A stretch of 64,000 nt of DNA from contig CAVYQE010000001.1 of the NCBI GenBank assembly GCA_963770565.1, positions 416,001 through 480,000 of the forward strand. The letters run 5' to 3'. The notes under the pieces are model-generated. The model was not told the origin of the DNA. It ran no database searches and saw only the letters and a list, made by a program, of their open reading frames with translations. The translations under genes were made by a program, and so were the position numbers. This document shows, one piece after another, positions 1-64,000 of the stretch; within the stretch, counting starts at the first letter, position 1; each line of letters starts with the position of its first letter. Source of the DNA: an uncultured Actinomycetota bacterium. GTDB lineage: Bacteria > Actinomycetota > Actinomycetes > JAFAQI01.

Positions 1-686
1 GGTGGACCAATTCGGTGGCACTAGTCCAACAGGGCAAGACGCAGTTTCGCCAACTACCAGTCGAGATCACCGACAGAACGCTCTCGGACGAGGAACGACT
101 TCGGGCCTGGATTTACATCCACCGGCAACGCAAGGAGTGGGACGCTAAAGAGAAGGAGATGGTCGCCTACCGCCTCGTCGATCTCGTCGGGAGAGCAAGC
201 GCGGCGAACATTCTCGGGGTCACGATTCGCGAACTGGACAAGCTTGTTCAGGTGTTCGAACTATCCGAGCGATTCGTCAATCTCAGAGAGCCGGGCTCGG
301 GGATCACATGGGCACGCGAACTGACCGGCGTGAGCAAAGCACTTCTGACACCTTCCATCACGGATGCGGTCGTACAGAAGGTGGCACGCAAGCAGATCAC
401 AAACTCGAAGGATCTTCGCAAGCTCCGCGTCATTTTGCGCGACCCGGTCGCGAAGGCGCACTTTCTCGAGGATGACTCCGACATAGATTCGGCATTGCTC
501 CGGGTTGCCAGCGCCAAACCAGTCAACACGGGACTTGAAGCACAGCTCGAGGCCGCCATGGACGCTGTGCGCCGGATGCCTTGGACCGACCTGCAGGAGC
601 TTCGGGGCGATCCGGCGATCCTCAAGACCATCGACGAGGCGACCAAACTGCTCGCCGACCTCCGAACGAACCTTCGAAGCGACTGA
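1..686 (+). CDS. ParB/Srx-like N-terminal-domain protein, 5'-truncated by window edge
   Basis: Frame is open from the window start (WTNSVALVQQG...), consistent with the end of a ParB 'GERRW' box. It is followed by a helical/HTH-like region (ASAANILGVTIRELDKLV). Confidence 0.6.
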   Translation, partial: WTNSVALVQQGKTQFRQLPVEITDRTLSDEERLRAWIYIHRQRKEWDAKEKEMVAYRLVDLVGRASAANILGVTIRELDKLVQVFELSERFVNLREPGSGITWARELTGVSKALLTPSITDAVVQKVARKQITNSKDLRKLRVILRDPVAKAHFLEDDSDIDSALLRVASAKPVNTGLEAQLEAAMDAVRRMPWTDLQELRGDPAILKTIDEATKLLADLRTNLRSD

Positions 687-1077
687 CGTGGGCAGCGCGA
701 GTCTTATGCCTTCTTGTGAGTTCGATCGAGATGAGCCGGCCTTGCGTTAGGCAGTGGGCGACCAAGGACCGGCAGTCTCTGCGTGCGCACCACGATCCGT
801 ACGTGTGGGTGGCGCATCGCGGTGACGATTTTGGTGCGCTCATGGTGTAGGCGCCGGCCGTCTCGCAACCGACAACCAGGTCGCTCTGGAACGAGTTGCG
901 ACCCCAGCGACCTCTCGCTGGTGGCGGCTCCGCGACAGCGGACAAATGCATTGAGGCTTCATCAGGTCATCGCGTTACGAGTTCGCCGTTGGCCCCGGTC
1001 GGGGTCGAGGGCCCCGTCGCGTGCCAGTGGTCTACACGCCAAGTGCAAACGTCGTTGCTCAGTGACAGAGTCGCGGT

Positions 1078-3177
1078 ATGCCTGATTCGGACTCGCCGCG
1101 TTCGGCGTGGCTAGAGACCCGGTTAGTGCCTGCTCGTGCGGCTTATCTCATCCGGGCTGGAAGCACCAGAGGACTTCGCCGAGCCGTCCAGGAGGCGTCG
1201 ACACGATGGGGTGGGGTCACTGAGCCGATTATCCCCGTTAGCCGAGGGGGTCGAATCGCACCATGGTGGCGGCAGGTTGTGGAACTCAGTTCCGTTGAGG
1301 GCCTCGTCGATGTTGACGCTGGTGACGACGGCGCGGTCCTGGCTGAACAGCTCCGCTTGCCGCTGGTCCCGATTGCTCAGATCGACCGTGCCGGTGTGAC
1401 CATGTGGACCTGCAACCCGGTCAGCCTGCCGGGTGGCGATCTCGCGCACGCACCGGTCATCGCAACGAGACGACGCCCGCTGTGGGAAGTGACCGCTGCC
1501 GGCGACGTCACCGACGAGCACGCGAGCAGCTTCGAAGCCGAGGGCATCCCATTTCGCCGGGCTATGAGCAACGACCAGGTGGCGCGCGCGATGGTGCTGA
1601 AGAGCACGCTCCTTGACCGGACGACGGCCGCATTCTGGGAGACCCGCGCGACCGGTGTCAGCGCACACCCTGCGTTGATCTGGCTGACGAAGGAGAACGG
1701 TTACAGGGACTGCTTGTGGTTCTGGAACCTGCGGGCGCTGCGGTCGTTGCGGTTTGACCCTGCGCCCATGTTGCTGCTGCCGGATGACGGTGTTGAAGAC
1801 TGGCTGCGCGTGGACGACGTCATCGCATCTGTCCTGTCTCGTCCCGACGAGTTCAAGCCGGACGTCGTGATGTCCAGCTTGGGCTGCGACGATGGCGCGC
1901 TGCACAAGATGGCCGAGCTGCTGGGGCTGAGGCACCATGAAGGTGAAGTCTCATCTGGGCATCGGTGGCCGACCTCGATGCGGTCGCCTCCGTACTCGTA
2001 TCTCACCCGCGTCGACTACCGCCTGTGGGTGGCGTTCGATCGTGAGTACGGCGAACCGGCTGAACAGCAGGTCCACTTCACGGCCGGGCAGGGATCGCTC
2101 AGGGTCGATTCCCCGGTGGCATTTCAATCCGGCGGTAACACTCTGCTACGTCTTCGCTCGGCAGCTTTCAACAGATACCCACGGCGAGACCATGTCGCCG
2201 GGCAGATAGTCCCGAACGGGGTTTGGCGAGGCGACCAGATCCAGATCGCGACGAGCTGTCTTCGCCACTATCGTCTCGAACTGTCGTTGCCGACATCGAG
2301 TGAAGTACTGGCCGAGCATCTGCGCCGATGCACTGTCGGGTATCGATTGTCGGGACAGGGACGCGTAGCCACCGCGCTGCTTGAACGCGCGGACCCTTCC
2401 GAGCTGCTGAGTCCGGGGCTGCCGCAGGCCGTGTCGGCGCTCACCACACCACGATCACGATCACTCGAAAAGGATCTTCATCGGCTTCGTGCCGAGGGAT
2501 CCTCCGATTCCGATCTCGTCGAGCTTGCTCACACGTGGGGCAGCCGCGGACCGCGTCGGTACCGATCGGCCCGCGAGGTGCGCAGCGAAGTAGGCAGCCA
2601 CCACCTTGAGGCCCTGGAGTCGCTGTGTGCGCTTGGTTGGTCGGAACGAGGGTTCGAAACGAACTGCCAACGATGTGGTGTCCGCACCTTCGTGCCGGTC
2701 GCTGACACGACCAAGGTCCCGACTTGCCCCGGCTGTCACGCGCGCACCGAGTTCACCGTTGTCGGGCCGGCGATCGAAATCTTCTACCGACTCGACACCT
2801 ACGTCGACCAGGCCAGCGATCAGGGCGCCGTTCCCCAGGCCATCGCCGCAGCGGCCCTCATTAGCCGCGATCCAGAGACGTTTGTCATGCCTGGGGTAGA
2901 GCTTGAGTTGCCGGATGGCACCAGCACAGAGATCGACTTGATCGCGGTTCATGGCGCTCGAATAGCAACTGGCGAGGTCAAGACCAGCCCTGCGGACTTC
3001 ACCGACTCGCAGCTAGAGAAGGACGTTCGCAAGAGCAAACTCGTTGACGCGGATGTTTATCTCATGGCGACGATCTATCCGTTGCCGGTCGGACGCGTCG
3101 ATATGGCTCGGACGATGGCATCCGAGGTTGGCCTCGAATTAGCTGTTCTCGACGGTGACGGTCTGATCTGGCCTTAG
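1078..3177 (+). CDS. Hypothetical 699-aa protein with C-terminal Zn ribbon and PD-(D/E)xK nuclease-like domain
   Basis: CQRC...CPGC zinc ribbon, followed by EIDLIAVHGARIATGEVKTS (D...E-x-K restriction-fold motif). Confidence 0.6.
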   Translation: MPDSDSPRSAWLETRLVPARAAYLIRAGSTRGLRRAVQEASTRWGGVTEPIIPVSRGGRIAPWWRQVVELSSVEGLVDVDAGDDGAVLAEQLRLPLVPIAQIDRAGVTMWTCNPVSLPGGDLAHAPVIATRRRPLWEVTAAGDVTDEHASSFEAEGIPFRRAMSNDQVARAMVLKSTLLDRTTAAFWETRATGVSAHPALIWLTKENGYRDCLWFWNLRALRSLRFDPAPMLLLPDDGVEDWLRVDDVIASVLSRPDEFKPDVVMSSLGCDDGALHKMAELLGLRHHEGEVSSGHRWPTSMRSPPYSYLTRVDYRLWVAFDREYGEPAEQQVHFTAGQGSLRVDSPVAFQSGGNTLLRLRSAAFNRYPRRDHVAGQIVPNGVWRGDQIQIATSCLRHYRLELSLPTSSEVLAEHLRRCTVGYRLSGQGRVATALLERADPSELLSPGLPQAVSALTTPRSRSLEKDLHRLRAEGSSDSDLVELAHTWGSRGPRRYRSAREVRSEVGSHHLEALESLCALGWSERGFETNCQRCGVRTFVPVADTTKVPTCPGCHARTEFTVVGPAIEIFYRLDTYVDQASDQGAVPQAIAAAALISRDPETFVMPGVELELPDGTSTEIDLIAVHGARIATGEVKTSPADFTDSQLEKDVRKSKLVDADVYLMATIYPLPVGRVDMARTMASEVGLELAVLDGDGLIWP

Positions 3178-3409
3178 CGCGCGAAGCCGACACCGGCGCC
3201 ATTCTCGTGCCAGTTGAGAAGAGATTTGCCGGGTCCTGGTCCGCAACCGCTTGGCGCTCCTGCTGGCTGGAGCAGGCCGGGACGATGGTGCCAGCGTGGT
3301 GGCCTAACTTCACGTTCGCGCTGGTTCGCTGCCGTTCGTCGCTGTGAAATCCCTTTGCTTTGAGCGTAAGCGGACCGCAGCGGACCACTGCGAATGTGCA
3401 TCGGTGACA

Positions 3410-3452
3410 CTTTTAATCCGTAGGTTGTGGGTTCGAGTCCCACACGGCCCAC
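3410..3452 (+). mobile_element. att site: 3' fragment of tRNA-Lys(UUU), copy 1
   Basis: CTTTTAATCCG anticodon loop/stem, T-arm GTGGG-TTCGAGT-CCCAC and acceptor strand ACGGCCCA. No D-arm or 5' acceptor strand upstream. Confidence 0.85.
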
Positions 3453-3591
3453 TATCTGCGCAGGTCAGAGGCATGATCAACGATCTTGAGGCCAAAATCG
3501 TTGGTGCGGATGGAATCCGCAGGTGCTTCCGGGCCGATTCGGGGTCTGACCTGGGCCGTTGCTGAGAGCTCGTGGCGTAACGGGACCGGCA

Positions 3592-3613
3592 TGGGGACAA
3601 GATGGGGACACGG
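3592..3613 (+). repeat. 22-bp direct repeat, copy 1 (putative integrase arm-binding sites)
   Basis: TGGGGACAAGATGGGGACACGG, identical to 20544-20565. Contains TGGGGACA twice at 11-bp spacing. Confidence 0.8.
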
Positions 3614-3842
3614 CGACGCTCTGACGACACGCGCGGCGTCCCGTCAGGTCGTCCGTTCGAGGATGTCGGCGACGTTGAACTTCCAGTTCTTGTGTAGGGC
3701 GTCGCGGACCGTTCATCGGACCGCTCGGGTCAGTGCGCTCCCGTCGAATCTGTTGGCGCGACGGCCGACGGAAAGGTCCGCAAACCCAGACGAGATCATC
3801 CGCATACCCTGCGTTATCGAATGCCCACGGGAGAGGCCAAGG

Positions 3843-4772
3843 ATGACGACGCCGGTGGTGCAAGGGACGGCGATCGACGCCCGGTCACTGACCAAGTCCT
3901 ACGGAAGTCAACGCGGCATCGTTGAGGTGGACTTGGCCGTCACCGTCGGCGAAGTGGTCGGGCTCGTCGGCGCCAACGGCGCGGGAAAGACCACCTTCAT
4001 CCGTACAGTTTTGGACTTCATCCGTCCGAGCGGCGGCGAGCTACGGGTGTTCGGGCTGGACAGTGTCCGGGATTCCGTCGAGGTGCGGCGCCGAACCGCC
4101 TACCTTCCGGGGGACCTCGTCCTGCCACCTCGACTCAGGGGCTTCGAGGCGCTGCGCCGGTATACCGCGGTGCGGTCCGCGCTCGAGCCGGCCCGGGTCC
4201 GCGCGCTGGCTGCTCGTCTTGACCTGGACCTCTCGCGTCGCGTGGAGGACCTGTCGAAGGGGAACCGGCAGAAGGTCGGGTTGATGCTCGCCTTCGCGCC
4301 GCGGGTCGACCTGCTGGTGCTCGATGAACCGACCAGCGGGTTGGATCCGCTGCTGCAACGGGAGTTCGCGAGTCTGGTGAGTGAGGCCGCGAATGACGGC
4401 GCGACAGTCTTGCTTTCCAGCCACGTGATGTCCGAGGTCGAACAGGTCGCCCAGCGGGTCGCGTTGATGCGTGACGGGCGGATCGTCGCGGTCGATGACC
4501 TGGCCTCGCTCCATGCCAGGGCACGTCGGCGAGGACGAATCCGTCCGCTCGATCCCAGCGACCTCCCGCGGATCGCCGATGCACTGCGCGCCATCGCGAG
4601 CATCACGGACTCGACCATCGATGGTGACGTGGTCGCGTTCGCCTGCGTCGGCACGATGGACGACGTGATCAAGACGCTGGGAAACTTCGGGGTCGCCGAA
4701 CTCGACGTCGCGCACAGTGACCTCGAGGACGCGTTCTTCTCCGCCTACGACGACCCGGCTAACTCCGGATGA
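3843..4772 (+). CDS. ABC transporter ATP-binding protein
   Basis: Walker A GANGAGKT, signature LSKGNRQK, Walker B LLVLDEPT, H-loop SSH; ATG at 3843 with GGAGAGG upstream. Confidence 0.92.
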   Translation: MTTPVVQGTAIDARSLTKSYGSQRGIVEVDLAVTVGEVVGLVGANGAGKTTFIRTVLDFIRPSGGELRVFGLDSVRDSVEVRRRTAYLPGDLVLPPRLRGFEALRRYTAVRSALEPARVRALAARLDLDLSRRVEDLSKGNRQKVGLMLAFAPRVDLLVLDEPTSGLDPLLQREFASLVSEAANDGATVLLSSHVMSEVEQVAQRVALMRDGRIVAVDDLASLHARARRRGRIRPLDPSDLPRIADALRAIASITDSTIDGDVVAFACVGTMDDVIKTLGNFGVAELDVAHSDLEDAFFSAYDDPANSG

Positions 4773-5575
4773 CCGGATCTCCGGGGGTTCGGATGCTCCG
4801 CAGCGAGCTTCGGCTGTCGTTGCGGTCGGTGCTGGTGTGGTCGGTGTCGATCGCGGCGCTGGTCGTCCTGGTCGTCGGGGTCTATCCCTCGATCCGTGGC
4901 AACCACTCGTTCGACTCCTTGTACGGCAACCTGTCCCCCACGATGCAGGCGCTTCTCGGCGGCTCGAGTCTCACCTCGGCGACCGGCTATCTCAGCACCC
5001 AGCTCTTCGCGTTCTTCCTGCCCGCTGTGATGCTCGTCTTTGCGATCAGCCGAGGCGCTGCGGCGGTTGCCGGCGAGGAGGAGCAACACACCCTCGACCT
5101 GCTGCTCGCCCAACCAATTCGACGCAGGAACGTCTACCTGCAGAAGTCCGCCGCCGTCCTGGCCGGTATCGCGGCGTTGACCGTCGCGAGCTGGATCCCG
5201 TTAGCAGCGATGGACTCGGCGGTCCGGCTCAACGTGGCCCTCAGCAACCTGACCGGAATCTGTCTGCAGATGGGTTTGTTCTGTTGCGTCCTCGCCCTCA
5301 GCGCACAGGCGGTCGCGACAGCGTTCGGCCGGCGGGTCGCAGGCATCGCCGCCGTGGTCGCCTACACGGTGGTCGGATACGTCCTGTACGGGCTCAGCAT
5401 GACGGTGCATCCGCTGTCCTACCTGCGACCGTTCCTGGTCTGGCGCTGGTACCTGTCCAACGACCCACTCCACACCGGCACCGGCGCTACGGAGGTAGGT
5501 GTCCTGCTCGCCGTGTGCGTCGCCGCTGAGATCGCGGGCGTCCTCGCGTTCAACCGCCGGGACCTGCGCAACTAA
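4769..5575 (+). CDS. ABC-2 type permease
   Basis: About 6 TM segments, GEEE..TLDLLLAQP motif, ATGA overlap with the ATPase gene. Confidence 0.88.
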   Translation: MTGSPGVRMLRSELRLSLRSVLVWSVSIAALVVLVVGVYPSIRGNHSFDSLYGNLSPTMQALLGGSSLTSATGYLSTQLFAFFLPAVMLVFAISRGAAAVAGEEEQHTLDLLLAQPIRRRNVYLQKSAAVLAGIAALTVASWIPLAAMDSAVRLNVALSNLTGICLQMGLFCCVLALSAQAVATAFGRRVAGIAAVVAYTVVGYVLYGLSMTVHPLSYLRPFLVWRWYLSNDPLHTGTGATEVGVLLAVCVAAEIAGVLAFNRRDLRN

Positions 5576-5732
5576 CCCGCGGTCCTCCCGAGCCGTGCCA
5601 ACGAGCGCATGAACCACGGGCTTGAAGCCGGCTGATCAAACAACGGCACAACGGTGCCGGGCTAGGGTCGTCTGCGGTGCGCCGGGAAGTCTGGTCGGCA
5701 GTCGGTCAACGTTGCCTAACCCCGAGGATCCT

Positions 5733-7217
5733 GTGCCGGACACCATCGCCTTCGCTGAACTGCTGCTGGCACTGTCGCTCGCAGCGACCGTTGCGGTCCT
5801 GTCCAACCGGATCAGCGCCCTCACCCGGGTGCCGGCGCCGCTGTTCTTCCTGGCTGGGGCCGCCGTCGCCGTCACTGTCGTGACGAAGCTGAACGCCCCA
5901 CCGGAGCGAACCGTGGAACGGCTGGTCACGGTCTGCCTGATCTGCATTTTGTTCGACGGTGGCATGCGGATCGGTCGTGATCGGTTCCAAGCCGCGATGA
6001 CCCCGATCTTGCTGGTGGGGGTGGCGGGAACGTTCCTGACCACCGCCGCCGTGGCTGTGCTGGTCAATCTCGGGTTCGGTTTCAGCTGGTACGCCGCGGT
6101 GCTGCTCGGCGCGGTGTTGGCGCCGACCGACCCCGCGGTGGTGTTCTCGGTGCTCGGTCGACGCGAGATCACTGGCCGGTCGGGCACCATCCTCGAAGGC
6201 GAGTCCGGCGCCAACGACCCGGTCGGCATTGCGCTGGTAGCCAGTCTGCTCAGTGTGGGCCGCTTGACCGGCGGCAGTGTGGGACACGTCACTGGGCTCT
6301 TTGTGTTGCAGATGGGCGTCGGAGCGGTCGTCGGGGTAGTCGGTGGGATAGGGCTGCTGTGGTTTATGCGGCGGATCGCTCTGCCGAGTGAAGGGCTCTA
6401 TCCGCTGCGCACGCTCGCGTTTGTCTTTGTCCTGTATGCGGTGGCCGCACTGCTGCATGGGTCCGGATTTCTCGCGGTCTTCGTCGCCGGCATCGTCGTG
6501 GGCGATGAGCGCGCGCCGTTCAAGCGGGAGGTCGAACGCTTCCATTCCGCGCTTGCCAGTCTCGCGGAGATCGCCGCGTTCGTCGTCCTCGGTCTCACGG
6601 TCACGTTGCGGGATCTGGTCCGTCTCGACGTGTGGGTCCCCGTCGTGGTCATTGCAGTAGTTCTCGCCGCCGTCATCCGGCCGTTGTGTGTCGGGGTGTG
6701 CCTTGCCCGGGCCGGGCTAAGGCGTAACGAGATGGGCTTCGTCCTGTTCGCTGGGCTCAAGGGCGCCGTGCCGCTTCTGCTCGGTACAACGTTGCTCGCG
6801 GCGCGCGTAGACGCCCCGACCCGGCTGTACAGCATCGTGGTCGGGGTCGTTGTGCTTTCCGTACTCGTTCAAGGCAGCCTGGTGCCCTGGGTCGCGAGCC
6901 GGGTACGGCTGCCGATTCGGCTGGTGCAACCTCAGCCGTGGGCCTTCGGCGTTCGACTCACCGACGAACCGACCGACGTCCTACGCCTGACCGTACGGCC
7001 TGGCTCGGCAGCGGTCGGACAATCGATCCGGCAGTTCGGTGAAAGCGCCTCGGACTCGGAGGAGTTGTGGGTCCACCTCATCGTCCGAGACGGCAGACTG
7101 CTCTCGACCCACGGTGATACGACCCTCGAGGCGGGTGATGAACTCGTCATCTCCGCCGACCCCGCCTCGCACCTGCGCATCGAAACCCAAGTCGCCGGTC
7201 CGTCGTTACTGCACTGA
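5733..7217 (+). CDS. Cation:proton antiporter (CPA1, NhaP2/CvrA-like) with C-terminal TrkA-C domain
   Basis: ILFDGG, APTDPA, LEGESGANDP and GLKGAVP motifs; RCK_C-like tail. Confidence 0.88.
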   Translation: MPDTIAFAELLLALSLAATVAVLSNRISALTRVPAPLFFLAGAAVAVTVVTKLNAPPERTVERLVTVCLICILFDGGMRIGRDRFQAAMTPILLVGVAGTFLTTAAVAVLVNLGFGFSWYAAVLLGAVLAPTDPAVVFSVLGRREITGRSGTILEGESGANDPVGIALVASLLSVGRLTGGSVGHVTGLFVLQMGVGAVVGVVGGIGLLWFMRRIALPSEGLYPLRTLAFVFVLYAVAALLHGSGFLAVFVAGIVVGDERAPFKREVERFHSALASLAEIAAFVVLGLTVTLRDLVRLDVWVPVVVIAVVLAAVIRPLCVGVCLARAGLRRNEMGFVLFAGLKGAVPLLLGTTLLAARVDAPTRLYSIVVGVVVLSVLVQGSLVPWVASRVRLPIRLVQPQPWAFGVRLTDEPTDVLRLTVRPGSAAVGQSIRQFGESASDSEELWVHLIVRDGRLLSTHGDTTLEAGDELVISADPASHLRIETQVAGPSLLH

Positions 7218-7239
7218 ACGGCTGCACAGTCAGCTCACA

Positions 7240-7461
7240 TTAACGGTGCATCGGATGCAGGATCTGGTCGAGCGCGCGACGCCGACAGCGCCAGCAGCGG
7301 TGATGCGGTGAGACCGGGCTTACGCGCAGGTGACCACAGTCGGGGTAACGCGGTCCCGACCACGGGGTGAGGATGCTGAGCACACCGATCCACTCCATGT
7401 AGGCAGTTGCGACGAGAAGCACAATGCCGAGAACGATGATGATCGCGAGATATCCGGTCAT
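7240..7461 (-). CDS. Small membrane protein with Cys/His motif
   Basis: N-terminal TM helix, CGH...CWRC, RBS AAAGGG, last gene of the minus-strand operon. Confidence 0.6.
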   Translation of the reverse strand: MTGYLAIIIVLGIVLLVATAYMEWIGVLSILTPWSGPRYPDCGHLRVSPVSPHHRCWRCRRRALDQILHPMHR

Positions 7462-7478
7462 TTGTGGCCCTTTCTAGG

Positions 7479-7760
7479 TCATGACCCCTGCTCGGTATTG
7501 ACGGTGACCCGAACCAGTTCGCCAGGTGGGAGGCGGGTGAACCGGTTGTAGATGACGCGCGGCTTCTGGTCGCCGAACACACGCCGCCGCGCCTCGGCAA
7601 CGAGCGCGAGATTCCGCCGGTCGGTGACCTCCACGGTCAGCGAACGCGCAGCGGATAGCCGCTGGCCCAACCCGTCGAGGAAGTCACTGAGCCGGCGGAA
7701 GCAGACCAGCGCTTGCGCATCGACGGTCCCGCCATCGGCCTCAAACTTGGCGACGGTCAC
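7479..7760 (-). CDS. Degenerate RidA/YjgF-like protein
   Basis: GTGA overlap with the CLC stop and GAGGAG RBS; pattern AQALVCFRRLSDFL...LTVEVTD...ARRRVFG resembles the RidA core. Confidence 0.45.
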   Translation of the reverse strand: MTVAKFEADGGTVDAQALVCFRRLSDFLDGLGQRLSAARSLTVEVTDRRNLALVAEARRRVFGDQKPRVIYNRFTRLPPGELVRVTVNTEQGS

Positions 7761-9667
7761 GCTCGACTCCTCACTCCTGAATCCGTGCAACTATCCGACT
7801 GCTCTGTGCCTCTCGGAGCGCCGGCAACAGGGTCGACGCGACTGGTCCCCGCAGCGTCGGTGGCCCGATGCGGTTGCTCGTCCGAATGACTGCCGTGGAC
7901 GTGGTTGCTGTAAGCACGGAGGACGTCGCGGTGGGTGAGCCAGCCCGCAACCGCGGCACCCTCGATGACGGGTAACCCGGAGCGGTCGTTGGTGATGAGC
8001 ACGCGAAGGGCGTCCTCCAGGGTCTGCTCGGCCCGGATTGTGGGCGTGAGTACCGCAAGGTCGCCGGCGGTGGCATCGACCGCATCGTCACGGGCACCGG
8101 CCTCGAGCTGTGCCGAGGTGACGGTTCCTCGGTACCGCCCATCGGGGTCAATGACTGGCAGGGCGTCGGCGTCCTCGCCGTCGAAGCGGTCGATGATCTC
8201 GGCCAGCGGCGTGGCCTGCGCGAGCGGGTTCGGTACGGGTCGCATCGCGTCACGGACCGTCAGGATGGTCATGACGTTCGTGGCGCGGCTGCGCATGATG
8301 TCGATGCCCCGCCGGCGGAGCTTGAGGGTGTAGATGGTGTCGGCGGAGAGCAGGTTCGACATGCCGGCGGCGAGCACGATCGCGGCCATCAGCGGCAGGA
8401 CGATCCGGTAGTCGGCGGTCAGCTCGAAGATGATTAGTACGGCGGTGATCGGGGCGCGCGCGGCACCGGCGAACACGGCACCCATGCCGATCAGCCCGTA
8501 GGCGCCAGCGGGTCCGGCCACACCGGGGAACAGCATGTGCGCGAGGTCGCCGAGTGCCGTGCCGAGCATCGCTCCCATAAACAGAGACGGTGCGAACACC
8601 CCGCCGGAGCCACCGATGGCGATGGTGAGGCAGACGGCGAGCAGCTTCCCGGCGAGGAGCAGGATGAGGAAACCACCGTGGTAGTGCCCTTCGATTCCGG
8701 CTTCGAGCACCGGGTAGCCGACGCCGTACATCTGCGGGAGCGCGAGCAGCAGCCCGCCGAGCAGCACCCCCCCGGTGGCAGGCCGCAGCCACATCGGGCC
8801 AGGCCACCACCGGTCGAACAGGTCCTCCATCCCATAGAGCGCCCGGATGAACGCCACGCCGACAAACGCCGCGACCAGACCGAGTAGGGCGTAGAGGAGG
8901 TAGTCCCACCCGGAGGTGACGGTGAAGCCCGGCAGCGCCAGGAAGGCCGCGTTACCGAACGCCGCGCGCCCGATCACGTCCGCGGTAACCGACGACAACA
9001 CCACGATTCCAAAGGACTCGGTGGCGAAGTCGCGCAGGATCATCTCGAGGCCGAAGAAGACACCGGCGAGCGGCGCGTTGAACGTCGCCGAGATTCCGCC
9101 GGCTGCCCCGCAGGCCACCATCAGCCGCAGCCGGCTCTCCGGAAGCCGCAGCCGTTGGCCGATCGTGGATCCGAGCGCCGAGCCGATCTGCACGATCGGG
9201 CCCTCCCGACCCACGGACCCGCCGGTGCCGATGCACAGCGCCGAGGCGAGGGACTTGACCACCGCGACGCCCGGTCCGATCCGCCCGCCGCGTTCCGCGA
9301 CCGCGAGCATGACCTCGGGGACGCCGTGGCCGCGGGCCTCTTTCGCGAACCGGTCGATCAGTGGTCCGTAGATCAGGCCGCCGATCACCGGGACCAGCAG
9401 CACGAAGTAGACTCCGAGCCCGGGAAAGTGCGGGCTGCCGACCCGACCGGCGTTGCTGTAGTCGTGCCTGCCGGTCGCGAGCTCGGTCACCCAGAGGATG
9501 AGGTAGCGGAACAGCACGGCGCCGGCACCGGCGCCCGCACCGACCAGGAGGCCGAGCGGGACGAGCCCGAACGCCGATCCGCGGACCCAGTCGAACGCCG
9601 TGTCCCGAAGATCACTCGGCAACGGCAGCCTGACGGTGGGCGTCCAGATCCGTCGCTGCTCGCTCAC
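7757..9667 (-). CDS. CLC chloride channel/Cl-:H+ antiporter with CBS pair
   Basis: GHGVPEV, GREGP (gating Glu present), GGVFAP, FNAPLAG, two C-terminal CBS domains. Confidence 0.92.
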   Translation of the reverse strand: MSEQRRIWTPTVRLPLPSDLRDTAFDWVRGSAFGLVPLGLLVGAGAGAGAVLFRYLILWVTELATGRHDYSNAGRVGSPHFPGLGVYFVLLVPVIGGLIYGPLIDRFAKEARGHGVPEVMLAVAERGGRIGPGVAVVKSLASALCIGTGGSVGREGPIVQIGSALGSTIGQRLRLPESRLRLMVACGAAGGISATFNAPLAGVFFGLEMILRDFATESFGIVVLSSVTADVIGRAAFGNAAFLALPGFTVTSGWDYLLYALLGLVAAFVGVAFIRALYGMEDLFDRWWPGPMWLRPATGGVLLGGLLLALPQMYGVGYPVLEAGIEGHYHGGFLILLLAGKLLAVCLTIAIGGSGGVFAPSLFMGAMLGTALGDLAHMLFPGVAGPAGAYGLIGMGAVFAGAARAPITAVLIIFELTADYRIVLPLMAAIVLAAGMSNLLSADTIYTLKLRRRGIDIMRSRATNVMTILTVRDAMRPVPNPLAQATPLAEIIDRFDGEDADALPVIDPDGRYRGTVTSAQLEAGARDDAVDATAGDLAVLTPTIRAEQTLEDALRVLITNDRSGLPVIEGAAVAGWLTHRDVLRAYSNHVHGSHSDEQPHRATDAAGTSRVDPVAGAPRGTEQSDSCTDSGVRSRA

Positions 9668-10143
9668 AGCGCCATGCCGAGCGCCAACGTGCGTTCCGGC
9701 GCCTCACCCGCGGCGGCGTTGAACACCCGCAGGGCATCAATCAGCCGCAGCTGCTCAGCCGCCGGGATTCTGGCCAGCACCCGGCGCAGCTCACGACGCC
9801 GTCGGTTCGTGACCTCGCTGACCAGTGCCCGTCCGTCCGCCGACAGGCGCAACTCGACCTCGCGCCGGTCACTGTCGCGATGAATTCGCTCCACCAGTTC
9901 TTTGCGGACCAACCGGTCGCACATCCGGGTGGCAGTGGACGGGCTGACGTCCAGCGCGTCGGCCAGGTCGACCGGCCGCAGCCGGTCACGGCTGGCAAGG
10001 ACTACCAGCGCCCGGTACTGAGGAAGTGTCACCTGGTCCTCAACCTGCGCAAGCGAGCGAGCCGCGATCGCCACCAAAGCACGGCTCGCCGTTACCAGCA
10101 GATCGGTGGCCGAATCCGACCCCGCAGCCCCAGTTCGCTCCAT
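9664..10143 (-). CDS. MarR family regulator
   Basis: TLPQYRAL, wHTH, DRRE motif; overlaps the CLC start. Confidence 0.9.
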   Translation of the reverse strand: MERTGAAGSDSATDLLVTASRALVAIAARSLAQVEDQVTLPQYRALVVLASRDRLRPVDLADALDVSPSTATRMCDRLVRKELVERIHRDSDRREVELRLSADGRALVSEVTNRRRRELRRVLARIPAAEQLRLIDALRVFNAAAGEAPERTLALGMAL

Positions 10144-10393
10144 CCCAGCATTATTGCACTACAGCAATAAATGTGCCTGGGCAGTGTTTAGTGAGCATCA
10201 ACGATAGGGAACGGATGAGGGGTGATCTCCATTGTCGGACCGGGATACGGAGGCGGCGTAACCGTGATACCGAAAGGGCACCCGATCGGGCGCTGGACCC
10301 GCGGCCCCCTGCAAACCGCACGTTCTCAGACCGACCTCACCGTAGGCGTCGGCGTCAGCGATTTTGTCCATACGCATCGCAGGACCTCGTGCC

Positions 10394-10726
10394 GTGCCAA
10401 CTAACCCTGGCTCCCCGAGCGCCTCGGCACATGCGACAACCGGCCCACAGTGGGCGTGCGTCGCACTTATCGCCGCAGGCGCGGTGATCAGCGGCATCGC
10501 CCTGATCGAGTGGGTATGGCCCGCGTTCTGGACGGGCATCGGAGTAGTCGTCGCTGGAGCCGCGCTCGCCGCGAGGCTCGGAATCATGGAAGCGGTCAGC
10601 GAGTGGAAGCCCCCGGATAGCCGGTCAGAACCTGAAGCGAGTCGTGGCGGCGATCTTTATCCAGATCCGAGCCGTCGGCCGCGGGTGCCGAACCGCCTCG
10701 GACAAGAAGGGCAGCGTGGGAGTTGA
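10394..10726 (+). CDS. Small two-TM membrane protein (HGxxPAAW-like)
   Basis: HATTGPQW followed by two hydrophobic helices (WPAFWTG). Confidence 0.5.
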   Translation: MPTNPGSPSASAHATTGPQWACVALIAAGAVISGIALIEWVWPAFWTGIGVVVAGAALAARLGIMEAVSEWKPPDSRSEPEASRGGDLYPDPSRRPRVPNRLGQEGQRGS

Positions 10727-10727
10727 G

Positions 10728-11246
10728 ATGTTCGCGTTCACCGAGACCATCGAAGTAGTTGCGCCGAAGCACTCCGTGTGGGACTTGATGTGTGACATCC
10801 GCGAATGGTGGCCGCCGTCCAACCCTGAACACGAAAGCCTGGACTTTCTCGATGGCAGCAGCGAGATCGGCGTAGGCACCAGACTCCGAATCCGCGAGCG
10901 GGTCGCCGGGGTCCCCGGTGAGGCAGTCGGCACGATCACCCGCTTCGAGGTCGGCGATGAGGTCACCTGGGAGGCCCCCGAAGCCCGATACCGTCTGTTC
11001 GGCGTACCCGTCATGGTCGCCGAGGGCGTGACTTGGACCTTTGTGGCGCGAGGATCGCGGACCCAGGTCAGTGCGCACGTATGGTCGGCTCTTCCGCATC
11101 GCTGGCTTGGCCGGATTCTCGAGTGGGGGTTCAAGCTGCTCGGTGGGGTCGACAAAGATCGCAAGCACGCCCGCCAGGAGCTCGCGTATCTGAAACAGCG
11201 CATCGAAATGGGCGCGCCCTCTCGCGAGGACACCGCTCCGCCGTGA
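10728..11246 (+). CDS. SRPBCC/polyketide cyclase-like protein
   Basis: ETIEVVAP..VWD...WW start, GVGTR, C-terminal helix ELAYLK. Confidence 0.7.
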   Translation: MFAFTETIEVVAPKHSVWDLMCDIREWWPPSNPEHESLDFLDGSSEIGVGTRLRIRERVAGVPGEAVGTITRFEVGDEVTWEAPEARYRLFGVPVMVAEGVTWTFVARGSRTQVSAHVWSALPHRWLGRILEWGFKLLGGVDKDRKHARQELAYLKQRIEMGAPSREDTAPP

Positions 11247-11369
11247 GACCGCCGCACCGCCTCACGCCGAGTCGCGGGAGGCGTGGCGCTGCCAGGGGAG
11301 ATCCGACGAGGCGATGCCGCATCTAGCAAGAAGGCGGCTCACCTCGACAGAGAACAACGGAGGTTTGCC

Positions 11370-13166
11370 ATGGGCGACACGGTCGCGGACCGGTTACTGG
11401 AACGGCTGCGGGAATGGGGTGTGCCGCAGGTTTTTGGGTATCCGGGTGACGGGATCAACGGGCTGCTCGCGGCCTGGGGCCGGGCGGAGAATGAGCCGCA
11501 GTTCGTGCAGTCCCGGCATGAGGAGATGTCGGCGTTCGAGGCGGTGGGCTACGCCAAGTTCTCCGGCAGGGTGGGCGTGTGCGCGGCGACCAGCGGCCCC
11601 GGCGCGGTGCATCTGCTCAACGGTCTGTACGACGCGAAACTCGACCACGTCCCGGTCGTGGCGATCGTCGGACAGACCGAACGTTCGGCGATGGGAGGGT
11701 CCTATCAGCAGGAGATCGACCTGCTCACGCTGTTCAAGGACGTATGCAGCGACTACGTGCAGATGTGCACCGTGCCGGAGCAGTTGCCGAACCTGCTCGA
11801 CCGCGCGATCCGCGTCGCGCTGACCGAGCATGCGCCGACTTGCTTGATCTTCCCCTCCGACGTCCTCGAGCTGCCCTACGAGCCGCCCGGCCATGCGTTC
11901 AAGCAAGTGCCGTCAAGCCTTGGGATCCGGACGGCGACTGCGACTGCGGACACGGAGGGCGTCCGCGCCGCCGCCGACCTGCTCAACGCCGGCGAGAAGG
12001 TCGCGATCCTCATCGGTCAGGGCGCCCGTGACGCCGCCGATGAAGTGGTCCAGGTCGCGGATCTGCTCGGCGCCGGTGTCGCGAAAGCGCTGCTCGGCAA
12101 AGACGTTCTGCCGGACGACCTGCCATTCGTCACGGGCTCGATCGGCCTGCTCGGTACGACCGCCAGCTACCTGCTGATGCGCGACTGCGACACCTTGCTG
12201 ACGGTGGGATCCAACTTCCCGTACACGCAGTTCTTGCCGGAGTTGGATCAGGCCCGGGCAGTGCAGATCGACCGGGACGGCAAGTGGATCGGGATGCGCT
12301 ACCCCTACGACGTGAACCTCGTCGGCGACGCCACGACGACGCTGCGGGCGCTGCTCCCGCTCCTGCAGCGCAAGACGGACCGATCCTGGCGGGAGCAGGT
12401 CGAGAGCAACGTGGCCGAGTGGTGGCATACCGGCGAGCGTCGCGCCATGACCGACGCCGACCCGATCAACCCGATGCGGATCGTGCACGAGCTGTCCGAG
12501 CGGCTGCCGGACAACGCGATCGTCGCGGCCGACTCCGGCTCCGCCGCGAACTGGTACGCCCGGCACCTGAAGATCCGAGGACAGGTCCGCGGCTCACTGT
12601 CCGGCACGCTGGCCACTATGGGCCCTGGGGTGCCGTACGTGATCGGCGCGAAATGGGCGCATCCGGACCGGCCATCAATCGCGCTGGTCGGTGACGGTGC
12701 GATGCAGATGAACGGCCTGGCGGAGCTGATCACTGTCAAGCACTACTGGCGGCAGTGGGCCGACCCTCGGCTGATCGTCGCGATCCTTCACAACGACGAC
12801 CTCAACCAGGTCACCTGGGAGATGCGTGCCATGGAGAGCTCACCGAAGTTCGCCGCCTCCCAGTCGTTGCCGGATGTCGACTACGCCGCGTTCGCCCGCA
12901 GCCTGGGACTCGGGGGAATCAACGTCGAGAAGACCGATGAGATCGGTACAGCGTGGGACGAGGCGCTCGCCGCCGACCGGCCCACTGTGTTGGACATCCG
13001 CTGTGACCCGGACGTGCCGCCGATCCCGCCGCACGCCACGTTCGAGCAGGCCAAGTCGGTCGGGATGGCTGTGCTGTTCGGCGACGAGGACCGGTGGGGG
13101 TTCGTCAAGCAAGGGCTCAAACAGAAGGTGCAGCAGTACCTGCCCGGTAGCAAGGAGGACTCATGA
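11370..13166 (+). CDS. Thiamine-pyrophosphate enzyme, pyruvate oxidase/dehydrogenase (PoxB-like)
   Basis: GYPGDGIN, RHEE, TSGPG, GDGAMQM...N TPP motif; GGAGG RBS. Confidence 0.9.
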   Translation: MGDTVADRLLERLREWGVPQVFGYPGDGINGLLAAWGRAENEPQFVQSRHEEMSAFEAVGYAKFSGRVGVCAATSGPGAVHLLNGLYDAKLDHVPVVAIVGQTERSAMGGSYQQEIDLLTLFKDVCSDYVQMCTVPEQLPNLLDRAIRVALTEHAPTCLIFPSDVLELPYEPPGHAFKQVPSSLGIRTATATADTEGVRAAADLLNAGEKVAILIGQGARDAADEVVQVADLLGAGVAKALLGKDVLPDDLPFVTGSIGLLGTTASYLLMRDCDTLLTVGSNFPYTQFLPELDQARAVQIDRDGKWIGMRYPYDVNLVGDATTTLRALLPLLQRKTDRSWREQVESNVAEWWHTGERRAMTDADPINPMRIVHELSERLPDNAIVAADSGSAANWYARHLKIRGQVRGSLSGTLATMGPGVPYVIGAKWAHPDRPSIALVGDGAMQMNGLAELITVKHYWRQWADPRLIVAILHNDDLNQVTWEMRAMESSPKFAASQSLPDVDYAAFARSLGLGGINVEKTDEIGTAWDEALAADRPTVLDIRCDPDVPPIPPHATFEQAKSVGMAVLFGDEDRWGFVKQGLKQKVQQYLPGSKEDS

Positions 13167-13651
13167 GGGTTCCGACCGTTCTGCGCCGGTCGGCATCCTC
13201 AACAGCGATCGGTATCGATCGGCTGATCGGCGTCGTTCAGACCGGCCGGTTCGAACGCAGCCTGGCGGCGCTGACCGCCGCCGGAGCTGTGATCACGACC
13301 GCCGAGATTTACACCGAGCACGACTCGGCCAGTTTCGGCAACCGGATGATGTGGTGGCCGATCGTGATCGTGCCGACCCTGGTCCCGAGCGGTGTCGCCG
13401 CCGTCCTGTCCCGACGGGCCGCGAAGACCGTCCTACCTCTGGCTTCTGCGGTTGTCGTCGCGAACGGTCTGCAAGGCACCTACCTGCACGCCCGCGGGAT
13501 CGGGCAGAAGCCGGGCGGCTGGCGGTTCGCGGCGTACAACCTGGAGATGGGTCCGCCGTTGTTCGCGCCGCTACTGGCCGCGATGGTCGGCGGGATGGGG
13601 CTGCTCGCCTCCGTCCTGCGCCGTGAAGAAGACCCGGCGGTTCCCGCCTGA
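13163..13651 (+). CDS. Conserved membrane protein (4 TM)
   Basis: EH...F, HARG, GPPLFAPL; translationally coupled in the operon. Confidence 0.75.
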   Translation: MRVPTVLRRSASSTAIGIDRLIGVVQTGRFERSLAALTAAGAVITTAEIYTEHDSASFGNRMMWWPIVIVPTLVPSGVAAVLSRRAAKTVLPLASAVVVANGLQGTYLHARGIGQKPGGWRFAAYNLEMGPPLFAPLLAAMVGGMGLLASVLRREEDPAVPA

Positions 13652-14361
13652 TGCCCTACCGCAGCCCGAACCAGCGGGCGGTGACCCCGCAGAATCGCGG
13701 CCGGTTCCCCGGCTTCGACGTGCTCGACGAGGCCGACCGGTGGGACGACGTCACCGCTGGTGTCGTCCTTGCCCGCCTCGCGCCGATCACCGAACTGTCC
13801 TTCTTCACCCAAGCCGAGAACGCCACCGCCACCGCCCTGTGCGACCTGCTCCTCGCTCAGGACGGGGAGCCGCGGGTTCCGGTCGTCGCGCTGATCGACT
13901 CCCGGCTCGCCCTCGGTGAGACCGATGGCTGGCACTACGACGACATGCCCGAAGACGGCCAAGCCTGGCGCGACACCCTGCGGCTCCTGGACGAGGACGC
14001 GCATGATCTGGCGGGAGTTCCGTTCGCTCAGCTCGACCGCCACTATCAGGTCAGCGTCGTGCAGCACGTGCAGGATCTCGCGACGGATTCCGCGACCTGG
14101 CACGAGCTACCGGCAAGCCACGTGTGGAGCATGTGGACTCGGTACGCGACGACAGCCTTCTACTCCCATCCCTGGGCGTGGAACGAGATCGGGTTCGGCG
14201 GCCCCGCCTACCCCCGCGGCTACAAGAATCGCGGCGTCGACCGCCGGGAACACTGGGAGGTCACCGACCACGACGACAGTGACCCGGTGCCCGTCGCCGA
14301 TCGCGTCGAACAAGCCCGCCGCAGCCATGCCGAACTGTTCCAGCGCCGGGACCAAGCGTGA
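13651..14361 (+). CDS. Gluconate 2-dehydrogenase subunit 3 family protein
   Basis: FYSHPWAWNEIGFGGPAYPRGY; lies upstream of the GMC flavoprotein. Confidence 0.82.
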   Translation: MPYRSPNQRAVTPQNRGRFPGFDVLDEADRWDDVTAGVVLARLAPITELSFFTQAENATATALCDLLLAQDGEPRVPVVALIDSRLALGETDGWHYDDMPEDGQAWRDTLRLLDEDAHDLAGVPFAQLDRHYQVSVVQHVQDLATDSATWHELPASHVWSMWTRYATTAFYSHPWAWNEIGFGGPAYPRGYKNRGVDRREHWEVTDHDDSDPVPVADRVEQARRSHAELFQRRDQA

Positions 14362-16010
14362 GGCGCCGCCGGTTGGACCGCGACGACAACGTACGAGAGC
14401 GCAACAACTCAGCATGGCTCATCCCCAACGACGGCACCCGGACCAACCACCAACTGCGCAACGACATGCGCCGATACGACGAGGACGACGAGGTTGATCT
14501 CGTCGTCGTGGGAGCCGGTGCGGGCGGCGGCGTGCTCACCCAACGACTCGCCCGGCGGGGTTGGCGCGTCGTGACCTTCGACGCCGGTCCGTTCTGGGAT
14601 CCCGACGCCGACTGGGTGAGCGACGAGCGAGGCGCGCACCGCCTGTACTGGACCGAACCGCGCCAGATCGGCGGTGCCAACCCGGTGCCGCTCGGCTCGA
14701 ACAACTCCGGACGTGGCGTCGGCGGGTCGATGGTTCACTACGCCGGCTACACCCCCCGGTTTCACCCGTCGGACTTCCACACCGCCAGCACCGATGGCGT
14801 CGGTGCTGACTGGCCGATCGATTACACCGCGCTCAAGACCTACTACGAGCAGATCGAAGCCGAACTACCCGTCGCCGGCGAAGACTGGCCGTGGGGCGAC
14901 CCGCACACCTACCCCCATCACGCCCACCCGGTTGGCGGCAACGGGGAGATCTTCCAGCGCGGTGCCCACGCCCTCGGCATCCCGGTCCGGGTCGGGCCGG
15001 TCGCGATCACCAACGGCCGATTCGGCAACCGGCCACACTGCATCTACCGCGGCTTCTGCCTGCAAGGCTGCAAGGTCAACGCCAAAGCCAGCCCGCTGAT
15101 CACTCACATCCCCGACGGCCTCGCGCACGGCGCCGAGATCCGCCCCGACAGTCACGTCACCCGCATCCTGCTCGATGACCGCACCGGCCGGGCCACCGGA
15201 GTCAGCTACGTCCACCGCGGTGTCGAACATCGTCAGCGTGCACGACTGGTCGCCATCGCGGGCTACTCCATCGAAACCCCACGGCTGTTGCTGCTCAGCA
15301 CCTCGAAGCGCTGGCCGGACGGACTCGGCAATCACCACGACCAGGTCGGGCGCTACCTGATGGTCCAAGGTGCACCGCAGACCGCCGGGCGGTTCGAAGA
15401 GGAGATCCGGATGTACAAAGCGCCGCCGCCGGAGGTCAGCACCGAACACTTCTACGAGACCGACCCGGCCAAGCCCTACCAGCGCGGCTGGTCGATCCAG
15501 ACCGTCAGCCCGATGCCGATCACCTGGGCCGAGCACATCGGCGCCCAAGGGCACTGGGGCGAAACGCTGCGGGAGTACATGCGTGACTACGTGCACTGGG
15601 CCACCCTCGGCGCACTGTGCGAACTGCTGCCTCAGCCGGACAACCGGGTCACCCTCGCCGACGAGACCGACCGGCACGGACTGCCCGTCGCGCACTTCGC
15701 CTACACCCAGTGCGACAACGACAAGCAGCTGATCAAAGCCGCCACGGAGGTCATGAACGAGCTGCTCCACGCCGCGGGTGCCGAAGAGGTCATCACCATC
15801 GAGCGGTACGCCCACCTCGTCGGCGGTGCGCGGATGGCCAACCGACCCGAAGACGGCGCGGTCGACCGGAACCAACGGGTCTTCGGCACCGACAACGTCT
15901 ACCTCGCCGACGGCAGCGTGCTGCCGACACAGGGCTCGGCCAACCCGGCGTTAACGATCATGGCGCTCGCCGCGCGGCTCGCCGACCACCTCGCGGCCCG
16001 CCGCGGATGA
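14358..16010 (+). CDS. GMC family oxidoreductase (flavoprotein)
   Basis: GAGAGG FAD motif, GRGVGGS, CxxxxxCxxGC cluster, HLVGGARM, NPALTIMALA. Confidence 0.92.
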   Translation: MRRRRLDRDDNVRERNNSAWLIPNDGTRTNHQLRNDMRRYDEDDEVDLVVVGAGAGGGVLTQRLARRGWRVVTFDAGPFWDPDADWVSDERGAHRLYWTEPRQIGGANPVPLGSNNSGRGVGGSMVHYAGYTPRFHPSDFHTASTDGVGADWPIDYTALKTYYEQIEAELPVAGEDWPWGDPHTYPHHAHPVGGNGEIFQRGAHALGIPVRVGPVAITNGRFGNRPHCIYRGFCLQGCKVNAKASPLITHIPDGLAHGAEIRPDSHVTRILLDDRTGRATGVSYVHRGVEHRQRARLVAIAGYSIETPRLLLLSTSKRWPDGLGNHHDQVGRYLMVQGAPQTAGRFEEEIRMYKAPPPEVSTEHFYETDPAKPYQRGWSIQTVSPMPITWAEHIGAQGHWGETLREYMRDYVHWATLGALCELLPQPDNRVTLADETDRHGLPVAHFAYTQCDNDKQLIKAATEVMNELLHAAGAEEVITIERYAHLVGGARMANRPEDGAVDRNQRVFGTDNVYLADGSVLPTQGSANPALTIMALAARLADHLAARRG

Positions 16011-17125
16011 ACGACAGCGGAGCACCCATCACCGCGGTCCGCACGACGGTCCGCGAGTTCCCGACCGCACAGCCGGAAAGCGACGGCACGTTGACCTGGA
16101 CCTCCACTACCGCCGTGATCGCGCAGGTCGTCGCCGGCGGTCACACCGGCCTCGGATGGACCTACAGCTCACCGGCCGCCGCCAGCATCATCACCGACAA
16201 GCTCACCCCGGCAATCAACGGTCGTGACGCCTTCGACACACCCGCAGCTTGGGAGGCGATGGTCCGCATCTGCCGCAACCTGGGCCGTCCCGGCGTCGTC
16301 TCCCAGGCCGTCGCCGCCGTCGACATCGCAATGTGGGACCTCAAAGCCCGGCTCCTCGACCTCCCGCTGCACCAGCTGTTCGGCGCAGCCCGCGACAGCA
16401 TCCCGGTCTACGGCAGTGGCGGCTTCACCAACCTCACCGACGTCCAGCTCGAGGAGCAGGTCGCCGGATGGCTGGCCGCCGGATGCACGGGAGTGAAGAT
16501 CAAAGTCGCTCAAGACTGGGGACAGGCGATCCGGCGTGACCTGCAGCGCGTCGGACTGGTCCGGTCCTGGATCTCCGACGACATCCAGCTCATGGTCGAC
16601 GCGAACGGCGGCTACACCTGCGAGCAAGCAGCGCGTGTGGGCGCCGCCTACGACGACCTCGGCGTCGTGTGGTTCGAAGAGCCCGTCAGCTCCGACAACC
16701 TCGACAGCCTCAGCCGGCTCCGCGACCGGCTGCGCTGCGACATCACGGCCGGTGAGTACGCCGACTCGGTGCAGTACGTGCAACGGATGTGCGCGGCTGG
16801 CGCTGTCGACTGCCTCCAGATCGACGTCACCCGCTGCGCCGGTTATACCGAATGGCTGCGCTGCGCGGCCATCGCCGCCTCCTATGACCTGCAGGTCAGC
16901 GCCCACTGTGCGCCCGCCCTGCACGCGCCCATCGCCGCTGCCATCCCCAACCTGCGACACGTCGAATGGTTCGCCGACCATGCCCACCTCGAACCCCAAC
17001 TCGTCGACGGCGCCCCCGCGGTGACCCACGGCGTCATGCGCATGACCAACGAACCGGGCCACGGCATGGTCCTGCGCGACTCGCCCCGACACGGACCAGA
17101 CATCACCCGAGCACACAGGAGTTGA
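16007..17125 (+). CDS. Mandelate racemase/enolase superfamily protein
   Basis: KIK, VDANG, FEEP and AGEY metal ligands. Confidence 0.88.
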   Translation: MNDSGAPITAVRTTVREFPTAQPESDGTLTWTSTTAVIAQVVAGGHTGLGWTYSSPAAASIITDKLTPAINGRDAFDTPAAWEAMVRICRNLGRPGVVSQAVAAVDIAMWDLKARLLDLPLHQLFGAARDSIPVYGSGGFTNLTDVQLEEQVAGWLAAGCTGVKIKVAQDWGQAIRRDLQRVGLVRSWISDDIQLMVDANGGYTCEQAARVGAAYDDLGVVWFEEPVSSDNLDSLSRLRDRLRCDITAGEYADSVQYVQRMCAAGAVDCLQIDVTRCAGYTEWLRCAAIAASYDLQVSAHCAPALHAPIAAAIPNLRHVEWFADHAHLEPQLVDGAPAVTHGVMRMTNEPGHGMVLRDSPRHGPDITRAHRS

Positions 17126-17130
17126 GAACC

Positions 17131-18135
17131 ATGCCCCGCATCATCGCCGTCACCGGCGCCAGCGCCGGGATCGGACGGGCCACCGCGACAGCGTTCGGCG
17201 CCCGCGGAGACACCGTCGCCCTGCTCGCCCGCGGAGAGGCGGGTCTCGCAGCCGCGGCCCGCGACGTCGAAAGCGCCGGCGGCACGGCGCTCGCGATCCC
17301 GGTCGACGTCGCCGACTCCGTCGCGGTGTTCGACGCCGTGAAACGCATCGAAGCCGAGCTGGGCGGGATCGAGGTGTGGGTGAACGTCGCGTTCACCTCG
17401 GTGTTCTCCCCCTTCGACCAGATCACCCCGCAGGAATACCAGCGCGCCACCGAAGTCAGCTACCTCGGCTACGTGTACACCACGATGGCCGCGCTCGGCG
17501 TGATGAAGCCCCGTGATCACGGCACGATCGTGCAGGTCGGCTCCGCCCTCGCCTACCGGGGCATCCCGCTGCAGACCGCGTACTGCGGTGCCAAGCACGC
17601 CATCCAGGGGTTCCACGAGTCGCTGCGATGCGAACTGTTGCACGAGAAAAGCAACGTGCGGGTCACGATGGTGCAGATGCCGGCTGTCAACACACCGCAG
17701 TTCTCCTGGGTGCTGTCCCGGCTGCCGAAGCATCCTCAGCCGGTACCGCCGATCTACCAGCCGGAAGTCGCCGCAAAAGGCGTGCTCTACGCCGCAGACC
17801 ACCCCCGGCGCCGCGAGTATTGGGTCGGCGCGTCCACCATGGGGACACTGGCCGCGAACGCGCTCGCGCCCGGCCTACTGGACCGTTATCTCGCTCGGAC
17901 CGGCTTCGCCTCACAACAGACCGACGAACCCCCGCCGTCAGATGCTCCGGTCAACCTGTGGGAGCCCGCTGACAGCGATCACGGTAAGGACTTCGGTGCT
18001 CGCGGAGCCTTCGATAGCCGCGCCCACCGCAGCGACCCGCAGTTGTGGGCCTCCCAGCATCACGGTCTGCTTGGCGCGCTGGTCGCTGGCGTCGGGGTGA
18101 CCGTCGGCGCCGGATGGTGGGCGCGGCGGCGATGA
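17131..18135 (+). CDS. SDR family oxidoreductase
   Basis: TGASAGIG, YCGAK catalytic motif. Confidence 0.92.
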   Translation: MPRIIAVTGASAGIGRATATAFGARGDTVALLARGEAGLAAAARDVESAGGTALAIPVDVADSVAVFDAVKRIEAELGGIEVWVNVAFTSVFSPFDQITPQEYQRATEVSYLGYVYTTMAALGVMKPRDHGTIVQVGSALAYRGIPLQTAYCGAKHAIQGFHESLRCELLHEKSNVRVTMVQMPAVNTPQFSWVLSRLPKHPQPVPPIYQPEVAAKGVLYAADHPRRREYWVGASTMGTLAANALAPGLLDRYLARTGFASQQTDEPPPSDAPVNLWEPADSDHGKDFGARGAFDSRAHRSDPQLWASQHHGLLGALVAGVGVTVGAGWWARRR

Positions 18136-18500
18136 CCACCGCTTCCATCGCTGTGGCGGCGTTTCGTGCCTGTGCCGTTGAACGTGCCGTCGCCGGACTG
18201 ACGCTGCTGAGCAAGCCCGACGCCGTCAGCAGGCTGATCGCCCCGGCGCCGACAACCGCGCCACCCACCTGGCTTTCGCGAGCGCTGGGCGCAAGGCTGC
18301 TGGCCCAAGCCCTCGTCGAGTACGCCCGGCCGACCCGGCACGTGGCACTCGCCGGCGCGGCTATCGACGCGACCCATGCCGGCAGCATGATTCCGCTCGC
18401 GGCGAGTCACCCGGCGTACCGGCGGGTTGCGGCGGCAAGCGCCCTGGAGGCCGCCGCAGCAGCCGTCGTTGCCGGCCTCGTGGCAAGGCGCCTGCCGTGA
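18132..18500 (+). CDS. Hypothetical membrane protein
   Basis: RALGARLLAQA...DATHAGSM; start and stop overlap both neighbours. Confidence 0.65.
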   Translation: MTTASIAVAAFRACAVERAVAGLTLLSKPDAVSRLIAPAPTTAPPTWLSRALGARLLAQALVEYARPTRHVALAGAAIDATHAGSMIPLAASHPAYRRVAAASALEAAAAAVVAGLVARRLP

Positions 18501-20338
18501 CCACAACACGCCAGAACGGCGGCCCGCGACGCACCGCCAGGCCATTGCAAGCCGCGCACCCGCCGCACGTTCTGCGCGAGTACGCGCTGCTGGCCGACGG
18601 TGAGCGAGGAGCCGTCGTCGGCCCCCGCGGCGACATCGTCTGGCTCTGCGTACCCCGTTGGGACAGCGACGCCGTCTTCACCGCGCTCATCGGTGGGCGA
18701 GGCGCCTACACCGTGACGCCGGAGGATCGTTATGTCTGGGGCGGCTACTACGAAGGCGCGTCGATGATCTGGCGGCACCGGTGGACCACCCAGGCGGGAG
18801 TCGTCGAATGCCGGGACGCCCTGGCTTTTCCCGCCGATCCCGATCGCGTCATTCTGCTTCGGCAGCTACATGCGGTCGATGCGCCCGCGTCAGTAACAGT
18901 TGCGTTGGAACCCCATGTCGGCAACGACCAACACGCGATGCGCGACGTGCATCGACACGATGGGATCTGGACGGCCACCGTCGGGCGGTTGCACGTGCGC
19001 TGGAGCGGAGCCGGGGACGCCCGAGCGCGGCACGACGGCGAACAATTGATTCTCCCGTTGTCGTTGGACACAGGCGAACGTCGCGATCTCGTACTGGAAA
19101 TCGGCGCGCGGCCACTCCCCGACCAATTGGTCGACACTGACACAACCTGGCACGCCACCGAAGCCGCCTGGGCGAACGACATCCCCGACTTCGACGAAGG
19201 GCTTGCGCCCCGAGAGTGTCGACGCAGCTACGCGGTGCTGCGAGGTCTCACCAGCACGACCGGCGGCATGGTCGCCGCCGCCACCACAAGCCTTCCCGAA
19301 CGAGCCGAAGCCGGCCGCAACTACGACTATCGGTACGTCTGGATCCGCGACCAGTGCTACGCCGGTCTCGCGGGCGCCGCCGCCGGCGCGTTCCCGCTGC
19401 TGGACGACGCGGTCGGCTTCGTCACCGCGAGGCTGACGGATCATCGGGAACAGATGGCGCCCGCCTACACCACCCAGGGTGCGCCCGTCCCCGATCAGGA
19501 ACACCTAGGACTCGCTGGCTACCCCGGTGGCGACGACATCACCGGCAACTGGGTGAACCAACAGTTCCAGCTCGACGCGTTCGGTGAAGCCTTGCAGCTG
19601 CTTGCCGCTGCCGCGCGGCACGACCGGCTCGACAGCGACCAGTGGCGGGCCGCTGAGATCGCGGCCGCCGCGATCGAGCATCGCTGGACCGAGCCCGACG
19701 CCGGCATTTGGGAGATCGAGCCGAGGGCCTGGACCCACAGCCGACTGGCCGCCGCAGGAGGTCTGCGGGCTGTCGCCGCCGCACGGCCACGATCAACTCA
19801 AGCAGCCGACTGGCTGGCGCTCGCCGACCAGATCACCGCCGACACATCCACCAACGCACTGCACCCGAACGGTCACTGGCAGCGGTCGCCCGACGACCCC
19901 GGGCTCGACGCCTCACTGCTCCTACCCGGACTGCGTGGCGCCGTACCGTTCGACGATCTGCGGACCACCGGCACCCTCGATGCCTACCTGGCCGACCTCA
20001 CCATCGACGGCTACGCCTACCGCTACCGTCACGACCAACGGCCCATCGGTGAGGCCGAAGGATCCTTCCTGCTCTGCGGATTCATCACCGCCCTGGCTCT
20101 CCATCAACAAGGTCAAACGCTGGACGCCCGAGCCTGGTACGAACGCACCAGAGCCGCCACCGGACCGCCAGAACTGTTCAGCGAAGAGTACGACGTCACC
20201 CAACACCAGATGCGCGGCAACCTCCCGCAGGCCTTCGTCCACGCCCTCATGCTCGAAACCTCAACCCGACTCGCCCGCAACCCCGCAAAGATGCGGTTTC
20301 TGTGCGGAGAACGGGCCACAGGGAACATCGCGGACTAG
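18497..20338 (+). CDS. Glycoside hydrolase family 15 (glucoamylase/trehalase-like)
   Basis: AAATTSLPE, RNYDYRYVWIRD, QLDAFGE, GIWE, LFSEEYD, GNLPQAF. Confidence 0.92.
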   Translation: MTTTRQNGGPRRTARPLQAAHPPHVLREYALLADGERGAVVGPRGDIVWLCVPRWDSDAVFTALIGGRGAYTVTPEDRYVWGGYYEGASMIWRHRWTTQAGVVECRDALAFPADPDRVILLRQLHAVDAPASVTVALEPHVGNDQHAMRDVHRHDGIWTATVGRLHVRWSGAGDARARHDGEQLILPLSLDTGERRDLVLEIGARPLPDQLVDTDTTWHATEAAWANDIPDFDEGLAPRECRRSYAVLRGLTSTTGGMVAAATTSLPERAEAGRNYDYRYVWIRDQCYAGLAGAAAGAFPLLDDAVGFVTARLTDHREQMAPAYTTQGAPVPDQEHLGLAGYPGGDDITGNWVNQQFQLDAFGEALQLLAAAARHDRLDSDQWRAAEIAAAAIEHRWTEPDAGIWEIEPRAWTHSRLAAAGGLRAVAAARPRSTQAADWLALADQITADTSTNALHPNGHWQRSPDDPGLDASLLLPGLRGAVPFDDLRTTGTLDAYLADLTIDGYAYRYRHDQRPIGEAEGSFLLCGFITALALHQQGQTLDARAWYERTRAATGPPELFSEEYDVTQHQMRGNLPQAFVHALMLETSTRLARNPAKMRFLCGERATGNIAD

Positions 20339-20543
20339 CGCATGAGCCTCGACGTGCCTGGAAGGTCGCAGTCAGATGGGTATCAAGCCACGTGAGGTCG
20401 CGGCCGACCCTCACCGCGGCCGAAGGCTCGTCGTGCACCGAGCTGCTCGGGGCGTTAGCCCGGGCTCAGGTGGGTGCGGACCTCGTACTCGCGGATCTCG
20501 GGTGGTGCGAGGCCGAGTTCTTCCACCTCTTGGACTCGCCGGG

Positions 20544-20565
20544 TGGGGACAAGATGGGGACACGG
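20544..20565 (+). repeat. 22-bp direct repeat, copy 2 (putative integrase arm-binding sites)
   Basis: Identical to 3592-3613. Confidence 0.8.
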
Positions 20566-20677
20566 TGTCGGATACACGACGCGGCTGCTGCAGCCGGAGG
20601 ACACTAGTGAGACGGGGATCATGCTCAGCCGCAACGTCATGTCACGGGTTGGCACGTATGGGACCCAGAAGTTGCGT

Positions 20678-20720
20678 CTTTTAGTCCGCGGGTTCCGGGT
20701 TCGATCCCCGGGCGGCCCAC
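20678..20720 (+). mobile_element. att site: 3' fragment of tRNA-Lys(UUU), copy 2
   Basis: CTTTTAGTCCG-CGGGTT-CCGGG-TTCGATC-CCCGG-GCGGCCCAC; 33/43 identical to copy 1; no 5' half. Confidence 0.8.
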
Positions 20721-20727
20721 CGCCTCC

Positions 20728-20801
20728 TGTGTTACTTCGGCTGATGCCTCTCGCTCGACCTTCGGGTGATGGGTGACACCTACTTCGGCTGATGGGTGAC
20801 A
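20728..20801 (+). repeat. Triple CTTCGG(C/G)TGATG(GGTGACA) repeat starting with TGT; possible orphan IS481-type end
   Basis: Copies at about 20733, 20759 and 20781. Confidence 0.45.
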
Positions 20802-20811
20802 TTCTCGGGCT

Positions 20812-21633
20812 GTGACGACGCGACGACTGGCGCTCGGTTGCGAGTTCAGGTACGACGCCGCGATCCCGACGCTGGCGGTCTTTCAGGTCCAACCGACTGC
20901 CTCGGAGCGAGTCCGGTTGCGATCCGAGCGTTGGTCTTCGACTCCCCCGGCTGCGCTGCACGGCTACGTGGATCTGTACGGCAACCCGTGTACTCGAGTG
21001 GTGCTACCTCTTGGTCGGTCGACCTTCCGATACGACGCCGACGTCGAGGTACCGGACGCGCCCGAAGACGTGGATGAGGCCGCACGCGAGATCGCTCCGG
21101 CCGACCTACCGGACGACGTGCTGATCTACACCTTGCCGAGCCGGTACTGCCTGCCCGACGTGCTCGGCGATGAGGCCTGGGCGCTGTTCGGGTCCCGGCC
21201 GCGTGGCTACGGCCGGGTGCGGGCCATCTGCGATCACGTCCACTCGCATCTGACGTTCCGGTACGGCAGCTCGACGGCCTGGTCGACGGCGGCCGACGTC
21301 AACAGCACCAGACTCGGTGTTTGTCGCGACTACACGCATCTCGCGATCTCGTTCTGCCGGGCGCTGAACATCCCGGCCCGATACGTCTTCGGCTACCTCC
21401 CCGACCTGGACGTCTCGATCGAGTCGTCGACGATGGACTTCGCGGCGTGGATGGAGGTGTGGCTCGACGACGCATGGTGGACTTTCGACCCGCGCAACAA
21501 CATGCCGCGAAAGGGCCGGGTGGTGATCGGTAGCGGTCGCGACGCAAGTGATGTCGCGATGGCGACCACCTTCGGCGGCCCTCATCTCGAGGCGATGACC
21601 GTGCGCGCGGAGGAGGTGCGGCGATGGGATTAG
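20812..21633 (+). CDS. Transglutaminase-like family protein
   Basis: LPSRYC, GVCRDYTH, PARYVFGY, AWMEVWL, TFDP. Confidence 0.9.
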   Translation: MTTRRLALGCEFRYDAAIPTLAVFQVQPTASERVRLRSERWSSTPPAALHGYVDLYGNPCTRVVLPLGRSTFRYDADVEVPDAPEDVDEAAREIAPADLPDDVLIYTLPSRYCLPDVLGDEAWALFGSRPRGYGRVRAICDHVHSHLTFRYGSSTAWSTAADVNSTRLGVCRDYTHLAISFCRALNIPARYVFGYLPDLDVSIESSTMDFAAWMEVWLDDAWWTFDPRNNMPRKGRVVIGSGRDASDVAMATTFGGPHLEAMTVRAEEVRRWD

Positions 21634-22169
21634 CATCGGCTCTCGTGCTCGCTTCACAGGTCTATGACCCTGGGCAGTGGAACGACTTCTTCATCCTGGT
21701 AGGCACTGGCTCCGCCACCCTTGCCGGCCTGGTGTTCTTAGCGATGACCATCAACCTCAAAGGTCTGGCTGGAGATGCCACGCACAGGTATCGGGCCATC
21801 AACATGCTCACTGGCTTCACGTCGGTATTCGTCGTGGGTTCTCTAGCGTTGATGGGGCACCAGACCCACCGCACCTTGGGCGTCGAGTGGTTGATCGTGT
21901 CCCTGCTGGCAACAGCGGTGAACACCAACGGATATGTACAGGCATTCAGGCGGCGCGGCAGCCTCTATGCCCTCGGCCCTTTTCGGATGGTGGGCGGAAG
22001 CGCGTGCTATCTGGGCCAGATCGTTGGCTCCTTGATGTTGTTGTTCGGTGCTCGAGCCGGAACGTATGTCGCCGCAACAGCGCTAATCGTCAATTTCGGC
22101 TTCCTGATCTCAGGCTCATGGCTTCTGATCCTGGGCACGTTGCAGAGCTCTGATCAAGCCTCAGCGTGA
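21624..22169 (+). CDS. Hypothetical membrane protein
   Basis: W.DFF...GSATLAGLVFLAMTIN, about 5 TM. Confidence 0.7.
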   Translation: MGLASALVLASQVYDPGQWNDFFILVGTGSATLAGLVFLAMTINLKGLAGDATHRYRAINMLTGFTSVFVVGSLALMGHQTHRTLGVEWLIVSLLATAVNTNGYVQAFRRRGSLYALGPFRMVGGSACYLGQIVGSLMLLFGARAGTYVAATALIVNFGFLISGSWLLILGTLQSSDQASA

Positions 22170-22747
22170 TCCTGCGCCGCCTTCGCGAGCGCTTTCATCT
22201 GCTTCTTGTGGTCGCGCACCTTGGTGAGCGACGCGTTGTCGACGATGTCGGCGACCGACAGGTACGAGCCCGCCGCGCCGAAGTCGCCAGCCCCCGCACG
22301 CCAACCGTTCGGCCGCACGCCGTACTGCTTGCCGAGCAAGGCGACGAAGATCTTGGCCTTGTGCCGGCCGAAGCCGGGCAGTGCCTCGATCCGCTTGCGC
22401 AGGTCCTCGCCGGACTTCACGGCCGCCCAGATGTGCTCGGGCACTCCGTCGTAGTCGGCCACGATGATCCGGCACAGCTCCTGCACCCGTCCGGCCATCG
22501 AGCTCGGGAACCGGTGTATGGCGGGCGGCGTGGCGAAGACCTTCGCCATCGCCTCGGGGTCCCGCGCGGCGAGGTCTGCGGCGTCGAGGTCGCGACCGAG
22601 CCGGTTCGCGATCGTCAGCGGGCCGGTGAACGCCCATTCCAGCGGGATCTGCTGGTCCAGCACCATCCCGATCAGCAGAGCGAGCGGGCTGCCGGACAGC
22701 AGGGCGTCAGCGTCAGGATTCTGCGCGAGGCAGATCGTCGCGGCCAC
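22154..22747 (-). CDS. HhH-GPD-type base-excision repair family protein (actinobacterial)
   Basis: LLIGMVLDQQ, HRFP, LPGFG..KAKIFVALLGKQ. Confidence 0.88.
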   Translation of the reverse strand: MAATICLAQNPDADALLSGSPLALLIGMVLDQQIPLEWAFTGPLTIANRLGRDLDAADLAARDPEAMAKVFATPPAIHRFPSSMAGRVQELCRIIVADYDGVPEHIWAAVKSGEDLRKRIEALPGFGRHKAKIFVALLGKQYGVRPNGWRAGAGDFGAAGSYLSVADIVDNASLTKVRDHKKQMKALAKAAQDHAEA

Positions 22748-22783
22748 CGGAAAACGGTACCGCCCGGGCTCGCCGGGCACCTA

Positions 22784-22839
22784 CCCCACGCATGGGCCAT
22801 CCGTGGGGCTATAGCCCCACCGATGGGCCATGCGTGTGG
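22784..22839. repeat. REP-like 31-bp palindromic unit x2
   Basis: CCCCAC-N13-GTGGGGCTAT(A/G); same family as 43705-43822. Confidence 0.8.
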
Positions 22840-22846
22840 CTGCGCG

Positions 22847-24223
22847 TCACGGGAAGACGCCGCAACCTTTCGGGTACGCCGCCTGGATCGTCTTGTCGAA
22901 CAGCGTCGCTTCTCCCAGGCTGGCGGACAAACCGAAGAAGCTGGCATCGGCGCCGGCGACCCCTTCGATCTCCATCTGCCGCGTATCGCAGCCGGGGCCG
23001 TACGTGGAGATGCCGGTGCTGCCGAGCAGGGTGATGTTGCCTGCGACGTTGAGGCCCTTGGTCCCGAGCCCGAGCTCGATCTGGGGCATCTGCGCGCCGA
23101 AGATGAAGCTCAGCGGACCCTTGTTCACGGCATCCGCGGCGTTCAGGATGATGTCGCTCAGGCCCTTGATCACTCCAGCGCCCGAGGTCGCGCCTGACTT
23201 CGCCATGCTGAAGCCGCCCTCGCCGTTGTAGCTGAAGGTGTAGCTGCCGCTGATCTTCTGGTCGAAGCCGGAGAAGCCGGCGCTGGCAAAGAAGGCCACC
23301 TTGATGCCGAGGAAGAACGGCACCGGCCCGACGAAGAACGGCACCGCGAGCTCGGCCGGCAACGTGATCTTGATCCCGCCCGCCTGACCGAGCCCGAAGG
23401 CTGAGATCGGTTTGGCGGAGTAGGTCAGCTTGAACTCGCCTTTGAGGTGGTTGGCCAGCATCTTGGCCTTGCTGACCGCCCCGTCAGCGATCGCCATGTT
23501 CCCGGTCGTCGTCAGGTTGTCGAGCGTTCCAGTGATCTTCGCTTCGACGTCGACGGGCTTGGACTTGCTGATGGTGATCTCGACCGCAACAGCCTTGCCT
23601 TGCTGCTTGAAGTTCGCCGAATAGCTGTAGGAGTGGGTCTTGCCCTTGAGCGTGATCCCCTTGCTGGACATCGGGACCAGGCCGAACCGCGCCGCTATGG
23701 ATGGCGACGTTCCGCCCGCTCGGCGTACGTCCTCGGCCGGGACCGCCGACCCACCAAGTCCGTAGCCATTGGCGAAGTTGATCGACTTGTTCCACGACAG
23801 CGTGCCGTTCGCGATCAGGTCGGTGAGGGCGGCCGGCTTGGTGCTGACGACGAGATGGCCATGCGACTTTGCGGTCTTGGTGACGTTACGCACCGCGATG
23901 TGCTCAAGCAGCATGACGCTGCCGGTCTTGAGCTTCGCCAGCGCTCCCGTCTTTGACTTGAACGTGTATGTCGCACCGTTCGGGGACACCGAGAGCAACT
24001 GCTTCTTGATCGTCGCGGTGGGGACCAGGACGGTTTGCTTCGTGTACTTGATGGCGCCCGCGTGAGGCGTCGCGGCATTCTCGCGGTGCACGACTGCTGC
24101 CCCAGCAGCGGGTACGACGGCTGCGGTGGCGAGCACCAGCCCGACTGCGGTGGCCGACACGAGCCGGCGCCGGGCCGAGCGCCTGATGCCGGGGCGTCCT
24201 GGATTCGTCGAGTCGTTGCGCAA
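22847..24223 (-). CDS. Secreted beta-rich hypothetical protein
   Basis: Arg-rich signal peptide ending AGA, alternating beta-strand pattern, terminal Cys pair; TTG start after GGAGG. Confidence 0.65.
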   Translation of the reverse strand: MRNDSTNPGRPGIRRSARRRLVSATAVGLVLATAAVVPAAGAAVVHRENAATPHAGAIKYTKQTVLVPTATIKKQLLSVSPNGATYTFKSKTGALAKLKTGSVMLLEHIAVRNVTKTAKSHGHLVVSTKPAALTDLIANGTLSWNKSINFANGYGLGGSAVPAEDVRRAGGTSPSIAARFGLVPMSSKGITLKGKTHSYSYSANFKQQGKAVAVEITISKSKPVDVEAKITGTLDNLTTTGNMAIADGAVSKAKMLANHLKGEFKLTYSAKPISAFGLGQAGGIKITLPAELAVPFFVGPVPFFLGIKVAFFASAGFSGFDQKISGSYTFSYNGEGGFSMAKSGATSGAGVIKGLSDIILNAADAVNKGPLSFIFGAQMPQIELGLGTKGLNVAGNITLLGSTGISTYGPGCDTRQMEIEGVAGADASFFGLSASLGEATLFDKTIQAAYPKGCGVFP

Positions 24224-24263
24224 CGCTCCCCCTCCGAGAAGTTCCGGTCGCGATCGTAGACCG

Positions 24264-25631
24264 TTACAGCTCGACACCCGCCTCGCGATAGATCGCGACA
24301 CACGCATCCCGAGTCTCCGGCGGGAGTTGCGCCATGCCGGCTCGCACCGCGTCGATCTTCATCTGCCGGTACGCCGCCGGCGTCGCAACGATGGACGCCG
24401 CCATCATCTGCGCCGAGTTGACCGCCATCTGGTGAAACTGGTCCGCGCTGATCGGCGGTGCCGACGACGGCGGTGGCGCGGCGGCCAGCTGGGCCGCGCT
24501 CGACATCTGCTGCGCCGCGAGCCGCATCGCATCGTCGATCGCACCCTGCAACCCGGCCGGCACGTGCTTGTTCGCGCGCCCCATCTGCCGGCCGGCGTCG
24601 CGCAGCATCGCGGCCGCCTCGGGTGGCATCCCACCCTGGTCGGCGAGGTCGCGGGCTGCCTGCGCCGCCTGCTCGGTACCCGTCCCGTCCGCCAGGTTCG
24701 GCGCCGGCATCCCGGTGCCCTGCTGGAGCTCCTGAATCTGCGCCGCCCGGGCGTCGACCTGCTCCTGCATCAGCTGGCCGACCTTCGCCATCCGCTCTGG
24801 CACCTCGTCCCACACGACCTGAACGTCGTTCGGGTCGGTGAGCGAGACCTCGACCGGCAGCCACGGATAGAGCGTCGGATCCAGATTCACCGGCTTGGAC
24901 CGCGGCGACTTGAAGTGCCTGATGAGGACGGCGTACGGCGACCCGCCTGGGACGCTGACGGTGAGGACGGTGTCGTTGCCGCGGATCGACCGCTGCGGAC
25001 CGGGGTTCTCACGATCGACGGCAGGCGAGCCGTCGAGGTTGTGCTCGATGCTGCGCATCTCCATCCGGATCGCAGTCAGGATCGCAACCGCCCGGGTCTT
25101 GCCCGGTGCCGCCGGCTTGGACGGTGCGGCCGCCAGCTCGCGGTCGAAGTCCTCGAACCATGAGGAGGTGTCGAGCGACGGCCGCGGGACGTAGGACGCT
25201 GCCGGGTTGGTGCCGATCCAGGCCTGCGACGACACCCGGGAGATCACGCCGCTCGGCGCGTCCGCCGGAGTCGGGGCCGCCTTCGCCGCGGCCAAGGCCG
25301 CAGCTCGGGCAGCCCGTGGGTCAGCGACGACCGCGTCGTTGGCAGCCACGAGTTGCTCGATCGTTGGCACCTGGTCGAAGTCGATCTCGAACGGCTTGAC
25401 GCGATCGAGCTTGTCGGGATCGACGTCGATGGTGACTCTGAGGCCCGGCAGCAGCCAGCGGTCCTTCGGCAATGGCACCACCGACCGGAGATTCGCCGCA
25501 CCGCCACCAGCATCGGCGACCAACCAGACCCAGTCGCCGTAGTGCGGTACGACGAGGCTGTGCGGCGGTGCCGCCGCGTCGGTCACCATCGCCTCGACGG
25601 TCAGGGTGCGGGATCGGCCGGGCAACTTCAT
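24264..25631 (-). CDS. Hypothetical protein (OB-like segments plus Ala/Gln/Met-rich helical tail)
   Basis: Long ORF with GC3 bias and GGAGG RBS. Confidence 0.6.
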   Translation of the reverse strand: MKLPGRSRTLTVEAMVTDAAAPPHSLVVPHYGDWVWLVADAGGGAANLRSVVPLPKDRWLLPGLRVTIDVDPDKLDRVKPFEIDFDQVPTIEQLVAANDAVVADPRAARAAALAAAKAAPTPADAPSGVISRVSSQAWIGTNPAASYVPRPSLDTSSWFEDFDRELAAAPSKPAAPGKTRAVAILTAIRMEMRSIEHNLDGSPAVDRENPGPQRSIRGNDTVLTVSVPGGSPYAVLIRHFKSPRSKPVNLDPTLYPWLPVEVSLTDPNDVQVVWDEVPERMAKVGQLMQEQVDARAAQIQELQQGTGMPAPNLADGTGTEQAAQAARDLADQGGMPPEAAAMLRDAGRQMGRANKHVPAGLQGAIDDAMRLAAQQMSSAAQLAAAPPPSSAPPISADQFHQMAVNSAQMMAASIVATPAAYRQMKIDAVRAGMAQLPPETRDACVAIYREAGVEL

Positions 25632-25725
25632 GTCGAACCTCCCGCGAAGACCTTCGCCACGAGATGGTGCTCGCCGCATCATCGCAGTGCCGTTCGACGC
25701 CGACAACCGGCACAAGGAGCGACGG

Positions 25726-26031
25726 TCAGGGCCGCGACTGAAGCCACCAAGCCGCGTCGAGAGCCTGCTCGACTGCCACCGGCGTTGCCTTGGCCAGATT
25801 GACCGCCACCATCATGTGGGCGCGGAACCGGGTGGGCACCCAGAACATGTCGGGGAACTGCTCGACCAACGCCGACCGCGCGTCGAACTCGGTCCGGATC
25901 GCGATCGAGCGGGCGCCCAGCTGCCGGGCGACGAGGCGCCCGTGGAGCCGCCAAACCCGCAGCCCATTCTGTGTCCCGAGGTGTACCCCGTCGAGGCGGC
26001 TGGCCAGTGCCTCGACCTCATCCCAGCGCAT
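25726..26031 (-). CDS. MmcQ/YjbR-like protein
   Basis: MRWDEV..LA..L.GV, WR..GRLVAR, ends AW. Confidence 0.65.
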   Translation of the reverse strand: MRWDEVEALASRLDGVHLGTQNGLRVWRLHGRLVARQLGARSIAIRTEFDARSALVEQFPDMFWVPTRFRAHMMVAVNLAKATPVAVEQALDAAWWLQSRP

Positions 26032-26980
26032 CGTCGTGCCGCCGGCGGGTGATCTGTGAAGCGTCGGTCCCGACCCCGCCGACGTACTGCATGGGGTCGC
26101 CCGAACCGAGGTCACCGATACCCGCGGACTCCAGCGCACCGATCGCGATGGTGCGGCGGAAGGCCGCGAAGGTCAGGACATGGGCCAGGACGCCGGCATA
26201 GCTGAAGGTTCTCGGCGGGTCACACATCGCGTCGATGAAGGTGTCGCCGCCTCGTCCCGCCGCCACCGGGTCCAGCACCAGTTCCTGGAACTTCGGGCCG
26301 GCCGCGGCGAGCCGGGTCCGCATGCCGGCCGGCGAGCGATCGGTCGGCTGCGGCATCTCGGTGCCCCCTTCGAGTGAGGTCACCCACATCTCGAGCTGCC
26401 CGACCAGCCGGTCCATCGTTCCGCGCAGCGTCATGTCGGCATCGATGCTCTCGACCGAGAGCTCGATCGGGGCGTCAAGCGTGGCGGGGTCGAGCTGGTC
26501 GGCGCGGTCGATGATCTCGGCGACCAAGGTCAGATGGTGGTCGAGCATGCCGGTAACGACATCCATGGTGGTGCTCCTCGAACTTGCCGGAAGCCGAAGT
26601 CCTCCGGGCGGGTGGAAGTGGATTCCGCTCGTCGCCGGCAACCGGTAGTCCGGATCGGCGGCGGAGCGAAACTGTGACGGTGAGACCCCGAACCCACGCG
26701 CGAACGCGCGGGTGAAGGCCTCCGGGGAACCGAAGTCCGCCTCGACCGCGACATCGAGTACGGAGCGGGTCGAGGTGATCAGCCGATAGGCGGCTCGCTC
26801 CAGGAGGACCCGACGGCGGAATGCCGCGGGTGGCTCGCCGAAGGTCGCCGAAACCAGCCGGTCGAAGTGGAACCGCGACAGGTACGCGCGCTCCGCAAGC
26901 TGAGTGCCGGTCACGTCGCGCTCCTCGAGGCTGGACTGAAGCACCCCGAGATAGCTGCGGAGCCGGTCCTCGCTGGTCAC
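26018..26980 (-). CDS. AraC family regulator fused to C-terminal DinB-like domain
   Basis: LSRFHFDR, FGSPEAFTRAF...GVSPS double HTH; HVLTFAAFRR tail. Confidence 0.85.
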   Translation of the reverse strand: MTSEDRLRSYLGVLQSSLEERDVTGTQLAERAYLSRFHFDRLVSATFGEPPAAFRRRVLLERAAYRLITSTRSVLDVAVEADFGSPEAFTRAFARGFGVSPSQFRSAADPDYRLPATSGIHFHPPGGLRLPASSRSTTMDVVTGMLDHHLTLVAEIIDRADQLDPATLDAPIELSVESIDADMTLRGTMDRLVGQLEMWVTSLEGGTEMPQPTDRSPAGMRTRLAAAGPKFQELVLDPVAAGRGGDTFIDAMCDPPRTFSYAGVLAHVLTFAAFRRTIAIGALESAGIGDLGSGDPMQYVGGVGTDASQITRRRHDDALG

Positions 26981-27045
26981 CCCCGAAGTCTCACGCCTGA
27001 GATGCCCGCGTGTCCTGATCGTTCTTGCGGTTCGGAGAATGGGTG

Positions 27046-27097
27046 TTGACAAGACATCTAGTGACAAGGTACCTTGTGACAAGACATCTAGTGAAGG
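27046..27097 (+). promoter_or_regulatory. 15-bp-period direct-repeat operator overlapping a TTGACA -35
   Basis: TGACAAG at 27047, 27062 and 27077; TGAAGG at 27092. Confidence 0.7.
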
Positions 27098-27119
27098 TCG
27101 CTGACGAGAGGATAGTGCG

Positions 27120-27308
27120 ATGCACCCCGCATTCGCAGAAGAGCTGGTCCGCCAGCGGATGGAAGAGCTGCACCGGCGTCCGATTGGTAGGCAGCAGCGC
27201 GACCGGGTGGCACTGCACCGGGTGCGGCGCTCGACCGGGTGGTTCCTGGTCAACCTCGGGCTGCGGCTCGCGGCGCCGACCACCTCGTTGTCGCCCGCGG
27301 CCCGATGA
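27120..27308 (+). CDS. Small protein preceding the ArsR-type regulator
   Basis: GAGAGG RBS, ELVRQRMEEL and GWFLVNLGLRLA, ATGA overlap with the next gene. Confidence 0.7.
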   Translation: MHPAFAEELVRQRMEELHRRPIGRQQRDRVALHRVRRSTGWFLVNLGLRLAAPTTSLSPAAR

Positions 27309-27920
27309 GCGCTGCTCGCGCCAAGCCCGAGAAGGACAGCCCGGCCCGCGCCGTCCGCAAGGTCACCGACCCACTCGCGATGCGCGCCTTGGCGCATCCG
27401 ATGCGGATCGCCCTGCTCGAGGCGCTGTCCCGGGAAGGGCCGTTGACCGCGACGCGTGCCGCGGAGCTCCTCGACGACTCGCCGGGCAACATGTCCTGGC
27501 ATCTGCAGACGCTGGCCAAGTACGGCTACGTTGAGGAGGCCGGTGGCGGTCACGGCCGCAGTCGGCCGTGGAAGGCTGTGAACGTCACCTACGACTTCGA
27601 CACCACGACGGACAACGCCGACGTTGCGACTGCGGGCGAGGCGCTCGAAGCCAGCATTCAGGAGCTCAACTACAAAGCGTTGCAGGAGTGGTGGGCCAAG
27701 CGCCGATCGTTCCCGGTGAAGTGGCGCCGATCCGCGTTCTCGTCCAACTCGGTCACGTACCTGACGTCCCAGGAGCTGAAACAGCTCGGCCAAGACTTTG
27801 CGAAGCTGGTGCTCGCTTACTCCGACCGCCACGACAAGGACAAGCGACCCGCTGCGGCGCTACCGGTCCACCTCGTGGCGTACGGGCACCCGATGCCGCC
27901 ATCACCGACCGGGAGACTGA
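27305..27920 (+). CDS. ArsR/HTH_20-type regulator (3' end probably frameshifted; as read the ORF runs to 28180)
   Basis: MRALAHPMR, SWHLQTLAKYG, RSRPW; removing one G at 27911-27913 gives PTGD-stop at 27920. Confidence 0.8.
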
Positions 27921-27925
27921 CTCAG

Positions 27926-28270
27926 CTAACTCGAGTCGCTGGAGTTCGTCCCGTACGCCGGTGCGAACAGGACCAGCAGGGCGAGGTCCTCGACGATGTC
28001 GACGAAGCGGTGCTCCTCGCCCGCCGGCACGAAGATCACCGAACCCGGCCCGACCTCGACCGCGCCGTCCACGGGCGTTGCGATCCGAGCCCGACCGGTG
28101 GTCACCACGTAGATCTCATCCTCGGTATGAGGCTCCTGGTCGTCCACGCCGCCGGCCGGAATGCAGTACGTCCCGACTGACAGCGCCGGGACCTCGAACT
28201 GCTCAGCCCAATCGGTCGCCTCGCCGGCATTCGGCGCGGTCCATTGCCCGGCACCCTCGATGATCTGCAC
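27926..28270 (-). CDS. Cupin domain protein
   Basis: QEPHTEDEIY, GSVIFVPAGEEHRF. Confidence 0.85.
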   Translation of the reverse strand: MQIIEGAGQWTAPNAGEATDWAEQFEVPALSVGTYCIPAGGVDDQEPHTEDEIYVVTTGRARIATPVDGAVEVGPGSVIFVPAGEEHRFVDIVEDLALLVLFAPAYGTNSSDSS

Positions 28271-28325
28271 AGAGCGAATCCTAGGCAGTTTAGCGGGGCC
28301 GGCCGGCATTGGAGACGATGTCCGG

Positions 28326-30083
28326 GTGAGCGTCCAGGAAGTCGTCCCGGTCGTTGCCGGGCCCGGCCCGCCCCGGGTCTTCGCGATTGCTCTGACGCCG
28401 GCTGGCGGGATCGTCGTGGGCACCGTGGCCCGCGGCGTCGTCTGCTCGTTCGACGGAGGTCAGAGCTGGACGCCGCCGGACCGTCAGCCGGGCGACGGCA
28501 CCGTCACCGCAATTGCCCTCGAGTCGGACGGCAGTCTGCTGGCGACCACCGAGACCAGCGGCTTACACGAGTCGACCGACGGCGGCCGGACCTGGCAGCC
28601 GCTTGCCGGTGACCTCGGCGCACTCCCGCTGCACGCGGTACTGCCGCAGCGCGACGGCTCGCTGCTCGTCGGCACCGGCGGACGGGGCGCCATGTCTTCC
28701 CCCGATCGTGGCCGCACCTGGACTGCGATCGAGGGCGACCTCGGCGACCAGACGGTCTACCGGCTGATCCAGGACGGTCCGGGCCGGGTCCTCGCCGCGA
28801 CCTCGACCGATGGCTGCTGGGCGATTGGCGGCAACCACGCCGAGCCGGCCGGTCTGCCCGGCGCGACCGTGCACGCGTTGTTGCGGCTCGACGACGGGAC
28901 CGTGATCGCCGGCACCAGCGGTCAGGGAATCTGGCGGCGGCAGGGCGACTCATGGAGCCCGGCGGTGCATCCGGACGCGGCCGGCGTGGTCCACGTTCTC
29001 TGCGCCGACGCCTCAGGCACTCTGTACGCCGGTTGCGGTAGTGGCGTCGTGCGATCCGCTGACGGCGGGCGGCATTGGGAGTCCGCCGCCCGGGGCTTGA
29101 GCGACCGGCGGATCTTTGCACTCGCCGCGACTCCGGCCGGGACGGTGTTCGCCGGCAGCTATGACGGAGTGTGGTTCACGGTCGACGAAGGCCGGCTGTG
29201 GGCGCCGACCGACATCGGCCTGTCCGGTGCTGACACGTTCGGCATTGCGGTTGCGCCCGACGGCGCCCTTGCGGCAGCGGGGGCCGGGGGTGCATGGACG
29301 TCGACCGACCTCGGCGAGTCCTGGGCACCGGCGGGATCAGGGCTGTCGCCGTACGCCGGGTATGGCTGGTGCTGGCTGGAGAGCGGCGATGTGCTCCTCG
29401 CCACCGACGACGGCGTCTATCGACGGTCCGGTGATTCCGGTGACTGGTCGCCGTCTGGGCTGAGCGGGCAGCGTGCGTACGTCGTCAGCCAACCCGCCGC
29501 ACCCGTCGTTTTGGCCGGCACGCTAGGCGCCGGCCTCTACCGGTCGGTCGACGACGGCCTCAGCTGGACCGGTTGCCCGGAGATCACCGATCCACTCATC
29601 TTCGACCTGCTCCGCACTCGCTCCGGGCACGTGCTCGTCGCGACCGGCGATCCCGGCGCCGGGGTGAAGCGTGGTGGCATCTTCCGCTCGACCGACGACG
29701 GCGCGCACTGGCAGCGGCTGGCCACTCCCGCGGTGTCGGTGTACGGCGTCGCTGAGGACGACGCGGGTCGGCTCTATGCAGCCGCCCAGCGGTGCACCGT
29801 GCTCCGATCCGAGGACGGCGGCGTCAGCTGGTTCGAGCTCTCGGCGCCGGGCTCCGGCACCGACAAGAGCTACGCGATCACGGTCGACCGCGACGGGCGG
29901 GTCTACCTCGGCACCGACTCGGGCGTGTTTCGCAGCGACGACCAGGCGATGTCCTGGACGGACTGCAGCGAAGGTCTCGCCGGCGCGACGCCCTACGGGT
30001 TGTGCGCCCTTGCGGCCGGACCGGTGTTCGCGGCGACCACTCGTGGCGTCCTGCGCTGGACGGACACCTCGGGCTGGCAGTAG
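28326..30083 (+). CDS. BNR/Asp-box repeat beta-propeller protein (Ycf48/WD40-like)
   Basis: Many S-x-D-G-G-x-x-W Asp boxes; no signal peptide. Confidence 0.82.
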   Translation: MSVQEVVPVVAGPGPPRVFAIALTPAGGIVVGTVARGVVCSFDGGQSWTPPDRQPGDGTVTAIALESDGSLLATTETSGLHESTDGGRTWQPLAGDLGALPLHAVLPQRDGSLLVGTGGRGAMSSPDRGRTWTAIEGDLGDQTVYRLIQDGPGRVLAATSTDGCWAIGGNHAEPAGLPGATVHALLRLDDGTVIAGTSGQGIWRRQGDSWSPAVHPDAAGVVHVLCADASGTLYAGCGSGVVRSADGGRHWESAARGLSDRRIFALAATPAGTVFAGSYDGVWFTVDEGRLWAPTDIGLSGADTFGIAVAPDGALAAAGAGGAWTSTDLGESWAPAGSGLSPYAGYGWCWLESGDVLLATDDGVYRRSGDSGDWSPSGLSGQRAYVVSQPAAPVVLAGTLGAGLYRSVDDGLSWTGCPEITDPLIFDLLRTRSGHVLVATGDPGAGVKRGGIFRSTDDGAHWQRLATPAVSVYGVAEDDAGRLYAAAQRCTVLRSEDGGVSWFELSAPGSGTDKSYAITVDRDGRVYLGTDSGVFRSDDQAMSWTDCSEGLAGATPYGLCALAAGPVFAATTRGVLRWTDTSGWQ

Positions 30084-30190
30084 CGACTCAGCGTTCGGAT
30101 TCGGGCCGGAACGTGAGGCTTTCGACTCTAGGCGAAGGTCGATCTCGCGGCGCAGGGTGAAGACGAGCTAGTCGAAAGAGAGGGACGGCC

Positions 30191-31234
30191 ATGAAGGCAC
30201 TCGTTTATCACGGACCCGGCGAGAAGGCGTGGGACGACGTTCCCGACCCGGTCATCATCGATCCAACCGACGCGATCATCGGCGTCGATGCCGCAACGAT
30301 CTGCGGCACCGACCTGCACATCCTCAAGGGCGACGTACCCGCCGTCACGCCCGGCCGGATCCTCGGCCACGAGGCGATCGGCACGGTCGAGGCGGTCGGC
30401 AGCCAGGTGACGTCGGTTCGACCCGGCGACCGGGTGCTCGTGTCGTGCATCACCGCCTGCGGCCACTGCCGATACTGCCGCGACCACGCCTACGGCCAGT
30501 GCCTCGGCGGAGGCGGTTGGATCCTCGGGCACAAGATTGACGGCGTACAGGCGGAGTTCGTCCGCGTTCCGTTCGCCGACAACTCGACGTACCCGATTCC
30601 GGCCGGCGTCACCGACGAGGCCGTGCTGATGCTGGCCGACATCCTGCCGACGTCGTTCGAAGTCGGAGTGCTGAACGGGCAGGTCGAGCCCGGCAGCGTG
30701 GTGGCGATCGTCGGTGCCGGCCCGATCGGCCTGGCCGCGGTCCTCACCGCCCGGCTCTACACGCCGAGTCACATCGTGGCCATTGACGTGACCGACGCGC
30801 GGCTCGACCTGGCCAAGCGGTTCGGTGCCGACGTCGTGATCAATCCCGCCAACGAGGACGCGGTCGAGCGGGTTCGGCAGCTGACCGAAGGGTTGGGCGC
30901 GGACGTGTCGATCGAGGCGGTCGGCGTGCCGGACACCTTCGATCTCTGCACCCGACTGGTCCGTCCTGGTGGTCACATCGCCAACGTCGGTGTGCACGGA
31001 GCTCCGGTGACTCTGCACATGGAAGACCTGTGGATCCGCAACGTGACGATCACAACCGGTCTGGTCGACGCGTACTCGACGCCGATGCTGCTGAAGCTGC
31101 TCAGGGGCGGACAGCTCGACGCCGGTCGGTTCGTCACCCATCAGTTCGAGTTGAACGACATCATCAAGGCCTACGACGTGTTCGCAAACTCCGGAGACTC
31201 CGGGGCCTTGAAGGTGATGCTCACCAAGAACTGA
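30191..31234 (+). CDS. Zinc-dependent alcohol dehydrogenase
   Basis: CGTDLH, GHE, CGHCRYC...C, GAGPIG. Confidence 0.93.
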   Translation: MKALVYHGPGEKAWDDVPDPVIIDPTDAIIGVDAATICGTDLHILKGDVPAVTPGRILGHEAIGTVEAVGSQVTSVRPGDRVLVSCITACGHCRYCRDHAYGQCLGGGGWILGHKIDGVQAEFVRVPFADNSTYPIPAGVTDEAVLMLADILPTSFEVGVLNGQVEPGSVVAIVGAGPIGLAAVLTARLYTPSHIVAIDVTDARLDLAKRFGADVVINPANEDAVERVRQLTEGLGADVSIEAVGVPDTFDLCTRLVRPGGHIANVGVHGAPVTLHMEDLWIRNVTITTGLVDAYSTPMLLKLLRGGQLDAGRFVTHQFELNDIIKAYDVFANSGDSGALKVMLTKN

Positions 31235-31262
31235 GCCTTCGCCAGTTGCCGGCTCTCCCATA

Positions 31263-31287
31263 AAGTGATATCAATCAGATATCACTT
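31263..31287. promoter_or_regulatory. Palindromic operator upstream of the SPFH-RHH operon
   Basis: AAGTGATATC-N5-GATATCACTT perfect inverted repeat, AT-rich. Confidence 0.75.
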
Positions 31288-31305
31288 AGAGTGGGGAGCA
31301 AGGCG

Positions 31306-32220
31306 ATGAGCACAGGTCAGGATGTTCCGTTGCCGGTGGCCGCGCCGGTAGGACACGAAGGCGCGCGGGTCGAGATCCAGGAACGCCCGGCGCTCGCGAT
31401 CAACGGCTGGTACGGCGTCCTCGTGCTGGCGATCGCGATCGCCGCCGCGATCCTGGTCGGTCGGAGCTCGAACTCGGGGTGGACCTGGCTGCCGAGCCTG
31501 ATCGGCGTGATCGTGCTGATCTCGCTGACCATCGTGCAACCGGGTCAGACCCACGTCGTGCAGTTCTTCGGCCGATACATCGGCACGGTCCGTCGTACTG
31601 GTCTGGTGATGGTCCTGCCGCTGACGAATCGGCGCGGGGTCAGCGTGCGAGTGCGCAACTTCGAGACCAACCACCTCAAGGTCAATGACGCTGACGGCAA
31701 CCCGGTGGAGATCGCGGCAATCGTGGTGTGGCAGGTCGCTGACACCTCGCGAGCGCTCTTCGCCGTCGACAACTACCACAACTTCGTCTCGGTCCAGGCC
31801 GAGTCTGCGCTCCGGCACGTTGCAACCACGCACCCGTACGACAACGCCAACGAGGACGGTACGTCGTTGCGTGGCTCGACCGACATCGTTGCGGCCGAGC
31901 TCGCCACCGAGGTGGCGCAACGGGTCATCCTGGCCGGCGTCGAGATCGTCGAGGTGCGGATCAGCCACCTCGCCTACGCATCGGAAATCGCGCAGGCGAT
32001 GCTCCGCCGGCAGCAGGCGAATGCGGTGGTTGCCGCACGGTCACGGATCGTCGAAGGCGCGGTCGGGATGGTCGAGATGGCGCTGGCCCGGCTGAGCGAG
32101 CGCGAGATCGTCACTCTGGACGAGGAGCGCAAAGCGGCGATGGTCAGCAACCTGATGGTTGTCCTCTGTGGTGACCAACCGGCGTCACCCATCGTGAATG
32201 CCGGGTCGCTCTACACGTGA
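31306..32220 (+). CDS. SPFH/Band 7 domain membrane protein
   Basis: Two [33 protein letters not shown]. Confidence 0.9.
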
Positions 32221-32417
32221 GCCAGGAGCGCAAGCCAGTCCTGTTGCGCATCGATCCTGAAGTGCACGATGCGTTGGCCCGGTGGGCGACCGACGAGTAT
32301 CGCAGCCTCAACGCCCACATAGAAATGCTGTTGCGCCAAGCCCTGACGAACGCGGGCCGGATGCCGAAGCGCGCCGGCCCGCTGCCGAAGCGGGGTCGCC
32401 CGCCTGCGGCTGGCTGA
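32217..32417 (+). CDS. Arc/ribbon-helix-helix DNA-binding protein
   Basis: RKPVLLRID...WA.DEYRSLNAHIE. Confidence 0.82.
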   Translation: MSQERKPVLLRIDPEVHDALARWATDEYRSLNAHIEMLLRQALTNAGRMPKRAGPLPKRGRPPAAG

Positions 32418-32429
32418 CGATTCAGTGCG

Positions 32430-34517
32430 CTAGGTCTTGACCGAGATCCTGGCGTGGAAGGTGGTCTTCACGCCGGTCGAGTCCGTCGCGGTCACCCTGA
32501 CGATGTACTTGCCCGCGTGGTGCCAGGTGTGCGACACGTTCAGGCCCTTGCTGGTGTGGTGGTCACCCCAGTTCCAGTGCACGTGCCGGACCTTGCCGCC
32601 GGTGTTCCGATCGATGACCTCGGCACTGAACTTGGCCTTGTGACCGGCCTGGATCACGATCGTGCGGAACACGACGATCTTGAGCTTCTTGCCGACGGTG
32701 ATCTTCCCGTGAGTGACGCTCTGGTGGCCTGAGCTGTCGGTCACGGTCAGGGTGACGGTGTGCGTGCCGGACTTCGTGTAGGTGTGCTTGGCGTGCACGG
32801 AGGTGCTGCTCGTGCTGCGACCGTCACCCCAGCTGTAGAAGTACTTGGTGATGTGGGCGCCGCTGATCCGCGGAGTCGCGTGCGCGGTGAAGGTCGCGGC
32901 ATGGTGCAGCTTCACCACCTTCGGCGTAGTGAGCGAGACGACCGGGCTGTTCGAGGTGAACAGTCGTACGCCGATCGGCGTCCCGACGCCGGACGGGCCG
33001 TCGTAGCCGATGCCCGCATTGCATTCAGAGCTCAGTGGCGGCGGTGACACCGGGTCGGTGTTGTTGCGCGGGAAGCTGCAATCGACCGTGCCGGCGCCGA
33101 GCGCGTTCGGGTTGTGGGTGGCGCCGTTGCTGAACTCGTCGAACACCGCGTTGCCGCAGTTCGTGGTGCTATCGCCGCCGCAGAAGCTGTTGCCGCCAAT
33201 CGTGATGTCGGTGAGCCAGCTCGGATGCAGCTTGGCGTTCTGGTAGATGGTCTGGGCCGGGTACGGCGTGCCGCCCGAGCCGCCGGCGAGTGCAAACAGC
33301 GCGGCCACGAGTGGTGAGGCGAGCGACGTCCCGCCGACGGTTCGCCAGCCGGCGTCCGAAGGAGCAGTTCCCCAGCTGTCGTACTCGTCGAAGCCGGTGG
33401 CCGGGTCGGCCAAGTCCGAGATGTCCGCGGCCAGCCGCTTGCCTGCGCATCCGGTCGCGCTGTATCCGCTGAAGTGTGCCTGCCAGCTCTTCGCGGTGAA
33501 CAGCTGACTGCAGCCGCCGCCGCCCGCGCCGTCGGACCGACCGTCGGTCGCCCCGTTGATGTCGTCGGCGCCATCGTTGTTCCAGACGTACTGGTTGCCG
33601 GTCGTGTCCGACGTCGGCTGGAAGCCGGTGCCGCCGACCGACACGACGTCGGGAGACGTGGACGGGAACGACGCGGCCTGTGGGTTCGGCGGTGACGCAG
33701 CGTTGGCGAAGTCCCAGTCGAACCAGCCGTCGTCACCGGTCGATGCCGTGATCACGACGCCCGGGTGGTTGAACGCGGCGACGAAGCTTGAGGGCAGCGG
33801 TCCTTCGGGGCCGCCGAAGGAGTTACTGACCTCGGTGGCGCCCATCCGCACCGCGGTGTTCTCGGCGGCGCCAATGTCCGTGACGGTGGGCCCCTTTGCC
33901 TCGACGAGCAAGATCCTGCAGGTGTTGCACACGCCGCGCACGGTCTCGACGTCGAGGGCGATCTCGTCCGCGGACGACCTGCCCTCCGAGCTCGACGGCA
34001 GTGGCGAGGTCTTGCCGTTCTGGTTGACCTTGCGGAACGACTTCGAGGTTTCGGCCTTCAGGCCGTACTGCGCATCGAAGTGTCCAAGGTCGCTGCGGAT
34101 GTGCGGGTCGTCGAACCAGTCGACGATGCCGACGGTCTGGCCGGACCGACTGAGGGCCGGGTTGAAGCCGTAGAACGACGCGAGGTCAGCGGGGGTGAAG
34201 CCGCCGGCCGGGCCCGGCCCGACGGTGTCCGACTTGAGGTACTCGTAGGCGCCCGGGGTGCCCTTTTTCACGGCAACCCGCTGCATCGCGTAGCAGGTCA
34301 CCTGCCCGACCTTCACGACCCTCGAGCACAGCGGTCGGTTCACGGCGTACCCGATCTCGCGCGCGGGCGCGTGCAGCGCGGGCTGCGGATGTCCCGGCAG
34401 CACGGTCGATGCGGACGCGGCGCTGCTCGCCATCAGGCCGCAGCCGATGGCGACGGCCGCAATCGCGGCGATCAGGCGCGGCCGACGGCCGACCGACAGG
34501 TGCAATGGAACCTTCAA
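32430..34517 (-). CDS. Secreted S53/S8-type serine peptidase with two PKD domains
   Basis: Signal peptide, EIALDVE, SNSFG, STGD, GGTSLASP, GYDGPSGVGTP; WGDG/WGDH PKD repeats. Confidence 0.85.
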   Translation of the reverse strand: MKVPLHLSVGRRPRLIAAIAAVAIGCGLMASSAASASTVLPGHPQPALHAPAREIGYAVNRPLCSRVVKVGQVTCYAMQRVAVKKGTPGAYEYLKSDTVGPGPAGGFTPADLASFYGFNPALSRSGQTVGIVDWFDDPHIRSDLGHFDAQYGLKAETSKSFRKVNQNGKTSPLPSSSEGRSSADEIALDVETVRGVCNTCRILLVEAKGPTVTDIGAAENTAVRMGATEVSNSFGGPEGPLPSSFVAAFNHPGVVITASTGDDGWFDWDFANAASPPNPQAASFPSTSPDVVSVGGTGFQPTSDTTGNQYVWNNDGADDINGATDGRSDGAGGGGCSQLFTAKSWQAHFSGYSATGCAGKRLAADISDLADPATGFDEYDSWGTAPSDAGWRTVGGTSLASPLVAALFALAGGSGGTPYPAQTIYQNAKLHPSWLTDITIGGNSFCGGDSTTNCGNAVFDEFSNGATHNPNALGAGTVDCSFPRNNTDPVSPPPLSSECNAGIGYDGPSGVGTPIGVRLFTSNSPVVSLTTPKVVKLHHAATFTAHATPRISGAHITKYFYSWGDGRSTSSTSVHAKHTYTKSGTHTVTLTVTDSSGHQSVTHGKITVGKKLKIVVFRTIVIQAGHKAKFSAEVIDRNTGGKVRHVHWNWGDHHTSKGLNVSHTWHHAGKYIVRVTATDSTGVKTTFHARISVKT

Positions 34518-34603
34518 TATGTGAACCTTCCCCGCGCCTTAGGCGCTCGCCTTTGGGCACGGTGACCCCACCTTGTGCCTTCTACTATGAAAACGTGATC
34601 TCC

Positions 34604-35740
34604 GTGACAAACCTGATCGGCCTAACGGGTGAACGCGAGGGCGTATTGCCCAGTCAGTGGCTCGCTTCGGCCATTTCCGAGGGCGTCATCGACGCCGGCG
34701 GCTTCACGATCCCGAAGGACAACATCCAGCCGGCCAGCCTCGACCTGCGGCTCGGCGAGGTCGCGTATCGGATCCGCTGCAGCTTCCTGCCCGGTGCCGA
34801 CACCGTCGAGCGACGGGTCAAGGACTTCGTCGTCGACGAGATCAACCTCCATCGCGAAGGTGTCGTGCTGGAGACCAACCGGCCTTATCTGATCCCGCTG
34901 AAGGAGCGGCTGTCGCTGCCGGCCGGCGTCCGTGGCAAGGCCAACCCGAAAAGCTCGACCGGCCGCGCCGACGTGTTCACCAGGGTGATCACCGACGGCA
35001 GTTCGCGCTTCGACGAGATCGCGGACGGCTATCACGGCGGGCTCTATCTCGAGGTTGTCCCGCTGTCGTTCCCGGTGCGGGTGCGCGAGGACCTTTCGCT
35101 CAACCAGCTGCGGCTCGCGATCGGCCGGGCCCAGCTCACCGATGACGAGGTACGCCGGCATCACGAAGCCGAGCCGATCCTCTACCTCGACGGCGAGCCG
35201 GTGCCGGTGGGCTCGCTCGAGCTCTCGGACGGTTTGTTCCTCGGCCTCGACCTGCGTGGCGACGCCCACGGGCGGGTCGGCTACCGGGCCCGCGAGAGCG
35301 CGCCGCTGCTCGACCTCACCCGCACCGGCGAGGCCGATCCGGACAGCTACTGGGAGTCGGTCCGTCGCGAGGACGGCGACCGGATCATCCTGAGTCCGCG
35401 CAACTTCTATCTGCTCATGTCGCGCGAGGCGGTGAGTATCCCGCCGTCGCTCGCCGCCGAGATGACGGCGTACGACCCGACCAGTGGCGAGTTGCGCACG
35501 CACTACGCCGGCTTCTTTGACCCCGGGTTCGGCTACGACCCGACCGGCGGATTCTCCGGGTCGACCGCGGCGCTCGAGGTCCGCGCGCACGACGTGCCGT
35601 TCATGGTCGAGCACCACCAGCGGGTCTGCAAGCTCACCTTCGAGCGGATGCTCGAGCCGCCGACCGTGCTCTACGGCCAGGGCATCGGGTCCAACTACCA
35701 GCGGCAGACCGAGACCCTCGGCAAGCACTTCCGTCGGTGA
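34604..35740 (+). CDS. dcd: 2'-deoxycytidine 5'-triphosphate deaminase (long two-domain type)
   Basis: IQPASLDLRLG, NPKSSTGR, HYAGFFDPGFG, LEVR, SNYQ. Confidence 0.85.
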   Translation: MTNLIGLTGEREGVLPSQWLASAISEGVIDAGGFTIPKDNIQPASLDLRLGEVAYRIRCSFLPGADTVERRVKDFVVDEINLHREGVVLETNRPYLIPLKERLSLPAGVRGKANPKSSTGRADVFTRVITDGSSRFDEIADGYHGGLYLEVVPLSFPVRVREDLSLNQLRLAIGRAQLTDDEVRRHHEAEPILYLDGEPVPVGSLELSDGLFLGLDLRGDAHGRVGYRARESAPLLDLTRTGEADPDSYWESVRREDGDRIILSPRNFYLLMSREAVSIPPSLAAEMTAYDPTSGELRTHYAGFFDPGFGYDPTGGFSGSTAALEVRAHDVPFMVEHHQRVCKLTFERMLEPPTVLYGQGIGSNYQRQTETLGKHFRR

Positions 35741-35773
35741 CGCCCGCCCGCGACGACCAGGCCTGATCGACCA

Positions 35774-35886
35774 CTCCCCGGTTCAGCACACAACAGCCGT
35801 CGCAGCGGCCGGCGGGACCGGACGAGCCGTGCGCGACGGACCCACAACGCACGTCCGACGGCGGCGTTGTGTGCTGAGACGGGGAG
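35774..35886. repeat. Long imperfect inverted repeat between convergent genes (terminator or MITE/REP-like)
   Basis: CTCCCCG..TCAGCACACAAC ... GTTGTGTGCTGA..CGGGGAG. Confidence 0.6.
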
Positions 35887-35920
35887 GGCGGGTCCGGGAG
35901 ATTCGCGGTACGGAGCGGGG

Positions 35921-38878
35921 TCAGTCGATCAGGTGGTTGCGGCGTGCGACGGCGACCGCCTCAGTGCGGCTCCCGGCGTCGAGCTTCGCCATGACGTTGG
36001 AGATGTGCACGCTCACCGTCTTGGCGCTGATGAACAGTTGCTGGGCGATCTCGCGATTGCTGCGCCCGGTGGCGACCAGCGTGAGCACCTCGCGCTCGCG
36101 GGTGGTCAGTGCGTCGGCGTCTCGCGACCTTGGCGCGCGGCCGGCAGTGGCGGTCGAGCCGGTCAGGGCCCGCAGCTCCTCGAGCAGCGGGCGCGCGCCG
36201 AGGGCGGTGGCTGACGCGCGCGCCAAGTCGGCTTCGGCGCCGGCCTCGGCGGACTTGCCGGCAGCGAACAGTACCGCGGCAAGTCGGGTGCGGCTGCGCG
36301 CGGTCTCATACACGTGCCCGAAGTCGTCGAACGTCGCGACCGCGTGCCGCCAGACGGCGATCAGGTCGGCCTCCTCGGGCGGGGTGATCCCGGCGAGCCA
36401 GTGCAAACGGGCGTGCTCGGCCTTGACCCGCGCCGTCCACGCCAGCCCTTCCGGGCCGACCGTTCGGCCTTTGGAGGCGATGACGTCGGCGGAGGCGGCG
36501 AGCTCGTCGCCACGGGCGACGAATGCCTCGCGCTCAGTCGCGGTCGCACCCGCGGCCGCGGTCGCGAGCTGGCCGAGCAGCAGCCCCGCCAGCCGGGTCC
36601 GCGCCGGGAACGCGGTGCGCTGCCACAACATGGAGACGGTGTCCACCGTGTCGTCGTGGACCGCGATGGCCCTCGCGATGTCGCCGGCCGCGCCGTGCAG
36701 GTCGATCGCGGCAGCACCGCTGGTGATCGGGACCAGGCCATCGATGTGCCACGACTTGCGCAGGCGCGGCATTGTTGCCAGCGCCCCGACGTCGCCGCGG
36801 CCGGCGGCGATCTCCAGCCCGATCGAGGTCAGCAACGCCTCGGCGAACTCCGGCGGCGACTCGCCGGTGACGTCGATCATCTTCTCGGCCGCCGCCCAGT
36901 CGCCGGTGACGACCGTCACGATCGCGCCGGTGGCCACCGCGTCCAGCCCGTACGGCGCCCACCGCCGGCCGATTCCGCACGCCTTGCGGACGGCTTGGTC
37001 GAACAGCTCGATCGCCGAGCTCAGCCGGCCCCGGGAGTACTGCATGCTCGCGAGGTGGTAGAGGCCGCGAAGCTCGGCGAAGGAGTCGCCGGCCGCCCTC
37101 GCCTCGTCGATGACCGCCGCGAGGGCCGACTCCGCGGCCTCCGGGTCGCCGGCTCGCTCGTCGAGCTTGGCCAGTTGGATCGTCGCGTCAGTCGCGACGG
37201 CGGCGAAGTTGAGGTCGCGCGCAATGGCCAGCGCCTCGGAGGCCCACATGGCGGCATCGTCGTCGCGGGCCCGGTCCGCGGTCGCTCGCGCGTGGACGCT
37301 GAGGATGTTGGCGCGCAGCTTGCTGGGCGGCTGGTCGGCCATCAGCTGGACCGCCTCGGTGGTGAGCGCGAGCAGGTCGAGCTTGTGATCCATCACCAGC
37401 GCGGTGACCGCGATCGCGTGGATCAGCCGCACCCGATCGAGCGGGGGCGCGTCCTCGGGCAGCGCGCCCAGCTGAGTCTCCGCCAGGGCCAGCGACCTGA
37501 CCAGGTGGCCGGCCGCGGCGGCCGCGTTGCTGGCCCGCACCACGACGTCGGTGCGGTCGAGCGGGTCGATGTCGCCGTCGGTGCTCGTGACCCCGGCTGC
37601 CACGCCGGGATCGGCTAGCAGCTCGAGGGCCATTTCGTAGTGCCGCAGCGCCTCCTCCGGGCCGCCAACCGACATCGCTTCGTCGCCGGCCTGGACGCTT
37701 GCGCGGGTCGCGGTGACCAGGTCGTGCGAGGCGCGCGCGTGCCGCGAAAGCTCCGCGGCCGAGCCTTCGACCCGATGGGCGGCGAGGGCACCGGCGTACA
37801 TCGCATGCAGTCGCACCCGCTCGCCGGGCAGCAGGTCCTGGTAGATCGCCTCGGCCAGCAGGGCGTGCCGGAAGGCGTAGCCGTCGGAGCCGAGCGCGAC
37901 CAGGATGTTGGCCTCGACCGCGGCGCGCAGCGCCTCCTCGAGCGCTGCTGCGTCGAGGTCGGTGCCGTGCGCGAGCAGGTTGTGCGACACCCGTCGCCCG
38001 GCCACCGCCGCGGCGCGCACGACCAGCCGGCCGTGGTCGTCGAGCTGGTCGAGCCGGACCAGAAGCAGGTCGGCCAGGTCGGCCGGGACCAGTCCGCCGC
38101 TGACCTCGGCGGCCGCGACCAGCTCCTCGATGAAGAACGGGTTGCCTTCGGCGCGGGTGAGGATCTGCCGGAGCTCCTGCTCTGGCATCGGGTCGGGGTG
38201 CAGCTCGCGGACCAGGTCGCGGGACTCCTGCTTGCTCAACGGGCCGAGTTGCAGGCGCGACACGGTCGGCAGCCGGACCCACTCGGACAGCGCGGTCCGC
38301 AGCGGGTGCCGGCGGTGTAGGTCGTCGCTGCGGTAGGTCGCGAGGATCGCGACCGGGGAGCTGAACTGTCGAGCGAACAGCAGCCGGAGCAGGTCCCGGG
38401 TGGACTGGTCGGCCCAATGGACATCCTCGACGATCAACAGGACGGAGGTGTCCTCGCTCAGCCGGGACAGACCGGCGTGTACCGCGTCGAACAGAGCGGC
38501 CCGTCCGGTCGGCTCGGGCGCGGGATCCTCGGTCAGCAGGCGGTGGGCCGGCATCAGGACCGAGATCGAAGGGTCAACGTCAACGAGCGAGGCCGCCAGC
38601 CCGGGGCTGTCCGCTGCCAGTCGGCCGAGTGCCTCGCTGAAGGGAAGGTACGGCGGCGAGCCGTCGCCGAAGTCGAGGCAGTGCCCCACCAGCACCCGCC
38701 AGCCGTCGGCGAGCACCCGGGCGCGCAGCTCGGCCACGAGCCGGCTCTTGCCGGCCCCGGCGTCGCCGCCGAGCAGCACTGCTCCGCCGGCGACGTCGCC
38801 GGCTCCGACCAGCTCGGCGAGCTGGCGGATCTCCTCGACCCGTCCCACCAGCGGCGTCGGCGTCACGTCTAACGGCAC
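35921..38878 (-). CDS. Large ATP-binding LuxR-family (LAL) regulator
   Basis: GDAGAGKS, VEDVHWAD, EGNPFF, FRHAL, C-terminal LTTREREVL...KTVSVH. Confidence 0.92.
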   Translation of the reverse strand: MPLDVTPTPLVGRVEEIRQLAELVGAGDVAGGAVLLGGDAGAGKSRLVAELRARVLADGWRVLVGHCLDFGDGSPPYLPFSEALGRLAADSPGLAASLVDVDPSISVLMPAHRLLTEDPAPEPTGRAALFDAVHAGLSRLSEDTSVLLIVEDVHWADQSTRDLLRLLFARQFSSPVAILATYRSDDLHRRHPLRTALSEWVRLPTVSRLQLGPLSKQESRDLVRELHPDPMPEQELRQILTRAEGNPFFIEELVAAAEVSGGLVPADLADLLLVRLDQLDDHGRLVVRAAAVAGRRVSHNLLAHGTDLDAAALEEALRAAVEANILVALGSDGYAFRHALLAEAIYQDLLPGERVRLHAMYAGALAAHRVEGSAAELSRHARASHDLVTATRASVQAGDEAMSVGGPEEALRHYEMALELLADPGVAAGVTSTDGDIDPLDRTDVVVRASNAAAAAGHLVRSLALAETQLGALPEDAPPLDRVRLIHAIAVTALVMDHKLDLLALTTEAVQLMADQPPSKLRANILSVHARATADRARDDDAAMWASEALAIARDLNFAAVATDATIQLAKLDERAGDPEAAESALAAVIDEARAAGDSFAELRGLYHLASMQYSRGRLSSAIELFDQAVRKACGIGRRWAPYGLDAVATGAIVTVVTGDWAAAEKMIDVTGESPPEFAEALLTSIGLEIAAGRGDVGALATMPRLRKSWHIDGLVPITSGAAAIDLHGAAGDIARAIAVHDDTVDTVSMLWQRTAFPARTRLAGLLLGQLATAAAGATATEREAFVARGDELAASADVIASKGRTVGPEGLAWTARVKAEHARLHWLAGITPPEEADLIAVWRHAVATFDDFGHVYETARSRTRLAAVLFAAGKSAEAGAEADLARASATALGARPLLEELRALTGSTATAGRAPRSRDADALTTREREVLTLVATGRSNREIAQQLFISAKTVSVHISNVMAKLDAGSRTEAVAVARRNHLID

Positions 38879-38984
38879 GAACCCATCATGCTGCGTGGCG
38901 GTGACGGTTCCTAGCGGGATTTCGCCCTCCCGCGCTCTGTGGAGCCGCGCGGAGTCAGGCGACCGAGCATCGTCCGCTCGCGTG

Positions 38985-39170
38985 TCAGTGGTGCGGGGCC
39001 GGCCGCAGGCCGGACGGGTGGTTGGCCTCGGCCCGCCGCTTCTGGCTGATCAGGCCGATCGGCCACTTGAGGTGCAGCTTGCGAGGTGACCGGGCGAATT
39101 CAGCCGCGAGCCGCTCGGCGCGGTAGTTCACGTCGGCGAGGGCCATGAGTTGAGTGGTCTGTCCGAGCAT
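38985..39170 (-). CDS. Small protein upstream of the LAL regulator
   Basis: AAGGGAAG RBS, ADVNYRAERL helix. Confidence 0.55.
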   Translation of the reverse strand: MLGQTTQLMALADVNYRAERLAAEFARSPRKLHLKWPIGLISQKRRAEANHPSGLRPAPHH

Positions 39171-39329
39171 CGTGGTCGCTTCCCTTCGGACGCTTTGCTG
39201 TCCTTGTTGACAGGCTCAACATTGCGCGTCTGAGGTAGGCCGCCACATCGGGAGGAATCCTTATTTCGAGCGTGGAATCGCGGCCGGACCGCCTTAGGCC
39301 GGAGGGGGTCCTTAGGCCGCCTTAGCCGC

Positions 39330-40823
39330 CTAGACCTTGACCTCCGCCAGCTCGAGTTCTGCCTTCGAAGGTGCTTTCGGCTCCCGCGCGAAGCGCGGAA
39401 GCAGCGGCGACAAGGCCAGCAGCGCGAGCGTCGTACCGATCTGGACGATCAGGACCCGCCGCAGGCCCAGGTGGAAGTCGCCGGACGTGATCGCGTCGAA
39501 GAAGATCGTGCCGAGGACGGCGACCCCGATCGAGTTGGCCAGCTGCTGTCCGGCGTTGAGGACGCCGGAGGCCGAGCCGGTCTCGGCATCGGTGACCGAC
39601 GCCAGGATGATGTCGAACATCGGCGCGACGACCAGCCCGAGACCCACGCCGGTCACGAGCAGACCGGGCATGAGGTCGAGGAAACCGATGGTGGAGTGCC
39701 CGCGCAGCGCCACGGCCAGCAGCACCCAGCCCAGGACGCTGACGGCCAGGCCCGCCTGCAGGGTCCGCCGGCCGAACTTCGGCCCGAGCACGCCGCCGGA
39801 CAGGCCGGCACCGATGACCAGGCCGACCGACAGCGGGACCGTGCAGATGGCTGCGTGGATCGGGGTGAAACCCTGCCCGATCTGCAGGAACAGGGTGGCG
39901 CAGAGCAAAGCGCCGCCCATCCCGCTGAAGAAGAGCATCGCGAAGACCAGGCCGGCCGAGTAGCCACGGTGCCCGAAGACGCTCGGCGTGACGAGCGGGG
40001 CCTGCCCGGCCGCATCCCGGCGGCGCTGGTGCGCGGCGAAGCCGAGCAGGAGCGCGATGCCGGCCGCGATCATCGTGTAGGTCCACCACGGCCAGCCGTA
40101 GACCCGGCCCTGGATCAGCGGATAGACGACAAGTACGGCGAATCCGCTCACCAGAGCGGTACCGGTCAGGTCGAGCCGGGTGCCGCGATCCGGGAGTGAG
40201 GGAGGCAGCAGCCGTGCGGCGCCGATGATCGCGGCGATCCCGAGCGGCACGTTGACGAGGAAGACCAGCCGCCAGCCGCTGCCGAACAGGTTCCAGTCGA
40301 TCAGCGAACCACCGATGATCGGGCCGAGCACGGCCGAGAAGCCGATCACCGGCCCGAAGATCGCGAAGGCCTGCTGGCGCTCGTCGGGCGGGAACACCTC
40401 ACGCAGGATGCCGAACCCCTGCGGCAGCATCAGCGCGGCGAACCCACCTTGGATCAACCGGGCCGCGATCAGGACCGTGGTGTCGGGGGCGAGGCCACAC
40501 AGGGTGGACGCCAGCACGAAGCCGGCCGCACCCATGAGGAACATCCGCTTGCGTCCGATCAGGTCGCCGAGCCGGCCGCCGGTGATCAGCCCGACCGCGA
40601 TCGCCAGCGGGTAGCCGCCGACGATCCACTGCAGCGAGGTCGACGACGCGTGGAACTGGCGAGCGATCTGTGGCGCCGCGACATTGACCACGGTGGAGTC
40701 GATCAGGTCCATGCACTCGGCGGCCAGCACGACCGCGAGGATCAGCCACCGGTGCCGGTAGAAGATCGAATCTGGGGCGGAAGCGTCGGCTTTCTCAGCG
40801 GCGGCGCGAACATCGTTCGTCAT
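39330..40823 (-). CDS. MFS efflux transporter (DHA2, 14 TM)
   Basis: DSTVVNVA, GRLGDLIGRK, GWRLVFLVNVP. Confidence 0.92.
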   Translation of the reverse strand: MTNDVRAAAEKADASAPDSIFYRHRWLILAVVLAAECMDLIDSTVVNVAAPQIARQFHASSTSLQWIVGGYPLAIAVGLITGGRLGDLIGRKRMFLMGAAGFVLASTLCGLAPDTTVLIAARLIQGGFAALMLPQGFGILREVFPPDERQQAFAIFGPVIGFSAVLGPIIGGSLIDWNLFGSGWRLVFLVNVPLGIAAIIGAARLLPPSLPDRGTRLDLTGTALVSGFAVLVVYPLIQGRVYGWPWWTYTMIAAGIALLLGFAAHQRRRDAAGQAPLVTPSVFGHRGYSAGLVFAMLFFSGMGGALLCATLFLQIGQGFTPIHAAICTVPLSVGLVIGAGLSGGVLGPKFGRRTLQAGLAVSVLGWVLLAVALRGHSTIGFLDLMPGLLVTGVGLGLVVAPMFDIILASVTDAETGSASGVLNAGQQLANSIGVAVLGTIFFDAITSGDFHLGLRRVLIVQIGTTLALLALSPLLPRFAREPKAPSKAELELAEVKV

Positions 40824-40853
40824 AACGAACACTGTTCCAACGAACAATGTTCG
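40807..40853. promoter_or_regulatory. Three TetR-type palindromic operators
   Basis: CGAACATCGTTCG, CGAACACTGTTCC and CGAACAATGTTCG between the divergent MFS and tetR genes. Confidence 0.75.
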
Positions 40854-40875
40854 TGTCAAGTGGTTTACTTGATCT

Positions 40876-41631
40876 GTGAGGAAGGCGTCGGAGACCACGG
40901 CGCTCCCGCCCGCGCCACGCCGGCAGGGCCCGCCCCGCCAGACCCAGCAGCGCACTCCGCGCACGCTCAGCCGCGGAGCGATCGTCGATGCTGCGGTGCG
41001 AGTGCTCGACGCCGAGGGGCTCGGGGCGGTGACGATGCGCCGGGTGGCGGACGAGCTCGGCACCGGGCCGGCGTCCCTCTACGCCCATGTCGCCGACAAG
41101 GACGAGATGGTGGCCGCGGTCCTCGACCGGGTGATCAGCGAGGTGGAGATCCCCGATCCGATCGACCCGGAGCGATGGCAGGAACAGCTCAAGGAGCTGG
41201 CCCGCTCGGTGCGACGGACCTTCGCGCAGCATCGCGACATCGCCCGCGCCAGCCTCGGCAACATCCCCACCGGAGAAGGCGCGCTGCCCGGGATGGACGC
41301 GATGGTCGGCATCCTGCTTGCGGGCGGGGTCAGCCCGGTGGTGGCCGGCCTCTCGGTGGACATCCTGGCGCTCTACTTCACTGCGTCGGCGTTCGAGGAG
41401 AGTCTCGAGACCTTCCCCGTCGGCGAGCAGGAGAAGCAGGCGTTCCACGAGGAGCTGAGACAGTTCTTCGCCGCGCTGCCGGCCGACCGCTTCCCACACT
41501 TGGTCGGGATGGCCGGACCACTGACCTCCGGTGACGGTGACGAGCGGTTCGAGTTCGGTCTCGACCTGCTCGTCCGCGGCATCGCCTCGACCGTCAAGGC
41601 GGCGAAGAAGTCACGCAAGAAGAAGCGCTAG
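40876..41631 (+). CDS. TetR family regulator (TetR_C domain)
   Basis: TMRRVADELGTGPASLYAHV, FEFGLD. Confidence 0.92.
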   Translation: MRKASETTALPPAPRRQGPPRQTQQRTPRTLSRGAIVDAAVRVLDAEGLGAVTMRRVADELGTGPASLYAHVADKDEMVAAVLDRVISEVEIPDPIDPERWQEQLKELARSVRRTFAQHRDIARASLGNIPTGEGALPGMDAMVGILLAGGVSPVVAGLSVDILALYFTASAFEESLETFPVGEQEKQAFHEELRQFFAALPADRFPHLVGMAGPLTSGDGDERFEFGLDLLVRGIASTVKAAKKSRKKKR

Positions 41632-41645
41632 CCGGCGTCGCGCGG

Positions 41646-41708
41646 AGTTGATCATGGCAAAGAGCGGCGTTTTCTCGCCGATATTGCCTCGGTTTGCCAT
41701 GATCAACT
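41646..41708. repeat. 16-bp perfect inverted repeat (GTTGATCATG-type actinobacterial REP-like hairpin)
   Basis: AGTTGATCATGGCAAA...TTTGCCATGATCAACT. Confidence 0.75.
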
Positions 41709-41732
41709 TCTGGTGCCGCCTAGCATCGAGGC

Positions 41733-43455
41733 GTGGACCTGCCGCGGTCGGCGTTGCTCGACCAGATCCGCGACGCGGTGATCGGCGACGACACGCTGAT
41801 CGACGGGCCGTACGGCCCGCGGCGGGTCACCTACGCCGACTACACCGCGAGCGGCCGGGCGCTGAGCTTCATCGAGGACTTCATCCGGGACGCGGTCCTT
41901 CCGACGTACGCCAACACCCACACCGAGTCGAGCGGCACCGGGCTGCAGACCACCCGGCTGCGCGAGGAGGCGCGGCGGATCATCCGCGATGCGCTCGGCG
42001 GCGACGACGACACGGTGGTGATCTTCACCGGCTCCGGCGCGACCGCGGCGGTGGACAAGATGGTCCGGATCCTCGGGATCCGGATCCCGTCGCAGCTCGA
42101 GGACCGCTACACGCTCTCGCAGCTGATCCCGCCGGCCGAGCGGCCGGTCGTGTTCGTCGGCCCGTTCGAGCATCACTCCAACGAGCTTGCCGTGGCGTGA
42201 GTCGATCGCCGACGTGGTCGAGATTCCTGCCGACGCGGACGGGCACATCGACCCAGCGGTGCTCGAGCGGCACTTGATCGAGTACGCCGACCGGCCGTTG
42301 CGGATCGGGTCGTTCTCCGCCGCTTCCAACGTCACCGGCGTGGTCAGCGACACCGCCGGGATTGCCCGGCTGTTGCACCGGCACGGCGCGCTGTCGTTCT
42401 GGGACTTCGCCGCGGCCGCGCCGTACGTCGAGATCGCGATGTCGCCGGCCGATGACCCGGATGCGCGGCTGGATGCAGTCTTCCTCTCGCCCCACAAGCT
42501 GATCGGCGGCCCGGGCACTCCCGGGGTGCTCGCCGTACGACGGGAGCTCGTCACCAACCGGGTGCCCACGGTGCCGGGCGGCGGCACGGTTGCGTACGTC
42601 AACCCGCTCGAGCACGTGTATCTGGCCGATCCGGTCGCCCGCGAAGAAGGCGGCACGCCCGACATCATCGGCTCGATCCGGGCCGGCTTGGTGTTTGCGC
42701 TCAAGCAAGCCGTGGGCGCACCGCTGATCAAGGCGGTCGAGGCGGCGCTGCTCGAGCGCGCGGTCGAGGTGTGGTCGGCCGAGCCGGCGATCGAGATCCT
42801 CGGCAACCTCGACGCCGAGCGGCTGTCGATCGTCTCGTTCGTGGTGAAGCGGCCGGGGGGCTTCTACCTGCACCACAACTTCGTCGTGGCGTTGCTCAAC
42901 GACCTGTTCGGGATCCAGGCCCGTGGCGGCTGCTCATGCGCCGGCCCGTACGGACACCGCCTGCTGGGTATCGACATCGAGCATTCGCATGCGTTCCAGC
43001 ACGAGATCGCCGCCGGTTGCGAGGGAATCAAGCCGGGCTGGGTGCGGGTCAACTTCACCTACTTCCTCGACGAAACGGTCGCCGACTACATCATCGAGGC
43101 GGTGCGGTTCGTCGCTCGCGAGGGCGATCGCTTCCTCACCGACTATCGCTTCGACCCGCCGTCGGGGTTATGGCACCACCGCAACGCCGCGGCCGACCCG
43201 CCGCTGCGGCTGGCCGACGTGCACTTCGACACACCGGATCACGTGATGGTCTTCCCGGCGCACTCGGCCCGCGCCGACGTCTCAGTGCTGCAGGACCACC
43301 TGCACGACGCCGAGCGGCTCGCGGCCGAGCGGGAGCGACCGCCGTCGGGGCAGCCGGCGGGGGAGGCGCTGACCGGCCTGCGGCCCGACGTCGAAGCGTT
43401 GCGGTGGTTCGACCTGCCGCCCGGCTGCCTGGTCGGCGACGCTCCGGAAGACTAG
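41733..43455 (+). pseudogene. Class V PLP aminotransferase/cysteine desulfurase-like gene split by a +1 frameshift at ~42187
   Basis: YADYTASGR...EHHSNEL in one frame continues as PWRE...SPHK...RGGCSCAG in another; one extra T. Confidence 0.85.
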
Positions 43456-43470
43456 ATCGCTGCGAAGAGG

Positions 43471-43659
43471 CTAGATCTCGGACGGGTCGCCGCACGCGGC
43501 GGTGAAGGCAGCGGTTGCCTCGGGCGACTCCCAGTGCACGGTGTGGCCGGCCTCGACGAAGGCTGCGATGCCTTCCCAGCCGTCGATGATCTCGCCGGTC
43601 CGAGCGCCGGAGGCCCACCAGGTGCCGTCGTCGTGTTGCGTGATCAAGACCTCACCCAT
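43471..43659 (-). CDS. Small hypothetical protein
   Basis: 62-aa ORF with normal codon bias filling the gap. Confidence 0.45.
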   Translation of the reverse strand: MGEVLITQHDDGTWWASGARTGEIIDGWEGIAAFVEAGHTVHWESPEATAAFTAACGDPSEI

Positions 43660-43704
43660 GGCGGCAGGCTATCCGCGCGACCGGGCTCGGCACGACGGTG
43701 ATCG

Positions 43705-43822
43705 CCCCACCAATGGCCCATGCGTGGGGCTATGACCCCACCGATGGGCCACGGGTGGGGCTATGACCCCACCAATGGGCCACGGGTGGGGCTATGACCC
43801 CACCGATGGGCCATGCGTGTGG
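43705..43822. repeat. REP-like 31-bp palindromic unit x~4 in tandem
   Basis: Units start at 43705, 43736, 43767 and 43798. Confidence 0.88.
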
Positions 43823-45574
43823 TTAGCCGAAGGTGAAGTCGTAGGCCTTGACGCCGGGCGAGACGTCCAGTTGCAGGAGGCCGTGCTGCAGGTTCGATCC
43901 CGAGATGACCGTGTACAACGACGGCACTCCGGCGACGTGCTGGGTCGGGAGCGCCTTGCCGTTCAGGGTTGCCGTCACCGTGCCGGTCCCGGAGAGTACG
44001 AGGTAGACGTCGGAGGCGTCGATGTCGATTCTCAGCTCGGCCGCGGAGCCGGCCACGATGTCCTCGCTCTGGACCGTCCACTGGCCGGACAGGCTGAGGT
44101 CGTTCGCCGGCAGCGACGAGGGGAAGCGGTAGGTCGCGGCCCGGTCCTTCACGATCGAGGTTCCGACGTACCGGGCCAGCCGCTCGTAGCCGAGGTAGCT
44201 CTCCGGTGTCGAGGCCTGGGTCGGCGTGCGGTCCGGTACGTCGGTCGGCGGCGGCAGCGTCGCGCCGTTGGCCTTGAGCAGCGCGCGGATCGCGCCCTCG
44301 GTGGTGCCGTAGTCGCCTTCGCCAACCGAGCCGTAGCGGACATGACCGCTCGGATCGATCAGGTATTCGGCCGGCCAGGAGTTGTTGCCCCACGCGTCCC
44401 AGGTGCCGTAGTCGTTGTCCATGGCGACCGGGTATTTCACGCCGAGGCGCTGCACGGCGGAGATCACGTTGCCCGCCACGTGTTCGAAGTCGAACTCCGG
44501 GGTGTGCACGCCGATCACGTCGAACCCGGCGTTGTGGTAGCGGTCGTACCAGGCTTCGACGTGCGGCAGGCTGCGCAGGCAGTTGATGCACGAGTAGGTC
44601 CAGAAGTCGATCAGCACCACGTGGCCGCGCAGCTGCGACAGGTGCAGGGCAGCGCCGGCCGGGGTGTTGATCCAGCGGGTGACGTCCGCGAAGTCCGGCG
44701 CCGGTCCGTAGTTGGGCAACGAGGAGGCGGACAGCGTCGGCACCTGGTCGGCCATCGGGACGATGCTCGGACCGGACGGCGTGATGGTCGCGTTCAGCGA
44801 GCCCTGGATCCGCTTGGCGTTGTCGGACTCGTGCGGGTTGCTGATGTGGGCGATCCGGCCGCTGATCGACTTGCTGTCGGTGAGGTGGTGCTCGATCGTC
44901 GCCGAGTACGACGGAACCGCGGTCTGCAACGCGGTAGCGGCACCGAACATGATCGCGACCGCGCTCCCAGCCAGCGCAACGCCGCCGGCCCGCCGCAGCC
45001 CGATCGCGTGCGCCCGCAGCCAGCCGGTCGCGCTCGACACCCGCTCGGTGAGCAGGACCAGCCCGAAGACCGGCAGGGCGATCCCGAGTGCGTAGGCGAC
45101 GGTCAGCGCGACCGCGTCGACGCCGAGCGCGTTGTGCGGGCTCCCGACCGCGGCGATCGTGGCGAGGATCGGACCGCCACACGGCAGGTAGAGCAGCCCG
45201 AGCGTCGCGCCGAGCACGAAGCCGCTCGCCGTACCGTCGGGGGAGCGGTTCACGCCGAGCCGGGCGAACGGCCGCTCGAGCAGCTGACCGACCTGAGGAA
45301 TCAGGAAACCCGCGGCCAGGACGAACAGCACGCCGATGGCGATGTCGTAGCGCAGGCCCAGCGGCAGCCCGAGCGCCTGGAGCAGGCGGATGCTGAACAG
45401 CGCCGAGACGCCGAAGGCCAGGGCGAGGCCGGTCGCGATGGCGGCGGCTCGGCGCCGCCCACCGGCCGTCACGCCCGAAGCGACAACCGCCGGCAGCACC
45501 GGCAGGATGCACGGCGAGACGATCGTGAGCAGCCCGGCGAGGAAGCCGATGAACAGCAGCAGGCCAGTTGTCAC
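43823..45574 (-). CDS. dipZ: DipZ (CcdA domain plus thioredoxin domain)
   Basis: SPCILPVLP, PCGGPIL, DFWTYSCINC, ends AYDFTFG. Confidence 0.9.
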   Translation of the reverse strand: MTTGLLLFIGFLAGLLTIVSPCILPVLPAVVASGVTAGGRRRAAAIATGLALAFGVSALFSIRLLQALGLPLGLRYDIAIGVLFVLAAGFLIPQVGQLLERPFARLGVNRSPDGTASGFVLGATLGLLYLPCGGPILATIAAVGSPHNALGVDAVALTVAYALGIALPVFGLVLLTERVSSATGWLRAHAIGLRRAGGVALAGSAVAIMFGAATALQTAVPSYSATIEHHLTDSKSISGRIAHISNPHESDNAKRIQGSLNATITPSGPSIVPMADQVPTLSASSLPNYGPAPDFADVTRWINTPAGAALHLSQLRGHVVLIDFWTYSCINCLRSLPHVEAWYDRYHNAGFDVIGVHTPEFDFEHVAGNVISAVQRLGVKYPVAMDNDYGTWDAWGNNSWPAEYLIDPSGHVRYGSVGEGDYGTTEGAIRALLKANGATLPPPTDVPDRTPTQASTPESYLGYERLARYVGTSIVKDRAATYRFPSSLPANDLSLSGQWTVQSEDIVAGSAAELRIDIDASDVYLVLSGTGTVTATLNGKALPTQHVAGVPSLYTVISGSNLQHGLLQLDVSPGVKAYDFTFG

Positions 45575-45756
45575 GTCCGCCTTCTGGAGTCGAGGGTGTC
45601 GCGCCCCGCCGCAACAGTCCAGGTCCTTTGTACCAACGTGGGGCGGGCTGGCCCGGGCTCACAGCTGATCCGTAAGCAAATCGTTCGAAATCCGCCCGGT
45701 TGAACTGCGCTTGCACTGCGGGGGACGATGTCGGTGGTCGGGGTTAGGTTCATGCG

Positions 45757-46575
45757 GTGACCGCCGACGACCTCGCCGCCCACTTCCTCGCCCTGCACGG
45801 CGGTCCGACCCCGTTGCTCATCCCCAATCCGTGGGACGCGGGCTCGGCCCGGGTTCTCGCCTCGCTCGGATTCCAGGCGTTGGCGACGACCAGCAGCGGG
45901 TTCGCGGCCACGCTCGGGCGGCTCGACGGGTCGGTGAGCCGCGACGAGGCGCTCGCCCACGCGGCCGCGATCGCGGCGGCCACCGATCTGCCGGTCTCGG
46001 CCGACCTGGAGAACTGCTTCGCGGACGAGCCGGCGGGAGTCGCCGAGACCGTGACCCTGGCCGCAAGCACTGGCCTGGCCGGGTGCTCGATCGAGGACTT
46101 CACGGGTGATCAGTCCGACCCGATCTACGACCTCGGGCCGGCCACCGAGCGGGTGGCGGCCGCCGCTGAGGCCGCGCACGGCGGCCCGACCCGGCTGGTG
46201 CTCACTGCGCGGTCCGAGAACTACCTGCACGGACGCGCCGACCTCGCCGACACGATCGCTCGGCTGCAGGCCTACTCGGCGGCCGGCGCCGACGTGCTCT
46301 ATGCGCCGGGGCTGACCAGGCTCGAGGACATCCGGGAGGTGGTCGACTCGGTCGACCGGCCGGTCAACGTGCTCGCGTTGCCGAGCGGTCCCGACGTCGG
46401 GGCGCTGGCCACGTTCGGCGTACGCCGGATCTCGGTCGGCGGCGCATTCGCGTACGCCGCACTCGCTGGGCTGGTCGATGCCGGGCGGGAGCTCATCGAG
46501 CGCGGCACGCTCGGGTTCTGGGACCGTGCCGCGGTCGGCGGAGCGGCTGCCCGGGCGGCCTTCGCGAGCACCTGA
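45757..46575 (+). CDS. Isocitrate lyase/PEP mutase family protein
   Basis: PNPWDAGSA, ATTS, SADLEN, SIED. Confidence 0.88.
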   Translation: MTADDLAAHFLALHGGPTPLLIPNPWDAGSARVLASLGFQALATTSSGFAATLGRLDGSVSRDEALAHAAAIAAATDLPVSADLENCFADEPAGVAETVTLAASTGLAGCSIEDFTGDQSDPIYDLGPATERVAAAAEAAHGGPTRLVLTARSENYLHGRADLADTIARLQAYSAAGADVLYAPGLTRLEDIREVVDSVDRPVNVLALPSGPDVGALATFGVRRISVGGAFAYAALAGLVDAGRELIERGTLGFWDRAAVGGAAARAAFAST

Positions 46576-46617
46576 TCCTGAAGATCCACCAAAGGCGGAA
46601 CCGGCTAGCGTCGGATC

Positions 46618-47298
46618 GTGCCTGTTGACGTCCCCGACGACGAGGAGGAGCCAAAGGAGCGGCTTCACATCTCGCTCTCGCAGATGGCGGCGAGTTCGCT
46701 CGCGGCCGTCTCTGCGGCTGTCCTCTGCTCGCTGTTCGGGGTCGCCGGCACCGTGATCGGCACGGCGGTCGCGAGCGTGTTGTTCACCATCGGCAGCGCG
46801 TTGTACGTCCACACTCTGCGCCGTACCAAGGCTCGGCTGCGACGGATGCATCAGGCCGGCGCAGCGTCGCCGTCGTTCCGCGAGGTGATGAAGACGGCGA
46901 GGCTGCAGGGCCGGCGGCTGTTGGACAACGTGCCGTGGCGGCTTTCCGGCGCGATCGCCGCGTCGGTCTTCGTGATCTCGATCGGGGTCGTGACCGCGAT
47001 CGAGGCCGGCGTTGGCGAGCCGCTGTCGGCGCTGCTCGGCGTCTCGCATGCTGGCGATCGAAACACGAGTGCGGGCTCCCTGGTTGGCGCCGGCCCCAAG
47101 CGTCACCACCACAAGGCGAAACCGACGCCGACCGTGACCGAGACCGTCACGGCCACTCCGACCTCGCCCCCGCCGTCGTCGAGCACTTCACCGACACCGA
47201 CGGACACGCCCACCAAGAAGCCCACTCACTCGCCGACCCACTCACCGTCGACGACCCCGACACCAACGACGACGCCGACCGCAACCGGGTCGCCTTAG
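46618..47298 (+). CDS. Membrane protein with Pro/Thr-rich tail
   Basis: GVAGTVIG TM hairpin, third TM, PT repeats. Confidence 0.75.
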   Translation: MPVDVPDDEEEPKERLHISLSQMAASSLAAVSAAVLCSLFGVAGTVIGTAVASVLFTIGSALYVHTLRRTKARLRRMHQAGAASPSFREVMKTARLQGRRLLDNVPWRLSGAIAASVFVISIGVVTAIEAGVGEPLSALLGVSHAGDRNTSAGSLVGAGPKRHHHKAKPTPTVTETVTATPTSPPPSSSTSPTPTDTPTKKPTHSPTHSPSTTPTPTTTPTATGSP

Positions 47299-47326
47299 CA
47301 CGGTCGCGGTCGGCGAGGCGGCCTAC

Positions 47327-48235
47327 TTAGGCCTTGAGCAGCTTGGCGTCATGCTCCAGCCAGTCCAGGACCAGGCCGGTCGTCCAGTCCGGCGCCTCGA
47401 GCATCGGGACGTGGCCGATGTCCTTGGCGACCTCGAACCGCCAGGCCGGGAAGGCCCGCGCGGTCGCGACCGCGAGGTTGATCGGCACCAACCGGTCCTG
47501 GTCGCCGTGCAGCATGAGGACCGGCGCGGTCACCCGCTCGAACGTACGGCGGACCACCTGGGGTCGGGCCAGCAGCCGGATCAGCGACCGGCCGGCGTCG
47601 ACCACGTCCGCGGCGCTGAAGTCGCCTGGCCGCCGGCTCTCGATCGAGGCGATCCCGGCTTCGATGACCTCGGGCGGCACCCGGGACATGTCGACCGTGC
47701 ACAACATCAGCGTGTTGTAGACCTGCGTCGATACGCTCTGCCGCCTCCGTCGGCGGTCGAGCAGCATTCCGCCGATGCCCGGCGCGGCGATGATGGCGAA
47801 CTGCAGCGCGACCCGCTTGTCGACCCGCGACAACAGCGGGTGGGGCAGGGCGGGATCGACGAGGACCGCACCCGCGACCTGGGCGGGCGCGATCGCGGAC
47901 TCGAGCAGGGTGATCAGGCCGCCCATCGAGTTGCCCATCAATACGACCGGCTCCTCGATGACCTCACGAAGGAACCGGTCGAGCAGCGCGCGGTTGGCCA
48001 GCACCGCGGTCGACCGCCCGGCGGCCGGACTCAGGCCGTGCCCGGCCAGGTCGATCGCGACCATCCGGCAGCGTTCGGTCAGGCGGGGGGCGACCGCCAG
48101 CCAGTTCCAGGCCGACCCGCCGAGCCCGTGAACCGCGACGATCAGCGGCCCGTCGGCCGGCCCGCCGAAGTCGAGGTAGTGGGTCGGACCGTCGAGGTCG
48201 ACGATTCGCGAGACGGCGGCGTGGGTGGTAGTCAC
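47327..48235 (-). CDS. Alpha/beta hydrolase
   Basis: HGLGG, GNSMGG, HGDQD, GHVP. Confidence 0.9.
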   Translation of the reverse strand: MTTTHAAVSRIVDLDGPTHYLDFGGPADGPLIVAVHGLGGSAWNWLAVAPRLTERCRMVAIDLAGHGLSPAAGRSTAVLANRALLDRFLREVIEEPVVLMGNSMGGLITLLESAIAPAQVAGAVLVDPALPHPLLSRVDKRVALQFAIIAAPGIGGMLLDRRRRRQSVSTQVYNTLMLCTVDMSRVPPEVIEAGIASIESRRPGDFSAADVVDAGRSLIRLLARPQVVRRTFERVTAPVLMLHGDQDRLVPINLAVATARAFPAWRFEVAKDIGHVPMLEAPDWTTGLVLDWLEHDAKLLKA

Positions 48236-48397
48236 CCCTCCACGATGCCTTATGGCGGCGAGAGGCAGCCCACCGAACGTCATTTGCGGTGAGGGTGAAC
48301 CGTCATCTGGGGTTCACTTTGGCGTTGCCCAACGGCTGCGCACAGTACCGTCGGGGGTCGAGATTCTGGCGCGTGACGTCGGCGGGAGGACGGGCTG

Positions 48398-49330
48398 ATG
48401 ACGCACGACGGGATTCCCGAGCTGGTGTATTCGGACGGCACGGTTGCCGACGACGACCTGCTCGATGCGCTCGACGATCTCGAGATCGACGTACTCATCG
48501 ACGACGACGGCGAGCCGACGTTGCTCGATGCACAAGGCCGGCCGGTCGAGACCTGGCGCGAGGGCTACCCCTATGACCGGCGGATGACCCGGTTCGACTA
48601 CGAGCGCACGAAGCGGCTGCTCCAGATCGAGCTGCTGAAGCTCCAGTCCTGGGTCAAGGCGGACGGCCGGCGGCTGGTCCTGCTGTTCGAGGGTCGGGAC
48701 GCGGCCGGCAAGGGCGGCACGATCCGGCGCTACACCGAGCATCTGAACCCGCGCGGCGCCCGCGTGGTGGCGCTCGAGAAACCGACCGACGTCGAGCGTG
48801 GCCAGTGGTATTTCCAGCGGTACGTCGAGCAGCTGCCCGCGGCCGGGGAGATCGTGTTCTTCGACCGCTCCTGGTACAACCGGGCCGGCGTCGAGCGGGT
48901 GATGGGGTTCTGCAGCGACGAGGAGTACCACCGGTTCATGGTCCAGGCGCCGCCGTTCGAGCGGATGCTGGTCGAGGACGGCATCGACCTGGTCAAGTTC
49001 TGGTTCTCGGTGACCCGCAGCGAGCAGCGCACCCGCTTCACGCTGCGCCGGGTCGACCCGGTCAAGCAGTGGAAGCTCAGCCCGATGGACCTCGCATCCC
49101 TGGATAAATGGGATGAATACACCGCGGCGAAGGAGCAGATGTTCCGCTCGACGCACACCTCGTTCGCTCCGTGGATGGTGGTGAAGAGCAACGACAAGCG
49201 GCGTGGGCGGATCGAGTCGATGCGCTACGTGCTGTCGCGGTTCGACTATCCGGGCAAGAACCGGGCCGTGGTGGGAGCGCCTGATCCGGTCCTCGTGGGC
49301 TCTCCCGACGCGGTGCTCGAGGACCGCTAG
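48398..49330 (+). CDS. ppk2: Polyphosphate kinase 2 (class I)
   Basis: FEGRDAAGKGG, DRSWYNRAGVE, KQWKLSPMD. Confidence 0.95.
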   Translation: MTHDGIPELVYSDGTVADDDLLDALDDLEIDVLIDDDGEPTLLDAQGRPVETWREGYPYDRRMTRFDYERTKRLLQIELLKLQSWVKADGRRLVLLFEGRDAAGKGGTIRRYTEHLNPRGARVVALEKPTDVERGQWYFQRYVEQLPAAGEIVFFDRSWYNRAGVERVMGFCSDEEYHRFMVQAPPFERMLVEDGIDLVKFWFSVTRSEQRTRFTLRRVDPVKQWKLSPMDLASLDKWDEYTAAKEQMFRSTHTSFAPWMVVKSNDKRRGRIESMRYVLSRFDYPGKNRAVVGAPDPVLVGSPDAVLEDR

Positions 49331-49358
49331 GAGCGCTACTCACAGCGCAACTTCTGGC

Positions 49359-49391
49359 GTTCATCTAGTGGTCATCCGGCGTTCGGCTTCC
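49359..49391 (+). promoter_or_regulatory. PHO-box-like 11-nt direct repeats
   Basis: GTTCATCTAGT GGTCATCCGGC GTTCGGCTTCC. Confidence 0.7.
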
Positions 49392-49479
49392 GTGCGTCGG
49401 TTGTCGTCGTCCGTCGGTTGTCGTGGTGTGACGGCAAATGCGTCAATCCGTGAGCGTTGCCACGACGAGGAGGAGTTGC

Positions 49480-49941
49480 GTGAAGTCGCCGCGGTTTCTG
49501 TTCGTCGTGGGCGTCGGTCGCGGCCCGGAGGCGCACCCGGTCTGGCCGGACGTGCACCAGAACTTCGAGGGTGAGGTCGACGCCGACGAGTCGTGGGTCG
49601 CGTGGCGCCTGACCGGCGCCAACCATCGCGAGCTCGGCCGCAGTTCGCGGGTGTTTCCGGACCTGACCACAGCCCGAGAGGACGCGATCGCTCTGCACGA
49701 GCGGATCGACCAGGCCCAGGCGCACATCCTCACCGTGCCGCACACCGGCACCTGGGGGTGGCGGCTGCGGCTCGACGACGTGCCGGTCGCGACTTCGAGC
49801 CGGGGATACGCCCGGCACCGCGAGTGCACCTACAACGTGGCGGCCTTCATGGCCGCCGCTGCCGTGGCGGAGCTCTCCGAAGGAGAGTTTCCGCGGGCCT
49901 GGAAGTTTCACATCGAGCCGATAGTTGGACCCGCGCTATGA
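49480..49941 (+). CDS. YegP/DUF1508-like tandem-repeat protein
   Basis: [14 protein letters not shown] and WGWRL...VATSSRGY repeats; GGAGGAG RBS. Confidence 0.6.
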
Positions 49942-49958
49942 CGACTGAGGGAGTATCG

Positions 49959-50798
49959 ATGACCACGGTTGCGCCACCGGTAATTGACATCGCGGTGGCC
50001 GAGTTGCCGCAGCGCAATCCCACCGGTGCCCATCTGGACGCGCAGCGTGTTTCGGCGTGGTTCGGCACGAACAAGGTGCTTGAACGGGTTTCGTTGTCAA
50101 TGCCGCCGGGCGTGGTGACGGCGCTCATCGGTCCGTCCGGGTGTGGAAAGTCGACCTTCCTCCGAATCCTCAACCGGATGCACGAGTCGGTGGTGGGCGC
50201 GAAGCTCGCCGGTGAGGTCCTGCTCAACGGTTCGGACATCTACGCTCCAAGCGCTCGGACGACCGAGACCAGGCGGCGGATCGGGATGGTCTTCCAGAAG
50301 CCCAACCCGTTCCCGACCATGTCGATCGCAGAGAACGTCACGGCCGGGCTCAGGCTCACCGGTACCAAGATCGCTAGATCTGATCGAACCGCTCTGGTCG
50401 AGGACTGCCTGCAACGCGGCGGGTTGTGGGGCGAGGTGAAGGACCGGCTCGACTCGCCTGGTGGCGCGTTGTCGGGCGGCCAGCAACAGCGGCTGTGCAT
50501 TGCCCGCTCGCTGGCGGTTAACCCCGACGTGCTCCTGATGGACGAGCCATGCTCGGCGCTCGATCCGACCTCGACCCGACGGATCGAGGAGACCATCGCC
50601 GTCCTGCGCGAGCAGGTCACGATCGTCATCGTCACGCACAACATGCAGCAGGCCGCGCGGGTTTCCCAGCAGTGTGCGTTCTTTCTGGCCGAGCAGGGGA
50701 CCCCGGGCCAGATCGTCGAGGCCGGGTCAACCGAGGACATCTTTGAACGGCCCAAGGACTCGCGCACCGCGGACTACGTCCACGGCCGCTTCGGCTGA
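49959..50798 (+). CDS. pstB: Phosphate ABC transporter ATP-binding protein
   Basis: [40 protein letters not shown], ends GRFG. Confidence 0.95.
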
Positions 50799-50886
50799 TC
50801 GACATTTCTCACGGCCGGTCCGCCGGCCCGTCCTGCCTGCACGCCTGGCTGGTCGACACGGGCTCGGTGGTTGCTCCCGGACAAGC

Positions 50887-50924
50887 GGTAGGGGCGTCAC
50901 CTCGATCGAGGTGACGCCCCTACC
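50887..50924. terminator. 38-bp perfect palindrome, probable bidirectional terminator
   Basis: GGTAGGGGCGTCACCTCGA|TCGAGGTGACGCCCCTACC between convergent genes. Confidence 0.8.
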
Positions 50925-50941
50925 AATGGGCGACCGGTGGC

Positions 50942-52072
50942 CTACTTCTTGATCTTCGTCGCAGCGGTTGTCGCAGTTCCGCTGGCATAGCCGGTCTTGT
51001 GCGCAGTCACCTTGCAGGTGAGCTTCTTGCCCTTGTCCGAGCTCGGTACCTTGAGCGAGGACTTGGTCGCATGCTTGATCTTCTTGCCGTTCACGTACCA
51101 CTGGTAGCTGTACGACGAAGCGGCCGGCGACCACTTACCCTTCGAGGCCTTCTCCGTCTTGCCGACCGTGTGCGGTCCGGAGAGCGTGGGCTTCGTCGTG
51201 GCGTGAAGTGCCTTGCCGATCGCGACCTTCTTCGACGTACTGGTGCCCGGCGTCGACCCGCCGCCGTTCGTCCCGGTTGCTCGGCAGGCGAGCGACTTCT
51301 TGTATTGGGATCCCGGAATCGTGTACGTGCTCTTGGTCGCGCCGGAGATCGCCTTCGTACTCGCCAGCCACTGGTAGCTGACCGACGTGGCTCCGGTGAA
51401 GGAAGCGTGGCAGGTCACCTTGTCGCCGACCCGGACGGTGCCGGAGAGCGTGACCTTGCCGTTGAGGGTCGGCGCAGCGCCCGGGTAGACGACCGTCCAG
51501 GTGTTGGCACCGGCGTCCACCGCGATGTCTACGCGGTCGTAGGCGCTGGTGTCAGGTTCCTGGCCCGGCCCCAGGGTGAAGATTCGCATCTCGTAAAGGT
51601 TCTGGTAGCCCGAATCGGTGAGGTTGTTCGGGTACTCACCGATGTAGTCGTCCATCGTCAGGTCTTCGGCCGTTCCAACTACGAACGGGTTGCCGCTGGC
51701 AGTTACTGCGGCTGGTACGCCGCCCGGCGCCGGGTCGTACTGGCCTGCGCTCAGAAGGTCGCCACTCCACGTCTGTGGGTTCGCACCGCCCTCCTGGGGT
51801 GTGTAGGCGTAGAGGTCGGCGTGGTTGTCACCGGAACGGCCCGCGTGACCGGCCACGGCGTACGCGGCAAAGGGCGCGCTGTCCAGTGTGCCGCCCGTGA
51901 TCACGTGTCCGCTGGAGTCGTAGAAGGTGATCGAGCCGATCGCGTTCGGGTCCGGCTCCCAGCCCGGCGTGACCGTAGCGGCTGACGTCCCTCCCATCGT
52001 GGTGAGCAGCGTGCCGACCGAGATCGCGAGTGCGCCGATCCCGGCGACCAGTCGCTGTCGCGTGAGCATCAT
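50942..52072 (-). CDS. Secreted protein: WEPDPNA domain plus two Lys-rich Ig-like repeats
   Basis: Signal peptide, GGAGG RBS, SYQW...I.GAT...CxxT repeats. Confidence 0.8.
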   Translation of the reverse strand: MMLTRQRLVAGIGALAISVGTLLTTMGGTSAATVTPGWEPDPNAIGSITFYDSSGHVITGGTLDSAPFAAYAVAGHAGRSGDNHADLYAYTPQEGGANPQTWSGDLLSAGQYDPAPGGVPAAVTASGNPFVVGTAEDLTMDDYIGEYPNNLTDSGYQNLYEMRIFTLGPGQEPDTSAYDRVDIAVDAGANTWTVVYPGAAPTLNGKVTLSGTVRVGDKVTCHASFTGATSVSYQWLASTKAISGATKSTYTIPGSQYKKSLACRATGTNGGGSTPGTSTSKKVAIGKALHATTKPTLSGPHTVGKTEKASKGKWSPAASSYSYQWYVNGKKIKHATKSSLKVPSSDKGKKLTCKVTAHKTGYASGTATTAATKIKK

Positions 52073-52181
52073 CGTTAGCCTCCGTCTCAGTGGCACTGGT
52101 CCCAAGACCCGCCTGACTTTCCCTGTCACCCTAGGTCGCACAAGCCCTTCGGTGATCGGCGCGAAGGACGCGTCGGCGGTT

Positions 52182-52214
52182 GTTCATTGGTCGGCCGCTG
52201 CTCGTTAACCTGCC
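52182..52214 (+). promoter_or_regulatory. PHO-box-like 11-nt repeats in the divergent promoter
   Basis: GTTCATTGGTC GGCCGCTGCTC GTTAACCTGCC. Confidence 0.5.
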
Positions 52215-52431
52215 AGTCGTTCCGTACCGGAATGGGTGGCACCGCTGAGGGCGCCTGGCGTCTCGGCCGCGCTCGAAACCGGCGGTCAGACGGCGGCCGC
52301 GGAGGACATCTGTTATTCGTCTTTGTGACACCCGGTGTTAGGTTTCAGTCTTCTCCACGGTTGCCAAAGGCCCGCAGTTTGGGCATTGCGCGGCTTGTCG
52401 CGCCCTAGGCACCTGGAGGGGAACTGGTCTG

Positions 52432-53451
52432 ATGACCACTGACACCCTTCGCCTCGCCCCAGGGCCTGAGTCCGAACCTGACGTCCCGCGCGCAATCAGC
52501 GGTGGGCATACGAGGCCGGACCAGGTCTTCAACGGCGTGGCTCGCGCGTTCGGGCTGTTCGTTCTGGTGCTGATGGCGGCGATCGGACTCTTTCTCGGGC
52601 TGCAGATGATCCCGGTGTTGAGGCATTACGGCTTCAACTTCTTCACCCGGGCGCAATGGGACCCGGACTTGAATCAGGTCGGTGTCAAGGCGGCAGTTTG
52701 GGGAACCATCGAGATCGCCTTTATCGCCCTCGTGGTCGGCTTCCCGCTGGCATTGGGCACCGCCCTGTTCATCACAGAGCTTGCTCCCCGGCGGCTCAGA
52801 TCGTTCCTCGTGTCAATGGTCGATCTGATGGCTGCTGTGCCCAGCATCATCTACGGCTTGTGGGGCTTGAACCTGCTCGAACCGCATGTGATTCACCTGT
52901 CCCGGTGGCTAGCGGAGTACTTCGGTTGGTTCCCGCTCTTTCACGTGGACACGGACACCCACGCTGCCGTTTGGCAGACGTCAAAGTTCACCTCGTCCGC
53001 ATTCATTGCAGGGCTCGCGGTCTCCATGATGGTGACACCGCTGACCTGCGCGATCATGCGTGGCGTGTTCGCGCAGGCACCACTCGGTGAGCGCGAGGCG
53101 GCGCTCGCGCTTGGCGCGACCAAATGGGGGGTGATCCGCTCGGTCGTGCTCCCCTTCGGTCGTGGCGGCATGATCGGCGGCACGATGCTCGGGCTCGGGC
53201 GAGCGTTGGGCGAGACAGTTGCGGTCCTTTTGATCATGGCGCAGTCGTTCAAGATCAGCCTGCATGCGCTGCAGAACGGTTACATCTCGATCTCCGCGCT
53301 CATCGCTAACTTCTTCAACTCCGCAACCTCGCTGCAACTGAAGGCATTGCTGGCCGCCGGATTCGTGCTGTTCGTGATGACCCTGATCGTCAACACGATC
53401 GCGGGAATCATCGTGAACCGCAGCCGCAGCGGCGCGGCGACGGAGATCTGA
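52432..53451 (+). CDS. pstC: Phosphate ABC permease PstC
   Basis: AAVPSIIYGLWG, EAALALGATKW, LGLGRALGET. Confidence 0.93.
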   Translation: MTTDTLRLAPGPESEPDVPRAISGGHTRPDQVFNGVARAFGLFVLVLMAAIGLFLGLQMIPVLRHYGFNFFTRAQWDPDLNQVGVKAAVWGTIEIAFIALVVGFPLALGTALFITELAPRRLRSFLVSMVDLMAAVPSIIYGLWGLNLLEPHVIHLSRWLAEYFGWFPLFHVDTDTHAAVWQTSKFTSSAFIAGLAVSMMVTPLTCAIMRGVFAQAPLGEREAALALGATKWGVIRSVVLPFGRGGMIGGTMLGLGRALGETVAVLLIMAQSFKISLHALQNGYISISALIANFFNSATSLQLKALLAAGFVLFVMTLIVNTIAGIIVNRSRSGAATEI

Positions 53452-53452
53452 A

Positions 53453-54556
53453 ATGGCCGCGATCACTTCAGCCGTGGAATCCGTCGACGCCAGCGCCGCG
53501 CCGGCTCCGGAGCCCGACCAGCCACGACGACTGGGCACCACCACCGTCGACGATGTGATGTCGCTGCTTGGCTCGATCGTGGGCGCGTTCGGGCTGGTGT
53601 GGATCGTTCTCTACCGCCTGCTCCCGCTGTCCGGAACGCTCGGTTTCGTCGTCTGCTGGTATGTCGTCTTCCTCGCGCTGTACACAGCGGTCACGGCGAT
53701 GTCGCACCCGAAGCCGATCGTCGTCGATCGGCTGGCGCGGAGCTTGATCTGCGGTGTTGCCGGAATCGTCGCCCTGGCGCTGGCGTCGACGATCCTCGAC
53801 ACCTTCCTTCGTGGCCGGCATGCCCTGGTGCACTGGAACTTCTACTCCAAGGACGCCAACGGCGTATCGCCGACGGCACCGTTGAACCAAGGCGGGATCC
53901 TGCACGCGATCGCCGGAACGTTCGTCGAGCTCGGCATCGCGACGGCAATTTCCCTTCCGTTGGGGATCGGCGCCGCGATCTACATGAGTGAGGTAGGCGG
54001 CCGACTGGCTCGCACGGTGCGCACGGTCGTCGAGGCGATGACCGCCCTTCCGGACCTGCTGGCTGGTCTGTTCATCTATACGACCGTGATCGTCGCGCTG
54101 AGATTCGAGAAGAGCGGCCTGACGGCCGCGCTTGCCCTTGCCATCACGATGCTCCCGATCATCGCCCGCTCGGCTGAGCTTCAGCTGCGGGTCGTGCCTG
54201 GCGGGTTGCGGGAGGCCGGGCTTGCCCTCGGCGCGCCGAAATGGCGCATGGTGCTGCGGGTCGTGCTGCCGACCGCGGCCACCGGCCTCGCGACCGCCCT
54301 CATCCTCGCCTTCGCTCGCGCGGTCGGCGAGACCGCTCCCGTGCTGATCGCGTCGGGGGCCACGCCGTTCCTTCGCTTCAATCCGACCGGTGAGCCGATG
54401 ATGTCGCTCCCGCTATACATCTTCACCGAGGTACGAAGCGGCCAGCCATTGGAGATCGAGCGCGCGTACGGAGCCGCCTGCGTGTTGCTGGCAATTGTGC
54501 TCGTGTTGTTCATGGCCCTACGGGTCCTGGCCCGACGGAAAGGCACTGTTCGGTGA
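53453..54556 (+). CDS. pstA: Phosphate ABC permease PstA
   Basis: LRVVPGGLREAGLALGA, ARAVGETAP, SLPLYIF. Confidence 0.92.
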   Translation: MAAITSAVESVDASAAPAPEPDQPRRLGTTTVDDVMSLLGSIVGAFGLVWIVLYRLLPLSGTLGFVVCWYVVFLALYTAVTAMSHPKPIVVDRLARSLICGVAGIVALALASTILDTFLRGRHALVHWNFYSKDANGVSPTAPLNQGGILHAIAGTFVELGIATAISLPLGIGAAIYMSEVGGRLARTVRTVVEAMTALPDLLAGLFIYTTVIVALRFEKSGLTAALALAITMLPIIARSAELQLRVVPGGLREAGLALGAPKWRMVLRVVLPTAATGLATALILAFARAVGETAPVLIASGATPFLRFNPTGEPMMSLPLYIFTEVRSGQPLEIERAYGAACVLLAIVLVLFMALRVLARRKGTVR

Positions 54557-56190
54557 ACGCTCGCCGGCTTCGTCCGACTCGGCTCGCCGTCCTTGCGGCG
54601 GCGATGCTGATGTCGGTCTTCTGGACCATGCCCACGCCCGCGTTCGCCTCGGGCACCACGCAGATCAACGGCTCGGGCTCGACCTGGGCCTACAACGCGG
54701 TCAACGCCTGGATCGGCGAGGTGTCTGCCCAGGGCCTTCGGGTGACGTTCAACCCGAACGGCTCGGCAGCGGGCCGCCAGGATTTCGCGAACCGAGCGGT
54801 CGACTACGCCGTCTCCGACATCGGCTTCCAGGGAAAGGACCCGTTGACCGGCACCAACGACACCTCGAGCGGGCGAGCGTTCGCGTACGTCCCACTGGTG
54901 GCGGGTGGCACGTCGTTTCCGTATCACCTGACGGTTGCGGGACAGCTGGTGCGCAACCTCAGGTTGTCCGGTGCGACCTTGGCAGGAATCTTCACGGGTT
55001 CGATCACCAACTGGGACGCGCCGCAGATCAGCAAAGACAACAACGGGAGGAAGTTCCCCTCGATTCCGATCGTGCCGCTCGTGCACTCGGAGGGCTCTGG
55101 GACGAGCTACCAGTTCTCCGCGTATCTGGCTCAGGATTTCTCCAGCGTCTGGTCCTCCTTCGCGGGCAAGGACAAGCCGACCGAGTATTGGCCGAGCGAC
55201 AAGGCCAACGAGATCGCGCTGAACGGGTCGGACCAGTTGATGAACTACCTCGCATCGCAATCGGGCCAGGGAGCGATCGGCTACGACGAATACTCGTATG
55301 CGATCGCAAAGAACATTCCGGTCGCCAAGATCGAAAACCAGGCGGGCTACTTCACACTCCCCACCCAGTACAACGTCGCGGTGGCGCTCACCCAGGCGAT
55401 CATCAACTACAACCAGAACTCGCCGGACTACCTGCTCGAGAGTCTCAAGGACGTATACGGGTACTCGGATAAGCGCACCTATCCGCTGTCGTCGTACTCG
55501 TACGGCATCATCCCTACGGCGGCGAACGACGGGACGATGAGCACTCCCAAGCGGCAGGCCCTCGCCGACTTCCTCTACACCTCGATCTGTCAAGGTCAAG
55601 GTGCGATCGGCCAGATCGGCTATTCAGCACTTCCGATCAACCTGGTTCAGGCTGCGTTCAAGCAAGTCGGCCTGCTCAAGAAGGTCGACTCGCAAGTCTC
55701 GCTCACCAACCTGAACGTGACGACCTGCGGCAACCCCACGTTCGTGGCCGGGAAGCCCAAGGAAAACCACCTGGCCCAGATCGCGCCCGAGCCGCCGTTG
55801 TGCGACGAGGTCGGGCATGGCCCCTGCACCACCAGCAACGACACCACCGGCCCGACCCCAACGACGGGCGGGAAGAGCTCGTCGCCGACCGGCTCGAAGA
55901 AGGGGAAAGGTGGCCACCACTCGAGCAGCCCGAGTCCCGGGACAAGCCCGAGTCCCGGGACCAGCCCGAGTCCCGGGACGAGTACTGGTGGAGGCATCGA
56001 TCCAGTGACCGGGCTGCGCAGTAGCGACCCGAACGGCACCTCGGGCACAGGGACGGTCGAGACCGAGCCGGTCACGCTCGGCACCGGTGCGTCGTCCGGC
56101 ACCGCGCTTGCGGTGCTTGCCGCTGTGCTCTTCCTCGCGGCGATCGTTGTCCCTCCGACCTTGGCTCGACGCTGGCTCCGCAGGAAGTGA
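54553..56190 (+). CDS. pstS: PstS-type phosphate-binding protein with C-terminal membrane anchor
   Basis: GSGST, GSAAG, VSD, SGTS, YPLSSYSY; signal peptide ending AFA; S/P/T linker, TM and RRWLRRK. Confidence 0.85.
   Translation: MNARRLRPTRLAVLAAAMLMSVFWTMPTPAFASGTTQINGSGSTWAYNAVNAWIGEVSAQGLRVTFNPNGSAAGRQDFANRAVDYAVSDIGFQGKDPLTGTNDTSSGRAFAYVPLVAGGTSFPYHLTVAGQLVRNLRLSGATLAGIFTGSITNWDAPQISKDNNGRKFPSIPIVPLVHSEGSGTSYQFSAYLAQDFSSVWSSFAGKDKPTEYWPSDKANEIALNGSDQLMNYLASQSGQGAIGYDEYSYAIAKNIPVAKIENQAGYFTLPTQYNVAVALTQAIINYNQNSPDYLLESLKDVYGYSDKRTYPLSSYSYGIIPTAANDGTMSTPKRQALADFLYTSICQGQGAIGQIGYSALPINLVQAAFKQVGLLKKVDSQVSLTNLNVTTCGNPTFVAGKPKENHLAQIAPEPPLCDEVGHGPCTTSNDTTGPTPTTGGKSSSPTGSKKGKGGHHSSSPSPGTSPSPGTSPSPGTSTGGGIDPVTGLRSSDPNGTSGTGTVETEPVTLGTGASSGTALAVLAAVLFLAAIVVPPTLARRWLRRK
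55927..55980 (+). repeat. 18-bp tandem repeat x3 (SPSPGT) in the PstS stalk
   Basis: AGCCCGAGTCCCGGGAC(A/C/G) x3. Confidence 0.9.
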
Positions 56191-59000
56191 TGGCGCGAGT
56201 GCGATCAACGAGCCCGACCCGGCACCCTCGCGCGTACATCGGCGCGGCAACCCTTGCGGTGGTGCTGGCCGGTCCGCTTGCCGTGGCATCCGGATCGCCG
56301 GCGGCAGAGGGCATTTCCGACCACCCGGTGACAGTGAGCAAGACGGTCACCCGCACGAACATCCTGCCTGATGGCCAGCAGCAGACTGTCGTCAAGAAGA
56401 AGGTGACGGTCTCAGTCAGCGCAACGACGGGGCTTCGGACGCTTCAGCAGATCAACGTGTCTTGGAAGGGCGCATATCCGACCAACTACATAGACCCGGA
56501 CCCGAACTCAGCGAATGCCTCGTCGTATCAGGAGTATCCGGTTGTTGTCCTTGAATGCCGTGGCGTGGACTCGACGAAGGTTCCGCCGAAGGACCGGCTG
56601 AGCCAGCAAAACTGTTGGACCCAGTACAACATCGAGCGAAATGCTTCTGCGCCGGGCACCGAGTTCCCGCCGTGGCGAATGGACCGGTACGCCGGCAATC
56701 TCGGCCTGTTCCCCCACAAACCGAAGAAGCTGCCAACCGGTTGTTCGCCGTACAGCTTTGGTGAAGCCGATTATTTCGAGCCGCTGAGGGCGCTGAACGG
56801 GAGGAGCTACTACGGCGGGCCGACGCTCGCCTGTAGCACGTTGTCTCCGGAGCAGTCGGGATTCACGGCCGACTTCCCGGACAACACGACCTTCGGCGTG
56901 ACCGGTGCGGGTGGTGCGGGTCGGGCAAAGTTCGTGGTGTGGAGCAGCGAGACGAACGAGACGCTGGGCTGCTCGGCGACTGTGAAGTGCTCACTCGTTG
57001 TGATTCCGATCGTCGGGATCAGCTGTGATGAGCGGTCAAAGTCCGCGGATGAGACCCCGCAGGACGTCGACCATTGCGACTATGCCGACACCGAGCATGG
57101 CCTGCTCGAGAATGCCGCTGGTGAGCTCAGCAGCCCTGGCCAGATGGCGCTGGAGTCTGTGACCGGCGAGCTGTGGTGGTCGGCGTCGAACTGGCGCAAC
57201 CGGATCTCGATCCCGCTGTCATTCGCGCTGCCCTCTGATTACTGCGCCGTCGTGAACAAGCGTGCATCAGTGTTCGTGTACGGATCGGAACTGATGAACG
57301 AAGCTGCGCAGCAGTGGAGCCCCGAATTCTGCACCGACTCAAAGCGGACGCCGTTCACCCAGATCGCGCAGGCTGAACCCGCGGCTGTGAACGAGCTCAA
57401 TGAGCGTTCGATCGATGCTGCGTACGAGACCTATCCTCCCAAACCCGCCGGTAGAGCCGGGCCACCGGTCGTGAACGCACCGGTGGCGGTCAGCGGCTTC
57501 GCAATATCGACAGTGGTCGACGATGCACAGCACAACGAGGACTTTGATGTCAAGCTCGACCCTCGGCTGCTCGCCAAACTCCTGACCGAGTCCTATCCGG
57601 ACCTTCCCGACATCGCCCAGAACGACGGTATGGCGAACAACCCACTCAACATCACGCTCGACCCTGAGTTTCGGGCGCTCAACCCCGACGTGCCCGAGGA
57701 GACCGCAAGTTCGGGCTTCCAGATCATCACCGATGCCCGTGCCACGCTGATGGCACTGTCCTCGGACTCCGATGTGACGCACGCGTTGACCGCATACATC
57801 GCGGCCGATCCGGCGGCAATGGCCTTCATCGACGGCAAGCCCGATCCGTGGGGCATGGTCGTCAATCCCAGCTACAAGGGGACGAAGCTGCCGACTGACT
57901 TCTGGCCGCTGAAGGACACTTATATTCCATATGCCGTCTACAACAGTGACCAGACGTCCTGCTTCGCCCAGGCTCGCTATCAGGTGCCGTACCTTCCGCT
58001 GGTCGCCTCGCCGTTGCTGACCTTGTCGAGCATCGCGTACGACCTCGAGTTCTCGTTGCCGAACTCGGTGACCTCCTGTTTCGTCAGTGTGGGAACCCCC
58101 GAGGCGGACAAGCTGATCACCGGCCCCCGACAAGCTCCCGGTGAAAGATTCCTGCTCGGTATCACATCTTTGTCTGAAGCCAAGCGCTACGACCTTGACA
58201 CGGCCGAACTCGAATCCCAATCGACGGTGTCGCCGACGACGGCATTCACGAGTGCAGAGGGGAGCACGTTCGTCCACCCGACTAACGCCTCGTTGACCGC
58301 CGCGACGAAGGCGCTCGTGCCCGACAAGGCGGACAACAGTTGGCGTCTTGACTACGACAAGCTGCGCACGAGTCCCTCGGAGGCAAACGCCTACCCCGGG
58401 ACCATGCTGGTGTCGATGAGCGTTCCGACGGCGGGGCTTGCCGCCGCGGACGCCAAGGCGTACTCACAAATGCTCGCGTTTTCGGCCGGGCTGGGCCAAA
58501 CGCCCGGGCCAGACTTCGGCCAACTTGCCGCGGGATACCTGCCGATGACGACCGCGAACGGTCTCGGCGCATTAGCGAGCTACACGCAGCGGGCCGCCGC
58601 GGTAGTCGCTGCGCAGCAATGTGAAGTCCCCAACGTGGACAACTCGGCTCAGGCCCGCTCCACGTGGAGCGGATGCCCACCGCCGCCACCACCTCCGTCG
58701 CACTCACCCTCGCCAACCCCTGACTCGAGCTCGACATCGCAGCCATCGTCCGGACAGACCTCGATTCCCGCGGTGAACAGTCCATCGGCGAGCGCTTCGC
58801 CGAGCTCACCGGGAGGTAGTCCGACGGTTGCCCCGTCCCCGTCGCCGACTCCAGTCGCCGAGGCCACGCCGATCTCGCCAGTGGGATCGTGGGTGTATTT
58901 CCTGCCGGCGGTGGTTTTCGCTGGGCTGCTCTGCGGCGGCGCCGTGGGCGGCACCTGGCTGCTTCGGCGTTATCGCGGTAGACGCGGGTCGGCTCCGTGA
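56187..59000 (+). CDS. Large secreted Cys-rich protein with degenerate PstS-like domain and C-terminal TM
   Basis: Signal peptide; VYGSELMNEAAQQW, APVAVSG, AYPGTM, GYLPM; poly-Pro/Ser linker, TM, basic tail. Confidence 0.75.
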   Translation: MMARVRSTSPTRHPRAYIGAATLAVVLAGPLAVASGSPAAEGISDHPVTVSKTVTRTNILPDGQQQTVVKKKVTVSVSATTGLRTLQQINVSWKGAYPTNYIDPDPNSANASSYQEYPVVVLECRGVDSTKVPPKDRLSQQNCWTQYNIERNASAPGTEFPPWRMDRYAGNLGLFPHKPKKLPTGCSPYSFGEADYFEPLRALNGRSYYGGPTLACSTLSPEQSGFTADFPDNTTFGVTGAGGAGRAKFVVWSSETNETLGCSATVKCSLVVIPIVGISCDERSKSADETPQDVDHCDYADTEHGLLENAAGELSSPGQMALESVTGELWWSASNWRNRISIPLSFALPSDYCAVVNKRASVFVYGSELMNEAAQQWSPEFCTDSKRTPFTQIAQAEPAAVNELNERSIDAAYETYPPKPAGRAGPPVVNAPVAVSGFAISTVVDDAQHNEDFDVKLDPRLLAKLLTESYPDLPDIAQNDGMANNPLNITLDPEFRALNPDVPEETASSGFQIITDARATLMALSSDSDVTHALTAYIAADPAAMAFIDGKPDPWGMVVNPSYKGTKLPTDFWPLKDTYIPYAVYNSDQTSCFAQARYQVPYLPLVASPLLTLSSIAYDLEFSLPNSVTSCFVSVGTPEADKLITGPRQAPGERFLLGITSLSEAKRYDLDTAELESQSTVSPTTAFTSAEGSTFVHPTNASLTAATKALVPDKADNSWRLDYDKLRTSPSEANAYPGTMLVSMSVPTAGLAAADAKAYSQMLAFSAGLGQTPGPDFGQLAAGYLPMTTANGLGALASYTQRAAAVVAAQQCEVPNVDNSAQARSTWSGCPPPPPPPSHSPSPTPDSSSTSQPSSGQTSIPAVNSPSASASPSSPGGSPTVAPSPSPTPVAEATPISPVGSWVYFLPAVVFAGLLCGGAVGGTWLLRRYRGRRGSAP

Positions 59001-59929
59001 GCGCTGGTGTCCTCGACGATCGGGCGCAGCCGGATGCGACGTCAGGTGTGACGTCCGGCCGTCGCCGCCCGCGGGCGCCGCAGGCACCCCTGTCCACTCC
59101 GGCAGCGATCTCGGTCGCGGCTGCGGCGATCCTCTTTGCGGTCGCGATCTGGGCCATTCTCTACGCGTTCGTGCTTAGTGGCGTGCAGGAGCACACCGCC
59201 CAACGCGGCCTGTACGCGAAGCTTCGATTGGAACTGGCGAACGAGGTGGCGCCGGTCGGGGGGCAGGTCGCCGACGGCGCCCCGATCGCCCTCATCAACG
59301 TGCCTGCGCTGGACCTGAAGGACAACGTGGTGGTCGAGGGGACCACCACGACGGACCTGCAGAACGGGCCCGGTCACCAGGTCAACACGGTGTTTCCGGG
59401 CCAGGCGGGCGTGTCGGTGATCTACGGCAAGAGCGCCACCTTCGGCGCTCCGTTCCGGAGCGTGTCCCATCTTCGATCCGGCGACAAGGTCATTGCCACC
59501 ACAGGGCAGGGCACCTTCACCTACACGGTCAACGACGTGCGCCGGGCCGGCGATCCACTGCCGCAGCCGCTGGCGGCCGGTCAGGGCCGACTGACCTTAG
59601 TCGCCGCGGTCGGCCACGGTTGGCGCGCTGGTTGGGCGCCTTCGCAGATCGTCTACATCGACGCCACGTTGAACGGCAAAGGCAAGGCCTCGCCGTCGGG
59701 TGGCCCGGCCCTGCAGCCCGCCAGCCAACTTCCCATGTCGCGTGACGACTCGGCGCTGACCCCATTGGTGCTGTGGTTGGAGTTGCTGGTCGTTACTTCT
59801 GTCGCTTTTGTGTGGGCCCGAGGTCGCTGGGGCGGTTGGCAGGTGTGGCTGGTGGGAACTCCTGCACTTCTTGCAGTCGTTTGGGTTGTGACGGAGACGG
59901 CCGCGCGACTATTGCCCAATCTGCTCTGA
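58997..59929 (+). CDS. Sortase-fold membrane protein lacking the catalytic His/Cys
   Basis: VVEGT...L..GPGH...T.FPGQ.G...G...FGAPF...L..GD...LTLV; no Cys in 310 aa. Confidence 0.82.
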   Translation: MSAGVLDDRAQPDATSGVTSGRRRPRAPQAPLSTPAAISVAAAAILFAVAIWAILYAFVLSGVQEHTAQRGLYAKLRLELANEVAPVGGQVADGAPIALINVPALDLKDNVVVEGTTTTDLQNGPGHQVNTVFPGQAGVSVIYGKSATFGAPFRSVSHLRSGDKVIATTGQGTFTYTVNDVRRAGDPLPQPLAAGQGRLTLVAAVGHGWRAGWAPSQIVYIDATLNGKGKASPSGGPALQPASQLPMSRDDSALTPLVLWLELLVVTSVAFVWARGRWGGWQVWLVGTPALLAVVWVVTETAARLLPNLL

Positions 59930-59949
59930 GGCAAACACTGCCGGGCATC

Positions 59950-60004
59950 GTTCGTCTGCTGTTCAGCATCTAGCGACCTTCTAGCCCGATGACCTCCCTA
60001 GGTT
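59950..60004 (+). promoter_or_regulatory. PHO-box-like repeats plus -10 TAGGTT
   Basis: GTTCGTCTGCT GTTCAGCATCT; TAGGTT at 59999-60004. Confidence 0.55.
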
Positions 60005-60049
60005 TGGCGGGTCGGAGATGGACTCCGTAAAACCTCCCGAGGAGGGTGC

Positions 60050-61345
60050 ATGTTCAAAAGGGCCAAAACCGCCCTGGCGATCGGCGCCGTGGGATCGACC
60101 GCCGCGCTGCTCGTTACGATGCAGCCGGCGTTCGCTGACCCCCAGGCGCGGCCAGGTGACGCGGTCGTTGTGGGTTCTGACACTGTGCAGAACGCTGCCG
60201 ACTTCCTGTTCAGCGGCGATGTCAGTGGCGACCCGGCATACAACACCGGCAAGACCAACGAGATCTACAACATCACCGCGACCGGCGACAACAACGGCCG
60301 AGCTCTCTATGACCCCAATGGCAACCTGCTGTACGGCGTCGGCACCACCTCAGTCGTGATGCGGGCCGGCACCAAGCCGGTCGAGCGGGTCGATGGCTCA
60401 GGGGCTGGCATCACCGCCTTGACCGCCGACTCCCTTGGCGGCGCGGGCTACAACGGGCTGGTTAACGGATCGTTCACCTTCTCGCGCTCCTCGCGGCTGC
60501 CAAAGGCTGCGGAGCAGTCGGCGTGTGCAGCAATCGCGGGCTGCGGCGGGCTGCACGTCTTCCAGCTCGCCACGGACAACCTCGAAATGGCGGTCAGCAG
60601 CGTCTCCACGAACGCGTTCCCGATGTCGACCACGCAGCTGGCGTATGTCTACAGCCACTGTGACGGCTCTCAGGGCGTCGAGTTTTCCGAGGTCCCCAAT
60701 GCTCCTGGTGGGGCTTCGAACAACCACATCATCCCAACAATCCCGCAGGCCGGCTCGGGCACGCGCGGCTCGTTCGAGTCCGACATCGGGGTTTCGGACG
60801 CCACGATCACGTCAACCCCCTGCCTTCGGATCAGCGAAGAGCACGACCCGACCGGCGTTACCCTCGCGACGCAACCGGGATCTAGCACGCTCGACCCGGC
60901 GGACGCGATCGAGCCGTTCTCAGTGGGCAAGATCAAGCTCATCCAGAGCGGGTACTACGGCAACAGCGGTCAGCCGGCGTCGAACTTCCAGATCACGCTG
61001 ATGACGGGTTGCACAACCGGCGACCAGACACCGAACTGCCCGACGGCCCACCAGATCCTGGCCAGCGACGGCAATCCGGTGTACGACAACACCCGAGGCA
61101 TGTACCTGCTGGCGCGTGACTTCGACCTCAACCTGACGCCTGGTGTGGGCGTATGCGCCTCAGGTGGAGCCGATGCAAGCTACGGCCAGTGCAAGCCGTC
61201 GCAGCCCGGTGGCACCAAGAACTGGGTGAACGATGTGTTGAAGGGCGCGACGTCCTGGATTGCTCGGGCGGCAAACGCCCCGGACATTGCAGCGGCCGGC
61301 TTCACCGCGAACTACGCGGACCTCGGCGACGCCTCGTCCGGCTGA
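60050..61345 (+). CDS. Secreted PstS-like (PBP2-fold) protein without anchor
   Basis: Signal peptide AFA-DP, VGSDT, GSGAG, SRSSR, PQAGSGTR, EEHD; GAGGAGG RBS. Confidence 0.75.
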   Translation: MFKRAKTALAIGAVGSTAALLVTMQPAFADPQARPGDAVVVGSDTVQNAADFLFSGDVSGDPAYNTGKTNEIYNITATGDNNGRALYDPNGNLLYGVGTTSVVMRAGTKPVERVDGSGAGITALTADSLGGAGYNGLVNGSFTFSRSSRLPKAAEQSACAAIAGCGGLHVFQLATDNLEMAVSSVSTNAFPMSTTQLAYVYSHCDGSQGVEFSEVPNAPGGASNNHIIPTIPQAGSGTRGSFESDIGVSDATITSTPCLRISEEHDPTGVTLATQPGSSTLDPADAIEPFSVGKIKLIQSGYYGNSGQPASNFQITLMTGCTTGDQTPNCPTAHQILASDGNPVYDNTRGMYLLARDFDLNLTPGVGVCASGGADASYGQCKPSQPGGTKNWVNDVLKGATSWIARAANAPDIAAAGFTANYADLGDASSG

Positions 61346-61375
61346 TCGGATTCTTCGCAATCTCGTGAGGTAATG

Positions 61376-61419
61376 CCTCTCCCCGGTGCCACGGCTTGGC
61401 AGCGGGCACCGGGGAGAGG
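61376..61419 (+). terminator. Stem-loop after the PstS-like gene
   Basis: CCTCTCCCCGGTGCC...GGCACCGGGGAGAGG 15-bp stem. Confidence 0.7.
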
Positions 61420-61518
61420 ACTTCGAAGGGGACCGGACCAGGGCCCAGCCCCTCGTCCATCATGCGCCCTTTCGGATTGATCGTCCAAGTCGAATCGACT
61501 CAAACAGGGAGACAATCC

Positions 61519-63378
61519 GTGAGAATCAGTCTTAAGCGTGCGTCCACCGGGGTGGGAGCCCTGGCGCTCGCGGCCGGCCTTGTGCTTGCCTCGAGCGGGG
61601 TGGCGTCCGCATCCACCAACGTCGGGTGGGAGCCCGACCCGAACGCGATCGGCACGATCACGCTGCTCGACTCGAACGGCGTGCCGATCACGGGCGGCAG
61701 TCTCGACTCGCACCCGTTTGCGGCGTACGCAGTCGCCTCGCACCAGGGACGTAGCGGGATCGACAGCAAGGGCCAACTCTACGCATACACCCCACAGGTC
61801 GGCACCAACCCGCAGACCTGGAGCGGCGACCTGCTCAGCGCCGGCACCTATAGCCCCGCGCCCGCAGGGACCCCGGCGGACGTGTCGAGTACGGGTCTTC
61901 CATTCGTCACCGGTGGATCCGCCGACTTCTCCTTCAACGACTACATCAGTGAGTACCCGAACACGCTGTCGACGACCGGCTACGTGAACCTCTACCAGTT
62001 GAGGTTCTACACCGCCGGCTCGCAGGCGCCGGACACCACCGCGTACGACGTCGTGGACATCCAGGTCAACACCTCTGCGGACACCTGGCAGGTCGTCTAC
62101 CCGGGTGCGGCGAACGGCAACTACCCGGACGCCACGGATGCCACCACGACGACGCTTACCACTACGCCGAGCAGCCCGGACACGTCCAGCAACAACCCGG
62201 AGACGGTAACCCTGCACGCGTCCGTCAGTGCCGCCACGGCGGTTCCGTCCGGCTACACCGGCGGGATCGGCACGGTGTCGTTCTTCGACGGGACCACGCC
62301 GGTCGGCTCACCGCAACTGGTCAGCGGAACTGGCCCTTACACGGCCAGCGTCACCGACTCAGTGCCCAACCCGTCGTCGCACACGTTCACGGCGAAGTTC
62401 GCTCCGTATGTCGGCACCGGCCTGGCCGCCTCACAAGGGTCAGCACCGTTCCAGGTCGGCGCTCCGGTTCCTGGCACCACCACGGCTCTCTCGGTGACCC
62501 CGGGTCAGTTTGCGGGTGACCAGAACAGCTACACCGCCACGGTTACGTACCCGGCGGGGACGAACTGCACCGGTACCGTCAACTTCTTCGACGGCACGAC
62601 ACTTGTTGCAGGGCCGATCAGCCCGAAGCCGGGTACTCCGAACGAGTTCGACGCGACGAACACCTTCAACGCGCCGGACTCGCACTCAATTACTGCGGCG
62701 TTCACCCCGGCCGACCCGTCCGTTTGCGGTGGGTCGACCTCGTCGCCGTCGACGTTCTCGCAGGGCGCAAACCCGAACGGTCCTTGTGCGACGTCGAACG
62801 GCGGTCAGTGCACCGATGTCCAGACGATCACGACCACGGTGCCCCAGGGCATCTTGGTCATCTCCACGCCCTACACGGCCAGCAACCCGCTGAACCTGGG
62901 GACGATGTCACTGGACAGCACCGGCACGATGTTCACTGCGCACGCTACGTTCGGCGCGAGCTCGACGGACGCGACGCAGGACATCTACGTCACCGACACC
63001 CGTTCGGGTGACCTCCCGTGGACGGCTCAGGCGCAGGCCTCGAACCTGTCCGACGGTGGGTCGAACGTCAGCTCGCAGATCAGCGGCGAGAACGTCGGGC
63101 TGTCCGGTCTCACGGAGGTTCCGGTCACGGGTAACGGGTTCGACGGTACGGCGACGAACTTCACCACCTACAACAACTTCGCCGCCAGCCCGGCCGTTGC
63201 TCCGACCGACACAGGTACCGCCGGTCTCGGGAACGCTGCGCATGACATCGCTCAGGCGCAGCACGGTACTGGTTCGATCGGTCTCACCGGGACGCTCACT
63301 GTGAACGCCCCGAGCTCCACCGAGCCCGGTACGTTCACCGGCACGGTTACCTTCACGCTGGTCGGCAGCCTGGTTTAG
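61519..63378 (+). CDS. Secreted protein: WEPDPNA domain, two Big_3-like Ig domains, C-terminal WxL-like domain
   Basis: TTTTL...GTVSFFDGTT...HTFTAKF repeats; VTDTRSGDLPWT, ENVGLS, PSSTEPGTFTGTVTFTL. Confidence 0.78.
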   Translation: MRISLKRASTGVGALALAAGLVLASSGVASASTNVGWEPDPNAIGTITLLDSNGVPITGGSLDSHPFAAYAVASHQGRSGIDSKGQLYAYTPQVGTNPQTWSGDLLSAGTYSPAPAGTPADVSSTGLPFVTGGSADFSFNDYISEYPNTLSTTGYVNLYQLRFYTAGSQAPDTTAYDVVDIQVNTSADTWQVVYPGAANGNYPDATDATTTTLTTTPSSPDTSSNNPETVTLHASVSAATAVPSGYTGGIGTVSFFDGTTPVGSPQLVSGTGPYTASVTDSVPNPSSHTFTAKFAPYVGTGLAASQGSAPFQVGAPVPGTTTALSVTPGQFAGDQNSYTATVTYPAGTNCTGTVNFFDGTTLVAGPISPKPGTPNEFDATNTFNAPDSHSITAAFTPADPSVCGGSTSSPSTFSQGANPNGPCATSNGGQCTDVQTITTTVPQGILVISTPYTASNPLNLGTMSLDSTGTMFTAHATFGASSTDATQDIYVTDTRSGDLPWTAQAQASNLSDGGSNVSSQISGENVGLSGLTEVPVTGNGFDGTATNFTTYNNFAASPAVAPTDTGTAGLGNAAHDIAQAQHGTGSIGLTGTLTVNAPSSTEPGTFTGTVTFTLVGSLV

Positions 63379-63412
63379 GCCAGCGCGCTGACAAGCGTCG
63401 GCACAGCAGAAG

Positions 63413-63450
63413 GGTCGGGGCGGGCCGAAGCGGCCCGCCCCGACCTCTTT
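63413..63450 (+). terminator. Intrinsic terminator
   Basis: GGTCGGGGCGGGCCG-AAG-CGGCCCGCCCCGACC followed by TCTTT. Confidence 0.8.
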
Positions 63451-63457
63451 ACTCTCT

Positions 63458-63490
63458 GTTCATCCCTGGATCGATGGGCGTTCATGCATT
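63458..63490 (+). promoter_or_regulatory. PHO-box-like 11-nt repeats
   Basis: GTTCATCCCTG GATCGATGGGC GTTCATGCATT. Confidence 0.55.
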
Positions 63491-64000
63491 CACGGTTACC
63501 TCTTGATGTGACTCGCACGGCCGGTCGTCTGCGCGCCGCGCTGCGGGCGGCAGTCTTCGGGCTTGCTGTCGCAGTCGCGACCCTCGTGGTCAACGCCGGC
63601 GGTTCGTCGGCAAGAGCGAAGCCGACGAGCGTCGCCTTTCGCCTGGTCGAGAAGAGCGGTAGCGGGTCATCCCAGAAGGCGGCAGCGAAGAACAAGGCAA
63701 CCTGGGGGATCGGTCCTGCGTCGCGCAAGAAGATCGACGGTCGGCCGGACTACAAATGGTTCGTCTCACCCGGCGCAGTCCTGCACGACCATGTCGCGAT
63801 CGAAAATCTCAGCAAGCGCTCACTCAAGTTGTTCGTGTATGCGCGGGACGCCACCAATGCTCCCAACGGCCAGCTCGCCCTCCAGCCCAGGCAGGCTGCG
63901 CCGCAGGGAATTGGCGCCTGGGTGACGATCGACCTTCCGCAGCACCGAGATTGGGTGATCGTCGGAGCCCGGTCGACGCTGATTCTGCCCTTTACTCTGC
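63484..64000 (+). CDS. DUF916-like (WxL-interacting) protein, 3'-truncated by window edge; not in the ORF track
   Basis: Hand translation: signal peptide, then TWGIGPA...DGRPDY...PGAVLHDHVAIENLS...LFVYARDA...IGAWVTI...LPFTL. Confidence 0.75.
   Translation, partial: MHSRLPLDVTRTAGRLRAALRAAVFGLAVAVATLVVNAGGSSARAKPTSVAFRLVEKSGSGSSQKAAAKNKATWGIGPASRKKIDGRPDYKWFVSPGAVLHDHVAIENLSKRSLKLFVYARDATNAPNGQLALQPRQAAPQGIGAWVTIDLPQHRDWVIVGARSTLILPFTL

Follow-up and report, generated by a model that had tools for sequence, protein, structure and literature searches.

A conserved actinobacterial gene block combines a second Pst-type importer with PstS-fold surface proteins, a pseudo-sortase and an optional WxL/DUF916 pair

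The stretch of DNA analysed here (the window, 64,000 nucleotides from an uncultured Actinomycetota bacterium) carries in its last part, in this order, ppk2, a DUF1508/YegP-like gene, pstB, an inverted gene for a secreted protein, pstC, pstA, two genes for PstS-fold proteins (S1 and S2), a sortase-fold gene, a third PstS-fold gene (S3), a gene for an Ig/WxL protein (W) and a DUF916-like gene. All the genes named in a preliminary description of the locus are there, in the order given in it. A 1-nt gap separates pstC from pstA, the next three junctions up to the sortase gene are 4-nt GTGA overlaps, and the block extends beyond the window end with two further genes, X-TM and W-TM. The features are:

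48398..49330, + strand: ppk2, a Pho-island neighbour (PF03976 1e-98; TIGR03707 above cut-off)
49348..49402, + strand: PHO-box-type array, built from direct repeats of 11 nt and preceding both the YegP-like gene and pstB, 22.1 bits
49438..49941, + strand: DUF1508/YegP-like gene, weak DUF1508 match; the probable start, near 49480, follows an RBS-like tract
49959..50798, + strand: PstB ATPase (TIGR00972); Walker A, signature, Walker B and H-loop intact
50942..52072, - strand: secreted protein with an X domain and a tail of two basic Ig-like repeats; in most loci the gene lies downstream in the operon, here it is inverted
52182..52214, + strand: PHO-box-like site before pstC, 14.4 bits, unit pair 22 nt apart
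52432..53451, + strand: PstC of the module's own clade (TIGR02138 above cut-off), Arg/Glu motif intact
53453..54556, + strand: PstA (TIGR00974 above cut-off), Arg motif intact
54553..56190, + strand: S1, PstS-type, without lipobox, with a long linker and C-terminal helix (PF12849 4e-31; aligned to 1ixh/4lvq)
56187..59000, + strand: S2, with an N-terminal domain (about 45-345), PstS fold (357-810), linker and C-terminal helix
58997..59929, + strand: pseudo-sortase, class E-like barrel with N- and C-terminal membrane helices; catalytic His replaced by Lys, Cys by Ala
59950..59982, + strand: weak PHO-box-like site before S3, 13.6 bits
60050..61345, + strand: S3, secreted, unanchored PstS-fold protein; its profile matches PstS/DING structures
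61519..63378, + strand: X-Ig-Ig-WxL protein, a candidate pilin bearing cargo; the ORF is open from 61396
62815..62841, + strand: candidate internal donor strand, immediately before the WxL domain
63412..63446, + strand: 16-bp stem-loop, terminator or mRNA stabiliser, after the candidate pilin gene
63458..63490, + strand: PHO-box-like site before the DUF916-like gene, 18.7 bits, genome rank 11
63484..64000, + strand: 5' part of a DUF916/WxLIP-like membrane-anchored chaperone (390 aa; end at G000:C1:480656, past the window)

A neighbourhood comparison of 91 loci shows that the block genes occur together across the Actinomycetota, as had been proposed: the order pstC-pstA-S1-S2 is unbroken in all 73 loci that carry the four genes (locus L108, whose S2 was missed by the ORF filter, is excluded from locus counts), and S2 directly adjoins the sortase gene in 65 of 72. 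At a threshold of E 1e-30 the S2 family comprises 525 clusters at 50% identity, and carriers of the block include cultured Streptomyces and Nocardioides. The block is a module conserved among Actinomycetota, of which no description was found in the literature searched, where subscription journals were mostly not covered; passages of PMC7866108 and PMC13118837 do not mention it. The gene ppk2 was rejected as a member, as it adjoins the block in 3/91 loci, and the DUF1508/YegP-like gene is present in 28/91 (match E 0.069 in the window, 2e-5 to 4e-4 in 3 of 12 homologues scanned). Among the 91 loci ppk1 (4), CYTH-CHAD (5) and pit (1) are sporadic neighbours, and a scan of 50 of the 80 ORFs that recur next to the block revealed no hydrolase as a constant neighbour.

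The importer genes resemble the PstSCAB systems of E. coli, M. tuberculosis (PstS1-3) and Streptomyces in the intact motifs of PstC, PstA and PstB, in the PstS fold and in PHO-box-type control. In the family alignments the Arg/Glu motif of PstC is kept in 75/76 sequences and the Arg of PstA in 83/84, which we take to be residues with a role in Pi transport. The best match of PstB is TIGR00972, at 333.9 bits slightly below the cut-off of 343.2, and the protein stands at 58% to the housekeeping PstB of the same genome, where a separate housekeeping pstSCAB is present; a further pstC above cut-off lies outside the block in 28 of 30 carriers (counted by eye). In a phylogenetic tree the PstC proteins of the block form their own clade of 75 sequences (support 0.998), with 26 other PstCs from the same genomes falling outside, so that the block Pst is, as anticipated, distinct from the housekeeping copy beside which it occurs. 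The separate housekeeping copy and the PstC clade also led us to reject a broken or rearranged housekeeping pst as the origin of the block. In contrast to PstSCAB, the block has no lipoprotein PstS; in its place are two C-terminally tethered proteins, one of them acidic-pocketed, and one free protein, to which the block adds an obligate pseudo-sortase and the X and Ig display proteins.

At the level of sequence, PHO-box-type control is supported. With a PHO-box model whose training genomes did not include that of the window, the 22.1-bit array ranks fourth of the 54 genome sites scoring at least 15 bits, in a list that includes DUF47-pit (rank 1), ppk1 (2), phoU/kinase (7) and pstS (9). The most enriched 6-mer in upstream regions is GTTCAC (35/89 regions against 10.75 expected), which matches the published PhoP repeat (PMC2275107). 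Scores below about 14 bits are found within genes too, and the count of 25/64 is circular for training loci; the site preceding S3 is not discriminating, as the gene itself contains one of equal strength. Stems of at least 11 bp follow the WxL gene in 25/35 loci, where 0.6 would be expected; the counts after secreted-subunit genes are 25/35, 19/53 and 14/36, compared with 0/82 after pstC and 2/38 after the chaperone gene. That the hairpin follows the WxL gene but not that of the chaperone suggests that the two products are made in unequal amounts.

S1, S2 and S3 all have the PstS fold, in agreement with the binding-protein assignments made earlier (for S1 through the Pfam match, for S2 through its model, for S3 through a profile match to solved PstS/DING chains at E 1e-14). 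The housekeeping PstS of the genome carries a lipobox; S1 has none (0/77) and in its place a C-terminal transmembrane segment in 75/77, S2 likewise has no lipobox (0/75), and S3 has no C-terminal transmembrane segment (0/46) and a lipobox in 1/46. S1 is probably the cognate binding protein of the block importer. The phosphate ligands S/T10, S38, D/E56, D/E137 and S139 are kept in most members. The Arg135 equivalent is kept in only 20/78 (His in 41, Gln in 14), which counts against reading the block as a phosphate-capture apparatus, as does the Gln at this site in 49/56 members of S3; 14 S1 members in addition have Asp38 plus Ser/Ala56. S2 has no Pfam match, and its AF2 model superposes on M. 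tuberculosis PstS3 (VIA Z 31.1, rmsd 2.5, 310 aligned). Its pocket is near-invariantly acidic, with E368 in 112/118 members, E397 in 114/118 (plus 4 Asp) and D529 in 118/118, as assigned from a weak profile alignment (P 0.003) together with the structural-alignment register; the divergent members are acidic at each of the three positions in 54/54. With three such residues in the pocket, S2 is probably not phosphate-binding. For its N-terminal domain there is no Pfam family and nothing in the Atlas, and a suspected likeness to neocarzinostatin-type domains was dropped for want of Pfam support.

These pockets bear on the nature of the cargo. It might be a metal-phosphate pair or another P species (mineral-bound P, polyphosphate or phosphorylated wall fragments), with S2 holding the cation and S1/S3 the anion, which would agree with the acidity of S2 even in divergent members, with the altered S1 and S3 pockets and with free Pi being already covered by the housekeeping Pst. 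We consider this unlikely, as the permeases carry the motifs typical of Pi transport, 16 S1 proteins from loci of greater divergence show a pocket of canonical type (Ser38, Arg135, Asp137, Ser139), the neighbour ORFs scanned include no constant hydrolase and the S2 pocket itself depends on the alignment described above.

The sortase-fold protein has lost its catalytic residues, in line with its earlier label of pseudo-sortase: among 72 members the His site holds Arg in 56, Lys in 15 and His in 1, and the Cys site Ala in 33, Ser in 33 and Cys in none, so the His-Cys-Arg triad of sortases is absent. Its N-terminal barrel aligns with class E sortases (SrtE; PDB 5go5, 5cuw) at E 1e-12, from which it differs by the loss of His and Cys and by the gain of C-terminal membrane helices; no other sortase-fold gene was found in the 95% complete genome. 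In the Isd heme relay of Staphylococcus aureus, genes for layered surface receptors accompany those for a sortase-fold protein and an ABC importer, the receptors being NEAT domains and the sortase an active sortase B. The block shares this combination, but its sortase is dead and its receptors have the PstS fold. A dead sortase and a pseudo-binding protein within the core, redundancy with the housekeeping Pst, partly degenerate S1 pockets and an SLT-family gene adjoining the block in 11/91 loci could together suggest that the ABC core imports little on balance and has taken on another task, that of sensor or assembly motor for an adhesion layer or fibre made in phosphate starvation. Such a role appears quite improbable, given that the Pi-permease motifs are nearly invariant, that the core is retained where the pilus genes are absent and that WxL pili of the Elr system assemble without an ATPase.

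The X domain is N-terminal in the WxL protein and in the product of the inverted gene alike (63% over 174 aa). It has no Pfam family and in the Atlas meets unnamed clusters only, at 0.82 or less; hhalign found no link among X, the S2 N-domain, W and DUF916. The Ig tails of the X-Ig proteins are basic in 24/26, as are those of four S3 fusions, while the Ig domains of the pilins range from neutral to acidic (30/30). In the four fusion loci pstB or the sortase gene comes next, with no intervening X gene, and the fusions are distributed over two PstC sub-clades, which allows at most two independent events. The X-plus-Ig-tail protein is probably a wall-binding display protein, and X domain and basic Ig tails probably serve to display the secreted S3. 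The X profile matches in 2/401 genomes, both block carriers, and gave no genome-wide match in the S3-fusion genomes, though it is insensitive to divergent X domains (0 in G374, whose divergent X is known). When S3 was modelled in a complex with the two X types, the score was 0.73, with 0.00 for partner-replaced controls but 0.83 for the X-TM-replaced control, and the result counts neither way.

The WxL and DUF916 calls hold at the family level. The window's own W has no Pfam WxL match, but PF13731 is found in 22/37 members at E 0.1 (best 4.8e-7; the frameshifted W of L020 is excluded from the alignment); whole-model fold searches were filled by the Ig domains, and the W profile gave nothing meaningful against PDB sequences. 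The window's DUF916 (PF06030) scores 19.9 bits against a cut-off of 27.3, yet WxLIP_PGBD is found in 30/40 members of its family, whose profile matches the solved EfmWxLIP1 at 3e-11, and 33/34 have a C-terminal transmembrane helix. The preliminary description, which listed the pair as part of the system, is to be corrected in one respect: W occurs in 39 and DUF916 in 43 of the 91 loci, both together in 37, and the pair is absent from the Nocardioides/Marmoricola-type loci L045-47, L054, L055, L058 and L078. It is a real but optional add-on, and a general actinobacterial display module, present in 86/401 genomes and found elsewhere with other cargo (Metallophos, HtaA, TIM barrel, fn3). Its absence from many complete loci also counts against the capture reading.

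A pilus of WxL/DUF916 (Elr/Csc) type, made by donor-strand exchange under the guidance of a chaperone, was described in October 2026 as restricted to Bacillota (bioRxiv 10.64898/2026.10.17.759780). The block resembles it in a C-terminal WxL-like domain, an adjoining DUF916-like protein with a C-terminal helix and a candidate strand that is unpaired in the AF2 monomer, where low pLDDT may stem from the shallow alignment (28 rows, pTM 0.46). The strand, Q-x-[IVL]-x-[VATG]-x-[IV], has an alternating hydrophobic pattern in 34/37 and 36/37 members, but departs from the Elr consensus [S/T]-x-[G/A]-x-[V/I]-x-F and has no Phe at P14; it lies internally, after the cargo domains and at a distance of 3 residues from strand A. 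In WxL-only proteins the corresponding strand is N-terminal. The block further differs in belonging to Actinomycetota, in scores below Pfam cut-offs and in lacking a DUF3324 match (PF11797 in none of 40 DUF916-like members at E 0.05), so that the protein lies outside the preprint's definition of the chaperone, which asks for PF06030 and for PF11797, each above its gathering score. The block yielded no small major pilin of WxL-only type, the tails are plain helices without an LPxTG terminator, and the window's genome yielded none of major pilin, LPxTG terminator or active sortase, its only sortase-fold match being dead.

There may be no fibre and no physical coupling, DUF916 being a static 1:1 WxL anchor and the surface genes co-regulated Pho-island passengers beside a second ordinary Pst, as might be read from the optional pair, its wide occurrence with other cargo and the several sub-operons with their own PHO-like sites. 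This we judge a poor prospect, for S1, S2 and the sortase gene overlap pstA in one coupled run, X is found in carriers only, the candidate donor strand is conserved and N-terminal in WxL-only proteins, and the hairpin distribution points to unequal amounts.

With a probability of about one half, we favour a reading in which the block, as part of the Pho regulon, encodes a surface apparatus for gathering phosphate outside the membrane and passing it to a dedicated Pst-type importer. Under phosphate starvation a PhoP/RegX3-type regulator would switch the block on, and PstC, PstA and PstB of the block clade would import Pi from S1, held on its long membrane tether. S3, made in higher amounts, would be presented at a distance from the membrane, held there by a basic wall-binding Ig tail of its own (4 loci) or docked to X domains, which would be placed at three levels: membrane (X-TM), wall (X with basic Ig tail) and fibre. 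Where present, the DUF916-like chaperone would polymerise X-Ig-Ig-WxL by donor-strand exchange, with an X on every pilus subunit. S2 would bind a cation or basic peptide rather than phosphate and, with the dead sortase, form a non-catalytic membrane scaffold or co-receptor. The benefit of such a relay is unexplained, because the same genomes have a normal Pst and Pi diffuses through the wall. PstS/DING proteins of Pseudomonas aeruginosa (PMC3949141; PMC2242829) offer a parallel, being PstS-fold proteins on appendages at low phosphate; the organism is Gram-negative, its display genes are unrelated, and it is not known from these sources to add a second, dedicated permease or any WxL or sortase-fold component.

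A bolder version, which we regard as doubtful, is a phosphate-mining machine of soil actinobacteria: a donor-strand pilus with an S3-docking domain per subunit and a cation-binding pseudo-PstS would strip mineral- or metal-bound phosphate for the dedicated importer, as one cargo variant of an unrecognised, phylum-wide actinobacterial WxL-pilus family. WxL-type donor-strand pili would then extend to Actinomycetota, with a candidate new subunit design of cargo, donor strand and acceptor. Most of the folds are known, unlike the machine as a whole; among the parts of the block are a PstS fold of inverted charge, a sortase that is conserved but non-catalytic and two unmatched domain families. Phosphorus is growth-limiting in most soils, where actinobacteria are abundant, and a widespread second Pst with its own surface receptors would, if the reading is true, be a missing piece of actinobacterial P acquisition.

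The genes make up a real conserved module under Pho-type control, for which our literature searches found no description. A profile scan of genome contigs with the alignment of S2, the second of two helix-tethered PstS-fold proteins, gave at least 488 confirmed stretches; the best 79 loci of these, 11 more distant ones and the window's own locus form the set of 91 used here. Because loci were picked by S2 and many stop at contig ends, gene counts are floors: S1, the other tethered PstS-fold protein, is present in 82, PstA in 81, PstC in 75, the sortase in 72, PstB in 69, the secreted PstS-fold protein S3 in 60, the X domain in 59, DUF916 in 43, the WxL domain (W) in 39, the YegP-like gene in 28 and SLT in 11. 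All genes listed in the preliminary description are found in the window, which spans G000:C1:416001-480000. The order pstC-pstA-S1-S2 is unbroken in 73 of 73 loci; the WxL/DUF916 pair is optional within the module. The sortase gene adjoins S2 in 65 of 72 loci, and ppk2 adjoins the block in 3 of the 91. That the surface genes are uncoupled passengers seems improbable. S2 occurs in at least 14 of 401 phylum genomes in a strict first look and in 15 of 41 relatives, this genome included, and the block is therefore patchy; a distant S2 as query yielded 525 clusters at 50% identity (E 1e-30). Several genomes hold two copies of the block or core (loci L056, L058; genomes G420, G422, G425, G436). Among cultured, non-pathogenic bacteria, Nocardioides sp. 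Root240, Streptomyces niveus and S. nodosus are carriers.

Within the block, pstC, pstA, S1, S2 and the sortase gene form a coupled run, with one gap of 1 nt and three overlaps of 4 nt between them. Past the window the block takes in the remainder of the DUF916-like gene, an X-domain protein carrying a membrane tail, and further genes. Features past the window end, with coordinates in the examined stretch L001, include:

past window end, opposite strand: WxL-like protein with membrane tail
L001:6789-7865, minus strand: SLT-family gene
L001:8279-9409, plus strand: NlpC/P60 gene
L001:10943-13843, plus strand: 966-aa secreted phosphoesterase (PF04185), 7 kb past the window

PHO-like sites lie between the SLT and NlpC/P60 genes (15.5 bits) and, weakly, upstream of the phosphoesterase (13.3 bits). 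In L019, L020, L071, L084 and L085 the DUF916-like and X-TM frames continue without a stop, by real fusion or internal start. Elsewhere in the window, an aminotransferase/desulfurase-like gene (identified by eye) at 41733-43455 is apparently split across two overlapping frames near 42190, which appears to be a frameshift or assembly error, and 43823-45574 (minus strand) encodes a membrane domain plus thioredoxin CxxC protein, which we take to be DipZ-like, a few kb from the Cys-rich secreted protein block.

Regarding regulation, no 6-mer is more enriched across 89 upstream regions than GTTCAC (seen in 35, with 10.75 expected), which agrees with the 11-nt PhoP repeat in the available text of PMC2275107. 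A PHO model of three units, seeded on this motif with the window's genome (G000) and L018 left out of training, scores 25 of 64 loci at 14 bits or higher, compared with 1.0 for shuffled sequence, a count that is circular for the training loci; three held-out regions, one being the housekeeping pstS promoter, all pass. Among 54 sites in G000 it ranks DUF47-pit 1, ppk1 2, the block 4, phoU/kinase 7, pstS 9 and the DUF916 site 11, no connection to phosphate is apparent for ranks 3, 5, 6, 8 and 10, and scores of about 12-14 bits are found within genes too. A strong PHO-like site (21.5 bits) also stands in front of a gene for a 991-aa PKD-domain protein (L114:205-3177, minus strand) and is repeated at G000:C4:27178, the two contigs possibly reflecting an assembly duplicate.

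The genome also carries an ordinary pstSCAB on contig C2, whose PstS has a lipobox, and 28 of 30 carriers have a further pstC over the cut-off outside the block (counted by eye), the exceptions being G412, without one, and G418, with fragments. The preliminary description had called for a phylogeny against housekeeping Pst: when 103 PstCs are placed in a FastTree with midpoint rooting, the 75 copies from the block group in a single clade (support 0.998, branch 0.63) separate from the 28 others, 26 of which come from the carrier genomes. The Arg/Glu motif of PstC (75/76) and the Arg of PstA (83/84), residues required for Pi transport, are conserved, and the PstB motifs are intact in the window copy. 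We give a probability of about one half to the module acting as a Pst-like importer that has a collecting layer at the surface. For the module to serve as a sensor or in assembly seems improbable.

S1 can be aligned with E. coli PBP and PstS3. At the positions of the E. coli PBP ligands, residues 10, 38, 56, 137 and 139 are conserved in most members (n = 78 after dropping two housekeeping rows from 80); Arg135 is retained in 20 of 78, with His in 41 and Gln in 14, and 14 members combine Asp38, Ser/Ala56 and Gln135. S1 has no lipobox (0/77) and ends in a C-terminal helix (75/77). The predicted S2 model (pLDDT 85) aligns structurally over residues 357-810 with PstS3 (Z 31.1, rmsd 2.5, 310 aligned). 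When S2 is placed on S1 with hhalign (P 0.003) and the structural register, its pocket has Glu368 for Thr10 (112/118), Glu397 for Ser38 (114, plus 4 Asp), Asp529 for Gly140 (118) and Leu for Arg135; all three acidic positions are acidic in 54 divergent members too. We infer from this a site for a cation or basic peptide. S3 is unanchored (C-terminal TM 0/46), its profile matches PstS and DING structures, and it retains the Ser/Thr ligands, with Gln replacing Arg135 in 49 of 56. A cargo of metal-phosphate or another P species is rather unlikely.

As to how the secreted parts are held, the block sortase is alignable with class E sortases; its catalytic His site carries Arg in 56, Lys in 15 and His in 1 of 72 sequences, and its catalytic Cys site has Cys in 0/72. 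As this dead sortase is the sole PF04203 match in the 95% complete G000, the tails of block proteins there are probably plain membrane anchors. The X domain (~165 aa), which matched no known family, is found in the arrangements X-TM, X-Ig(n) and X-Ig-Ig-WxL, the last being the pilin candidate. In 24 of 26 X-Ig(n) proteins the C-terminal 90 residues are basic, and the Ig part of the pilin ranges from neutral to acidic in all 30 cases. Four S3-Ig fusions have basic tail ends, each gene being directly followed by pstB or the sortase gene, and in two Streptomyces-type loci a domain weakly resembling X sits on an Ig stalk, with a tail that we take to be LAxTG-like. We infer that X links free S3 to an anchor.

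In the accessible part of 10.64898/2026.10.17.759780, WxL proteins are shown to join into polymers through donor-strand exchange on a DUF916 chaperone in the membrane, and the system, identified by two Pfam matches at gathering score, is termed confined to Bacillota, with mention of a small Actinomycetota chaperone satellite; DUF916 adjoining actinobacterial genes is already remarked on in the available text of PMC12537917. The block chaperone, a membrane-anchored DUF916/WxLIP-like protein, falls outside that Pfam definition; its profile matches EfmWxLIP1 and 86 of 401 Actinomycetota genomes (two unpublished, G048 and G001, included). W adjoins the chaperone in 27 of 30 fetched loci, in small WxL-only proteins or behind cargo, e.g. 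Metallophos or HtaA. Away from Pst, such pairs of WxL-like and DUF916-like genes are a common sight in Actinomycetota (L121-L150), with Metallophos (L130, L131), HtaA (L125), TIM barrel (L127) or fn3 (L133) cargo, or as small WxL-only proteins (L140, L141, L143, L146, L147, L149).

Three residues ahead of strand A, the block W protein has a strand (residues 474-482) with hydrophobic side chains at alternate positions (34 and 36 of 37). The AF2 monomer leaves this candidate donor strand unpaired (residues 390-415 of the model, pLDDT <50; 28 alignment rows), and in WxL-only proteins the strand is N-terminal. Several points count against a pilus: the block W protein departs from the Elr donor-strand consensus, the chaperone falls outside the Pfam definition, the block has no small pilin, and the pair is optional. 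At two loci, WxL-like proteins without the candidate strand (L001:5641-6666 and L018:19348-20274, both minus strand) have Cys at strand A and just past the final strand, as well as a linker rich in His and a membrane helix; they are possibly a stapled acceptor-only anchor. A strong hairpin lies 3' of the W gene in 25 of 35 loci against 0.6 expected, and also 3' of S3 (19/53) and X-Ig (14/36), compared with pstC (0/82) and the chaperone (2/38), a pattern that we read as secreted subunits being made in higher amounts. The actinobacterial WxL/DUF916 pairs probably constitute an unrecognised pilus family.

Follow-up and report, generated by a model that had tools for sequence, protein, structure and literature searches.

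Sortases are enzymes that fix proteins to the walls of Gram-positive cells. Class E housekeeping sortases of the LAXTG type, structurally represented by S. avermitilis SrtE (5go5, 5go6), S. coelicolor SrtE1 (5cuw) and T. fusca SrtE (9iok), consist of an N-terminal transmembrane (TM) anchor followed by an eight-stranded barrel. The class D sortase of Clostridium perfringens (4d70) is likewise a catalytic Cys transpeptidase and has no C-terminal helices. A second system of relevance here is the high-affinity phosphate ABC importer PstSCAB, represented by the cryo-EM structure from E. coli (9k3x) and by the M. tuberculosis binding proteins PstS-1 (1pc3) and PstS3 (4lvq). Non-catalytic binding within a sortase system is reported for SafA (PMC9282373), a small actinobacterial TM protein that is the membrane partner of the housekeeping sortase.

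Here we describe a gene for a sortase-fold protein from an uncultured Actinomycetota bacterium. It lies at 58997..59929 of a 64,000-nucleotide stretch of DNA, which was analyzed as a whole and is referred to as the window; all coordinates below are those of the window, and all features are on the plus strand unless stated otherwise. The product, hereafter the pseudo-sortase, shares the N-terminal TM anchor and the barrel with class E sortases, from which it differs in the replacement of the catalytic His, Cys and Arg, in two extra C-terminal TM helices ending in LPNLL, and in the location of its gene in a Pst-like cassette rather than beside LAXTG substrates. Like SafA, it is an actinobacterial membrane protein for which non-catalytic binding is proposed; SafA binds a real sortase, whereas in the cassette the sortase fold itself would be the non-catalytic partner.

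Results

Layout and fold of the pseudo-sortase

The gene, delimited by its open reading frame, Pfam and NCBIfam profiles, an AF2 model and fold searches, encodes 310 aa from a GTG start in an intact frame. Its start codon and the TGA stop of the 937-aa gene upstream share the sequence GTGA, so that the two genes are translationally coupled. The protein comprises, in order, a basic N-terminus, TM1 with a stalk helix, the sortase beta-barrel, a linker, a TM2-TM3 hairpin and the terminal LLPNLL. In the AF2 model (pLDDT 79.8, pTM 0.70), helices 34-81, 251-278 and 280-309 account for one N-terminal and two C-terminal TM helices. TM1 spans residues ~34-60 (59096..59176) and is prolonged as the stalk to residue 81; since RRRPR precedes it, the N-terminus is predicted by the positive-inside rule to be cytoplasmic. 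The barrel covers residues 96-226 (59282..59674), with modelled strands at 96-225, and matches sortases with Z of 15-18 over model residues 66-228. It is the most conserved segment among 150 representatives (mean top-residue frequency 0.58) and, together with the specificity-loop region, forms the best-conserved part of the protein. The hairpin (residues 251-309; 59747..59923) contains three invariant columns of the family alignment A1, namely W284, P289 and W296, and the LLPNLL at the outer end of TM3 (59909..59926) is a family signature in which L305, P307, N308 and L309 are invariant in the same alignment. The C-terminus is of the LPN type in 36 of 38 pseudo-sortase frames, the copy in the window among them, and in 121/150 representatives.

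Profile searches recognize only part of the protein: Pfam Sortase (PF04203) scores 52.8 bits (cut-off 26.6) over residues 100-183, that is, profile positions 1-84 of 125, and the best NCBIfam family, class_E_sortase (NF033747), reaches 68.7 bits over residues 38-182, far under its cut-off of 160. The best sequence match is 5go6 (E 3.2e-12), and the motifs VVEGT, GPGH, PGQxG and TTGQG are common to the pseudo-sortase and class E sortases. All top Foldseek matches of the model are sortases, with TMt of 0.77 for 4d70 and 0.72 for 5go5. The class D enzyme is the best structural match (VIA-align Z 17.9, rmsd 2.8, 152 residues aligned, 24% identity); the alignment to 5go5 (Z 15.2, rmsd 2.3, 128 residues aligned, 33% identity) spans model residues 91-228 and therefore takes in the strands that normally bear the catalytic Cys and Arg. 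The loop joining strands 6 and 7 (AGDPLPxPL) is strongly conserved and shorter than in class E sortases. The fold is that of a sortase, and the reading given by the first-pass annotation, an intact, coupled frame with a class D/E sortase scaffold, one N-terminal TM helix and two C-terminal ones ending in LLPNLL, agrees with the profiles, the model and the fold comparisons.

Family-wide loss of the catalytic triad

Catalytic columns were read by alignment with real class E sortases from related genomes, which have AGHR, LTLTSC and AAQRIV. The His position, His in the real SrtE of relatives, is occupied by K145 (59429..59431; YGK for AGH), the Cys position by A204 (59606..59608; TLVAA for TLxTC), and the Arg position on the following strand by I218 (59648..59650; QIVY); no Cys was found anywhere in the 310 residues. 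The His column is Lys in 29 and Arg in 91 of 120 homologues, and Arg in 140 and Lys in 10 of 150 representatives selected at 50% identity. Cys is absent from the Cys column in all 120 homologues and all 150 representatives, the latter having Ala (99), Ser (32), Thr (6), Val (5), Gly (5), Leu (2) or Glu (1), and Arg occupies the Arg column in none of the homologues and in three representatives. The first-pass annotation had noted that His, Cys and Arg were all lost from a Cys-free protein and had allowed that close syntenic homologues might retain His and Cys; neither residue is retained across these sets.

This pattern is shared by a large family, with 645 representative clusters matching at E<=1e-30 and members in 55 of 251 genomes sampled evenly across the class. 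In a tree of 37 pseudo-sortases and 7 real SrtE the two groups are split at 100/100 support, and the pseudo-sortases are monophyletic relative to the real SrtE that the same genomes encode. Against the closest orthologue from the same genus, dN/dS is 0.17 both for the whole gene and for the barrel; TM2-TM3, at 0.08, has the lowest value of any segment. The family is thus under purifying selection with the triad replaced by Lys/Arg, Ala/Ser and a hydrophobic residue, and, because the substitutions are family-wide, dN/dS is 0.17 and the clade is separated at 100/100, the loss of the catalytic residues is not decay. The non-catalytic nature claimed in the first-pass annotation is supported by this evidence from sequence and conservation, and the pseudo-sortase presumably no longer cuts anything; residual chemistry may nevertheless persist in some family members, given that Ser occupies the Cys position in 32/150 representatives. 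Related genomes encode a real class E sortase alongside one or two pseudo-sortases, and no real sortase was found in the assembly of the present genome, which is 94.9% complete. The family is large, conserved and actinobacterial, and apparently has no description in the literature.

A second Pst-like cassette

The gene cluster encodes PstB, PstC and PstA homologues, a TM-anchored PstS-like protein, a TM-anchored 937-aa PstS-fold protein, the pseudo-sortase, a PBP-like protein and Ig-like proteins. The PstB-like ABC ATPase (49593..50798; Pfam ABC_tran, 115.9 bits) may have its true start later, near residue 126, and is followed by the PstC-like (52432..53451) and PstA-like (53453..54556) permeases, both matching BPD_transp_1. 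Downstream of the pseudo-sortase lie genes for a secreted 431-aa PBP-like protein (60050..61345), which has a weak match to the PstS family (TIGR02136, 26.1 bits, far under the cut-off), and for a secreted 660-aa Ig-like protein (61396..63378; Big_3_5, 32 bits, cut-off 35.5), the last of the operon. A terminator-like hairpin of 16 pairs, 14 of them GC, closes the operon at 63412..63446; the hairpin scan that found it is not enriched overall (12 sites vs 8.3 expected). A secreted 399-aa Ig-like protein, encoded on the minus strand at 50942..52141 (Ig_2, 26.5 bits, cut-off 27), is a paralogue of the N-terminal part of the 660-aa protein, the two sharing 54-63% identity over ~175-250 aa in tblastn searches in both directions. 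The identity of the cluster as a Pst-like ABC transporter was not part of the first-pass annotation.

A canonical pstSCAB is present elsewhere in the genome, on contig C2; the cassette genes are 42-58% identical to its pstCAB (42% for the PstC-like permease), and its PstS is a lipoprotein with a lipobox and no C-terminal TM helix. As known here from sequence, the cassette resembles PstSCAB in having PstB, PstC and PstA homologues together with three PstS-fold proteins, and differs from it in gene order, in the additional pseudo-sortase subunit and in binding proteins that are anchored through a C-terminal TM helix rather than a lipobox.

Among 37 fetched related loci, 33 contain at least one pst transporter gene (pstB in 32), and each of the remaining four is truncated at a contig end. 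The giant PstS-fold gene is present in 33/37 loci, the PstS-like gene in 29/37, the soluble PBP-like gene in 18/37 and the gene of the 660-aa Ig-like protein in 17/37. Gene order is shuffled between lineages. The giant gene is the commonest immediate upstream neighbor of the pseudo-sortase, pstB directly adjoins it in many distant loci, and no giant gene adjoining it was found in two small or distant genomes (L024, L061). Judged by gene content, the pseudo-sortase is a constant gene of a second, divergent Pst-like cassette.

Tethered PstS-fold proteins

The PstS-like protein (54553..56190; PBP_like_2, 109 bits, above the cut-off) consists of a signal peptide, the binding domain, a linker of ~100 aa rich in P, S, T and G, a C-terminal TM helix and a basic tail. 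Its score against the PstS equivalog TIGR00975 is 165.5 bits (cut-off 205); the PstS anion-binding motifs are mostly kept, with R, H or Q at the Arg position. The giant protein (56187..59000; 937 aa) has a Cys-rich N-terminal extension, a P/S-rich linker, a C-terminal TM helix and a basic tail, and its PstS fold is indicated by a profile search against the PDB (profile A5; PstS-1 1pc3, E 1.7e-9) and by a Foldseek match of its AF2 model (pLDDT 76.7) to PstS3 4lvq (TMt 0.79). The C-terminal TM helix is found in 27/30 frames of PstS-like orthologues, in which a Pro within the helix is invariant, and in 31/32 giant-protein tails.

Linker, TM helix and basic tail together make up a sorting-signal architecture that lacks LPXTG. 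The first-pass annotation had listed VTLGTG and TPISP in these neighbors in place of LPxTG or LAxTG; both are found in the tails, and neither tail contains L[PA]xTG. A whole-genome search for sorting signals returned a single strict candidate, LPFTG on contig C2. The linker of the PstS-like protein does contain an LPXTG-like short motif, IDPVTG (56002..56019), 29 residues before the TM helix, and [DN]PxTG occurs in 17/27 orthologue tails, whereas 2000 shuffles of the tails gave 0.5 on average and never more than 5. Since it is missing from 10/27 tails and a second copy lies within the PstS globular domain in 12/30 frames, this may be an element of another kind, such as a structural motif or one for glycosylation.

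Gene fusions and complex prediction

Natural fusions of PstA to the pseudo-sortase (765 aa) are represented by four distinct full-length sequences from several sources, and P0172 and P0121 join the giant PstS-fold protein, complete with its own TM helix and basic patch, to the pseudo-sortase; fusions of adjoining, overlapping genes can originate from single frameshifts or assembly errors. The junction in P0122 looks frameshifted.

Structure prediction with the C-terminal peptides of the neighbors had been proposed in the first-pass annotation. Prediction of the pseudo-sortase with the 90-aa tail of the PstS-like protein scored 0.33 (runs of 0.33, 0.45 and 0.31) compared with 0.02 for the best of three controls; agreement in contacts between the runs is 67% or higher, with a partner pLDDT of 56 or higher. 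The mark applied is reached by 116/157 solved complexes and 2/215 mismatched pairs and, at scores of 0.60 or less, by 18/157 solved complexes and both passing mismatches, counts that hold only roughly here as our own alignments were used. The pass is accordingly a weak one, giving weak support to tail contact, and no interface is reported from it. TM2 of the pseudo-sortase was not seen to covary in any simple way with the PstS tail helix.

Discussion

Because the neighbors of the pseudo-sortase belong, as PstS-fold binding proteins, to a second Pst-like transporter, the general idea of a docking subunit can be made concrete. We consider it a little better than an even bet that the pseudo-sortase is a non-catalytic, membrane-embedded adaptor of the Pst-like cassette that would hold the tethered binding proteins. 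Its conserved TM helices would pack against the tail anchors, the PstA/PstC permease or both, and the former substrate groove of the barrel would accommodate a juxtamembrane peptide of the PstS-fold proteins, for which the PstS-like protein offers IDPxTG and xPVxL as candidates and the giant protein LGxT; as an outcome, wall-spanning binding proteins would be kept stably anchored in the membrane and close to the permease. The scaffold or docking role put forward in the first-pass annotation is consistent with the constant membership in the operon, with the fusions to PstA and to the 937-aa protein and with the weak complex prediction, which suggest this role rather than establish it. An analogy is offered by the iRhoms, pseudoenzymes derived from membrane proteases that lost the catalytic residues, kept the fold and substrate-type recognition and serve as adaptors for client membrane proteins; they are eukaryotic and of an unrelated fold, so the likeness is one of analogy only.

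A more specific version is put forward tentatively, as possible rather than probable: the pseudo-sortase might be a new accessory subunit of an ABC importer, a sortase-fold tail receptor seated on PstA/PstC whose former LPXTG groove grips the stalks of the wall-spanning, C-terminally TM-anchored PstS-fold proteins at a degenerate sorting motif (IDPxTG, xPVxL or LGxT), such that a covalent anchoring pathway would have been converted to non-covalent tethering and hand-over for phosphate capture across a thick wall. If the adaptor reading is true, the pseudo-sortase would become the first pseudoenzyme of the sortase fold to be assigned a role and would show a peptide-recognizing enzyme recycled as a docking module. 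It would also add a new subunit and three unusual binding proteins to a well-studied type of transporter in thick-walled soil Actinomycetota and would account for the sorting-signal architecture without LPXTG that is seen in many actinobacterial proteins.

The alternative that fares best, which we nevertheless judge rather unlikely, is a biogenesis or retention factor that binds the tails transiently, either aiding insertion of the C-terminal anchor after secretion or, as an "anti-sortase", shielding the tails from the class E housekeeping sortase, with the result that the proteins remain tethered to the membrane. The resemblance of the linker, TM helix and basic tail to sortase substrates, the pairing of a real class E sortase with one or two pseudo-sortases in related genomes and the weak prediction of tail contact would all fit such a factor; however, the gene is still under selection in a genome whose assembly yielded no real sortase, and the recurrent fusion to PstA argues for a permanent place at the permease. 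That same fusion, the direct adjacency to pstB in distant loci and the strongest constraint falling on TM2-TM3 would fit a regulatory or gating subunit, whose TM helices bind PstA/PstC while the barrel senses a cue other than a tail (a wall or phosphate-polymer ligand, or a docked binding protein) and modulates transport. We hold this to be less likely again, as none of the searches suggested a ligand and the preferred partner by position is the giant PstS-fold gene, which is coupled to the pseudo-sortase here and fused to it in two sequences.

A non-canonical enzyme, whose new active site would be made up of K/R145, S140, H127, E114, D222 and R182 and would cleave or ligate the tails, for instance at DPxTG or LGxT, is very unlikely: these residues are conserved in at least 85% of the 150 representatives, the partners bear LPXTG-like motifs and Ser is not rare at the Cys position, but the residue found there varies (A, S, T, V, G) without ever being Cys, and most of the conserved residues are Gly, Pro or parts of the structural motifs GPGH, PGQxG and TTGQG common to real class E sortases. 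To our knowledge, no sortase with a non-Cys nucleophile is known. Finally, a decaying sortase pseudogene or a chance open reading frame, which the loss of all three catalytic residues and a frameshifted related copy (L062) might suggest, can practically be dismissed and is refuted by the conservation data, that is, by the intact frame under purifying selection, the same substitutions across the 645 clusters and the conservation of a new C-terminal two-helix module with its LPN motif.

In the databases, members of the pseudo-sortase family are labelled "class E sortase" or "sortase A", and for several hundred sequence clusters these labels are very probably wrong.

Sequence and fold of the pseudo-sortase

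The open reading frame at 58997–59929 (+) starts with GTG, overlaps the stop codon of the upstream 937-aa gene in the tetranucleotide GTGA and encodes 310 residues, none of which is cysteine. Upon alignment with the real class E sortases of related genomes, whose motifs AGHR, LTLTSC and AAQRIV served as the reference for the catalytic positions, the protein has K145, A204 and I218 in place of the catalytic His, Cys and Arg; it is referred to below as the pseudo-sortase. Sequence searches point to a membership in the sortase family that is only partial: Pfam Sortase matches residues 100–183 to positions 1–84 of its 125-position profile (52.8 bits), NCBIfam class_E_sortase yields 68.7 bits with a cut-off of 160, and the closest solved relative, S. 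avermitilis SrtE (5go6, E = 3.2e-12), is aligned over residues 93–179 only, with YGKS standing where this alignment has AGHR.

An AF2 model built from 40 homologues (pLDDT 79.8, pTM 0.70) consists of a helix at 34–81 (TM1 plus stalk), a beta-barrel at 96–225 and two C-terminal helices at 251–278 and 280–309. Comparison of this model with solved structures identifies the barrel as a complete sortase fold, with Foldseek TMt values of 0.77 for C. perfringens SrtD (4d70) and 0.72 for SrtE (5go5), and VIA-align Z scores of 17.9 for 4d70 (rmsd 2.8, 152 residues) and 15.2 for 5go5 (rmsd 2.3, 128 residues, 33% identity). The latter alignment spans model residues 91–228 and takes in the strands that usually bear Cys and Arg. 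The first-pass annotation, which described an intact, upstream-coupled sortase scaffold with an N-terminal TM and two additional C-terminal ones, devoid of the catalytic triad and of any Cys, was correct in every element. The C-terminal LLPNLL, which forms the end of helix 280–309 in the model, might be a self-ligand folding back into the groove. The pseudo-sortase has its scaffold in common with class E sortases but fails on four of their defining features, the catalytic residues His, Cys and Arg together with the curated family score, and is not to be filed as a sortase enzyme.

Conservation and distribution of the family

The first-pass annotation had left it to an alignment of homologues to decide whether the loss of His, Cys and Arg is conserved; the loss is family-wide. 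In a word-indexed search that scored 8000 candidates, 833 proteins reached E ≤ 1e-3. In the best 120 of these 833 (45–100% identity, 212–353 aa), which bear the names ‘sortase A’ or ‘class E sortase’ in their sources, the His column contains Lys (29) or Arg (91), the Cys and Arg columns contain Cys and Arg, respectively, in 0/120 each, and 71 proteins are Cys-free throughout. When 1.84 billion cluster representatives were searched exhaustively with a profile, 9792 proteins matched at E ≤ 1e-3, of which 3939 reached E ≤ 1e-10 and 645 reached E ≤ 1e-30. Among the best 150 representatives, with a mutual identity of at most 50%, the His position is occupied by Arg (140) or Lys (10) and the Cys position by Ala (99), Ser (32), Thr (6), Val (5), Gly (5), Leu (2) or Glu (1), Arg stands at the Arg position in 3, and an LPN-type C-terminal motif is present in 121, many of the other 29 being fragments.

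In a maximum-likelihood tree, a split with 100/100 support sets 37 pseudo-sortases apart from 7 genuine class E sortases of the same genome group. Relative to the same-genus orthologue at locus L014 (77% identity), dN/dS is 0.17 overall, 0.17 for the barrel and 0.08 for TM2–TM3; the ratio is quoted for this pair only because synonymous sites are near saturation in more distant pairs (pS 0.55–0.80). In an even sample of the class, a match at E ≤ 1e-30 was found in 59 of 251 genomes, a tally that counts the unpublished genome G040 (no match), and in 55 it reaches the C-terminal motif. Named carriers include a Mycobacteriales MAG, Jatrophihabitans sp., Tenggerimyces flavus (Nocardioidaceae) and a Micromonosporaceae MAG, and a related-locus search with the single pseudo-sortase protein returned two loci, both from uncultured Actinomycetes MAGs. 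The family seems to be new: a full-text literature search returned neither a description of it nor any publication that treats sortases lacking Cys as a family or places a sortase in a pst operon, and the accessible part of the five-sortase inventory of Actinoplanes missouriensis (PMC13251363) includes no protein like the pseudo-sortase.

A search of syntenic clusters for catalytic intermediates yielded none. L061 encodes a distant Cys-less member ending in FLPPVL, L062 a frameshifted member split over three frames, and L063 an ordinary class E sortase with no pst context. The very divergent L061 member (G239:C4, in a 1.7-Mb genome) lies 2 kb from a pstC-pstA-pstB-PstS cluster, at which no giant PstS-fold gene was detected. 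The L062 pseudo-sortase (G053:C6) sits inside a complete cassette of a 60%-complete genome, and its split may reflect either misassembly or genuine pseudogenization.

The Pst-like cassette

The operon begins with pstC (52432) and closes at a strong hairpin of 16 pairs (63412–63446), recorded in a terminator/promoter scan with no overall enrichment. It encodes, in this order, PstC, PstA, a PstS-like protein (545 aa, 54553–56190), the 937-aa protein (56187–59000), the pseudo-sortase, a 431-aa PBP-like protein and a 660-aa Ig-like protein. Just upstream lie pstB and a divergently oriented gene for a 399-aa Ig-like protein. An ordinary pstSCAB is also present in the genome, on contig C2, with a PstS that carries a lipobox and lacks a C-terminal helix. 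For the segment 56187–61345 no RNA runs were listed, and the DNA runs are soil metagenomes from two studies.

The 937-aa giant protein has no match in Pfam, NCBIfam or a single-sequence PDB search. A search with a 28-orthologue profile finds M. tuberculosis PstS-1 (E = 1.7e-9), the AF2 model (pLDDT 76.7, pTM 0.76) resembles PstS3 (4lvq, TMt 0.79), and phosphate-binding or PstS/DING-type proteins make up all 31 Foldseek matches of the model at E ≤ 1e-3. Based on these profile, AF2 and Foldseek matches, the protein is assigned a PstS fold with a Cys-rich N-terminal extension, and the cassette thus contains three PstS-type proteins. Six Cys of the extension (C124, C143, C262, C268, C353 and C382) are invariant in the 28 orthologues, pointing to three disulfide bonds in an extracytoplasmic domain that itself had no fold match.

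Of the 37 related loci compared, 17 come from the same family or close to it and 20 from elsewhere in the class, in other families. A pstB gene was recorded in 32 of them and at least one pst transporter gene in 33; the giant PstS-fold protein is encoded in 33, the PstS-like protein in 29 and the PBP in 18. The four loci with no pst gene (L014, L017, L022 and L029) are each cut by a contig end. The gene order varies among lineages and pstB often immediately adjoins the pseudo-sortase gene, an arrangement that favours a functional link over an inherited one. As a Cys-less membrane protein with a sortase fold, conserved and under selection, the pseudo-sortase is a constant component of this second Pst-like cassette, in which PstS-fold proteins are tethered by their C-termini.

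C-terminal tails of the tethered proteins

In 27 of 30 frames of the PstS-like protein and 31 of 32 of the giant protein, the C-terminus carries a hydrophobic helix with basic residues after it, and a long P/S/T/G-rich linker comes before the helix. This is the three-part architecture of sortase substrates with L[PA]xTG absent, in agreement with the earlier remark that the neighbouring anchored proteins have no canonical signal. The only ORF of the genome that combines a strict L[PA]xTG with a hydrophobic stretch and a basic tail ends near C2 758858 (+) and carries LPFTG. The PstS-like tail helix contains an invariant Pro, usually as (L/V)PP, close to its cytoplasmic end, and frequently a mid-helix Glu; by eye, no covariation was apparent between this helix and TM2 of the pseudo-sortase.

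Three short conserved motifs stand in the otherwise low-complexity tails. The first is [IV]DPxTG[QE]: [DN]PxTG occurs in 17 of 27 PstS-like tails, 19–83 residues before the helix, compared with a mean of 0.5 and a maximum of 5 in 2000 shuffles, and is represented in the window by IDPVTG (56002–56019). The second, xP[VT]x[LV], lies about 12 residues ahead of the PstS-like helix, and in the giant-protein tail a Thr is nearly invariant in LGxT-like strings. The PstS-like protein has another DPxTG in its globular domain (QGKDPLTGTNDT), about 450 residues from the C-terminus, as do 12 of 30 PstS-like frames, so that the tail motif may have another meaning; candidate roles are those of a pseudo-sortase ligand, a site of glycosylation or a structural element. 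In Streptomyces, PstS is glycosylated.

Possible function

We lean towards the view that the pseudo-sortase is a non-catalytic adaptor, its helices packing with the permease or the tails and its barrel holding a peptide. The TM helices would pack with PstA/PstC and/or the tail helices, and the barrel would grip the juxtamembrane peptide of the tethered PstS-fold proteins, so that these stay anchored and close to the permease. Complex prediction for the pseudo-sortase and a 90-residue PstS tail lends weak support to such a contact, with a score of 0.33 (runs 0.33, 0.45 and 0.31), no interface reported, and 0.02 as the best of three controls; the runs share at least 67% of contacts, and the partner pLDDT is at least 56. 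Of 157 solved complexes, 116 attain the mark applied to such predictions, and of 215 mismatches 2 do so; at 0.60 or under the mark is attained by only 18 of the 157 and by both passing mismatches, counts that are only rough for this prediction, made with user-made alignments.

The co-occurrence with real sortases bears on a role as a transient biogenesis or anti-sortase factor, which we consider unlikely. Several relatives combine two complete paralogous cassettes (G001, G003, G004, G006, G012 and G017 have two each) with one real class E sortase, and the pseudo-sortase copies of these genomes fall in two clades of the tree. The present assembly (94.9% complete) has one cassette and, unlike same-genus relatives, which possess a class E sortase, no real sortase detectable by PF04203 or by tblastn with the relatives’ SrtE; that enzyme is either in the missing 5% or lost.

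A search among longer proteins revealed two kinds of fusion. In one, of 765 aa, PstA (BPD_transp_1, 174–365) is joined to the pseudo-sortase (Sortase, 559–661); JGI, Logan and ENA together supply four different full-length examples. That the pseudo-sortase is a regulatory subunit of the permease is, in our estimate, slightly less probable than the transient-factor role. In the other (P0121 and P0172), the giant protein retains its own TM helix and basic patch ahead of pseudo-sortase TM1, and the junction is topologically consistent. A further candidate, P0122 (Marmoricola sp.), was not counted, as its junction resembles a frameshifted linker. An enzyme with a new active site appears improbable, and the alignments indicate a conserved family rather than decay, leaving a decay product with next to no credibility.

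Other features of the locus

A PPK2 gene (48398–49330, +, 330 bits) lies directly upstream of the cassette pstB, and a PEP_mutase-family gene (45757–46575, +, 240 bits) 3 kb further upstream; as a phosphate-metabolism context, these neighbours fit a phosphate-related role of the cassette. The N-terminal 125 residues of the pstB frame (49593–49970) form an Arg/Pro-rich stretch ahead of the ABC domain. This stretch aligns in full to L016, L018 and L019 (query residues 1–401), the match beginning at residues 117–146 in most other relatives, and may be either a genuine extension or DNA conserved as part of some other feature. The Ig-like proteins encoded at 50942–52141 (−) and 61396–63378 (+) have in common an N-terminal domain of about 200 aa (54–63% identity), a third, weaker copy of which is located just downstream of the window (C1:480577–481116), and similar Ig-like proteins flank the cassette in many relatives.
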